Source: Perna viridis
Lineage: Eukaryota
Assembly: GCA_037379345.1 (NCBI GenBank)
Contig: CM074513.1
Location: 18,414,001 to 18,478,000 of the forward strand
Length of the DNA stretch: 64,000 bases
Direction of reading: 5' to 3'
Translations under genes and position numbers: made by a program
Notes under the pieces: model-generated
Databases searched by the model: none
What the model was told of the DNA's origin: nothing
What the model saw: only the letters and a program-made list of their open reading frames with translations
In this document: one piece after another, positions 1 to 64,000 of the stretch
Layout: each line of letters opens with the position of its first letter
Numbering within the stretch: the stretch's first letter is position 1

Positions 1-630
1 TGTTAACCTTCAACTTGTCGGTATAGGTAGAACGGGACTAATTCTCATTTTCTTAGGTTGGCCTTTTGTGTACCCTACTTAAGTAAATACTTCTGGACAC
101 TATGATTGGACAAATTGTGCTGATACTCAAAATGTTTTATTAATTCCATGATCTAACATTATTAAACTTTTAAAAATTCCATTATATTTTTTAAAATCCA
201 TTTTATATAAATATGAATTTTTAAAATTTATGTGCCATTTGCAGAAAAGAGGGGGGATTTTGACCCACATCATCGTCTGCTTAAAATACCAAAGAATCGA
301 GACTGTTTTTCTATGACTTTGATCGCAATTTTAATTAGGGAAATGAAGATATTACTGGAAAAAGTCAGTTTATAGCTCCGTCATTGTTTTAAAGGTGTGA
401 ATTTTTCTAAAATTTCACTATTGTCGCCTATAGGAAATGAATAGTACCGTCCTACCTAGAGGATTGCTCAGCATTAGTTATACATATCAACGTATATCAA
501 CATACCATTAAGCCGCTAGGGATTTTTTAGCATTTTATTCTCAAACTATTCACAATACTCATTTATACATGGAAAGAAAGAGGATTATTTCCCTTGTAGT
601 CATTTTTATTTAACGAAATTGTATGAAACC

Positions 631-1040
631 TTTTTGTCTCCCGCAACACGTCCCGAGGGGACATGGAAATGCCAGGCGTCCGTCCGCGTTTTCCATACTT
701 TATTTGTAATGCTTTTACCAGATAGATTTGTTTTTGGTATGTGGCTTTATTATGAAGAGTTGCAGATTAAGTTGAAATTTGGTTACGGTTGAATGATGTT
801 TGAGTTAGAAAATTTTAGTGAATTTACAGTTTTACGCACTTTTTTTGTAATGCTAATTTTTTTTTCCAATTGACCTTTTTTGTATGTAGTCAAACTATGA
901 GAAGTTACAGATTAAGTAAGACTTTTGTTACTGTTGATTGATTTTTTATGGAAGTTATGGCCCTTGGACTTGGGAAATTTCAGTGAATTTGAAGTTTCCC
1001 GCACTTTTTTTCGCGGGGCATATTGGAATGCTGTTCTTTT
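631..1040. mobile_element. Probable Helentron-associated non-autonomous element (HINE-like) with internal ~145-bp satellite-like subunits
   Basis: T-rich start, GTCCGTCC microsatellite seed near 677, two diverged subunits (TTATGAAGAGTTGCAGATTAAGTT ~750 and CTATGAGAAGTTACAGATTAAGTA ~895), and a GCGGGGCATAT end motif; this layout is typical of bivalve HINE-type repeats. Confidence 0.5.
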
Positions 1041-3261
1041 ATTTATAGTGCTAGTTTTCTGTGTTTCATATGTACCTATGCCCCTTTCTAAATACTATTT
1101 GTTATACGATGTATATTCGTGATCATGATGTGTTCGAGTAATTGTACAATGACGTATTTAATTGTCTAAATACTATTCATGCCATATCAATATCAATACT
1201 GACCGAAAACCATGGTTTAATTTTTTTGTCTCTCAACTTCTTTGTTTTTGTTTTTCATCTTGTTTTCTTTATCTGCATTCTTTGTATGCAATCCATTTTA
1301 TTCGGTTCGTTTAATTGTGTATGTAGATGGTCTATGTTTCCTGTTTCACATTCAGGCCATATTTGTTTTGATTTGATGTATTTGAATTATCCCACTGATG
1401 ACGCGTCGTTTTTTTTTTGCCGATATCTTTTTGAAATTACTTTTTCTCCAAATATCGCAGAATGCAGATTCCTTTGTGTATATTTTATTTGTATTCAGTA
1501 AATGTGTGTGATTGGGTAGTGTATGATATTTTGCACACATATTGCATGATTTTGTAAATGATTTTGATTGAATATGTCAAAACGTTACATTGCCATTTGA
1601 TTATGAATATTATGATTATGGTTCTAAATATTTCATATCTGTACATTTCCACTTTCTCTAAATATCTGGAAATTGCACATGTATGAAGTTAAACGTACAA
1701 AGAATGAAATCAATGTGGATTTTAATCTTCCTAACCCCTTAGTACGGAATTATGTACGGTATTTCATAGCTTTTACAATAAAATACGCATCTTTACACAA
1801 TCTACTAGAGTACATTTGTATATTGCGATGGAAAAGTTACGCAGGTTTTTACTAAGCAGTCCACATGTCTTGGGAACATTTTCAAGTTCCGGATAGGAAA
1901 TATCATGAAATGAAGACCGGGAAGGTGTATGGAAATGATTTTGGGGTTGATATTATGCTAACTTTCTATTTGTATAACTATCATTTTTTCTAAATCACCG
2001 TCCCCGCATTTTTTTCTCTCGTCGAATTATATCATCTTTTCTCTCCTCTTAGCTGCTGCTAATGATTATGTCACATTTTTACTCCTCAATTCTATTAGAC
2101 AGAAGCATGAAGCAGCAGTTTGTTGTTTTTAAGTGATTAGTTTTTTTTTAATGTAAAGAATATTGTTCGTTTTTAATTTATTTCTAAACAAAAATATTGT
2201 GTTGCATTTTTATGGTCATTTTGTGTTTTCTGTAAATGATATTGCGTTTTTTATGATTTGGATTTTATTTATCTATTCTTATGATTGTATTTTTGTTGCT
2301 TGATTATGGTAAAAATTTCAATACTTATATCTCAAAAATAAGAGCACACTGTCCCTATTTATTTGTCTATTCATATTGTTCTGGCATGAAAGATCATAAA
2401 AAAGATTTTACAACCCTTTTAAATAGTTGTTATTTTGAAACAGAGTATCCAACTTTTTGGTATTGTTTTCCGTAGGACTAATCTGTACTTAATGTCTTGC
2501 GTGTATAATTTAAAAAAATTTTTAATACTAGATGTACTAGTATTTGATTTCTTTGCGAAAACTGTAGCGTATAGAGACTGTTTTAGTTGTTGTTGCAAGG
2601 ACTTTAGTTTGTGTTTATACTCAATGTAGTGTTATATATATATATATAGCTGTAGAAAAACTTGAAAAGTGAAAAAAAAAACGGATTTGCTAATGAATAT
2701 TAAAGTGATCGTACATACCAGTAGCCTTTATACATGTAATATAAACAATAAAAGTTTTCTTCGCAAAGGGTGTATCTCGCTCTCTTCCTGTGCTTTTGTT
2801 GATGGACACGTTCAGACGTGACATTTTTTGCGGAATCTGGCAAGAAGAGGATCCTCTAATTCTGCGTACGACCATATCATTTTATATCTTTCTCTTGTAC
2901 CACGGGAAGGCGGGTTTAAGTAAGGCTTTATCTGTTACCAGAACGGCTGGTTCACGACTGGTTCCAGTCGGAATCTCTCGTCCTCTGTAACCAGGTTGCC
3001 TTATTTACATGTGGCTTAACGTATTTGAGGATAGGGCGCCCTGTTAACTCAGTAATGCACGGAGGAACTTCCGGTATCTCTGTTACCAGCGAAACGCCTA
3101 CCTTTGCCAATTTAAATTGACTTCTTGGCGGTTTGTACCGCCTTACTAGATCTCGTCTTTATGATTTCTGCAGCCGTTTTGCATACACCACAACATTTCA
3201 CATTTTATTGAATCTTTTATTAAAGTACATATATGATATGAACTTTAGTCAAGTCACTACC

Positions 3262-4110
3262 ATGTATTGATTACCTAAATTATGCAAGAATCCCTTCAAA
3301 TCCGTTTCTTCTCAGCGTCCATTAAATATAACACAAGTAAAATGTATGTCCTCACTAAGTAAAGGAACTATTTAAAAATCACTTTTTATAAAACCCATGA
3401 ATATAATAGTTTTAATTGTTTTAGGAATGTGAAAAACTCGCTGGATGTTTTAGATAAATAACATGTTTTAGAAAAACCCGTAGAAAGTTTTCAATTGAAC
3501 AGGTATGATTTCACCACACTTTACTTCCCCATTACCCATCTTTTCAAATTGTGTCTCGATGAAACAGATCTAAAATATATTTGTTGTAATATTAAAAATT
3601 CTCATACGAATAAGATAAAAAAAAAATATACTTACTGGACGTGATCAATTCAATCAATTTTCTACTTGACAACATTTATATTGGTTTTTGCGATAAGATT
3701 TACGGACAGGTTGTAGGTACTACAATGGAAATAAACTGTGTTCTTCTAATATCAGATCTATTCCTGTACTATTATGAATTTTAGTTTATGGACAAACTTC
3801 GTAAAGATCCTTCTTAGTCTAATTTAATAGCCAAATTTCATAATATTTATCGCTACTTTGATGATATTTGATATTTTTGCGGTGAATAATCCTGAGAGCT
3901 GAAATTTATCCAAAGGGAATGACTTTAAATAAAGCAAATAAGGACATTTGTAATTGTTCTTTTCTTGATTTGGATGTTTACATCTCACAAGGTTAACTCA
4001 TAACTAAATTTTACGACAAGATGGGCGATTTTTCGTTTCAGATTGTTAATTTTTCCTTTCTTGGCGTGGACGTTCCTTAAGCTCCGTCATACGGTGAATA
4101 TATTTCTCAA
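3262..4110 (+). mobile_element. Degenerate Penelope-like (Naiad-type) reverse transcriptase fragment
   Basis: Translation across frameshifts gives MY*LPKLCKNPFK, NVKNSLDVLDK, YDFTTLY, QVVGTTM..C..LISDLFLYYYE, RYFDDI (3851-3868), IYPK.MTLNKAN and FLDLDV..TKFYDK..DFSFQIVNFSFL..DVP*APSYGEYISQ, the PLE RT motifs in order. Confidence 0.85.
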
Positions 4111-7100
4111 CATGTGTCACCTCTACACGCGCTAAAAGACAAAAAAATATATATCACTCGTGGAAGATCACATGGTCTTTCCTAACAGCGTATGTAAGAA
4201 CCTATTGAACTTGATTACACTGGACAAATTTCATGGAATATATATTACAAAAAGCATTAAATGCAATATATGTATGGGGAAAATTCTCCAAATTTTACAC
4301 TGACCCAAACCACATTCCCCATTATATTATATTCCTTATTCAAAAACAGCATCTCCCATTCCTACAAAAATGCAAACTACGAAATATACATGTTACGAAA
4401 AATCATTATTATCTATTTAAAACAATAATAATAAAATTATACTTTGTTTACTATTATTGTGTGCCTAATAAATTCCCATATCTCCTACTCCATTCCCAAT
4501 TGCCACGTACACATTGTTCCACGCCCTAATGAAACATGCCATATTCTGCTTGTATCAAACATCATTCCTCGTTGCCCCGACACTCTTATGAATGGGAAGT
4601 ATACCTCACTTCAGGTACTGTACTAGGCATCAGCTATTGCCCCGGAATACTGGTTTGGTATGGAGTAGTGCGTATTATTTTGTACCAGTCAACTTACAAA
4701 GAATCAATTTGTTAAAGAAGCAGCTCATATGGATATAAGGTTTTCTTTTGAAAAGTACCAAATTTTCAACCGATAGTTGAGTGACTAAAATATACCACAA
4801 AGCTGCAGACTGCCTAGTGGTGTTAAGTTTCTTTGTCGTTTATTGTAGATCCATGGGTGGCCTTGAATGACATCCTTATCTGTTGTCTCTTTGATATATT
4901 CACCATACTCCTTATACTGAATATTTCAGTTAAGATACTATGACCATAACCCTCTTTATTGTTATTTTTGTTTAACATCTTTTGTTGGTAAACAAAAACT
5001 CAGCACAGAACAAAACCGACAAGAAACAACAACTATTTTACAACAATGCAAAGCGTTTTAGTTAGTTTTAGTTAGTATATTGACGGACAGCAGTAAACCA
5101 TATTTACGTTCGACAAAGTGGCAGTATGACAAATAGACATGTACGCAGAAAAAAAAACTAATAATTGTGATAAGTATGAGTATAAATATATAAGAAACTG
5201 TAAGTACCTTTATTCTCTCCATTTGAATTATATAACTTTCCACTTCTTTAATATGATCCACAACAATTTTCTCGCTGAATAAGATACGCAGCTGACTTGT
5301 TTTAGGGGTATACCCACTTTATAAATACTGACAATATGTTCGCTTTGCATGTATAATGTAGTTTATCCGTTAAGTCAAATCTATGGAGAGGGATTTTTTA
5401 TGGCCAAATGAATTTTTGAATAAGCTGGATAACAGATATTAATTTATTTTAGTTTTTTTAACCATTAGAATTACAACCTTCCTTTTGGAGTTGTCATGTA
5501 GTACTTCTCCATTAAAAAAAAATACCATATACTACATAAAAGTTTATCAACCCATAACTTGCGTATATTAAATGTGTAACCTTTTTCATCACAGTGTCTA
5601 AGAAACTATCATTGAATTGAATATTTCTGTAGCGTAAAAAACTAATAGAAATAGAATATATATTATTTCCTTAAACAAAATGCAAAACGATTGACAATGT
5701 CAGATAGATATTCGAGACAAACGTTTAAAAGTCCAATTCAACACTCAGTCTATTGACAGGGAATGAATAACGTAAAGTACTTTGGCACAGTGTGTAGATT
5801 GTACCAATCATGCGATATGGGACAATGCCATTGACAACTACAAATATTCATCTATTAATTATCCAATGCATACGTTATTGTGGAAGTGATATGTATGGAA
5901 ATTTTTTTATTTTTTTTAGACTTTTATTTTATTCAGTTTTCTCTTCCTTTGTTCGATGAGTTGTCATTTTTATCAGCCTTTTAGCTTGTAGTTAATATCA
6001 CAGAAAGTAATACTTTGCAGCAGTGAATGACGTTTTGCTTTTACTTTTAATATTAGCCGACGTATGACCATGTGAATCATACCAGATTTAGTTACTGGCG
6101 TTCCGTAAAGCCTAAATAGCAACACATAAAAATCGTACAGCTCGCAATATATTATAATCATATAAAGTTAACCTGATATCATAATCATACGATTCAGTTA
6201 TCGCATAATTATCATACGATGACTAATTGTTTTTCACAAAACATCCGAAATCTAAGCCAAAACTAATGGGAACACTATGAGAATCACAAATCTATCATAC
6301 GTTAATTGTCATATGACTATTACATGAATCGAACATCAAATGATTATCGTATGTGGCATATCCGGTACTGTAATGGGTATTTGAGCAATTAGAATGAACG
6401 AGACGGACTTCAATGCTATTACTAGAGGAAATAGTTACCAGTTCTAATATTATGGTATTGACGGAACAGGGAAGACGGACAAACACAACAAAGAATGTGA
6501 AATAACCAAAACATCACGCACAAACAAGCAAACAGAAAATAAGCATCTGGACTTCACTAAAAACTAGGAGCATGCACCGACTGCACTTAATGAATTGTAA
6601 TTGAATTCCATTCTACTGTCGGTTTTAATAAAATGCTGACTCAATAGTTGACAATTAATCGTTTTAGGTCTTAACGTGCTCGAACAAAATTAACATTATC
6701 ATTGATTTCCAAAATGTGTATTTTAATTCATTTTGAAAACACACTTGAGCAAGTTGTGTACCTTGATGTTGGATAACAACCAATTCTTTTTTAAATTGAT
6801 TTTGATAAATTATTTGATGCATTCAAATTGTGCTGCACTGTGTATAACAGATATGTTTCAAGTGGCCTTTTTAGTGCATGAAGAGGTATAATTCATTTTA
6901 TCACGTTTGCAAAAGAACATCAACGTTCAAACTAAAATCTTTAATCTAAATAGTGTGCTGATAAAGGAAGTAAACATGTTTACATTACAAAAGTCCTAAA
7001 CATTTATCTCTTCGTGCTGTATGAACTTTAAAATATGAAATAAATGTAAGATATACAGGTCTACCTTTAAACGTGATGTTGATTTTGATGTCTTTGATTT

Positions 7101-7997
7101 TGTTCTTATTTTTGTTTTGTTTTTTATTGTTTTTGTTTTTTTATTATGTTTTCTTGTTGTTGTTCGTTTTATTTTCATTTTTATTTCTTAATTGTGTATT
7201 TGTGTCTGTTTCAAATGTTTGTATACATTAATACATTGATAACATATTTTGATTTTTATTTAATTTCAAAGTCACCAGTAAAATACTTAAATTTTATGTT
7301 TAAATTGCGTTTTATATCGGTCGTATTTTGATTCGATCTACTGTGCAGAGGGTATATTCACTATTTCAAAGATTATTGCAGACTCTTTTGCCACGCCCAG
7401 TACTTAATCTCACCTCTTTATGTAAATTAGTGCAGGACTTCGGACTTCGCTCGCACTTAAGGTCAATGTCTTACTAATATAAAGTGGTAAATCAGGAAGC
7501 GGTTATAGGTATACGGAGAAGATTGATTTGTATTACAAATATGAAAGTCACATTTATTATTTAAGAAAAGGAAAGTTACAAAAATGTCGTACTCTGTATT
7601 TTAGTGTCTACTATTAGTCACTATTACGTTACACTACGTGTAATTTAAAAATGACGGTTATCTTAAACGGTCTCCTTTGTAACGCGTTAGACTTTAACTT
7701 AACATATTTATTCAGTGCGTTATATAAATACACAAGACTCTTATCATATATGTAGTAAGCAGTACGCGACCAGTGCAAATGTGAAAAGCTTGTTAAAAAT
7801 CCAAAATTACCCGAGTATTTATGGTTCATGATTTTCATTGAAATCCCCTGAATTGAAACATGATAAGTATTATATGACATTTGTTTCTTTGTTTTCTTGT
7901 CTGTACATCAAAACATCAATAAAGGAATGATTAGGCCCGCAGAAGTAACTCGGAATGTGTTATGGGAAACCCATTTAACAGTCTATCTATGTGTTCT

Positions 7998-8238
7998 GTG
8001 GTCTTGTGGTAGCGTGTTCACCTCGAGATCGGAAAGCTGTGGATTTGATTTCCGCTCAAAGTCATACAAAAAGGTATGGAGACGAGGCAATGCTAAACTG
8101 GCTTGACACAATATGTCAGCGTTGAGTGACATGCTTGTATATTGACTGTTGCTTCTGTGTGCGTGTCGGACTAGTAAAACATTATTTGTTCGAACGTTTC
8201 TATCCTGCAACATGCCACTTAACCAGAATCAATCAATC
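7998..8238 (+). mobile_element. Degenerate tRNA-derived SINE
   Basis: tRNA-like head (GTGGTAGCGTGTTCACCTCG...GGATTTGATTTCC), core-like TATGTCAGCGTTGAGTGACATG...GACTGTTGCTTC, and (CAAT)n tail. Confidence 0.5.
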
Positions 8239-8380
8239 TATTTTATTTTGAATGTCTTTAAGTTAATTGATTAGACTTATCTAGTGGGCGTGATCATAAT
8301 ACCAGAGGTTATTACAATCCACAGGGCTGATATCCAAAGTAAGACTTTACGATGTAATAAAGACATGAAAGAAGCCTAAA

Positions 8381-8555
8381 ATGGGAAGATAAACAAAGAT
8401 AAACGCACAAAGGAGATGGATGGCAGGGCCCCGACTTGATATTGTTGGAGCTGTAGATGATAGGATCGATGGCAAGGCCCGGTCAGCTTTTGCTACGGTA
8501 TGCATGGTTACTAGCCGTTCAGAATGTGTGCAGGAAGGTGCTTTAAGACATAAAG
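8381..8555 (+). pseudogene. Copy A putative first coding exon (MGR...MVTSRSECVQEGALRHK)
   Basis: Homologous to 38114-38870; ends AAAG|GTAATT in phase 1, matching the next exon; has an early TAA at 8390. Confidence 0.55.
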
Positions 8556-9054
8556 GTAATTACGAAAACAGGAATGACACTTCAGACCACTCAATTATAA
8601 TTCTCAGAATCTCATCATAAATTATATGTCTTCTGATGTTGTATATTTTAGTATGCAAATTTAGACAATTATTCGTTTTATATATTTCTTCTCCTTTGTA
8701 ATAGAAAAATAAAAGTCTTGGTATCTATCTTACAATTCCTGATTTATCTTTGAATAATCAACCATGGTAATTATTGATGAGACATGAATCTGGCGTTGAG
8801 CAACCGACATATTCAGCAGCAAAAATGAATTTTGTCGTGCTTGATAAATGTTTTGAAGTCCTGCCATTGATTTACATTTTAAATTTCCATTCGAGTTTTA
8901 GCAACAACCAATTCAAAAAATTGAAGAATTTCTTAAAACTAAAACTCATGGGAGATCTGGCATAAAGTTTGATTCTCCACAGACATCTTTTATCACAGAC
9001 CTTGTGTTTCAAATGTAATTTAACATGGAACAAAACTTACCTTTGCACTATTAG

Positions 9055-9179
9055 AAGCTACTACGCAGAGAGAAGACTCATCAGAAGATGAAATCAGTTA
9101 TGAAATGGACAGACCCACTATCCTGAGAGAGCTACAAGTGATTCTATCGGAATATCCTGACGATGCCCAGATTATAAGG
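9055..9179 (+). pseudogene. Copy A exon (EDSSEDEISYEMDRPTILRELQVILSEYPDDAQIIR)
   Basis: TTAG acceptor and GTATGT donor; same 125-nt length as 39813-39937. Confidence 0.85.
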
Positions 9180-9723
9180 GTATGTTTCACATGCATTTTC
9201 ATGATACATATCTTTAAAGAAGGTAGCGCATATATTTTAAGATAGTATGTGACAGTTTTCTTCCTTTTGACATATAGGCTAGATAACAAAACTTTTACCC
9301 TTTTCAGACATTTTTATGTTAACAGATATATGTATATATATATGTGGAAAAAATCTGTCGGCTTGAACATATTGAAAAAATAAGATCAGTGATTTCATGG
9401 GAACTAGGATGTAAAATACACCAAAAGGTCATAAGGCATTATTAAAAGATTATGAAAGAGTAAATATTTTGTTGTACAGGAAAATAGGACCAAATACAAA
9501 GTTGAAATATTTTATTGTTTAATTTATTGTATCACTTAATTAGTACGTAGATAAAACAAGTTCTAAAAAAATCTGTTTTAACAAGAGAAAACCTTTACTG
9601 GGTACATAAAAAAATATTTATTTAAATTTTATAATGCTACTTGGTCTTCAGATCAATTTATGGAGAGAGTTGGCCTGTAAACGTCCCTGTAGATCGAGGT
9701 TTCATTTTAAGTTATTTTTACAG

Positions 9724-9831
9724 GAGTTAGTTCAAAATGCTGAAGATGCAGGAGCTAGCTGTATCAAAATAATGTATAATGACACAGAAGACCAACCAAA
9801 CGGTACTTCCCCTCTCTGCCAGTATTTCCAG
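9724..9831 (+). pseudogene. Copy A exon, SR1 HATPase motif ELVQNAEDAGA
   Basis: CAG acceptor and GTAAAT donor; 108 nt as in copy B. Confidence 0.9.
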
Positions 9832-10592
9832 GTAAATAACCCACCCTTTCTACTGCATATTATTGGAAAACAGTTATAATGCATAATCTTTGTTTCATTT
9901 AAACTGACTTACATTTTTATTAAATTGTGCGTCATTAATTTTATTATCGGTAATGGATATTCTTCTAGGGTGACTGTGTTTCTCATGTTTCATTTGTTAT
10001 ATTTTGTGTATAGGATATATAAATCTGGTCACGGGTTACGTGACTCTTTAAGTTTCACGAAAATGGGTCCAACCTACTATTGAAATGCATTGAAATTTTA
10101 AAATTGCAGAGCATTGAGCAAAATATTAAGAGCAAAACATCGTTGCCTTTACAAATAACTATAAATATGACAATGGTAAAAAGTTTTAAGAAAGCATACA
10201 GTATGTTTTGCCCAATGGTGCACAGTTTCGTTATCCCGGGAGTAAACAATAAACTGCATATTGATCTTCAGAATTCAATACGTTCTACATCAAAACGAAA
10301 CAAATATGAAACTAGAACGAAACTTAAAGATCCTTTAAAAAGATTTTCTTCGTTTACCTTATAATTATTCGACACCAAATAAACATTTTCCATATTAATA
10401 TTGATAACTGCATGTACATTGAGTGGGGGATTTTAAAAGTTCGAATAGCTAATATATTCTCATGTTAAGTTTTAGAGCCTAAAATCTTTTACACTTCCGA
10501 CAAAAAGTTTTATATATGTTTAAAATTGATATTTATCCATGATTACTTGATTAAACGTGTGTAGTTTAAAATAAGTTTTTGATATTTTATAG

Positions 10593-10740
10593 AGTCCAGG
10601 TATAGCTGTTTTTAATGACGAAATGTTTACTGGCAAAGACTGAAAAGGGATTATCAAAATCTATGACAGTGTCAAGCAGAACCAGCCTCTTAAAGTCGGA
10701 CGATTTGGTCTTGGATTTAAATCAGTGTTTCATATGACAG
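10593..10740 (+). pseudogene. Copy A exon (SPGIAVFNDEMFTGKD*KGI...GRFGLGFKSVFHMT)
   Basis: 148 nt with GTAAGT donor; TGA at 10641 where copy B has TGG. Confidence 0.9.
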
Positions 10741-11981
10741 GTAAGTAGACTTGTGTGTATAATCCTAAGGATGTTTGGAACAAGGTATCCGAAAATTTGT
10801 GTACAACATAATGATTTTTTCGTGAAAACATTATGTTTATTTAGATGAAATCATTATTACGCGGTAACTTTTCATCGATGTCTGATATTCCCAGTTTTTT
10901 TTACAAACAATCGGCATCCTGTTGAGAAATCATTGTGCTCCAATCATTGCTGATGTTTTATAGATTCCTAGATACATGCTTATTTCAAATAGATGATAAC
11001 TCGCATGGTTGAACATTGGCTAGAGAGATGTTTAGCACTGTGAGCTAGCACTGCTTCTACATGTTGGACCAGTGAAAAAGAGGATTTGCTCGATTGATCA
11101 AACGCTTCCATCTTGAAGTCTTGAACTATCAGCAACATAACATTTGATTAGAATCTATCTATGTTATTTTGAATTTCTTGGTGTAATTATATTTCATACA
11201 TATTGGTCGACATTCTTCACCTCATCAACCCAATACAGTTTTAAATAAAAGACAAGACAGACACGCTGAAATGATGTGGACTTTCTTATTGTCAGTAATG
11301 ATTTCATCTGATTGACCGATATGAAGCGCCCGATATTATAAACGACATCATCGTTGTCTTAACTTCTTGACCCGTCTATCAAAGTCCAACACATGTCCTA
11401 GTAGTTCTGTAAACAACATTTAGATGAATATCTATTAATTCAGTCACTTGTTAATTAAAGGCAAATAATTCCTCAGGATCTGAAATTTGTTGTAGAAACC
11501 CCGTTACACTATCAAACAAGACAAATGATCGCAAACATACCTATAGTATATGTCAAATGGTAATCATTTAGACAGATATCTTTGATATGTACGTAAACGT
11601 TGCAGTTTTATTGAAAATGTCAAAAAGTATCAATCACGCTCAAGCTGCAATAATTGAATTATAGTATCGATATTTTTTCTTGCTTAACATTGTGTCGGGG
11701 ATGAGAACCTTTGGTTTCTGCTGATGGTAAAACATTTTCCCCATCGTAATTTTAAAGACCTCTAAAAAACATTTTAATTGTAAATATGTTGTCATTATTC
11801 TTTCACGGAATCTGGTATTTTATTTAACAACTTTGAAATTGTTATAGAAATTACACGTTTGTAAAAATAAAACAAATTGAATAATCGCTGCCACAATAGT
11901 TGGTACAGAAATGAGTAAAATAATGATGTTTTAGGTTTCCTCAAGATATCGAAATTACTAATGTTGTGTTAAAATTCACAG

Positions 11982-14900
11982 ATTATTTCCAACTGACCAA
12001 GATGCAACCAGAAGATATACCGCAACTTCTCAGTGTTTTGATTGCAGAAAACTTCACAAAACAATCAAATCATATGTTTGTATCAAACAACTCGAACAAA
12101 TTTGATATGGAATGGATAAAAAAACGTGTGGAAGGTGATAGCTTTTGCAGATTTCCCACATCTTACCGATTTTGAAGCCTTGCCAATCATCCCACTTTTA
12201 AAACATGATAGTGGCAAAGTTTGTGAATTTCTAACATTAAAAGGGCTATATATACAACCTTTGGACATTAAGGAAAGTCATGTCATTGGCAGCGTTCTGC
12301 GAATAATGGGAGTATTGCAAGTTCCTGAGCATGACACTATAACATTTCCACATGGTGATGTCTTTGGAAAGTATATATTGCATCCAACTAATGAAAATGT
12401 CATAAAAATTCTGAGCAAAAGCTTGTCAAATTCATCGCCAGATGACACAGCGCACTCAGTCAACGAGTTTCTGAATAAGGAAGAGAAAATCATGCTTGCT
12501 TCGTATTTGGAGGATCATGTAACGATCATTCCAAAGGAAACACATAGATTACTCAGGAAATTTAAAATGTTCAGTTTTCATGACAATGTTTTAAAGTCAG
12601 ATTTGGTGTCTCTAGAAGAGAACAGCGAAGTACTTGACGACTTTGAATTGCAGTTTCCTCAAGGTCTTGCATATCCTAGAAAAATTATACAATGTGAACA
12701 TCTAAAACTGGCCAAACTTCTCGATGCTAATATTGTGAGTGAGAAGAAAATCATTACTGATGCTTTGACATTGATGATTGATAAAAACCAAATGTATACA
12801 ATTGAAGATGTCATAGCATTAATGAAATATCTTCAAAACCCGGACAAAATTGTTATTCTGAACGGTGTTCTGGACCAAGTCAAACAGCTGAAATTTGTTC
12901 GTGCCTTGGACAAAACTTATCATGTCCCCATGGATCTTTTTAATCCAGCAAACAATGTTTTAAAGACATTATTTTATGACCAAGAAGTTTTTCCTGACGA
13001 AAAGTTTTTGGAGGAAAATGGATTTGAACTCGAACTACTCGAAAAATTGGGATTGAAGGGATTGGACAATATTACCTCAACAGACTTAATAAGCGTTGCA
13101 AATAGAATTCACCAGTTACAGTCCAATGGTATTGAAGATGATACAAGTATCCAACAAAAAGCAGAAGCAATGATTGAATGCCTGAGACAGCGATCGAATG
13201 TTCTTTCTGAAAGAATGTTGGATGAGATTAAACATCTTTCTTGGATAAAATCTTTTAGGTTTCCCCCAGAGGGATATCCCAGTGAACTTCGTTGGTGGAA
13301 CAAAGATCTGTTTTGTTGCCCCGCTGATGTGAAAAGTATGAAATTCAAGTACATAATAGGATCAAGTATGCCACTTTTTGACAAAAATCAATTTCCTGAA
13401 TTAGCTATCAAGTATTATAGATGGGAAGATGATCCTGATGCAAAGTTAGTCATTAGTCATTTCAGACAAGTTATTGATTCATATATAAATGATCAGAATT
13501 GAAAATATCTTCTTATTGCCAAAGATATATTACAGTTCATTCATGAAGCAAGACAGACTGAACGAATATCAGATGGAGACTTTGCTGTTTTACAAAAAAT
13601 GCAATGTATCCCAACTGGAAATACTGGTTTTAAAGACCCGAACATGGTAGTAAAGAAGATAGATAGGAAAATTGTAAATTACAATTTGGAACCATTTTTG
13701 TTTGAAATGGCAACTGAGGCAGATCTTTTCAGCGAAACATGCTTGGAGCTGGGTATGTGGGGGGAAATTGACTTAAATGTTCTCAAATTAATTCTTAAAC
13801 GTATCGACTCAAAGTACAAAGGAGAAAAAGACGAATCATGGTGTATTGGTACTGACATGAATTTAGTAAAAAGCGTGTTGAGAACAATAGTTGAAATGAA
13901 AAACGAGAAGTCATATTTAATGGACCTTCTTGTGCCCATTGTGGGTGACAGAAAAGTTCTGTCATTCGAATCTGTGGAAAAATGCACATACTCTTCCGGA
14001 AAAAGTTTCCTTTCTGTCAATAATTCAATGGATGATGATTATGAAAATGAAAGTCACAAAATAATTTACACTCATCCAGACATCAATGAACTGGCACCTA
14101 AACTTGGAGTGGCGTCTGTTACTAAACGTTTCATGGCTGATCAAAACACAGCTCCGATGGCGTGGGGCCAGGAAGAAACGCTAACCACAAGAATCGCAGG
14201 ATTACTTGACAGCTATGCCGATGGATTTGCTGTGTTAAAAGAGCTCATTCAGAACAGTGACGATGCAGGTGCGACAAAGGTGAACGTCCTGTATGATGAA
14301 CGAAATAATTTGGACATGCGCGATGGATTGTTTGACCCAGAAATGGCTGAGTGTCAAGGTCAAGCTCTCTGGATTTACAATGATGCTTTATTTGAGGAAA
14401 AAGATTTTAAGAATATCATCAAGCTTGGCGGTAAAACAAAAATAGTGGACACAGAGAAGATTGGAAAGTTCGGCCTTGGATTCTGTTCAGTGTACAATAT
14501 TACGGATGTACCAAGTTTTGTCAGTGGGAAGGATATGGTTATATTTGATCCGCATTTATGTCACCTAAGAGAAGCTATAGGCTCTAAACCAGGTCTCCGA
14601 TTTCCATTGACAACAGAGTTCAAGAAAAACTTTCCAAACCAATTCAGTCCTTTCAACAATGTGTTTGGTTGTAATCTTGAGTCTTCAAACAAAAATGAAT
14701 ACGATTCGACATTATTCCGTTTGCCACTTCGTACCCAGAAGCAAGCAGAAAGGGGAGAAATAAAACATATGCCTTACACCAAAAGGGAGGTTATTGAATT
14801 ATTGCAGAAGTTCTTAGAAGGTGCAGGGAATGTGCTTTTGTTTACTCAAAACGTAACAGAGGTTGGTATCTTCCACCTTGACCAACACAGCACAAATCCA

Positions 14901-17900
14901 GACTCAGATATGAAACCTGTTTTCAGAGTTTCGAAGAACGACGTGACAAAATCGGGGACCGTTTACAATGTGTTAAAGGATGTTACCTCGCTCATGAAAA
15001 ATGACGATATTTCATACATTAGACTACCTTCACACTTCATCGACATAGACATACAAATCTTTTAATACGTAACTCAGCTGTTGCCAAGCTTTGTTCCAAA
15101 ATGTCAAGAACAAAATGTGTCATGGGTGATTTCTTGGTCAACAGGAAGACGTTCCTTTGAATTGGCTAAGGAACTCTCTGAACAAGGAGCAATTCCCGTG
15201 GGAAGTGTCGCCGTACCTGTTTCAAGAAAGGGGGAAGAAGTCACATGCTTCCGTAAAATGAAAAATCTACCTGAAATTGGATTTTACAAAAGTAGTTATA
15301 TTTTCTGCTTCATACCTTTGCCAGAGAAAATAAATCTTCCTGTTTATATCAATGGTTGTTTTAATGTAGAACAAGACCGGAAGAGAATTTTGTGCCATAA
15401 CGAAGACGACAAAGGTACAATCAATACTCAATGGAATGATAATATGCTGGGGGATGTAATACCAAGTGCTTATTTGGATCTACTGGTTTCAGTCACGGAT
15501 AGACACACCAAGGCTGCACTCGAGGACAATTATTGGACGTTATGGCCAAAACTTACCGATGGACCAAGGCAACCTACGGACTTGTTAATCGAGTCCTTTT
15601 ATAGAAGAATCTTGACAGAACCTTATCCACCAGTTTTCTATCGAAAACAAGAAGGGAAATTAGCCAATGTGTGTTCTATTAAAGATTGTATTTTTCTTGA
15701 ACCATCCTTTCGTTGTTCAGATATAATTGGTGATTACGCTTTTGGGTGCTTATCAAAGTTTTTTAGTAATGACAGAGGTCGTGAACGTGAAGTAATGGAC
15801 ATGACAGTGGAGTTGTATGAACGATTTAAGAAGACCTGTGGTGAAAATATCAAAGCTATTGAAGTTTGCATGATAAAAAAACAGACATTCTTTGAATACT
15901 TCTTTTTTCCGAATTTAAGAAACCCATATTGGGATAAAAGAGACATGTTTGAAATGAGAAATGCACTGGTGAAAGAGGCTTTAAATGATCCTTCCCTCCG
16001 TTTGGTGGCAAAGAACTATGCGTGTATTCCGGTAAAACCTGTGAAGGAAAATATCTTGCGAAAGCCAAGTGATTTGATAGACGAAAATGGATCAGTCAAG
16101 GCACTTTTTGATGAAAGTGATGATAGGTTTCCTTCAAATGATTTCCAATCTCACTCAAAGGAGTTATTGCAACTAGGTATGATGAATACACTTATTCCAT
16201 CTACAATTCTTGTAGAAAGGGCTAAATCGGTGTCAGAACTGACTTTTGAGAAAGCTGTTTTGAGATCAAATGCAATTATGCAATAACTAGATAAGAATTG
16301 TTCACATCATTCTGACGTAAAACAAATATTAGGAAAAGTTCCTTTTCTTCATGCGATGAAAAGACCTGAAGACTGGCCGATCAGATGGAAAGCTGACGAG
16401 TTTGACGATGAAGAATTGTTGTCACCTTCGGAAATTTATCGCCCGGTAGACAGACATACAGTTGGCTCTGTTGGATACATTGTAAGAGACTTGACAAATT
16501 GTCCAACTTTAGAAAACGCGTTGAACTTTCTGCAGTTCAAAGGGGTTAGTTTAACAGTTTCACAGCTTGAAATCTTAGGCGAAGAAAACTTGAATATTTC
16601 AGATAATCTGACGGGAATATACAATGAAATGTATGCTAAATTGAATTATTTATTATCAAATGAATATCCTGATACAGACATTGAAAAACGTATACAGGCA
16701 TTAAAATATCGAAATGTTATTTGTTTATCATCAACAATAGTACAACCTGATCAGGTGGCTGGTACTATTATTGGAGATTGCTCCCCGTACTTGTACAAAA
16801 TGGATTTATCAAAATATGACGCCTTGTGGAAACAAATGAAAATCCCAAAGAAGTTTGATAGCGACAAATTTATTGCTTGGATCGACAAGATTTGGAATTG
16901 TAACAAAAACATGAAGATGCAGGAAAATGAGGTATTTGGCACGGTGAACGTACTAAACAATTTATGTAATATTGAAAAGGGAACCTGTATAAAGGAGAAA
17001 GAAAGGTTGGTTGTACCGGACGAAAATTGTTTTTTACAGCCAATATCAGAAGTATGTTTCGAAGACCGATACGTAGGGTATCTGCGGGGAAGTAAATCAG
17101 CAAAAATTATTCATCCGTATGTCAATCAAACTATTATCCACACACTAGGAATCATGTCAAAGAGGCAATTTCATCTGTCTAAATATTCAAGCGGAATAAG
17201 AACCCCATTTGGCCAGAAGGAAAAACTTACGACGCGGCTTAAAGGAATATTATCAGCTTATCCTCTTAATCATTCTGTAATGAATGAACTACTTCAGAAT
17301 GCTGACGACGCGGGCGCGTCCGAGGTTCATTTCGTCCTTGACTGTCGACAACATGAAGCGGTACACATATTTGATGACAGTTGGAAATCCTTGCAAGGAC
17401 CAGCTCTGTGTGTTGTAAATGACGCATGTTTTTTCAGAAAAAGATTTAGAAGGAATCCAAAGCCTCGGAGAAGGCAGTAAAAGTGATGATCCGACAAAGA
17501 CAGGCAAGTTTGGCATTGGTTTTAATTCTGTCTATCACTTAACGGACGTTCCATCGTTTTTATCAAAAGGACCTCAGACACCAAATGGTGGAACATTTTG
17601 TGTTTTTGATCCCCACTGCAAATATGTCTCCCTTGCAGAAGAGTGCAGTCCAGGTATGCAGATTCAAAATCTTAGTATCTTTGAAGAAAGTTTCAGAGAC
17701 ATTTACAGTTCATTTTTGCAAAAAGAGTTACAATACAAAGTAGGAACGTGCTTTAGACTACCTCTGAGGACAAAAGAAATGGCAAAAATGTCTGAAATCA
17801 AAAGCCAAGATATAACCGTAGATGATGTTGTTCATTTGCTAGAACAGATGGAAATCGATCTTGAACGCAGCTTGCTATTTTTAAATAGTATTAAGAGGAT

Positions 17901-20900
17901 AAGCATATCAAAAATTAAAGCCGACAGTAAGGAATTGACAGACACAAAGACTGTTCAGCTGGAAACGGGACAAAGCGATGGACAGAGGAGACGGGAGTTT
18001 TTGACATATATTAAAGAAGCCTCACTTTCGATGAAGAATGGGTGCAAACAGTTGACAGATATCAATTACTCAGAAGTACGACACCAGATTAGCGTCAACG
18101 GAAAACAATGGCATGTTGTTGAAGGATTTGGTTTTCCTGAAACGTCATCTTTGTCGGGTAGGCTAGTCAATGAATTTTCTAAGACTATAGTATTTTACCC
18201 AGAGTAGGAATAGCTACATGCATCCAGGAAACCAATTCCAAAGATGGTAGGGCATTTTGTTTATTGCCAATGCCGGTAAAAACGGGTTTGCCAGTGCATG
18301 TGAATGGTCATTTCGCACTTGATCAAAACAGAAGCAATTTGTTTGGGGGTACACATGAAAATGATATAAGATTCATCTGGAATCGATGCTTGATTGAACA
18401 AACAGTTGCAAATACATATGCAAGCTTGCTTCTGTTCCAAAAAGAGTTGCTGCACCAAGACGTAGACCGACAATCATTGTCACATTTCTTTAAAAGTTTC
18501 CCAATTTATCGTGATGCATCAGAGTTCTGGTGGACCGAGCTTGTCTACAACACATATAGATGGATTTTCAAAAGAGAATTACCAATATTCCGAATTTGCC
18601 CAAATTACATCGTAGATACTTGCATGGTACATGAACCTGGGAGAATAAGACGAGACACAAATGTAAAACCTTTACAATGGGTTTCCCTTAGAACATCAGA
18701 GGGCTCGTTCAATGCGGTTTTTGACCATCTTTGCATTTATTTTAAGGAAAGAAAGCTAAAGGTCAATGCAAATACTTTAAGATATGCAAAACATGACGAT
18801 TTTTCGACAAGTCAACTGTACTACGGTCCACGCTACAAATCAAAGGAAGAAACCACATGCTTATTTGACAAAGAAGAAGAAATTCGAAATATCTTAGTTA
18901 ACTTGGGTATGAAACTTATTTGTACACCTATTGATGTTTACAAGAGCATCACAGATGGTTGTTCAGAGTTCGTTCATCATAAGGGCTACCAACATGAAAC
19001 TAATCCCAATGGCATTTGTATATGTCCAAAACGTATAAGTCCAGCGTTCACAATCGAGTTTTTAAAGTCGTGGAATTCTGATGCTAAAGATAAATGTTGT
19101 TTAGGTGATTTACCTTCCAAATTGTCAGATACTATTCTGGATCGAATCTCAAAGGTTTTGTCTCTTTTGCATTTTTGTTTTAAGGCAGATCAGTTTTCAG
19201 CTACAAATTTGACAAACGTACCGCTTCTTATAACCAATGAAGGCAAATTGAAAGCGTTCAACGAACAAAATTCAGAAATTTTGTCCGCTTATTGCGATCT
19301 TTTCCCTTCGTCAAATGACTTGTTTATACACAGACATGAAGTCAATTTATTACAAAAATACAAAAGTATTTTCAGAGCTTTAGATGTTAAAATTGTTTTC
19401 GAGCTCTTGCCTAAGTCTTTAGAATCTAAAGTTTTTAAAGGTAGATCGAAAATGCCGTTTCCCACACAATCGCGTCTTATAAACAATCAATGGCTTCGAA
19501 TGTTTTGGGATTGCTTGAATGACTTTGAATGTATTGACATGTTAATTGAATGGTGCCTCCTACCTTGCAACTTGCCTGGTGGACAGAAAATGCTTGTTTC
19601 TCTGGATCATGCGCATGTTGTTTGTGACGTAGACAGTTTTAGAGAAATTGAAACGGGGCCAGTTAGAGCATTTCAAAAGAGGACGCTTGCTGATATTTTT
19701 ACTGATCTACGTCTCCCAATGCCAGATGAAGTGCAGAAACATTCTGTCCACATTCGTAATTTCATTGCTTCATATAGAAAACCCAGCAAAATTGTTGATT
19801 GTCTATTTTGGAATAAGGACTCTGCTTGTTGGCCATCTCTTAATGACAATGATTTTTTTTAACGAGATTTTGAATTATTTTTGTTATGAGATTGACGAAC
19901 TTGGTGATGTAGGTAAAACACGGTTGCGAAGTCTGCCAATATTTGTATCCTTGACAGATCCAGTACAGACATTCTCTTTGGAAAGTGTCGACAAATGTTT
20001 AGTAGTCAAGTCTGAAATACTGACCATATATGATGGATTGCAATCTCTCTGCAACTCAACAAACACTTTACTAATAAGGCATAATGCATATCACGAAAAA
20101 CTTTATCCTGCCTTAAAATGCATTATTTGTTATAATGAGGGTTCCACCGTCCACAGGCATCCATTGTTGAAGTTGTACACGAACTTCATTCTGCCAAACT
20201 ACAGCAAATTTCCGAATTTTGAAACACAAATGCGTCATTTAGAGTTTGTTCGAAATAAACTCTTAACTTATAAGGATATACTATGTATTTTGAGGAGTTT
20301 GAAGTTTATAAAAGATCCGAAATCAAGTGAATTGAAGCTGGCTGGTGATTTTTATAGTCCACACAAAGCGCTATTTTTAACATTTTGTAAGGCAGATTTA
20401 CCCCCAGAACCATTTTGTCGACCAGAGTGGAAGAAACTCATGGAACTCGGCGGAATGAAAACTGTGGCAAATAAAGAGTTATTTATTCAATTTGCCAAAC
20501 AAATACAGCAAAGTGGTAAAACTGACAGTTCAGTGGCACAAGCGAAGGTACTTATACAAAATGTCTTTCAGCTTGACAATTTAGAAGAGGAGTCAAGTTT
20601 TCTTGACGAAATCAGTAAAATAGATTTCATTCCTTCATACACTGTCAGTACAGATCACTCGTTCGTTTGTGCTCAGTATGCAAAAGATCAGCTTATTTCC
20701 TTTCGTGAATCAGTTCCATATAAATTTGAAAGCCTTGTTTGGACTATGCAAAAACTATTGCCAGATTATGCAACCAAATGTAGTGAAATAGTTCTTCGAA
20801 AGATGCATGTACAAATAAAACCGAACACCGATAGTGTCATTTCTCATATACACCAAGTATGTGAGGCTCTGCAAAAACAAAGTAACTGCAATGCTACTGC

Positions 20901-22915
20901 CAAGGGTATAATAGAAACCTTTTACAAGTTCCTAAGTAATGCTGCTGTTACTAAACAAGAAATAGAAATAAGATTATCGCAAACTCCCATTATCCCAATT
21001 CTTGAACATAATATATTTGCTGAGGCAAAATATGTTGTCCTGAACCTGAAGTCCGAAAAAGAAATAAAGCCATATATCCTTAAAGCTTCAGTTTATTTTG
21101 GGAAATATTTTGAATTGTTCAAGGCATTAGGTGCTGCTGACGAAGTTTCCATAATACACTACTGTAGGACATTAAAACTAATTAAACAGAAAATCCGTGA
21201 TTCTACAATGATCCCTGACGAATTGGAGATTGTTAAAAGGGCAATTCAAGGAGTTGTGGTGTGCTTGTCTAGTGGACAAGGTGATAAGCTGTTAAAACAG
21301 AAGGATACCACTCTCATTTTATACTTATTGAATGAAGACAAGAAATTAAAACCGTCGCAAACATTGGTTATTGCAGACAAATCTGGAATACGGAGTCGCT
21401 TAACGTCACAAAATAAAATTGAATTTATATGTAAATGGACAAAATTGGGAATAACCCAAACAAATTTCGATCCCAATGAAGTTATAATGAGATTACCACC
21501 TACAATGCGTCCACAACTGCTTTCCGAAGTCGTGATGGAAGATCTCATCAACCTCTCACCACCTGTTCACAGTACTGTTGTTAATGATTTTAAAGACTTT
21601 ATAAATGGGGAACTTTTTAAGTATATTGTCAATAGACTAGTAAAGACATTCCAGCAAATTCATTCAATCCAGATATCAAAAGAGGAATTCGACAATATAT
21701 TCTCTAATCTAAAATCTCTTGAGGTGCATGCGTTGAAAAGTATTGAAACGGTATTGATACATGAAGGTCAGCGATTAAATGGAAGCGAATCTCAGCAACA
21801 AATGTTTTATAACAGAAAGCAACACATCCTATCTAAAAAGCGAAGTCGATATTCTTTTAAATGCTTTTAGCTTAGCAGAGGTTTTGGTTGATTTATGCAA
21901 TAAAAAGGTACAAGATAACCATATTCAGGCTTGTTTATCGCTTTTTCGGAGTCAGGTTAGTGATATTGAGTATTTCTTGGATGATAAAATACATGCAGTC
22001 AAAATTGATTTTAATTTGTCTGAAATTTCCTTGATTCCTTCCCCGGGAAACGCCCTGGAAGAAGATCTCATTGACTTACTGATTGCAGACTTCACAACTT
22101 TCGAGGTTGGGGAGACTGTGGTGTATGAACACTACGACGATAGTGGAGAAGCCTCTGGCGATGCGATCTTTGTTTACATTTATGTCAAAATTGTCCACCG
22201 CTTTTCTGATATAAGTGAAAGATTTCCTCGATACATCGTTGATATAGGAAACAGGGAAGAAAGGACAGTGAAATCACACCGACTGTACAAGCTTGTTAGA
22301 TCATCGGATACGCCAACAACAGACATTGAACTTTTTTCCGATGGACATTCGCTTCGTGAATGTGGAAGGCATGACGATATCAAACGGGGAGTAGAAGAGA
22401 CACTTGTTGACGCGATGAAACTTGGTGAGGAAGAATTTAAAATAATTCTGAGAAGGTTATTGAAACGCTGGCATCCAGATAAAAATCAAAATTCAAGATT
22501 TTGCGCTGACATATTTATGCATATAAAAGAATTTGCTAAAAAGTTAATGTCGAAAGATATAGACGCGTTAAAAGTAGATTCGTATAGATACCCAAACACA
22601 TGGCATGATCATGTTGAAAGAGCAACTGTAGTGAGGAAATCAATAAAGGTCTTCACGTTTGATGTCGATGGTTTTGCTTCTGGTCTCGAACAACATTGGA
22701 GAAGAAATGGGACATTTTCTAGGTTTGGTCATGGAGGTTGTAGAGACTATCAAGCATATTCTACTTCCATATATAAAAAGTATGTCCCTAATCCCCAACC
22801 GCGTATGGCAAGAGTATGGATTCAGCAGGCAAAGTATGATATAAGAACTGCTTGTAAAGCTTTGGAGGGAGCAGAAAGTACTTCATATAATTGGATTTGT
22901 GTTTTGAGTCAACAG
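11982..22915 (+). pseudogene. Copy A giant (~10.9 kb) exon: SR2, SR3, J domain and start of HEPN
   Basis: TTCACAG acceptor and CAG|GTCAGT donor; chain of long sacsin-like ORFs broken by stops and frameshifts. Confidence 0.9.
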
Positions 22916-23443
22916 GTCAGTTTTATAAATTTGTAATATTCACTTGATGTAAACTTACAGTTGTAATCAAGTGATTTTCAAAAAATCCCTATAAAGTTAA
23001 AATCCGTAAAGCCAGTGTGAAAATAAAAAAAAAAAACCTAGGTTTTCATAATGTTTGAATAAAATCATCAAACTGTGTTCAAGAAAACAGAACAATTTTT
23101 CAAACGAAAATTGTTTACATGTACATACATTCATTGGTGTCAAGTAAAGATATTAAGGTAATAACACATCTGGGGACCGGTATCACAAAATTTGATCGTA
23201 ATATTATTCTTCTATCTAACACTATTTTCAACTTTACCGAAGCAACGTTTGATTAAAACGGTTTAATAATAAAGCGTCTTTTTCATAATAATTTTGTAGA
23301 TCCAGGTAAGAAACTTACTCATGGAAGTGCTTGTCTACCCTCAATGTGGTGGCCTCAAATGGTCTTAGATCGCAGAAATGTATTATTACTCGATGATGCT
23401 TACTATCTTACTTTCCTTGAAAAATATTTATTTTATTTTTTAG

Positions 23444-23716
23444 GCGGCTGAGAAATCCTTGAAGTCAGTACAAATACAGAAAGATGAAAAGAGACTTGAA
23501 AATACGCATTCGCTTATGTTGTCCTTTGTTAATGAAGCTGTTAATCAGGAGCTAAAACAAAATGCTGATGAGCTTGAAAGAATTGTTGGGAATTATTCAA
23601 GAATGCGGTACCCAAGAATGATTGATTACCCAAACCCTCCAGGAAATCTCTACTCAAGAGAAGATGCTGAAAAAGCAATCGATTTGGCTAAAGCAATAGA
23701 CGAGAAGTATTTTTAG
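23444..23716 (+). pseudogene. Copy A terminal exon, HEPN domain
   Basis: Polypyrimidine-TAG acceptor; AAEKSLKSVQ..THSL..YSRMRYP..DAEKAIDLAK. Confidence 0.85.
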
Positions 23717-23727
23717 TAGTTATCACT

Positions 23728-23733
23728 AATAAA
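23728..23733 (+). promoter_or_regulatory. Candidate polyadenylation signal AATAAA
   Basis: Lies 11 nt after the copy A stop; the AT-rich context weakens the call. Confidence 0.3.
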
Positions 23734-24476
23734 GACTTTGATTTATACATATATGTAATAATTAAGAGATAATTTGCAATACTGCAGGGATATATTAAGA
23801 CTCTTGGTGTATATTGATATGGTTCATTATTCCTGTCTATTTTGTCTTAATTGAAATGATAATTGCAATTTTATCTTGAATTTTGTTGATTGTTGTTTAT
23901 GAATATACTCCTGCTAAAAAAATGTCTTTGAGATTCTAAAATTAATAATCAGAAGGTTTAATTTCCCTTTTGGTTTTACCACAGAGATTATATAACTTTA
24001 GGGAAAAACTAAACATTTCCACCAATTTCTATATTAGTTCGTTGAACTATTGGAAGATCACATGTTCTAACTGCAGTTTAATGATTTTTTAATGTCATTT
24101 ATTTATTTCTATTCATTATTTAATGTTATTTCCTATCCTGAGAATTTTATCTAAAGCATGCTGACATTCTTCTTATGTCTGGTCTGCTTAACATAAACTA
24201 AAATAGGAAACCTCTCCGCATATTGGTTTGTATATAAATATTTATGGTGTGATTTAAGATCAACTTGAAATTATTTTGTTTTATTGTATTCCTTTTTCAA
24301 ATGCATAATAAGTATTTCTCTTTTTTAACAAATTAAAGCCTACCCTAAACATTGTGAGGTCATTTTGGCTCAAGTACAATTAAAGTATTGATTGATTCCT
24401 TATTAAGTCAATGTAACATATTTCTGAAAATAAAATAATTTTACAACTCCCTCCCCTATTTTTATATGGCGGCATA

Positions 24477-24480
<4 letters not shown>

Positions 24481-24510
<30 letters not shown>
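24481..24510. repeat. Poly-T tract (30 nt)
   Basis: Directly visible. Confidence 0.95.
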
Positions 24511-24512
<2 letters not shown>

Positions 24513-25909
24513 CTAATGGTGTTATAGTTTTAGGCTATCTACGTTAGTTTTTACTTGACAAGGAACTTAATCATGTATTATAGTTATATTTTTGCCCTTT
24601 GCAACATTCATTACAAAAAGATATACATTTGAAAAATTAAAGACTCTCTCTTTCCCTTTCATTTTAATGATTTGCAATGTATCAGTACTGATAAAGTGTA
24701 ATGTATAATTAAAAACTGTTCATTTTTATGTTGCTTTTGTGAACAAAATTCATGTTTGACTTTTATACAATTTATGAGCTGTAGTGCACTGTTTGCGCTT
24801 GTTGTCATTCTGTAAATTAAAGTCTATGTAAACTATTATAGTCATTATTTCTCTTTCCCTATCTGTATACATAACATTTTTCGTCGTTGTTTATGTTTTT
24901 CTTTTCTTTTGTTGTTTCTTTGTTTCCTGTTTTGTTTGTTTGTTTTGCTTTGTTTTTGCTTTTTTTTGTTTGTTTTTTTTTTTCACTATTGTACTTTTAT
25001 ACTACACGCATTTTATGTATTATGATGTTTTTGACAATATTAAGTGTTGTTTTCGTGTATATTATAATTTCGTTTAGATTTAGTTTAAGATGGTCACCTT
25101 TTGCAAAAATGTGTGAATAAAAATCTGGATTGTCTTTTGTTTATGTCATACATGTATTTATCAATACAAAAAGGTCGTAATTATATCCTTTGCTAAATTG
25201 GGTGGATTAGTTAGGCTTTAAGAAACACTGTAGAATGGTTAATTTGGTATTTGTATTTCTTTGGTCTCTGATGCCTTGTTTCTTACATTTTTTAATAACA
25301 ATATAATTATTAACAGTTTTAATAATAATAATTTTATTCAATAATTGACGTGATTTATTGTGAGGTGTATTATTAAAGAAGGTGACGCAAATTATTTGAC
25401 TGGACACATATTTATGAGAAATATGGTATACAAAATTGCGATGCACATAATTTGATAATTACATTCAAAGCATGAAATTAGTATTATATACAACCCTTTT
25501 GCAATTTCGTAGAAAACGGTTTTCAGAATATTTGTTGTTTTCAATTGTTTATAATTTGAATTTTGATTAATCTGTATGAATATTTTACTAAACTTTAAAA
25601 TGCACGTTCAGTACAATCAATACGAACAGAAATCTGGTTTTAAGCTATTTTTTTTATAAAAGTACTCTCAACGTTAATTAGGAAAAACAAGCACCTGCTG
25701 ACACCATTTTCAATGTTTTTAGGAAAACATACATACAAGCGAGTTGTACTTAAGATTTTGTTAGAATATTTTAGTGTGTATTCATTTCCTGTTTCTGAAA
25801 TTTTGTTTATTGTCTATTCGCTTATTATATATGTGTGATTTTAGATTAAAGTTTGTTTTTCTCAATGAAAGTTGTAAATGATCGAATTCGAGAAATAATT
25901 TAACTTTCC

Positions 25910-26333
25910 GTCAAATTTGCGAAACAAATTTTTGGTGTTCCCTTCGTGGGACTCGAACACGTACCTCTGTGACATCTACGGGAATCGTGGATTGTTACGG
26001 TGTATCCATCTGCACCAAGAATACTGATTTGTTCAACGTGTCATAGTTTTCATTTCCTCTTTTGTCTACCCTGGACTCGATTTCTATTAGCAACTCGACG
26101 GGTGTTTCTAGACAATCATAGGACGCTTATCCTACCGGTACATCTTGTCCATGCTCTCAGTTTTAGGTGTCAGAGTAACCACAAGTAATACATATAAGTA
26201 CTTTTCTTACTTGTATGTATTACTTGTGGATATTTGACGTTATTTTTGTGCGTGTCTGTATCCCATGTCTGGTCTTTGTCCTTGGATAACATTCTGTATA
26301 TTTCTGCTCCAATCTCGCTTCCCTTGATTATCT
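25910..26333. mobile_element. Composite retroelement relic: inverted tRNA-like head (25910-25982, -) joined to a Penelope-like 3' end (~25983-26333, +)
   Basis: First part matches 37093-37165; second part matches the reverse complement of ~46122-46460. Confidence 0.75.
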
Positions 26334-27889
26334 TAGGAAGATTTGCAATTTTAAGATACTTTACAAGAGAAACACACACACACACAAGAAAATAAAGGAG
26401 GTACACAGCCAAATGTACCACATATAATCAAATGGTTCTAGATTTATATAATGAACATTTGACAATCATATGATACATAATATATGACTCTCATGTTAAT
26501 TAAGCCTTGAAAACAATTTTTGTGAAAACAAATGTGATTATCATATGATAAGCACGCAACAACATATGTAATTATTATAAGATGCTCGATTTATATGTTA
26601 ATCGTATGATTTAAAACATATGATTCTCATGTGTGTCACATTTCCTTATGTGTCAGTCACGATATAAGATTAGAAATTGAAGGAAAAAAAACAAACAATC
26701 AACCGTAATGGAAGATTGGGCACGTCTTATATGTAAGAGTGACGCAAGTTCTTTTCAAAATGGTTGCGATTAGTATCATCTAACTCAAAGTCAGTATTTA
26801 ATGACATAACTGTTGCAATAAACAACTCGAAGGTCATATTGTTTAAATGAACTCTGAACTCTATTGGGTCACTGCTTATCAATTCTTCTCATAGTTGTTC
26901 TCTGACATTGCTTTATTTATCCCAGAAGCACATAATTGAGAGATATCATTTACATTTTTCACACACCAAAGGAGTGACATATTTGACAAAGGTGGAATAT
27001 GTTTAATACGAAAATAATATAAGATGAACGTGTTGGCCAACGCAAACCCTCGCTTATCGGTGCCCATATTAAATGATTCAGGTAAATTTGACATAAACAA
27101 TAAAGGATTTTCTTCAGTTAAATCATAACATTATATTTTGTGTGGAGATCATTTATGTCTCATGTATTTTTTTATTCGCTAATATTGTAGTTTCTCCTTG
27201 CACTTGTAATTTCAGTACTGTATATTCGTATATGATTTACCTATATTTATGTATTACCACACCACCAGGTGCCATGGAACCGTCATTACAAGCTTAAGGT
27301 TTCTTCTACCATTACATTCTCATTTTCAAATGCATAATTTGACATAAAATTACAAAAAAATTACAAAATCAATTTTCGTAAAAAAAACTAAAACATGACA
27401 TGTTAAGGATATTTAACTAACAATTATGTAAAAACTATGGAGTTTTATTTTACCTATGTGTAAATGTCAATGAAAACAAAACTGTCTGTTCCTAAAAAAA
27501 ACACACGTTTATGGAAAAAACACATTATTAGAAGAAATTTACCGCATTAATAAGGCAAATTGCGATGTATGACCCTTCTATTTAGTGCATGGTAGACTTT
27601 TTTTGCGGAGTATTTCCTGGAATTACATAGTAATTCTTGTGAAGGAATTGGTCCTTTAAAAATTGGTTGGCCATATGTTCGGTACAAAAAAGGTAATGTT
27701 TGGTGAGAATGGTAGTATAAACATATGATGGCACTGAGAATACTGTGTGGAAGATTGTCCGACAAAAAAAGATAAGCAGAAAGTATTATAAAAGATCTCA
27801 AAGACACAAACAAAACGCTATTGTTATGATATACAAGGTGTACCGGAATAGAAATAGCAATTATGAATCAAAAGTGAAAACCAGAGATA

Positions 27890-28350
27890 CTACTGTAAAC
27901 GGTTACAGATTTATTCATCTTGCATCCTTACAAACACATGTGTCACAAATATTTGTGCATGCTGCTCTCTGTGTAAAGGTAGAAAAATCTATCTGGAGGT
28001 GCTCCAATTAAGCTAACCACAGAACCAGCAATAAATGGGTTGGCTTTAGGTCTTTCTGCAAGATGTTGTGGCTGCTTCAAGACTTTCGTTTCGGAAACAA
28101 GCCCTTTACTGAAAATGGACAGGTCAAGCCAATGTTCGATATCCGAAAATATATATATATATATAAATGTACGGACAATATGGGGTTCATTAATGACTGT
28201 AAATAGCCTTGCATATCTTAATGAGATGCTTACATGTACTGATTCTCCAGGAATGACCAAAAAACTTACTAAAGATTGAATCAGACATTAACAACTGGTG
28301 GAAGGAAATTCTCGATGGAGAGATGAAAGTTGCCATTGACGAGGAAAAGA
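27890..28350 (+). mobile_element. Kolobok/Mutator-like DNA transposase relic
   Basis: TVNGYRFIHLASL..H...C; GLA..LSARCCGCFK; INVRTIWG..LNEML..DSPGM; IESDINNWWKEILDGEMKVAIDEEK, resembling the N-terminal part of Mutator-like/Kolobok transposases. Confidence 0.6.
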
Positions 28351-29134
28351 ATAATAAAGAGATGCATACATGTGCATATCATTTATCATTTGTTTGGATG
28401 ACAGTATAAGACATCTAACTCAACATGAAACCTAAATGAACGATCATCATCTTTGCAACATCAAAAAATTATATAGGTAAACTATGCATTTTTATATAAA
28501 AAATAATGAAGTCACAAAAAAAACTTGACAACATGTCATTTCTTTCCACTAGTAAATGCCATACCGATACTACATGTTCTATTGCACATGTATGCCAAAT
28601 CAGTTGGATGTCGGTGCTCACCTTAAGCCATTAGCCCAAAGCCAAGGGCTATTAAAATTGATTGGGGTTAGTGAAACGGTGTGTACTTTTCTTGTTTCGG
28701 GCTAGTTGAATTCTATACAATCCTGTATTATTCGGGCTAGTCAGTGAGATTTTTGAAGGAAAGTACTGCTCTGTGTGTAAGAATTTCCCACATCTTTTTT
28801 CATAATCACTGATATCATATCTTATTCACTTATCGTCCTCTCGCAAGGGTCCGTCCAAAACTATTCTTTACATATGCTCGTGGACACTATATAATAACAT
28901 GCTTCAATAGATTTTTACCCAGTTTTATGTATTGTTATTCCTCAAGAAAACATTTGGTACTATTGAGTTCCTGTGTCATACAAATGTAGGTCAGAGGACA
29001 AGTTCACATCTAGTTTTAGTAGTTTTATAGCCAATATCATCATTGTGGAGACTCTAGATTCAACATGCTTCAATAAAGTTCTATTTAACTTGGTATATGA
29101 TTAATCATTCACAATATCTTGGATGCCTCGACTT

Positions 29135-30176
29135 TCACGTTTCCCTCCAATTCTTCCAATTCCTGGGGAAAACATAATTGGCGGCGCAAAAATATAACCC
29201 ATGACTTTTGCTCGGCGCTATGGTTTCATTCATGTGCAGGAAATTGCGGAAGCCTAATCTCTGAGTCACAAGGTCCAACTGAAAGTGAGTGTCTATAAAC
29301 AGGCATGGCTCATCGAGAGGTTTTACTGGTGCCTGAATATCTGCGCCCTCAAAGGTTGAATATCGTTCGTATATCGCAAACCCCTGTTGGTTAGCAGGGC
29401 TTACACGGCGAAGCAGACTGGCCACTAGCAACCAGTTTACGATGCAGACCATGATTTGGCGGCTTGAAAGTCGGCCGATGCACCGGGTTAGCACTATAGT
29501 TGTCCACATAATACGTTAGATATTGCATCTCCTGCTCTAAAAATCCGCTTTGTAGAGTACGGTACACTTCCGTATCTAACACATAGGCTAGCAAATCATC
29601 AAGACTTTTACAGTTCAACCATGACGCAAGTTTGTTAAGTGACCAATTTACCAGTAAACACCAATGGTGGATGTGTTCGTCATCAAAGGTACAACCAATG
29701 GGATGATCTCAATGTTTGAAGGCAACTGAGGATGCTTGGATCTCTTGGGTATGACATTCCCAACATGTTGTGGTCGGATACCAAAACCATGGTAAGTGAG
29801 TCTTCTGTACATGGCGCCTCATCTTGTCCGTCGTTTGTAAGCCGCATACATAACACGTGCGACTCCGAGGTATGGATACAGCTGCTTGGCCATCATCAGA
29901 ACACGAGGCGCTTGTAGAAGGGCAAGCTAACATGCATGCGGCCTTTACATGATCCTCCACTACTCGCTGGTTCTCGTTGGCCTGTGAAACCGGCACTATT
30001 CTCATGTTGTCTTCTGCTTGGGATGTGCCGCCAGCAGATTTCTTATCATCTATAGCCTCATCGCCTGAACCTAGTTCATCCGACACAAAGAATTCAGCGA
30101 CGTCCCAGTCTAAATCCTCAGAAGAATCCGTACACCAACTTTCTGGACAATTAAGGGAAGGTTCATCTTCTTCCAT
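29135..30176 (-). pseudogene. Retrotransposon ORF3: acidic N-terminus, zinc finger(s) and N-terminal part of a TatD-family nuclease
   Basis: Three ORF pieces join through one stop and one frameshift: CYVC..HVQKTHLPWF..CWEC, then FIDTHFQLD (29273-29299, TatD DxHxHLD-like) and ANYVFPRNW. Confidence 0.7.
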
Positions 30177-30282
30177 GAACCAATCTCAATCTAGAATATA
30201 TAAGCAGCTTAACATGATTAATTATATACACACAAATATTTACAATATTATATACAGTTGTAATTGCGGTTTCTCTGCCTTT

Positions 30283-30465
30283 TACTAATCCCGCAACGGC
30301 GCCGGTAACCGCACCGGTCTACCTCGTCGTGTTTTAGCCCATGAACTAAGCTATTGGAATGTTCATCGGATTCAACGGAATAAGCGTCCTAAGTTTGCTC
30401 AATTCATCAACGTTACACGTGGGGGACGACGCTCCCCTCTGATCAAAACAACCGATTCTTTCAGG
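30283..30465 (-). pseudogene. Gypsy pol C-terminal tail
   Basis: Ends TRRGRPVRLPAPLRD*, a typical post-integrase basic terminus. Confidence 0.55.
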
Positions 30466-30866
30466 TTTGTAAGAGAACTGGAGAAGTAAGGGTCGGTTAT
30501 AAGAATGTTGCATGTTTTGCAACTTTTAATACCACATTTTGATATGGTACAATGTGGTTCGTCATCATTGTAGTCAAAGATATCGTTTAAAGTGATGGAA
30601 CATGGTTTGATAATATTAAAATAGTCAGAATTTTTGTACTGGAATAGATGGTCTGCAGACTGAACGTGTGATTGGGTGCTTTTAGTGGAATTGGTCGGGG
30701 CACTTTCCATACCAGAAATGAGTGTGCTAAGATTCCCATCTGGGGACACCACATACTTACAAGACAACAGAGTGTCCGATCTGCTGTCAGGTTCTGACCT
30801 TTTTATACTGGGCGACGTCCGAGACAGTTTTTCTTTCATTCCTCTTGTTAAAACCATTAATTTTAA
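30466..30866 (-). mobile_element. N-terminal fragment of a Penelope-like (Naiad-type) ORF embedded in gypsy pol
   Basis: MVLTRGMK...KPCSITLNDIF..HCTISKCGIKSCKTCNILITDPYFSSSLT, the Cys-rich segment preceding GIY-YIG in PLEs; unrelated to RNase H. Confidence 0.65.
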
Positions 30867-32473
30867 GAGTTCATATAAACAAGCTGTAAGAGAGACAAAG
30901 TTACTGACATGGTCACGATGGCAATTGAGAAACCCTAGAAAACTCATTAATTCTTTACTGATGGTTGGCACTGGCCAATTTTGTACTGCCTCGGCTTTGG
31001 AAGGCGCTATTTTGATGCCATCGGCGCTGACCAAGGAATTCAACCTCAGACCGGAAAAGTGTTTTATGCCTCAACTTGAGATTGTATTGTCGAAAGCGAA
31101 GCAGAGCTAAATGGAGATTTTTAATGCAATGTTCACCTCTATGTCATCGAGGTAAACGAGAACTTTAGAACATGTCAAACCTAGGAGGACCAATTGCATT
31201 GCTCTTTGAGATGTGGCGGGAGCATTGCAAAGCCCCATTCCCATTCGGGTGTGTTTAAATAATCCGCAGCGGGTTATGAAGGCGGACTCCTTACAAAATC
31301 GTCATCCTCAAGTTGTATCTGATAGTATCTACTACCAACGTGCAGAAAGTCAATGCACCATCTAACAGATCCGTTCCGTTTGCGGACTAGGACAGGAGCG
31401 GATGCCCATTCTGATGTAGAGGGCCGGATAACGTTAGCTTCCAATTATTTTTCAACGTGCTTCTGTTCAACATCTTGGAATTCCCACGGGGATCTTCTCA
31501 TCCGTTGTTTCATAGGTATCTTATGTCGTACCTTGGTAAGACAATCCAGGTCTAGATCATGTTTAGAGAAGACATCACTAAACTCACAGAGAAGTTTCTT
31601 AAGTTGTGCCTTCTGATTCAGTTAAATGTATCAACGGAGCGGTCAAACAAATCAACCAAATGCGGGGGAAGTTGTGTCCCCTCCTGTTCCGGCAAAGGCT
31701 GGGGGAGTTGTGTCCCCTCTGCCATGGTTGACCCCTCTATTTTTCGGACGAGTAATGATTCTGTTGCTGAACTGTGCAGTACCTCCTTGAACTCTTGAAC
31801 TCTTCAGCTTGTCCAATGCAGCGTGCTTTCTTTAATTTGACGAAATGAGCAGAGTCATTTATGAACCGCACCATGCAACTTTGTCCACTTCCGATTACGC
31901 TAGACATCAAGACGGCGGGTATGGTGCTTGTTGACTCCAATATGTAATCTGCCGGAGGTGCTGGCTCAACCCTCACTGATATTGTAGTAACACTGTTAGA
32001 GGGCAGGGTGATACCCTTGCTGACTATGGCCGTTGACACACTGGTCTTGCATTCCTCGACTATTCTATCCTTCATCGTTCTGTTAAATCACGGTACCGGC
32101 AGGGATATTAACTATCGCCTCGCAAGAAAATCTAAACCTAAAACGAGTTGATAACATATTTTTATCACACAAACGTCCCAGTTCACGGTTACTTCTCCAA
32201 TCGAAATGGGTACTCCTGTGAGTAACCGACCAAGAGGCCGCTTGCCTATTCCAGAAAGTTGTACCACTTCAGCATCTGATGGTACATCAGCAAACAGGGA
32301 TTCATCTGCGAGAGTAATCGTAGCAGCAGTATCAACCACTGCTGTAACCCTGGTTGATTCGATAACAACTTCTAAAACCATAGTCCTCCCTTTTACGATT
32401 CTACGGGCTATTATATCCTTTAGGCTCGTTGTGTCTTGGGTCTGGTCCAAGCCTAATGACCTGACTCTCTGGT
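30867..32473 (-). pseudogene. pol: Gypsy pol: aspartic protease and reverse transcriptase
   Basis: AVVDTAATITL...LVLGLDFL; SEWASAPVLVRK..VRWCIDF; MGLCNAPAT; LVYLDDI (YLDD 31143-31154); VSADGI..AVQNWPVP..FLGF; many lesions. Confidence 0.9.
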
Positions 32474-32480
32474 GTTTAAA
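32420..32480 (-). promoter_or_regulatory. -1 programmed ribosomal frameshift signal (UUUAAAC plus H-type pseudoknot)
   Basis: Heptamer at 32480-32474 at the gag end; the -1 frame is the protease frame; after a 6-nt spacer, GAGUCAGGUC/GACCAGACCC and UUAGGCUUG/CGAGCCUAA can pair. Confidence 0.75.
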
Positions 32481-34320
32481 TCCTGATTGTGCCGCGGGGA
32501 CGATGTCCCCTGCTGTAAATTAGGCGATCGTATGAACGTAGAGCGATCTGGACTCGTGGATCTAGCAAATTTGTTGTGTGGCGATGGTGACCTGGGAGAT
32601 TGTGGACTTTGGCCCCTTTGATTTGACGGGGACCTACCTCTATAGTCTGGAGACCTCCCTCTGAATTCTGATCTGGGTGGACCCTGGGTGGATATGCCGT
32701 GCTGCCAAATCCTCGTCCTGGACTTCTTTCTCGATTAAGAAGCTGAACCATCAGAGAGACTAGTTGTTTGATGTTTGTCTTTAACTCCTGATTTTCCTGT
32801 GCACTACTTGAGTTGTCCAGGGCACGAGGCCCTTGAACTTGTTGTTCCTCTTCAGGTGGCTCTGCAAACTTAACTTGCCTGTGACTGTAGGAGTTTCGGT
32901 TGCTTGGAGCAGGGCTCCTATACCAATAGATAGCTCGGTGGTTGGCTATTGATGATTTAACCCATTTAACAGTTTGGTTTACCGTTTTTGGATTGCGCTC
33001 TATCACATACCGTGCTGCTCCCATTTCTTTGCGACCCTTTCGAAAAGCTTCCGTTGCTATTTGGTCTACAATATCTTCAGCATCAGCTCGATACCCATCT
33101 ACCGCCAAGAATTGAACCCTTTCTGCGAATTCCGCAAGAGATTCTGAGTCGTCCTGTCTTACAAACTGTAGTTGTCGTCTAGCATAAAAAGGTTCTTCTT
33201 TCCTGCTAAAACGAACTTTCAAGAAACGTCGCAGCTCGTCAAATGAATGTTCTGTTCCCATGGTAACACGTCGACCATATTCCAAAGCTCGATCGGACAA
33301 ACAATCAAAGAGCCGACTAATTTTTTTAGGTTCATCCCAACCTTTCCTGTGTGCAGTGCGTTGAAATCTGTAGATGAATGACTCCCACGTCAGTGCTCCT
33401 GACCCTGTGTATAATGGTAACTTAGGTGGTTGTGGGCTGTGACTGCGATCACGACCTTCAGAAGCTACAGGCGCCACCAGATTGAAAGCACGATCCATTG
33501 AGCTCTCACTGTCAGACGATACATATTGACGTCGTTTCTTTGTTCTACCCCGACTTTGTCCATTTTCCTTGCTAGAGGTGGTGTTTTGCAGATCAGAACC
33601 AAGTATAGGAGGTACATTTTTTTCTTGTTTGCCTGCATTTGGTGGAGGTTGACTTATATCAATTATCATTTTATTTGGAGGCAATTGGGGAGGAACTATA
33701 GTATGATTGTCTGTAGAGGGCATCATATGGCGTTGGTTAACATGTTGGGTGTTACTAGCCGGTATATGGTTTGGCGGCATAATGTAAACATTGTTGGGCA
33801 GATATGAGCCATCAAGATTGTGGTCTAATAACATCTTACCTTGGTCACCGCGACTACATTGAACATTGGATTGAGACGTCGGGGTAGTTGATCTCCGATC
33901 TCCTAATAAATGCATACCCTGATGTGATGGTTGTGGAATCGAGGCTTGTGGCCTCTGACTTTCTCCTTGTAAATCATGTACAACATGATTTGATGGCTGA
34001 GGAGTCGAGGCTGGTGGCCTCTGAGTCCCACCACCTTGTGCAGGCCCGTTACTCTGTGGGCTGTCTAACTGTAAGTTTGAAATTGCTAATGCAAACTGAT
34101 CACCTGGTTTTTAACTTGTACCTGTTCCTGAATCAGGGTTAGCCACTACAGTTCTGTTGGGAGACCCTACAGAAGTTTCATCTAGGGATGGTAGGAGCAA
34201 ATCGACATTTGATTTTCGGGTACTGGACCTTGGCTTAACGCCACCTTCGCCAACTTACACATTCTCCTTCCTGCCGCTTCATTTTTTCCTTTAATCAGGC
34301 TATCAACCTGACTGGCCATA
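32453..34320 (-). pseudogene. gag: Gypsy gag (capsid plus RS/SP-rich tail)
   Basis: PPKLPLYTG..WESFIYRF..GWDE..LSDRALEY..RQDDSESLAEFAERV capsid pattern; a frameshift near 32690 hides a RGRSPDYRGRSPS..SPRSPSP..DLN tail; 5' start approximate. Confidence 0.85.
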
Positions 34321-34858
34321 GCAGTTACATCTTCTAAGGCCGACGTTGTCTTGTCATCTTTTTGTACTAAATCTGGGTTCTTAAATTGTATATAATTTGG
34401 ATGGTTTAAGTAACAAACACAGTACAATTTATATCAAATTTTGTTAATAAATATTTGATTCACTGTTCAAATGAATTATTTTATTATATAATCCGATGTT
34501 GAAAAGCTTCGGTGGCTGTTCATAATTGTAAGTGTAAACAAATGTATATATCATATTTTAGGACGTCTTATTCCAAGAATGCACTTCCGGAAGTTACAAA
34601 TCTTCTTCCGCCCACTAGTCAAGACGAAGGCGGTAATGGTGGACAATTAATTTCATTTTCTCAGCTGCAATGAAAAATCATGTTATATGACAAAGAAACA
34701 ATGAGAATTTGTTATCAAATTAACCTATTTGTTCTCGGTGAATATTTTATAATAGTGCCCATCCGATAAAAGCAGACAAATGTGAATCAATGAGCTGGAA
34801 ATGCGTGATCCGAATGAAGATCACGCGGAAAATTTGAAAATTTTTTTCACCAGGTAAG

Positions 34859-34876
34859 ATCCTGTCGACGACGCCA
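34859..34876 (-). promoter_or_regulatory. Primer-binding site, tRNA-Ser-like
   Basis: TGGCGTCGTCGACAGGAT; its complement ATCCTGTCGACGACGCCA matches the eukaryotic tRNA-Ser 3' end ATCCTGCCGACTACGCCA at 16/18. Confidence 0.8.
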
Positions 34877-35288
34877 GTCGAGTGACTACACAACAATAAT
34901 CATTAAATACACAAAGTAAATATAATAACTCACACAAATAATCCATCTTCTTGTGAATCCAGACAACAGAACAAAAATAAGCACACACGATGATCAGAAT
35001 ATATACCGGAAACTGACGTCAGTTAAAATTGTGTACTGGTTCCAGTGGAATTAACTAAGTATTAGGCGCTACGCACCACATTATTGACGGCTGGCTTCCA
35101 TGCGAGCTGGTATTGACGGCTAGCTGCACGCTGGTTACCGTTCACATTTAAAGTTATTAAGGAGATCATAATATATAAGTACAATCAATAGACACGTGTT
35201 AACCATATTCACCTTGACATTTAAACCACAACAATATATGTAAACAATTGTGACTTTAAAAGACCTGTACATGTACAATGTAGCTACA
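34877..35288 (-). repeat. 5' LTR (~410 bp)
   Basis: Starts TGTAGCTAC on the minus strand and abuts the PBS; terminal CA imperfect; no partner LTR to confirm the boundaries. Confidence 0.6.
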
Positions 35289-35299
35289 GGGGAACACTT

Positions 35300-36706
35300 T
35301 ATCTTGAAGTTTTTTTAGCTTGTTGCTTACTGACAGATCCTTTTCCTTACTTGGAGGTTTGATATTCACATTCAGCACTTGTATGCATAAAATCACAGGA
35401 AATATCTCTGATTATCTCAGCACCAGTATGACTTATGTGGATCCCTGTGGGATCATTTACATCATATAATGCTTTATTTGGTACATTATTTGGTGTAAAC
35501 TCTGACCATAAATCAATGAATTGTAACATTTGACTGTTTTTACATAGTTTTCTAATACAGTTGTTAACAAACAAAAGATCTTGAATATAAGCACTCTTGC
35601 CTCTTCTAGGCATAATACTACAAATAACTATTTTGGCTGATATTTTGCCTTTACCTTATCTACACAATTAGTGAGATTACCAATGACCTGTTCTAACTCA
35701 TTTTTGAAGGTGCTTATATCATTTGTACCCAAGTTCACTATAACATTTTTCACCAATTCTGGTTCCACATTTGAATCTGACTTGTCCAATAAAATTTGGA
35801 CGTTTTCTAATGTGGTTCATGAAATTGCAAAGATATATACATTATCACCAGCTTGTACAAAGTCAATTCTTTTACAGTTTGACGCACCTAGAATTACCGA
35901 CTGTTCAGGAATGGAAATTGGCTCATTTTCATTTTCCAGCACGGATTCAATAGTTTTATTGAGTACTTGTTTGTCGTGCTCTGTATGGACGTTCGCTGTA
36001 GTTTTGTCATCCATACGATTGGCGCTCCGTTCTTCCCGAATATCATAAATATAATCGCCGTATATCTCTCGATCTTCCGCCTCGCATTGGCGATGCCCGT
36101 GGCCCTCCACGTCGCAACGGTAACAGACAATGTATATGGACAGTCTTTAGTAGTATGTGTCAGACTGTTGCATCTATAGCATTTACGTTCCGGTTGAGTT
36201 CTACGTGTAGGATTTTGGATGCATATGTAGGAGGGATGGTCGGTTTTTGAGCAACAGAGACATTCTGTTCTGTTATTGTCAGTAATTAGGCACATATCGA
36301 ACCTTCCAAATTTAGTAGTTTTTGGAATGACAGGGACACAATTCATAAGTTGGACATAACGAGTGCCAGTTTCTATATTTGTTTCTTTTTACTATGCTCC
36401 TTTTCATAGATCATTGGACTACTTCTCCATACTTCGATATGTAACCACATATTGTCATATCGCTCATTTCACAAGGATATTTGTATAGATGTAATCGACT
36501 TTTCATCCACAAACGTTTTTAGTTCGTTTAAGACTACAGAATGGGTTGTACCTTTGATGAAGCTTGTACCAAAATGTACTGGCAGGTGTCTCTGGATTTT
36601 GGCGTTGGGTGCATTTTCGACCGCCATTGTGAGTGTGAGTATAAATAATACTCAGCGTCTCATTCACAGGATCACACATCCTTAAATTAAGGTCCAAATT
36701 TGCCAC
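35300..36706 (-). mobile_element. Degenerate non-LTR retrotransposon ORF1-like gene: RRM-like region, CCHC knuckles, SGNH esterase
   Basis: ISKYGEV..GTRYVQL..IP; CLCCSKTDHPSYIC, CYRCNSLTHTTKDC and a third frameshifted knuckle (GHGHRQC); VILGASN, VNLGTNDI, ICSIMPR, FIDLW and DPTGIHIS. Confidence 0.75.
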
Positions 36707-37053
36707 AAACGTAGTGTTTACAACAGGGAGACAACAAAAGATGTTTTATATGGCTAATTGATCCACAATTACGCTGTTGGGACAAATAAAACAAGAAAAA
36801 TACACATTTTTTACTCGGAGCCTCACAATCAGTATTGTACTGATTTGCATTAAAGGGAGAGAAATATTACATTCTACTTTCAGTTTGATATTCAAAAAGT
36901 TTTTAACGAGTTTTTCAAAAAATCACTTTGTCGTCCTGAATTACGATAATTACGTCATAATTTCCATTGACAACTATCAATGCATATCTATTATTTATCT
37001 AATACACACTTTTTCATCGAATATGGACAAATGACTATGATATCTGATATATA

Positions 37054-37645
37054 TATAGAAGGGTCTGAAAAATTCCCAACGATGTTAGAACTGTCAAATT
37101 TGCGAAGCAAATGTTTGTCGTTCCCTCCGCGGGACTCGAACTCATACCGCTGTGACATCTATGGCAACACCGCCTGCACTAAGTCCAGCGCCCTAGACCA
37201 CTCGGCCAGCTAGGCTATATAAAAATATAGCTCTCGCTGGCCGGGTCATTCCTCCTCGTAGGATTAATTTAGGGCTGTAACTTAGTACAAGATGTATGGT
37301 AGTACGGGACAGTTCATCTAGGTGTTATTATGTAGGATAGAGGATCAAATTAATGATGCATGTCACAACAATTCAATATTATACAACGTCTCAGAATGTG
37401 ACGACTCTATTCTTTACATTGCTCCATCGGATCAAATTGATACAGGGAAGGAAACGTAAACTTATAGAAGGGTCTGAAAAATTCCCTACGATGTTAGAAC
37501 TGTCAAATTTGCGAAGCAAATTTTTGTCGTTCCCTCCGCGGGACTCGAACTCATACCGCCGAGTGGTCTAGGGCGCTGGACTTAGTGTTGCCATAGATGA
37601 CAAAAATTTGCTTCGCAAATTTGACAGTTCTAACATCGTTGGGAA
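37054..37645 (-). mobile_element. tRNA-derived repeat with a 409-bp partial tandem duplication and an inverted terminal segment
   Basis: A box TGGCCGAGTGG (37208-37198) and B box GTTCGAGTC (37141-37133); 37054-37150 is repeated at 37463-37559; 37558-37645 is an internally deleted inverted copy. Confidence 0.8.
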
Positions 37646-39812
37646 ACTTCGTCTGAGTGGACACAAATTACCTTTTGACATTTTAATAAGTAATAAATTG
37701 TAATTTTATGACGGACGATAAAAGCCCGCCCTGAATGCAGCTACGAAAGGACTAATATCATATCAAAATACTCAATCAACTGAAAATGAAGAAACGTTCC
37801 AAGAGTTTTGAAACTGTATTCAAAACACTTATTGGGCGATATTAACCCATTTTCAATTAAACCGTTTTACTGAGGGACTACTGTTGTCTTCAGATTATCT
37901 GGAAAAACAGAAGATGGTGCAGACATTGGAGATTGGACTAGTACAGGATATGTCCGAATGATAAAACGATTCTATTCTGCAACAGGACGTTTAATAGGAA
38001 TCAATTAATCTATGTTAATTTTTTTTCGTTAAGTGATATGACTTATTTAGTCGGTGTGATCATAATCTCATATCATATTTAAGAAGTCAATTAAGACATG
38101 AAAGAAGCCTAAAATGGGAAGAGACAGACGAGGCCGCAAGAAACGCACAAAGCAGAAAAGTGAGTGGGAAACCAATATGCCCCAACGTGATACTTCTGGC
38201 CTGTAGATGAGAAAACCTATGGCAATGCACATTCCGAGACGCCCAATGATGCTGAACAAAAAGAACAGAGAAAACATGAGAATAAAGGTTACAGACCACC
38301 AATTCAACCAATGAGCATTTGGAATGTACGCAAAAATAGTCCTACGCAGAAATTACCCCTTTTCCTCATAGTGCTGTGAAAAAAGTTCGCATCTCATTTA
38401 AAAAATTTAAACAGTTTCTGAAAGGAAAAACATTTCTGTACATTTTATAGGTGCATTTTGGTTCTTGTGATGTGAGGCCCAATCTCCATAATGATTTATA
38501 AATATATCCCTATCATGTGAAAACACTGGGATTTCCCATGCTATTTATAGACACTTCACTTCCGGTGACCAGTACTGCACTGCAAGTCTGCTAACCCCAC
38601 ATGCCATTCTGAGGATTGTGAGCTGACATATGTAGACTTATGCTGATATATAGTCCTCTGCAGGTTAAAGTTAAGGTAAAGTCCAGAGAAGCCATTGAAT
38701 ATTGTGAAATTAGCATAGAAGCTACGGGAAGTGGAATTAGTGGTTTCTAGCCTAAAAACAGTGACAGATAAAAAGACAGGTTCAGCGTGATGAAAGAACA
38801 GCTTCTGCAACGTTATCCATGGTTATTAGTTGTTCTGAATTTGTGCAGGAAGGTGTTATAGGATATGGAGGTAAGGGCAAAAATAAGAATAAAACTGATC
38901 ATTAAATTCTGGTTAAGAAATAAATCACGGAAAGTCCATTTCATCTTGTTTTGTCAAGGGCTGGTCATTTATGTCGCATTTTGTTACCACGAACGATAGC
39001 GAGGAATTTAACAACATATAAATGGCTAGCCCATGGTATAACAATGATAAAAGGAAGTTTCCGTGATTCATTACGATTTTAATAGGACTCGTTTCTTCAT
39101 ATTTTTGAAAAGGCGCAGCCTATGAGTTGCTAGAAATGCTGGTCATGTGTTTGTCACTTTTTCACCATTGTTGCTGTCTGTAGAGTTTCGAAACACGCAA
39201 TATTAGACTTTACAGTGCAAAGTGTATTTTCGAAACTGATTTGTTTTCTGACATGGGATGTTTAAGAGTGCAAATTCAGACAAATTCTTATTCATTTCTT
39301 ATTATTTGCCGAGAATCTTGATATCTATCTTATAATACGATCTTCATATTTAAAAAAAATATGCGTGGTAATTACTTTAAAAAAAATCTTGTAAGAGGAG
39401 ACAAGATTCTGACGTTCTGCAATTGACATGTTCAGAAAGCAAAATATTTGTCGTCTTGCTTGATAAATACTTTTAAATGCAGATATTGACATATGTGTCT
39501 TAATGATTTTATTGATATCTATTTTAAAATGCTGGCATTGAAATATCTTTCATAAATCTGACATTGATATTTGTTTTATACTGCTGGCATTGACATTTGT
39601 TTTAAAATGCTGGCATATATAATATCAATTCGATATATAGTAATTATCAATCAAATATTAAAAACAAACTAATTTCTTAATATTTCATCTCAAGGGAAAG
39701 CTTGCATAAGCTTGGATTTTCCACAGATTACATTTTTCGCAGTCGTCGTGCTTCAAATGTAACTTAAAGACAACAATTGTCGTGGGAACTAAACTTACCT
39801 TTGCTCTTTTAG

Positions 39813-39937
39813 AAACTGCGATACAAAGAGAAGACTCATCAGAAGATGAAATTAGTTATGAAATGGACAGACCAACCCTCCTGAGACAGCTACAGGTGAT
39901 TCTATCGGAACATCCTGACGACGCCCAGATTCTCAGG
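39813..39937 (+). pseudogene. Copy B exon
   Basis: Paralogous to 9055-9179, AG/GT flanks. Confidence 0.85.
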
Positions 39938-40631
39938 GTATGTTTCACATGTACTTTCATAAAAAAAAATTTTGAAGCAGGGAGTACACGTATTTTAAGA
40001 ATAGTATGTGTGGTTTTTTTTTTCTATTGTAACATATAGGATAGATTATAAAACTTAAATTGTTTTCAGACATTTCTACATTAACAAATATTTATATAAA
40101 AATGTAAATCATATAACATAAAGTAATCAAAAGATTATGAAATAAGAATTTTTTAGTACCAAAATAAAGTCGCAATACAAAAAAAGAAAGCTACTGACTA
40201 TCTAAAAACGTTTATTTACCTATAAGACCTAGAATAGGTTTATCTTCTCTGAAACTCACATGAATTACTACGAAAGTTATTAAACATTACACCAAATATG
40301 GTTTTGACCTGCGTTGTAGTAGGAAGTAAGATTTAAATAGTCAGTTAATTGGTTTTGCTAAAGGATTAATTCTTTAGCCTAATCGCTTTGTCTCTGGTTT
40401 GTCCCCGACCGTTCTAGGTTTCCAATGTCGGTGGCAGAGTAATTTTTTTGTCAGTCAAATAATGCTCTCCCGTTACACAACAAAAAGAGTCCGTTACTGC
40501 ATACATATGAAATGTTTATTGGAGTTTTTTTGTACTACTTCGTCTTCTCATTTTTTATTGAGGGGAGACACCTGAATACATTTCTTCCTTCCAATTATAA
40601 TTCGTGGTTTCATTTAACGTTATCTTTACAG

Positions 40632-40739
40632 GAATTAGTTCAAAATGCTGAAAATGCAGGAGCTAATTGTATCAAGATAATGTATGATGACACAGAAAAT
40701 CAACCAAAAAGTACTTCCTCTCTCTGTCAGTATTGTCTG
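40632..40739 (+). pseudogene. Copy B exon (ELVQNAENAGA)
   Basis: Paralogous to 9724-9831. Confidence 0.9.
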
Positions 40740-41399
40740 GTATGCACATTTTTATTGTCTATTCTTGGAAAACAGTTATAACTAATATACTTAGTTTCAT
40801 TTGAACTTACAATTTTGTTAAACTGCGCGTCTATAATTTTTATCAGTAATGGATATTCTTCTAGGGAGGTTATGTACATCATGTTTCATTTGTTATTTAT
40901 TTTGTTTATAGGGTTTGCATGTCTCGTCACGTAACTCAATTGTTTCACGAGAATAGACCCAAATGCATTGAAATTTTCAAGTTACAGAGCATTGAGTACA
41001 ATATTAAAAGCAAAACACTCTATCTTTTACAAGTAACTATAAAAATTACACGTATTTATTTCTACATAGTAAAAGTTAGAAAAAAGCATAAACTAAAGAT
41101 TTTGTTACTTCAGAATTAAACAATAAAATACATATCGATATTTGGAATTCAATACTATAAAATATTTATTTGAAATCAATCATATTTTCATAATGATACT
41201 GTTAAACTGTATTTACATTAAGTTGGTGATTTTAAAAGATCAAATAGCTTATACATTTTGCTGTAAACTTTTAAACACCTATTCTGTTTTAAACTTCCGA
41301 AACACAATGTCGTATATATGTTCATAATAAATACTTATCCATGACAACTTGATTTCTCTTGCTTTAACGTGACTGTGTGGTTTAAAATAACTTTAATAG

Positions 41400-41547
41400 A
41401 GTTCAGGTATAGCTGTTTTTAATGACGAAATGTTTACTGAAAAAGACTGGAAGGGGATTATCAAAATCTATGACAGTATCAAGCAGGACGAGCCTCTCAA
41501 AGTCGGACGATTTGGTCTTGGATTTAAATCAGTGTTTCATATGACAG
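41400..41547 (+). pseudogene. Copy B exon (GRFGLGFKSVFHMT)
   Basis: Paralogous to 10593-10740. Confidence 0.9.
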
Positions 41548-42291
41548 GTACGTAGATTTGTGTGTATGATCCAAAGGATGTTTGGAACAAGGCATCCGAA
41601 AATTAGTGTACAACTACATGATTTTTTCGTGAAAATATTATGTTTATTTAGATGAAATCATCAGTATGCGGTAATATTTCATCGATATCTGATATTCTCA
41701 GTATCATGGATGTCTTTTTCTGCAAACAACCGGCATCCTGTCGAGAAACCATTGTGCGCCTATTCTATTGATCTTTTGTAGATTCCTAGAGACATTTCAA
41801 AATAGATGATAAATCGCATTTTTAAACATTCCTTTTCGATTCACAGATGTTTAGCACTGTGAGCTAGCACCGCCTGTCCGTGTTGTATAGTAAAAAAGAG
41901 AATTTGCTCGATTGATCAAACGCTTTTATCCAGAAGTCTTGAACTGTAAGAAACAGAACATTTGATTAGAATCTATCTATGTTATTTTGAATTTCTTGGT
42001 GTAATTATAATCTCATAATTTCATGAATATTGGTCGACTTTCTTCACCTCATCAACCCAATAGAGTTTGAAATAAAAGACAAGACAGACACGAAGGAATT
42101 ATGTTTTCCTTGATTTGTATAAGACTTTGAAAACTATGAACACTTGAACTTCCCAATTGTCAGTAAAACTTTCATCTGATTGACCGATATGAAGTGTCCG
42201 ATATAATAAACGACCTCATCGTTGTCTTAACTTCTTGACTTGTCTATAAAAGTCTAACTCATATCCTAGTAGTTCTATAAACAACATACAT

Positions 42292-42944
42292 GGTGCACTA
42301 TACAGTTACATTAAGGCGCACTGTTTTGCACACCAAGTTACCCCCGTCAAGTTTTGTAAAATTTAAAAGTTAAAATGGTGGATATATTGTTTGAATGTAG
42401 ATAAGCATTTATACATAGACAGATGTAATATATGTTATGGTAAACAGGTGTAATTTAAATGAAGAATGGTAACCGGAACATTTCAGTCCCCTGCCGTATT
42501 AGGTTCTCTCCTCAGTATCAGCATGGCTGATTTTCAAAATACCTTTTTTCGCAAGAACTTTTGGAACTAAAATTGTGGGAGAATGAATCGAAAAGGGTCT
42601 TATTATTTTTACCACTTTTCATGCTTTCATCCTGTGGTAGTGACTCAGTGCCTGATATTTTATAAAACATAGTATTCGGCTGTTAGTTTTAGAAAGGCAC
42701 CCCTGCTGTGTACTAAAACTCAGTATTTTTTTCAGTATGTTACAATGGATACTGGATTTTATAACAATAATCACTAAATTACTTATAAATGACTTGAACC
42801 TCCATACACCAAGCATTCAAAAATATGCATTTTTTTTTATGACAAAACACTAGAAATTTCTGTGCAGCGCACTGCCTCAAAACAATTTTATTTCAACAAA
42901 TTGAGACCAAATTTTCAGAAATGACTTAACTGTATTGTACTACC
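42292..42944. mobile_element. Non-autonomous DNA transposon (MITE) in a copy B intron
   Basis: Absent from the paralogous copy A site (~11418); imperfect TIRs GGTGCACTATACAGTTA / TAACTGTATTGTACTACC. Confidence 0.75.
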
Positions 42945-43467
42945 TTAGATGGATTTCTATTAATTCGGTCACTTACGATTTAGCGTCAAATAATCCGTCA
43001 GGAACTGAAAATTTGTTGTAGCAACTCCGTCACACTATAAAACAAGAACAATGATCGTAAACAGACCGATAGTATATGTCAAATGGTAATCATTTTGACA
43101 AACATCACTGACTTGTACATAACTGTTGCAGTTTTGCTGAAAATGTCAAAAAGTAACAATCACTAACAAGCTGCAATATTTGAAATATATTATCGTATTT
43201 TCTCTTGCTTGACACTGTGTCGGGGATGAGAACTTTTGGTTTCTACAAATGGTAAACTATTATAACCCTGTCCAGTTCTACTATTCTCTTATAGCACTTG
43301 CAATAAAGACTATTGTTTTGTCTGGATTATAATGATTATTTCTTAGTGTTTTTACCATTAACACGTAAAAATTCCAATCCATCACCAAATTGAATTAGTG
43401 TGGTTTGTAAGTTTAACTTAACTATATATCTTAAGTTAGTGCACATTTTTTTAATTCTTTTGTATAG

Positions 43468-44992
43468 ATAGTCCAGTGATTGTAAGTGGAAAAAAACTCC
43501 TGGTTATTGATCCAATAAGATCCGAGAAAGGAAAATGAAGTCGGGGAGTACTCATTGAAAAAAGTGATGAAGCACCACGATCCAAAGTCAACACTAGCTT
43601 GTATAATGAACTGGTTCGGATTTAATGTCGAGGCCTTAGAAAACCAGTTTTTGTACAAGGGTACATTATTCTGGTTCCCTCTTCGACGGACTGAAAGTAG
43701 TCTGTCAACAACAATTTATACTCCTACGAAGGTAGAAATGTTGCTGCATTCATTTACAAAAGAAGCCACATACAATCTTCTATTTCTAAAACATTTGGAA
43801 GATAGAAATCTTTGACAAGGGAAGAAAACAAGAACCATACTACCAACTTAAAATGATTGGGGTAGATGCAGCAAGCTTTAAAGTGGAAAGGACACAATTC
43901 AAAGACAAACTTGCCGGTTTAGAAAAGGAGTTGCCAACGGAAATCATCAAGTCAAAGTCTGAAGTGGTGATTAAAACTAATGAAGCTGAAGAAAACTTCC
44001 ATGTTGTCATTTTTATTTGGTACAAAGACAATCCCAGAAGAGATGAGAGACTTACTTTATGACAAACACTTACGCTACAGCCCCTATACAGGTATTGCAT
44101 ACTGTACAAAGTCGAGCCTCGACAGAAAACCGCCTGGACACATATTTTGTTTTTCACCGACCAAAGTATGACTGGTCTTCCCTATCATGTAGATGTTTTT
44201 TTTGCCCTTGAGCACAACAGACGTCATTTAAAAGAGGCGGCTTCAAACTGCGAAACTAAGGACAGTGATAAGTGCCTGCTGTGGAATGACAAAATGATTT
44301 CCGATTTGTTACCGGAGACATTCAGGATACTTATACATCAGCTGAAGGCAAAAAGTGAGACTGGTAAAAACACAACAGAGCTAGTCAATGATGTATATAA
44401 TTCAGTTCCCAACCCAGATATGTTCACTCATACTGGACACCTATGTTGGAACAACTGTACAACATTTTTTCAGATGATGGATTTTTCTTTTCCAGTCAAG
44501 AAAATGGAAAATGGATCAAACTGTCAGAAGCACTAGTTGCATATTTTGATGACAGAGTTAACACAAATATTCAATTAACCGTAAAGAAACTTCTCCTGGA
44601 CTCCGGTACTGACTTAGTTGAGCTGCCTGATCACATGACACTAGTTCTGAAATGCATGAAACGTAAGCCCAATAAGATAAAACCAGAATTTATTGCCAAT
44701 CACATGAGGGAAACAGATTGTTGGAAAGATTATACCTACAATCAGAAACTACAGAAACTACAAGTTTTGGAGTTTGTGCTTAATATTGGTGACTTAAAAT
44801 TTCTCAACAATATCCAGATTTTCCCTTTGAAAAGTAGAACATTTATTGAGTTCCGATACAGGACGAGGGACAAGATATTTGTTACCGAAGACAAGGTGTC
44901 CAATCTTTTCGTTGGTTTGGAAGATAGATCCGTGTCCAGGAATGATGTGTCAGAAGCTATATGGGAAAAGCTTGGAAACATAGCTGACGAAG
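43468..44992 (+). pseudogene. Copy B exon completing SR1 (missing in copy A)
   Basis: TAG acceptor; DSPVIVSGKKLLVIDP, GTLFWFPLR, TGLPYHV..FFALEHNRRHL; GAAG|GTAAGA donor; several frameshifts. Confidence 0.88.
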
Positions 44993-45322
44993 GTAAGAAA
45001 CGCAAGGATACTTTAGTGCTACTATGATTCAGCAATTTATTCGTTTAATCAGAGTTTCCTTTTGGTAAAAGAAATGTTGCATCGCAATTTTAAAGCCTTC
45101 ATAAAAATTGCATAAATATAAATATGTGATCTTTAGTCTCACCAATCAATCCTGCTTGTTTCGTATGTTGAAGAATTAATTCTTTAACAGAGTCTGGTAT
45201 ATTATATAATAACCACTTTGAATTACACGTTTGTAGAAATGAAACAAATTCAATAAAAGCTGGTACAATAGGTGTCATAGAAATCTGTAGAAAAATGGTG
45301 TTTAGGTTTGTTTTCTTAAGAT

Positions 45323-48300
45323 ATGATTGCAGAAAACTTCACAAAACAATCAAATCATATGTTTGTATCAAACAACTCGAACAAATTTGACATAGAATGG
45401 ATAAAACACATGTGGAAGGTGATAGCTTTTACAGATTTTCCAGTTCTTACCGATTTTAAAGCCTTGCCAATCATCCCACTGATTAAACATGATAGTGGCA
45501 AAGTTCGAGAATTTCTAACATTAAAAGGGCTATACATACAACCTTTGGACAATAAGGAAAGTCATGTCATTGGCAGCGTTCTTCGAATAATGGGAGTATT
45601 GCAAGTTCCTGAGCATGGCACTATAACATTTCCACATGGTGATGTCTTTGGAAAGTATATATTGCATCCAACTGATGAAAATGTCATGAAAATTCTGAAC
45701 GAAAGCTTGTCAAACTCATCAACAGCTGATACAGCGGACTCAATCAACGAGTCTCTAAATAGGGAAGAAAAAATCATGCTTGCTTCCTATTTGGAGGATC
45801 ATGTAACGATCATTCCAAAGGAAACACATAGATTACTCAGGAAATTTAAAATGTTCAGTTTTCATGACAATGTTTTAAAGTCAGATTTGGTGTCTCTAGA
45901 AGAGAACAGCGAAGTACTTGACGACTTTGAATTGCAGTTTCCTCAAGGTCTTGCATATCCTAGAAAACTGATACAATGTGAACATCTAAAACTGGCCAAA
46001 CTTCTCGATGCTAATGTAGTGAGTGAGAAGAAAATCATTACTGATGCTTTGACATTGATGGTTGATAAAAACCAAATGTATACAATTGAAGATATAATAG
46101 CATTAATGAAATATCTTCAAAGAGTAATCAAGGGAACCAAGGTTATAGCGGTAATCAAAAGAATGTAATCCAGGGACAAAGACCAGACATGGACAACAAA
46201 CACACAACAAAGAAAACAAAGTAACTAAAATCATACATACAAAGTAAAAAAGTAAATGAGCAACTCGGACTCCACTAAAAACTGGGAGCATAGACCAGGT
46301 GCACTGGTAGGATAAACGTCCTCTGCTTTTCTAGAAACACCCGCCGAGTTGCTCATAAAAAGTCAAGTCCGGGGTAGACAAACGAGGAAAGGAAAACTAT
46401 GACCCGTTGAATAAATCAGTTTTCATGGTGTTAATAAGTACACCATAACGATCCACGAGTTCATGATAACGACCATAAAACTTCTGTAGTGATGACTTCA
46501 ATCTTGTAGCAACATAACCCTGTTCCAGAAGCCTATTTTGTTAGAGTTCTAGCGCGATACGAAACGTCTGCGTAGTTTTGGCAAGCTCAAAGCATAACGT
46601 ATGAGTTGCGATATGAACACTCCATACTTCAAAACCCGGACAAAATTGTTATTCTGAACGGTGTTCTAGACCAAGTTAAACAGTTGAAATTTGTTCGTGC
46701 CTTGGACAAAACCTATCATGTCCCCATGGATCTTTTTAATCCAGCAAACAATGTTTTAAAAACATTATTTTATGACCAAGAAGCATTTCCTGATGAAAAG
46801 TTTTTGGAGGAAAATGGATTGGAACTCGAATTGCTCGAAAAATTGGGATTAAAGGGATTTGACAATACTACCTCACCGGACTTCATAAGCGTTGCGAATA
46901 GAATTCACCAGTTACAGTCCAATGGTAGTGAAGATGATACAAGTATCCAACAAAAAGCAGAAGTAATGAGTGAATGCCTGAGACAGCGATTGAATGTTCT
47001 TTCTGAAACAATGCTGGAAGAGATTAAACATCTTTCTTGGATAACACCTCTTAGGGTTCCCCCTGAAGGATATCCCAGTGAACTTCCTAGGTGGAATGAA
47101 GATCTGTTTTGTTGCCCTGCTGATGTAAAAAGTATGAAATTCAAGTACATAATAGGATCAAGTGTGCCACTTGTTGACAATAATCAATTTCCTGAATTAG
47201 CTGTTAAGTATTATAGAACGAATATCAGAAGAAGACTTTGCTGTTTTACAAAAAATGCAATGTATCCCATCTGGAAATACTGGTTTTAAATACCCAAACA
47301 TGGTAGTTATGAAGATAGATAGAAAAATAGTAAACTACAACTTGGAACCATTTTTGTTTGAAATGGCAACTGAGGCAGATCTTTTCAGCGGAACATGCTT
47401 GGAGCTGGGAATGTGGGAGGAAATAGATTTCGATGTTCTTAAATTAATTCTGGAACGTATTGACTCGAATTACAAAAGAGAAAAGGACAAAGCATGGTGC
47501 ATTGGTGGATGCGAGGCTCATACTGACATGTCCTTAGTAACAAGCGCGTTAAGGACAATAGTTGACATGAAGATCGAGAAGTCACGTTTAGTGAACCTTT
47601 TAGTACCCATTGTGAGTGATAAAGAAGTTTTGTCATTTGAACCTGTTGAAAAATGCACGTACTCTTCAGGAAAAAGTTTTCTTTCTGTCAGTAATTCACA
47701 GGATGAAGATGAAAAAAATGGAAGTGACAAGATAATTTACAATCATCCAGATATCAGTGAACTGGCACCTAAACTTGGAGTGGCGTCTGTCACTAAACGT
47801 TTCATGGTTGGTCAAAACACAGCTCCGATGGCGTGGGGTCAGGAAGAAAAGCTAACCACAAGAATCGCAGGATTACTTGACAGCTATATTGATGGACTGG
47901 CTGTGTTGAAAGAGCTAATTCAGAACAGTTACGATGCATGTGCGACAAAGGTGAACGTCCTGTATGATGAACGAAATAATTTGGACATGCGCGACGAATT
48001 GTTTGATCCAGATATGTCAAGGTCAAGCTCTCTGGATTTACAATGATGCTATGTTTGAGGAAAAAGATTTTGAGAATATAATCAAGCTTGGCGGTAAAAC
48101 AAAAATAGTGGACACAGAGAAGATTGGAAAGTTCGGCCTTGGATTCTGTTCAGTGTACAATATTACTGATGTACCAAGTTTTGTCAGTGGGAAGTCGAAG
48201 TCTATGGTTATATTTGATCCGCATTTATGTCACCTAGGTGAAGCTGCTATAGGCTCTAATCCTGATCTCCGAATTCCATTGACAACAGGGTACAAGAAAA

Positions 48301-51300
48301 ACTTTCCAAACCAATTCACTCCTTTCAACAATGTGTTTGGCTGTAATCTTGAGTCTTCAAACAAAAAATGAATGCGATTCGATATTATTCCGTTTGCCAC
48401 TTCGTACCCAGAAGCAAGCGGAAAGGGGAGAAATAAAAAATATGCCTTACACTAAAAGAGAGGTTATTGAATTATTGCAGAAGTTCTTAGAAGGTGCAGG
48501 GAATGTGCTTTTGTTTACTCAAAACGTAACAGAGGTTTGTATCTACCACTTGACCAACACAGCACAAATCCAGACTCAGATATGAAACCTGTTTTCAGAG
48601 TTTCGAAGAATGACGTGACAAAGTCGGGGACCGTTTACAATGTGTTACAGGATGTTACCTCGCTCATGAAAAATGACGATATTTCATACACTAGACTACC
48701 TTCACACTTCATCGATATAGACATACAAGTCTTTGAATACGCAACTCAGCTGTTCCCCAGCTTCGGTCCAAAATGTCAAGAACTAAATGTGTCATGGATG
48801 ATTTCTTGGTCAACAAGAAGACGTTCCTTTGCATTGGCTAAGGAACTCTCTGAACAAGGAGCAATTCCCGTGGAGAGTGTCGCCGTACCTGTTTCAAGAA
48901 AGGGGGAAGAAGTCACATGCTTCCATTAAATGAACAATCTACCTGAAATTGGATTTTACAAAAGTAGTTATATTTTCTGCTTCTTATCTTTGCCAGAGAA
49001 AACAAATCTTCCTGTTCATATCAATGGTTGTTTTAATGTAGAACAAGACCGGAAGAGAATTGTGTGCCATAACGAAGATGACAAAGATACAATCAATACT
49101 CAATGGAATGATAATATGCTTGAGGATGTAATACCAAGTGCTTATTTGGATCTATTGGTTTCAGTCATGGATAGACACACCAACGCTGTACTGGAGGACG
49201 ATTATTGGACGTTATGGCCCAAACTTACGGATGGACCAAGGCAACGTACGGACTCATTAATCGAGTCCTTTTATAGAAGAATCTTGACAGAACCTTATCC
49301 ACCAGCTTTCTATCGAAAGCAAGAATGGAAATTAGCCAAGGTGTGTTCTATTAAACATTGTATTTTCCTGGAACCATCATTTCGTTGTTCAAAGTTGAAT
49401 GGCGATTATGCAATTGAATGTTTATTTAAATTCTTTGCTGATGATGGCGGTGGTAAAATGGTTATGGACATGCAAATGGAGGTGTATGAAACATTTAAGA
49501 AGACCTGCGGAGATAAAATCAAGAATGTTGACAATTGTATGATTACAAAAACAAAATTCTTTGAAGTTTTCTTTTTTTCATTTTTGAAAGACTCATATTG
49601 GGAGCAAAAAGACATGCTGGAAAATAGAAATGCCTTGATAAAAGAAGCTTTAGATGACCCTGATCTCCATCATTTCGTCAAAATGTGGGCGTGCATTCCC
49701 GTGAAACAATTAAATGGTGTCGAAAATATTTTAAAAATGACAAGTGATTTAGTACACGAAAAAGGATTAGTAAATGCACTTTTTGATAAAAGTGATAATC
49801 GTTTTCCTATTGATGACTTTCAGGAATATTCAAAGCAGTTCCTACATTTAGGTATGATGGATACCAAGATACGATCTGAGATACTTGACTGTTGAAAGAG
49901 CACAATCAGTGTCAAGATTGACATTTGAGCAAGCCGTTTTAAGGTCAAATGCAATCCTGAACTACATTAGTCAGAATGATACATCCCATTCTGATGTAAA
50001 AGAAAAATTGTGGATCATTCCTTTCTTTCCAGTGAGGACAAAACCAGACAACTGGACTCTAAGATGGCAAGCCGACATGCTACCCAGAGAAACATTGTTA
50101 CCACCAGTGGATATGTATAGTCCAGTTGATAGAAATAAAGTTGGGTCGGTCGGGTACATTGCAATGGACATGAAAGATTCCATACATTTCACCATTTTAA
50201 ATAAAGCAATTCGGTTTTTACAGTTCAAATGTGTAAATTTGATTGACGCAGTAGCTCAACATGAAATGATTGGTAAAGAATCTTTGATTTTTTCAAAGGA
50301 TCTGAAGATCATATTAAAGATCTGTATTCAGAATTGAATAAATTATTTGCGATATCACCAGAAAATAGAGACATTGAAGAGCGCCCAATTGCATTGAGAG
50401 ATCAATATGTCATTTGTTTATCATCAAAAATTGTAAAACCAAATCAGGTTTCTGAAAATATTGTTGGAGATTGCTCACCTTACTTGTACAAAATAGTTCT
50501 TACGGAAAACGAAACTTTGTGGGAACGAATGAAAATTAATAAGAGGTTTGACAGCAGTAAATTTCTTCAAAACCTCAAAGATGGAGGAAAAAGGCGTTGA
50601 AGGCATGGTAAACATACTGAAAAAATTGTGTTCAGCTATTGAATATGACAGCTCTATATCGGCAGTAGAAAGGAAAAGATTGTTTATACCTGACGAACAA
50701 TGCTTTTTACATCCAATAACGGAAATATGCTTTGATGATATGTACGAAGTTCAGCTACGGGGATGTAAATATGTAAAAATAGTTCACCCGTCTATCAATC
50801 AGACCGTTATTAAAACACTGGGAATAATGTCAAAACGGAAATTTCATCTTTCTAAATTTTCATGTGGAATCCCTTTTGGAAAAAAGGAGAAGCTAGTTAC
50901 TCGGCTTAAAGGAATAATTTCTGCCTATCTTCGCGATCATTTGATACTGAATGAACTACTACAGAATGCTGATGATGCAGGAGCTAGCGATATCCATTTC
51001 ATTCTCGACCGTCGACAACACAGAACTAAACATATTTTTTGACGATAGTTGGAAACCACTACAAGGACCGGCACTATGTGTTTTTAATGACACATGTTTT
51101 TCAGAGAATGATTTAGTAGGAATCCAAAATCTCAGGGAAGGCAGTAAAAGTGACGACCCTACAAAAACTGGAAAATTTAGCGTTGGTTTTAATTCTGTCT
51201 ATCACTTAACGGACGTTCCGTCATTTCTATCAAAAGGACCTCAGACCCCAAATGGTGGAACGTTCTGTGTTTTCGATCCTCATTGCAAATATGTTCCAAA

Positions 51301-54300
51301 TGCAGAGCAGGATTATCCCGGTATACAAATACAAGACCTTGATATCTTCGAAGAAAGCTTCATAGATGTATACAATACAGCACAAGGAGTTGTGTTACAA
51401 AGAAGGGACTTGCTTTAGACTTCCGTTAAGAACGAAAGAAATGGCTCAATCGTCAAAAATAAAAAATAATATAACTACCGTTGAAGATGTTATGGAAATG
51501 TTAAACATGTTAAATACAGTGAGGGCAAATATGAAAATGAGTCTGCGTTTCCTGGCTAATGTAAAGAAAATTAGTGTATCGGAAATTGATTCTTGGACAG
51601 GAAAAGTAGTAAATACGACGACTGATAACCTGGTTATTAGTCAAGAAAATGAAATCAACAGAATGAACTTCATGTTAAATATGAAAGAAACAGTAAGATC
51701 TTTAAATGAAATGGAAATGTCATTGAGGGATGTCACTTATACTGAAGTACAATATTCTGTCGTTATTGGCAAAGATAATTGGCTGGTTGTCCAAGGATTT
51801 GGATTTGCGAACCGCAGAAAATACCTGATACGCTTGACGCCGAATTTTCTTCTAAGTCTATAAGATTGTTACCAAGAAGTGGAATAGCGTTCCGAAGCAA
51901 CCAAACTGACCAGGGAAGAGCCTTCTGTTTTTTGCCATTACCGATGCAAAGTGGATTACCAGTGCATGTCAATGGTCACTTTGCAGCTGACCAAAATCGA
52001 AGTTCAATATTCGGAGGTATTCACAAGGACCATATTCGCTTTGCATGGAACAAGTGTTTAATGGAACAATAAGTAGCCAGCGCATACGCTGTTCGTTGCT
52101 TTATCAGAAAACGTTATTGCAAAATCGGCGTAGCAGATATATGCTCAACACATTCTTCCAGAAATTTCCTAATTTTAGTGAGGCAAATGGGTATTGGTGG
52201 CAAATTCTTGTATATAATATTTATCGTAGAATCATCGTCAGCGAAATCGCCATTTTCCCAATATGTTCTTCTTACATCCAAGATGACTTCTCTGATCTGA
52301 CGTTAACTGAAGATATTTGAAAACTATTTTGACACAAACTTACTGCCTGTAAAATGGGTGTCTATGAAGACAAAAGGAGGATTTGAAGCCCTGTTTGACG
52401 ACCTCAGAAGTTACTTCGATAGAAATATTACAAGTCGAAGTTCAGTGCCCTCTGACATTTATCGTGGTAATTCTTTTTACCATCAAACTGTGTCTAAACA
52501 GTACAAAAAGGACCAAGAAGTTCGAGGCATTTTAATTGATTTTGGAATTAAGCTGATATGCAGTCCGAAGGTGTTTGAAAGTATCAAACAAGCTTGTTTG
52601 CAGATATGTCATGATAGAAATCACAGCTCAGAATTAGAAACGACCGCTCCCGGTTGTATTTGCCCCATACTAGTAAGCCCAGATCTGACAATCAAGTTTC
52701 TGAAATCGTGGCGTTTCACTACAAAGGACAAATGCAAAATAGAAAATCTGCCAACAAATTTGACTAACACAGTATTGAATCATGTTGACAGAGTTTTAGC
52801 CATTCTTCGGTTTTGTTTAAAAAGAGAAAAAAACAAAAATTAGAATTCTGCAACATATACCTCTTCTTTTGACAAACGATTGAGTTTTGCATGAATTTCA
52901 GAGAGAAAATATGATTATTTTGTCAGAGTTTTCTGAACTGTTTCCATCATCAGGGAAGATGTTTGTTCATACAGAGAAAGTGCAATCATTAATGAAGTTT
53001 GAAACGTTCTTCAGACGATTAGATATTCAAATTGTTGATGACCCTTTGCACATGTATTTTGATGCGCTGCACTATAAAAAAAAGAGGGCCGTTAGAAATA
53101 ATGAAAAGAGGATTTGGGGATTCGGCATGGCTTAGGCAGTTTTGGATGTGTTTAAATACGTTTCAAAACATCGACATTTTGAAAGACTGGTGTCTTTTAC
53201 CCTGTTCATTTTGGGATGGAGACAAGAAAACAGTTGCTTTAAGTCATGCCCAGATAATATGCGATGTAGACAGTTTTAAAGAAAAGGAAACCAATTTGAC
53301 CATTTCCTTCCGAACATTGCGGGATGTGTTTGATGATCTAAATTTGCCACGTCTCAGTCGAATAACCAGTACGTCAAAGCACATTCGTGAACTTGTTGCT
53401 ACTTTCAAATATCCGAACAAAATTGTGAATTGTTTATATCTAAACAAAGAGAACGTATTGTGGTCCAAACTTCAAAACACTGATTGCAATGAAATACTAA
53501 AATACTTAAATGATGTAGTTACAAACTTTGACTCTGAGGAGAAAGAACGATTAGATAAGCTGCCTTTGTTTACAACGCTTACTGGTAGAATTGTTTCGTT
53601 TGATGACGAGGACAAACGTCTTATTGTCAAATGTGGAAAACTTCCAACGATGGATGGACTGAACGAAATAAGCAAAAATACAAACACTTTGCTTATTAAG
53701 AACAACACGTTCCTTGAAAATTTATACCATGTCTTTGGAAGTTCTGAGTGTTATTCAACAAAGAAACACCCACTATTACTATTGTACACATCTTTTATTT
53801 TACCTAATTTCAGAATGCAACCGAAGAGAGCTCAGTTATGTCATCTCGAATTCATACATGAAGAATTACTTATAAAGAAGACATACAGCCAGTTATAAAA
53901 CCATTGCAATTCATCCCAGTAGACAATTCATATGATCTTAAAGTAGCCAGTGATTTTTTTCAGTCCATTTCATCCTCTATTTGCGACATTTTGTCTCAAA
54001 ATCGAGTTGCCACCACAGCCATTCGTTTCACAGGAGTGAAAGGAATTTATGGAACTGGCTGGAATGAAAACAATTGCAACAAAAGATATGTTTTTGCGTT
54101 TTTTAAATGAACTGCAACAACAAGGGATCACTAAAGATTCTGAAACACGTGCGATGAAAATTATTGAACATTTATTTAAAGATCCAAAGCTCGAGAAAAA
54201 GGCTTTTTTTCTAAATGAAATAAGCAATATTTGCTTTATCCCTCCTTACAGCGTTGCAGCTGAATACAGATCAGTTTATGAACAATATGCTGCTAGACAA

Positions 54301-56537
54301 TTAATATCCTTCGGAAACGCTATCTCGTGTCGATATCAATATGTTGTATGGACCGCTGAAAAACTATTAACGCCTTACGCCACGAAATGTACTAAAAGAG
54401 TTTTGGAACTTTTGCACGTACAAACGAAACCAAACATTGTAAGTGTAATTTCTCATATTCACCGCATTTGCAAATCTTTACAAAAACAGGTACGAAAAAA
54501 CAAATGCAGCATTGACGTCACCGATATAATGGAAAACTTTTACGAATGCCTCAAAACCTTTAAAGTTCCTGCAAATGAGCTAAAAATAAGATTGTCTGGA
54601 ACACCATTAATTAATATCATTGAAAAAAATGTTTGGTGGCAGCAAATAATGTGGTCCTTAATATGAGGAAGAATGAAGAAATTGTTCCATATATGCTGAA
54701 AGCTCCTGATTATTTTGGTCAGTATTTTCATCTCTTTCAACAATTAGGAGCTGCTGATGAAATTTACGTAGAGGGCTATTGTAGGGTACTTGAATCCATC
54801 AAAAATGAATCCAAGGATAAGGCTATACTTCCTTGTGATGAATTGAAAACCGTGGAAAAGTCTCTTATTGGTGTTTTATTTTGCCTACAATCTGATGGGC
54901 ATTGTATCAATAGACTTAACAGTGGCAAATGTACTCTTTATATATTGAATGAGAAGAAGGTGTTGAAGCCATCAAGTAGTTTAGTAGTTGCTGATAAAGT
55001 CAAACTAAAATTCCGATTGATGTCTCAAAACAAAATTGACTTCATCTTTAATTTATCTGCAATAAGAGGTCTACACAAAAACATTGATCCAGAGGAACTG
55101 CTTATGACCTTACCGTTACGCATGCGCCCGACATTACTTTCTGATATTGTCACCGAAAAGCTTGCAAATGATCCTTCTAATTTTGCAAGCAGCACTTTCG
55201 CAGACGAGTTAGAAGTTTTTTTAACCAGTAAAAGGTTTAAGTATGTTGTAGAAAGACTTGTCAAAACCTACCAAAAGCAGAATTTTGTAAACGTTACAAA
55301 GGCAGAATTTGATGAAATGAACAAAACGCTACATACTTTAAAAGTTCGTTCCATAATTGAACTTAAAACAGTACTGATGTATGACAAATCTCCGCTAGAT
55401 GGAAGTATCTGGGAGCAACAAATTTTCTATGATAAACAAACTCACACTTTATATCTAAAGGCTGAGGTCCCTTTTCAGAAACAATCAAACATCATTGCTG
55501 TTTTGCTAGTTGATATGTGCAAAAGAAAGATGCAGAAAGGTCTTCTTTTAGGAGTTTAACCCTATTTTAGGTGTGATTTAAAAGAATTAGAAACCATTTC
55601 AAATGATTTAGACTTGAAAAAGGCCAGCTTCAAGTTGGATGATTTGTCATGGTTCCCTCCGCCAGGTAGTCCTCTCGAGATAGATATGGTTGAATACTTG
55701 GTAAATGATTTTACGACCTTTGAAAGTGGTGATATGGCTGTATTTGAACAGCATGACAGTAGTGGTGATGATGATGACGCTGTTCTGGTTTACATTTTTG
55801 TGAAGATAATAAAATGCATTTCTGGTGAGAATGAAGGATTTCCTGAAGGATACCTTGTGAATGCAGGGTATGGAGTGGAAAAGCGAGTGAGGTCATACAG
55901 GCTCTATAAACTTCGAAGACAAACTGCAGCTTCTCCAACCGAGATTGAATTGTTCATGGGTGGCAACGCATCAGATACTAAAGCCAGGCGAAGCGAAATT
56001 TTTCAAATGGTAGAAGAAGCACTTGTGGATGCGTTGAAGCTTGGCATGGAGGAATTCAAAAGAGTTTTTTGGAGGTTGATTAGACGCTGGCATCCAGTTA
56101 AAAATAAACATTCGGAGTTTTGTGTAGAAGTTTTTAAGCATCTAATGGAGTTTGCAAAGAAGCTTCAGACCAAACAGATTAATGTATCGAAGATAGATCC
56201 TTATAGAGAACATGGAAGGTGGGACGAATATAAAAGAAATGAAACTTCTTTTGGGGGGTACACTCCTACATATGAACAGCCAAGTAGCAACGGATTAAAT
56301 GTGAATGATTTTGTTGACAACGTAAGAAGAGATTGGATTGGACGCCAGAGAAGTGCAAACTTTGGAAGTTCATACAGCAGATTCACTTATACTCACCAGG
56401 AGTATACTCCTAATCCACAACCTCATATGGCAAGAGTTTGGATTCAGCAAGCAAAACATGATGTTGACACGGCTCGCACAACTTTGCCTGTGGTGAAAGA
56501 TACCTCATGTAGTTGGATTTGTGTCCAATGCCAACAG
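45323..56537 (+). pseudogene. Copy B giant exon (SR2, SR3, J domain with HPD>HPV)
   Basis: Fragmented sacsin ORFs; original acceptor deleted; donor CAACAG|GTTTGT. Confidence 0.9.
46122..46626 (-). mobile_element. 5'-truncated Penelope-like retroelement inserted in the copy B exon
   Basis: TSD CTTCAAA at 46115-46121 and 46627-46633; empty site in copy A at 12831-12837; minus strand reads YGVFISQLIRYA..LLEQGYVATRLKSSLQKFYGRYHELVDRY followed by a 3' UTR. Confidence 0.9.
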
Positions 56538-56928
56538 GTTTGTACATTTCATTTATGCTCTTGTCAAAGAAATAGACAATGCTGGTTATAAACCTAACCA
56601 TTTTTATACAGGTATTATTTTTCTTGTTGTTAGTGTTAAAATGTACTGACGAAAGTTGAAGTAACATCTTAAACTGTTTTCATACGTTGTATGTAATGAG
56701 TATTATAGTATTAATTTTAATTTCTTTCTGCCAAGAGAGCTTTATAACGCTTGTCAACATAGTGGTGAGCCTAGAATTCGAGAAAAATATTGTTTAATAA
56801 CTTTATGATACATCTTTACCATGATTTTTGCTTCACTGATTCGATTATAAATATTCATCAATTTATCCTTACATGGCTGAAAAAACGACCATTAACAAAA
56901 ATTATCTCTTGGAGATCTGTAATTTGAG

Positions 56929-57078
56929 NNNNNNNNNNNNNNNNNNNNNNNNNNNNNNNNNNNNNNNNNNNNNNNNNNNNNNNNNNNNNNNNNNNNNNNN
57001 NNNNNNNNNNNNNNNNNNNNNNNNNNNNNNNNNNNNNNNNNNNNNNNNNNNNNNNNNNNNNNNNNNNNNNNNNNNNNN
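56929..57078. other. Assembly gap (150 N)
   Basis: N run in the last intron of copy B. Confidence 1.
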
Positions 57079-57109
57079 AAAATATTCTCGTGATTGTTTT
57101 CTCTTTCAG

Positions 57110-57400
57110 GCCGTTGAAAAGGCTTTGAAAGCTGTTCAAATAGAACGAGATTTTTAAAAAATTCAAAACGATCATACACTTTTACAACCTATTATCAATG
57201 AAATTGTTGGGAATGAAGAAATTAAACAAAAGGTAGAGGAACTCAACAGTTTTGTCGGGAATTATTCTAGAATGCGATATCCAGTGTTTGTTGAATTTCC
57301 GGCAATACCAGCTACAATTTACTCCAGAGAAAATGCAAACAAAGCAACAGAATTGGCGTCGACAATTGTTGACTTGATCGATAACAAATATTTCCAGTAG
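57110..57400 (+). pseudogene. Copy B terminal HEPN exon
   Basis: TTTCAG acceptor; AVEKALKAVQIERDF*KIQNDHTL..NYSRMRYP..KYFQ*. Confidence 0.85.
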
Positions 57401-58138
57401 TTGTTACAAATGTAACATAAGAAAACTATTTGATACTCATATAAAGTACAATTTTGGTTTAGCTTGACCAATAGCCAATTGTTCTGCTAAGTAAGTGTGA
57501 ATATCATTTATTTATTTCAATACTCCCTGATGTTAATTTAATTCGTTATTTATTGATTTATAGATTAACTAGTTTCAATCTTGAACAATTGTTACGCCTT
57601 CGTGTCACATACTTTGTTTCAAACAGTCAGAATTGACTTAGCTCTCTTACAATTTATGAAGTTAAAAGAAGACCGAAAATTATTTTGGTCTACCTTGGTG
57701 TATATTTAAATGATTAAGTATGCGTAACTATGAGAAAACTATTATTAGGACTGCTGTAGTTTTTTTTTTTTTTTACTTTATTTTGTTTTACGTTTTTTGT
57801 TGTTTTTCATAATTTTCAAATTTACTTGCATTGGTCGATTGTCCATATGGGATGTTTTGATTATAAATTATTAGTTTTAAATTGATTTTAATTCAGCATA
57901 TATGATAATAATATCGTTGACACAATAATTATTGCACTTCTTCAACTATTTTCTATTTACTATTATACTTACACTTAAGATATTGTACATATGGAAACCA
58001 GGCGGTTCCTATGATATGGATGGGTGGCACATGGTAAATTTTATTCTACTAAATACAATTTGTACATCAGATGGATGTCAAATAGTATAAAGATGTTATT
58101 TTCAAATTGACAGTAGATGGCTCAGAAAATTATTCAAA

Positions 58139-58418
58139 GAATAATCAAGGGAACCAAGGTTATAGCGGTAATCAAACGAATGTAATCCAGGGACAAAGAC
58201 CAGACATGGAAAACAATGGTACATTACAAAGAACAAAGTAACTAAAATCATACATACAAAGTAACAAAAGCAGCAACTCGGACCACTAAAAACTGGGAGC
58301 ATGGACCAGGTGAACCGGTAGGGTTAGCGTCCTCTGCTTTTCTAGAAACACCCGCCGAGTTGCTCATAAAAGTCAAGTCCGGGGTCGACAAACGAGGAAA
58401 GGAAAACTATGACACGTT
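58139..58418 (-). mobile_element. 3' end of the same Penelope-like family
   Basis: High similarity to 46122-46408. Confidence 0.9.
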
Positions 58419-59554
58419 CCCTAACAATGCAACAAAATTGTGCGCTAAAGTGAAGGGTTGTCTCCCTTTTTTCCATTAATTGCAATGCTTTCTATGTAAT
58501 TTATTTCTCATTAATCGTTGCAGATATATTATTAAAACTGTGTGGTTAATGTTTTGTAACTTTATTGTTGTGTTTTGTGTTATTCTATTTAGTTTTGGCT
58601 TTGTTTGTTGCATTCACAATGATTTACGTTTTGTCACTTGGATATGATGTTAATAATGTGCTTACAAATGTAAATTATAATTTATTATCATTTTCGTGTG
58701 GTTTTTATGTGTGTGTTATAGCGAAAGAAGCTGTCAGTGTATATACATATAAATCTTGTTTCGTTTCCAACTGTTTCTATGTGTGACCAACACATACATT
58801 TAATATGTGTGTGTTTTATGCCTAAGGACAGTCACATTGGTGGCATTTTACGTGTAGTAAATGTAAAATTACTGACTGCAGTTTTCGTTTTAACTTGACA
58901 TTTTTCTTGGCTATTATAAAATTACAAAAATTATTAAAATTAATAGCCTTCATGATCATGAACATAAGTGCATTGATTCATTTAGAACATGACATTTCAG
59001 AAGTAATCTTGACTTGCCTGTCGCTTTAATGGACCAAAACGGGATACGTATTGGTATTATTCAATCACATCGTATACTTTTTTACCATAAAAATTAATAA
59101 AGCTAGCAAATAATATTTTGTGTCAACCATCCCACTGTTGGTAATATAAGTAATTATTAAATGCTTGAAATTAATGTATAGCATATAGAAATATGAAAGT
59201 GTGGTTATCAAAGTAAAAGTATTGTATATAATTGTGCACAGAAAGAAAAGAATTTAATATGTTACAAAGTGCAATTACACCTTGACTTTGCAATTACAAT
59301 TACATTTTTCCATTGAAATCTTAAACATGAATTTGTTTTGTTTGTTTTTCTGAATTTATTTTCCTGTTGACAAGTTGACATACTATCGTTAGGTAATTAA
59401 ATATTACTTGTGAGTGATATGATTTGTAATGCGCTTGTATAAGGCTTTTTTTTTTTATTTTGGGTGTTGGTATGTATTTGTAGTTAAACGATAATCTGCT
59501 GTTTAAGTACCTTTTTTTTCACCAGTGTGATTTAGATAGGAATGGTTCAAATTG

Positions 59555-59830
59555 TTGTGCCTGACCTTCTTATCTATATAGCATATAAATAATCAAACAG
59601 TGCCAGGTTATATGTCTGACCTTCTTCGGCTTTCAATTTATTTACATAATATTATGTATATATTGGGACAATTCCAGTGGCATAAAAATATGTTAACATG
59701 CATGAAACTCCTATTGTGCAGTGCCATGTTATATGTCTGAACTTCTTCTTAATGTAATATCTAGATATCCGGTTTCAATTTTTTACCAAATAGTATGTGA
59801 ATATTGGGACAGGTACAAGGTAGTAAAAAA
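59555..59830. repeat. Diverged short tandem duplication
   Basis: CAGTGCCAnGTTATATGTCTGAnCTTCTT...TATTGGGACA occurs twice, plus a partial copy. Confidence 0.55.
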
Positions 59831-60713
59831 AGTAGGTTCATATACTTCAGATTTTTTCCGTTATGTAGTGGACCAGAACAAAGAAAACTCGTTCAATTTC
59901 GCATATCCTTGAAAGATTTATTAACCATCACAGGCTGCAAGTTTAAGAACTTAAGTAGAAAAGGGAGGGGATTCATGCATGTCAAAAACCCACCATAATT
60001 ACTTTTAATTCTAATTCAAAAACAGTTACAGATAACTTGTCTTGGTATGTCGACCGGTTTTGAGATAGAAAATGCAGAAAGGAGAAATTAATCTTGAAAT
60101 GTATGCTGTAATTGTAGCGTTGTGCATATCAAAGTAGTTCAATCTATCAGATTCATCATACCACTAGAAATAAAGAACAATAACCTTTTAAGTAGTTTGC
60201 TGCATAGATAGATCTAGAAAACGAGTAATAGTAAAAAAATTCAACCAGTTCAAAAATCATTTTAAAATCGGTGCGAACAAATTTGGGGATAGAATCCTTC
60301 CGCCTAGAGCATATTTTTTCTTCTGTTTAACGAGAAAAGTTTAGTAGTTCCGATTGATGCTTTGTCATTTTTGTATTTCTACTTGCATCGTTGTTTTTAT
60401 ATGATCTCACATAGGTGTTTACCTTCGAAAATTCTAAAGCGGGAGATCTCCCACTTATTTTTTTTTATCTCATAGCGGGAGATTTGGCGAGATTTTTCAC
60501 CAATGTTTTTACAAGAACTGAAGTATATGATATTAAACTGAAAATTCAAATAAGACTGGAGTAATTTCCGCAAATGGGACTAAATCTCCTGCTTTGACAC
60601 AGGTTCGAATTTTCCTGAAATATCGGGATTTACTCTCCGAAAGAATGAGAATAATCGTGTTGATGGCAGTTGTTGCATTTACCTTTATCTTGTACATAAT
60701 GGAAGACGATTTC

Positions 60714-60715
<2 letters not shown>

Positions 60716-60799
<84 letters not shown>
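60716..60799. repeat. (AT)n microsatellite
   Basis: About 42 perfect AT units. Confidence 0.98.
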
Positions 60800-60802
<3 letters not shown>

Positions 60803-61402
60803 ATTTAATCATTTATTGAGTGTCAGTTAGAAGAAAAAACAGTGAAGACGATATTAAGATCTAGTAAAGTTTGAATTAATAATACAAATTTGTATAACAA
60901 AATTTGTATAACATACAAGAAATAGTTATCGTTATACAAGAAGAAATTTATGTTTGGTAAAATGATGGGGATTTTTTTTTTGTCTAGCACCCTAAGTTGT
61001 ATATGATTCTTGATATCCTAAAAATCTAATGCATGCTTTGTAACATACATATTTTTTTAAATACAATCATACAGATACACTGGTTTAGTAAAAATATGTC
61101 TAATTTTAATGACGGACCAAAACGTTTTATTGTTGGAACAATTTACACTGCATGAAGAAATTTGTCAAACTGAACACAGTTAACCAAGCATCTGCTAAAA
61201 ATATAGTTTATTAAGGTTTTAGTGCAGACAGGTTTTGTTAGCTTGTGTTAGAATTTAAGAATAAGATCCCATTTTTGTGTTAATGCGCATGCTTCTATAA
61301 AAGTTATTTTACTATGCCTTAATAAAGTTGATTAATTATTGTTTTCTGGTTATTTACTGTTTTACATTTTTGGAATTGATTCATTAGTAAAGACTTCAAC
61401 TC

Positions 61403-61760
61403 TGCAACTTCACCTTCCATAGGCCTGCCTAATGCAACTTCACCTTTCATAGACCTGCCTAATGCAACTACACCTTTCATAGACATGCCTAATGCAACTA
61501 CACCTTTCATAGAACTGCCTAATGCAACTACACCTTTCATAGAACTGCTTAATGCAACTACACCTTTCATAGAACTGCCTAATGCAACTACACCTTTCAT
61601 TGAACTGCCTAATGCAACTTCATCTTTCATAGAACTGCCTAATGCAACTTCACCTTTCATAGAACTGCCTAATGCAACTACACCTTTCATTGAACTAACT
61701 AATGCAACAACACCTTTCATAGAACTGCCTAATGCAACTACATCTTTCATAGAACTGACT
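61403..61760. repeat. 30-bp minisatellite (AATGCAACTACACCTTTCATAGAACTGCCT) x ~12
   Basis: Directly visible; open on both strands (SSMKGVVALG / PNATTPFIEL). Confidence 0.95.
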
Positions 61761-61807
61761 AGTGCAGATCGAAAGAGCTACTTGTCTGGTCTGTTCTTAC
61801 TCGTTTG

Positions 61808-62115
61808 AGAGTAATCGATGGAACCAAAACTCAAGCAGAAACCAAATGAGTATATTCCAAGGAAAAGGTATAGACAGCGGAAATAGGACAAATACAACAA
61901 AGAATATAGACAGAGGAAATAGGACAGATACAACAAAATATATAGACAGAGGAAATAGGACAAAATATATATAAAAGTCAAAATAACACGTACAAAAAAA
62001 AACAAAAAGTGAACGAGCAACCTCGCCTACACCAAATACTAAATAATGGCCCTGGTGCACATGTACTGTTAGCAACCTCCGCTTTCCTAGAAATACCCGC
62101 TGAGTTGCTGATAAA
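61808..62115 (-). mobile_element. Old diverged 3' end of the Penelope-like family with an internal 33-bp tandem repeat
   Basis: GAGTAATC..GGAACCAA terminus and CTAGAAATACCCGCTGAGTTGCT similar to 46122-46356; TATAGACAGAGGAAATAGGACA occurs three times. Confidence 0.65.
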
Positions 62116-64000
62116 ATGTAACGTCCGAGTAGGAAGATAAATATTCACAAATAATGATATAACCATATCCAAGGTAGCGAATACCAGTTATCGTACTATA
62201 ACACTAAGGTGAGCAAGACATTAATCATCTATGAAACAGTCATAAAAAACTGTGAAATTGAGATTTTCCTCGATCTTTCCTCAAATGAAATTTCGACCAA
62301 TCAGATCACTTGAAATTGAACATTGACAAAAACTAAGGATTTGATTCTCATTTTTTTTAATGAAACCCAGGCCAGTTATGTTACACTGACATCATTTGAA
62401 CAAATGGATGCCATTAAAGATTTCTTGAGTAATATTTTAGCACGGCTAATGTGTAATCTGAAGCTGTCAAATCTTCTTGCTCTTCTTATTGGTATTATAT
62501 CTACGTTTGTTATATTACCAGCTACAAATTACAATCAGAAGAAACCTTTTGGTCTATATAGATGGTATTTTTATATTTGAGTATACGTACTAGTCCTATC
62601 ATTGGTGAAAAATGAAAGATCTTTATTAGAAACACATATATTCAAAAGATGTTTCTTTGCAGCTGCATACGTAAATAAAAGACTATAATGGCCTTTAAGA
62701 TAATAAAAAGAAACTTTCGAGTCATTACCCATTACTAATACCCCATATAGTCAAATTATAAATGCAAATTCATGTTCCCAAAGCCAACAACTCAGCGATA
62801 TGGCATACCAAAATAAGGCTTCTGTCAAAATATAAAGTGGCTGTCACTAGTAGTCAAAGACATAACTACTATCAAAAAAGCGTACTGACAATGGTAACAA
62901 AAAAGGAGAGAGATATAAAAACCAAGAAGTAAAATGATTGCTTTATTGTCTAATATTAGTTGTATAACATATATATTGTACGATGCTAAAATGATAAATG
63001 AGTGATATTGAAAAGACTATCTAATAGTTCACTGTGGATGGAGTGGATGGTCCTTTTTTTCTATTTCATGCTAAGAGAAATAAACTCCCACAGTAAGCAA
63101 ACTGGTTCCCTATCTTATCTAGGGTAGGATTAGCAAATTACGTTTTTTTCTTGAAATTTAAAGCACCTTAAAGCGTGCAAATATCAGAATGAATTTTCAA
63201 AATATAAAAGTCAAGTAACTACAATGAAAACTGTAAAAACTGAACCCAAAAATGATGTTCACTATCCTGCTTCTGCTCACTGATGCAGAGAACCAGTCAG
63301 TTTGGTGTGTCTGCTATTTTCCTTCGCATGAAATGTCCAAAAATCAGTAACGATAAACAAACTAACAAAAAGTAAAAAGGACGGAATCTGACAACAGTAC
63401 AACTAAGAAATTTTCAACAGAAAAACAACTGAATTGTTGCTATATAAATAAGTAAGCAATAAAATAAATATAACTCGCAGATATGTCTTTAAGAAGCACT
63501 CCACATAAAAATCATGCAAAATGTGATACATGGTTGGAAAGCCTACATATTTTTATTTTTGATATCTTGTTTAAAAAGCTTAAGTAAACAGAAATTAGCA
63601 TTTGGCTTTTCATATAACCCGTGCTTATAGGAGATAAAAATTGCATAGAATGCATTGTAGAATTCAAAAGTAAGGGAGATAACTCTGTAAATGACACTCA
63701 AATACAATAGAATCTATTGGATTTTCAATGTTGATTATCTCCTAAGAGCAGGCAGATTTGAATGCATAATAACACATTTCATAATATAGACCCATAAAAC
63801 AACTTAATTACAAAAATAAAAATATGTAGACTTTTTGGGGGTGTATCACATTTTTCAGATTTTGCATGATTCTTACAAAGACAGCTACTTAAAACTCCTG
63901 GGTGACAATGTTAAATGCATAACTATCTTGACCAAATGAAACTGAAATACATAAATTCAGAAAAAAAAAATCTCAAAAATAAAATTTCGTTGGATGCGTG

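Follow-up and report, generated by a model that had tools for sequence, protein, structure and literature searches.

Third open reading frames (ORF3) that encode an enzyme are known from Juno and Vesta, gypsy-like retrotransposons of bdelloid rotifers, in which the ORF3 lies after pol and has an RNase H-like DEDDy fold (PMC5408684). The retrotransposons described here resemble them in being gypsy-like, in carrying an enzymatic non-env ORF3 after pol with 3′-5′ exonuclease chemistry (predicted in our case), in keeping the catalytic residues intact, in showing family-specific gain and loss, and in that the function of both ORFs is putative. They differ in that the fold is the TIM barrel of TatD, with a TATDN2-like gene as the putative donor, a fused zinc-finger/helical domain and a predicted AP-endonuclease capacity. 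The word "tatd" has 0 occurrences in the main text of PMC5408684, and no TatD-type ORF3 appears in the accessible portions of PMC6238403, PMC8556966, PMC6431247 and PMC6338049. Among the papers listed by searches of the open literature, none was seen to report TatD cargo in retrotransposons; subscription journals, supplements, Repbase, Dfam and GyDB could hold one.

TatD enzymes are 3′-5′ exonucleases and AP endonucleases, those of Group II being two-metal enzymes (PMC10085689). TATDN2 degrades the RNA of R-loops and requires its N-terminal arm for binding (PMC10711561), and a TATDN2-labelled gene has been described in a squid Hox cluster (PMC6962438). With animal TATDN2 (PMC10085689, PMC10711561) our ORF3 shares the HxH motif, the equivalents of E91, E201 and D203, a long N-terminal extension and, in our tree, a sister-clade position (99/98), but it is intronless and multi-copy, resides inside LTR elements and has longer branches, and its extension holds zinc fingers together with a helical domain. 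QatD of the QatABCD system is likewise a Group II TatD recruited to a setting of genetic conflict (PMC13434339); however, it is bacterial, anti-phage and single-domain, and our cargo scores far below the cut-off of its profile. Finally, our ORF3 shares with the env of errantiviruses (Drosophila gypsy type) the position after pol and, as a candidate, a splice acceptor before the ATG. It differs from env in lacking a membrane segment and any match to fusion proteins; the same genome does have a true Baculo_F ORF3, in a distant gypsy lineage (L158).

The window (the whole 64,000-nucleotide stretch of DNA analysed here) contains a decayed Ty3/gypsy copy on the minus strand at 28.8–35.1 kb, in which a 5′ LTR is followed by a tRNA-Ser primer site, gag, protease, reverse transcriptase (RT) pieces, a pol tail and ORF3. 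All features of this element given below are on the minus strand. The 5′ LTR (34879..35080, about 202 bp) starts with TG, lacks the canonical CA end, and is the same LTR as the one after TatD at the 3′ end of three siblings, with 91–93% identity. The 18-nt primer-binding site (34859..34876) is complementary to the 3′ end of the host tRNA-Ser(AGA) plus CCA; the primer-site pattern with this tRNA gave 36 genomic matches versus 0 for the control pattern. A second exact copy of the site lies at G000:C15:24300264-24300281, where there is no tRNA gene. We also observed a tandem array at G000:C14:8565124-8615345, with units of about 870 bp that each hold a tRNA-Ser(AGA) and a tRNA-Trp gene.

The gag region (32479..34110) is a stop-to-stop frame of 544 aa whose PF03732 match (E 1.6e-4, 22.3 bits) is slightly below the cut-off of 24.1, while the aspartic protease (32115..32519) matches PF13650 above the cut-off (E 1.9e-5). 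The RT pieces (30861..31537; tblastn E 1e-41) are frameshifted and keep YLDD. Downstream of them RNase H and integrase have been deleted from the window copy; integrase fills that gap in the sibling at C3:53.34M. At the deletion lies a 400-bp high-copy repeat foreign to the element (30465..30866, no strand assigned), with 38 copies among the matches listed at 95–97% identity and 983 first-look candidates. The pol tail (30282..30464) is common to the siblings and ends in TAG TAA (stops at 30287-30282). Thus gag, protease and RT are found in the window in the gypsy order, and the full order of gag, protease, RT, RNase H, then integrase is found in relatives.

The preliminary description gave a Ty3/gypsy context and placed an ORF of roughly 345 codons about 110 nt after the pol stop on the same strand, and both proved accurate: upon minus-strand translation the ATG is at 30176, the spacer from the pol-tail stop is about 105–108 nt, and 30176 to 29135 makes 347 codons. 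A pyrimidine-rich candidate splice acceptor ending in TAG (30191..30203) lies 14 nt 5′ of the ATG, and the same site is present in two siblings. The N-terminus of ORF3 (29870..30176) is of acidic low complexity, as had been noticed (D/E make up 38% of the first 45 residues), and the model of the relative P0018 shows its counterpart as unstructured. Next come C2H2-type zinc fingers and a helical domain (29306..29869), and then the start of the TatD barrel, about 50 residues (29141..29305). The motifs CxxC..HxxxxH, CWEC, FIDTHFQLD and ANYVFP, all reported earlier, were recovered in the translation. Decay of this copy was also as described, with one in-frame stop at 29709-29711, one frameshift near 29452, both within the zinc-finger/helical part, and a degenerate HxH.

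The barrel is truncated, as stated in that description, and the 3′ end of the element, including the 3′ LTR, is lost at 29141. Since similarity to the sibling copies ends at this position, the stop codon at 29135-29137 is already outside the element, in foreign DNA. Pfam found no TatD match in the window ORF3 pieces alone, because only about 50 barrel residues remain. A profile built from 63 database relatives matched the zinc-finger/helical part (E 1.5e-40 and 5e-4) and the TatD start (E 3.2e-12), and the Mytilus protein P0190 was matched over residues 8–351 of 591 (E 1.8e-67). The window copy is a poor, dead representative of its lineage.

Three siblings of the window element were found at 87–91% DNA identity. 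The one at C10:17.28M, 90% identical, has the pol tail, an ORF3 with a full TatD domain and then the LTR; its TatD matches PF01026 with E 3.5e-33 and 115.5 bits against a cut-off of 27, covering positions 1–238 of 253. The TatD identity proposed for ORF3 was thereby borne out through the full-domain sibling, which is far above the cut-off, though not through the window pieces by themselves. The sibling at C3:53.34M has gag, protease, integrase, ORF3 and LTR, and that at C3:57.53M has gag, protease, RT, the C-terminal half of TatD and LTR. HxH is intact in two siblings, which indicates that its loss is decay of the window copy; one metal ligand is altered in the C10 sibling. Purine tracts precede the 3′ LTRs in siblings and related copies. 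A pol match 5 kb upstream of the C10 sibling was considered as the pol of that copy and rejected, as it is part of an unrelated element nested there, which has LTRs of its own.

All three siblings are broken, and no copy of the window's family with both LTRs was found. Such copies exist in a younger TatD family: two on C15 have paired LTRs of 97.7% and 95.0% identity with TG...CA ends, and 4-bp target duplications, and enclose pol and ORF3. RNA reads gave the empty site of one paired-LTR copy (5, 9 and 14 reads skip 7726 nt with a 4-nt overlap), with the flank being a repeat, so that these reads may stem from other copies of that repeat. A circularly permuted TatD-family copy (L079/L072/L078, G000:C3:1018737-1025585) runs from the TatD C-terminus through LTR and internal region to ORF3 as far as mid-TatD, which fits an integrated cDNA circle opened within TatD, or a partial tandem.

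A genome search with PF01026 gave at least 43 matches (56 candidates), merged to 37 loci. At 28 of these 37, gypsy gag/pol was found within 7 kb upstream on the same strand (27 within 3.5 kb) and at none on the opposite strand, with pol queries drawn from three of these TatD families; the 28th, on C10, was counted via the nested unrelated element, and its place in the family comes from DNA identity. This is the count of TatD loci downstream of gypsy pol for which the preliminary description asked. The other nine loci comprise one multi-exon host TATDN2, one intronless host-like TatD, one permuted element copy, two with a zinc finger and no pol in 17 kb, and four without explanation. At L047:5245-5997 (minus strand) there is an intronless open TatD frame of 251 aa with no pol upstream, which groups with YjjV; it is probably a TATDN3-like gene of the host, or else a retrocopy.

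An integrase search gave 116 matches, from which 40 without a prior tie to TatD were sampled (the top 20, then 20 down the list); parts of ORF3 were present at 3 of these 40. In the integrase tree, all 21 integrases linked to TatD or the zinc finger fell in one clade of 27 (support 100/96), and none of the 31 outside it was so linked; the tree comprised 58 pieces with 4 short rows left out, and carried long-branch and outgroup warnings. Chance adjacency of TatD and pol was rejected on the strand bias of 28 versus 0 and the single integrase clade. In this genome, ORF3 is restricted to a single integrase clade. It follows pol and precedes the 3′ LTR, it is carried along by the element, and its TatD metal ligands persist even in very divergent relatives. 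That a gypsy clade carries a TATDN2-related nuclease as ORF3 is a solid result at the level of the lineage.

The TatD domain is accessory, being absent in 6 of the 27 clade members. In one of these six, which have no TatD within 5 kb, the region is deleted relative to its sisters; three are one family and two are other cases. The three-copy family seems to keep the zinc-finger/helical part only, on a weak match (E 4e-5). These losses within the clade show that transposition does not require TatD, which would be helpful and not essential. An in-clade family (L130 at G000:C9:32275279-32281202, L135 and L152) has a PHD finger after the integrase (E 3e-11) and an apparent zinc-finger/helical ORF3 without TatD. 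Across 17 loci, distances between TatD domains correlated with those between integrases (rho 0.65, Mantel p 0.0005), and rho was 0.53 once same-family pairs were removed; with RNase H rho was 0.56, and its drop to 0.19 without same-family pairs counts against the reading preferred below. Other gypsy lineages in this genome have other third ORFs, namely BTB/POZ (E 8e-16), coiled-coil and Baculo_F env (E 1e-20), at loci L140, L150, L151; L125, L126, L128; and L158.

In the TatD tree (IQ-TREE, 54 rows, with 5 outgroups only and eukaryotic TATDN1 left out), the cargo formed a clade (99/93) sister to TATDN2 (99/94), with joint support of 99/98; in a FastTree run the support for cargo monophyly was weak (0.52). 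The TatD domain is specifically of the TATDN2/Group II (HxH) type. HxH and the equivalents of Glu91, His127, His152, Glu201 and Asp203 were kept in 126–138 of the 128–139 sequences spanning each position, counts that are biased upward by the picking of sequences by profile; the median identity among the catalytic-residue representatives was 30%. The model of P0018 showed a disordered N-terminus, a confident zinc-finger/helical domain (pLDDT mostly >85, residues 200–390) and a TatD barrel, and it aligned to TatD structures with Z 33.0 and an rmsd of 1.9 Å over 254 residues. The protein atlas gave no usable match for P0018, and the N-domain of ORF3 led there to C2H2 clusters with scores below 0.9. 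In a viral fold library the one clear TatD-like match was from a giant virus. The gene very probably derives from a single old capture of a TATDN2-like host gene and encodes an active two-metal 3′-5′ exonuclease/AP endonuclease.

The host encodes TATDN2 elsewhere, in a gene of its own that has at least 5 exons. An identity of ORF3 with a host TATDN2 orthologue or pseudogene was rejected, since the cargo is sister to TATDN2 and not nested in it, is intronless and multi-copy, and coexists with the separate host gene. None of the outcomes that the preliminary description named as refuting was found at the level of the lineage, whose homologues are intronless and linked to pol and are not intron-containing host genes.

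Among genomic copies, dN/dS of ORF3 was 0.91–1.16 in the window's family and 0.47–1.22 in two others, and that of gag was 0.71–1.02. Because these copies diverged after insertion, within-genome dN/dS cannot show selection; as read from these sequences, values near 1 are the expected decay after insertion, and selection is visible only at depth. The proposed check of selection and catalytic residues thus came out in favour for the ligands kept across relatives, and not for the ratios between genomic copies. Such ratios, together with the TatD losses within the integrase clade, would suit a functionless passenger, whether a retrocopy of the host TATDN2 that LTRs trapped recently or a mere chance neighbour. 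However, this explanation is largely refuted and retains almost no probability: the strand bias is 28 to 0, the linked integrases fall in a single clade, the catalytic residues are intact at 30% identity, the cargo clade stands apart from TATDN2, and the zinc-finger domain is absent from the host TATDN2.

A profile search against 1.84 billion representatives found 1,209 proteins with E-values no higher than 1e-30. Among the best 150 of these 1,209, ten were classed as TATDN2-type by motif and tree (two named TATDN2, one clustering with a named member, four "uncharacterized", two unnamed and one without a name check), and the zinc-finger pattern was found in 78 of the remaining 140. The closest named relative, the Mytilus coruscus "tatD" protein P0187, opens with an integrase tail; its cluster has 24 members from four Mytilus species, and in two of these members a single gene model combines RNase H, an integrase zinc domain and TatD. 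P0053 has an integrase zinc domain fused to TatD, and in Mya arenaria there is a cluster of 13 nearly identical proteins, filed under no fewer than 12 gene ids. Scans of viral and metagenome contigs for related loci gave no confirmed relative, so that, beyond the source genome, element context is drawn only from names and from gene models that are fused. The earlier suggestion that multi-copy TatD-like annotations in molluscs come from such elements was supported for bivalves by the Mytilus "tatD" models with integrase parts. This means that the multi-copy "tatD/TATDN2-like" genes of Mytilus, and probably those of Mya, are element genes, and that apparent TatD expansions in bivalves need re-reading.

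In three families, the window's and two others, a YAG site resembling a splice acceptor stands ahead of the ORF3 ATG. By analogy with env, ORF3 is probably expressed from a spliced subgenomic RNA. In three RNA runs (19–25% of each run covered), one younger family showed almost no reads inside the element, no splice joint and no ORF3 message. An env identity of ORF3 itself was rejected: none of 63 ORF3 proteins had a hydrophobic 19-mer of 2.0 or more that would indicate a membrane segment, and Pfam shows TatD and no fusion-protein family.

The DNA at 29135..30176 is what truncation has left of the third gene in a dead Ty3/gypsy copy. In the lineage this gene encodes zinc fingers plus a TATDN2-related TatD, which we consider likely to act as an accessory nuclease that trims the reverse-transcription intermediates of the element. 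The zinc-finger/helical domain may take the place of TATDN2's disordered substrate-binding arm and tether the enzyme to element cDNA or RNA-DNA intermediates. The predicted enzyme would remove 3′ ends that are damaged or unpaired, as well as RNA left over in hybrids, and this trimming would raise the yield of integration-ready cDNA. These steps, from arm replacement to higher cDNA yield, have in our view slightly less than an even chance of being right. Reverse transcription of gypsy elements runs inside the capsid, which counts against ORF3 acting there. The plain RNA-DNA duplex is the main intermediate of reverse transcription. Human TATDN2 has little activity on such plain duplexes (PMC10711561), which also counts against cDNA trimming.

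It is unlikely that ORF3 has instead a nuclear role like that of TATDN2, such as R-loop resolution at transcribed copies or integration sites, or repair of integration gaps. The sister group of the cargo, TATDN2, is an R-loop-specific RNase (PMC10711561), 20 of 40 proteins have a basic cluster immediately N-terminal to the zinc finger that could serve as a nuclear signal, and the C2H2-like fingers, a lead only at atlas scores below 0.9, would agree with such a role; against it, the host retains its own TATDN2, and the R-loop-binding arm of TATDN2 is swapped for an unrelated domain.

NADAR domains remove ADP-ribosylation from DNA. Two relatives, P0091 and P0102, have a C-terminal NADAR fused to TatD (E 2e-16 and 7e-19; P0091 also has the zinc finger), and from these sequences the fusion points to nucleic-acid clean-up. 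It could also serve to reverse host DNA modification in a counter-defence, in which ORF3 would destroy stray element cDNA or host small RNAs and so avert sensing or silencing by the host. Such a role would suit an accessory, fast-diverging ORF in the env slot with sister lineages carrying other accessory ORF3s (BTB/POZ, coiled-coil); yet a nuclease that destroys cDNA is also costly to the element, and we rate this marginally below the nuclear role. Far less probable is an attack on rival viruses or mobile elements from which the element gains via its host, as with bacterial QatD against phage. QatD shows a Group II TatD put to use in defence (PMC13434339) and accessory retrotransposon domains have been proposed to be antiviral (PMC6338049), but all copies examined are in decay within elements, none of them showing signs of domestication, and the cargo proteins score 29–67 bits against the QatD profile cut-off of 230.

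Trimming of reverse-transcription intermediates is the reading we prefer, and a broader form of it can be put forward tentatively, with a chance somewhat lower than that of the tethering and trimming steps: an old gypsy clade of marine invertebrates may have made one TATDN2-like capture, added a new zinc-finger targeting domain (sometimes NADAR), and thereby gained a dedicated cDNA repair or proofreading function, i.e. a base-excision/3′-editing module. If this is true, that clade takes in many of the "tatD" genes annotated in bivalves and more than 100 database proteins of divergent sequence. The TatD ORF3 is a second, unrelated nuclease fold in the ORF3 slot of LTR elements, and the TatD and DEDDy cases suggest repeated selection for 3′-5′ nuclease activity in retrotransposition. 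For structure-function studies, the cargo proteins also offer a naturally occurring series of TATDN2-like enzymes in which the targeting domain is folded.

The retrotransposon sits between two tandem sacsin-like genes (8927-23716 and 39671-51491, plus strand; PF25794 E 8.5e-49, DnaJ, HEPN), whose DNA is 77–95% alike. Adjoining the 5′ LTR, at 35347-36388 (minus strand), is a zinc knuckle with an SGNH/GDSL-like fragment (Pfam E 0.01–0.11), likely a decayed LINE ORF1 on this sequence resemblance. Beyond the truncation, 27300-29140 matches a low-copy repeat at C3:36.85M (77–81%) and gives a weak hint of a Mutator transposase (E 0.047). A tandem repeat with a 30-bp unit was found at 61343-61822.
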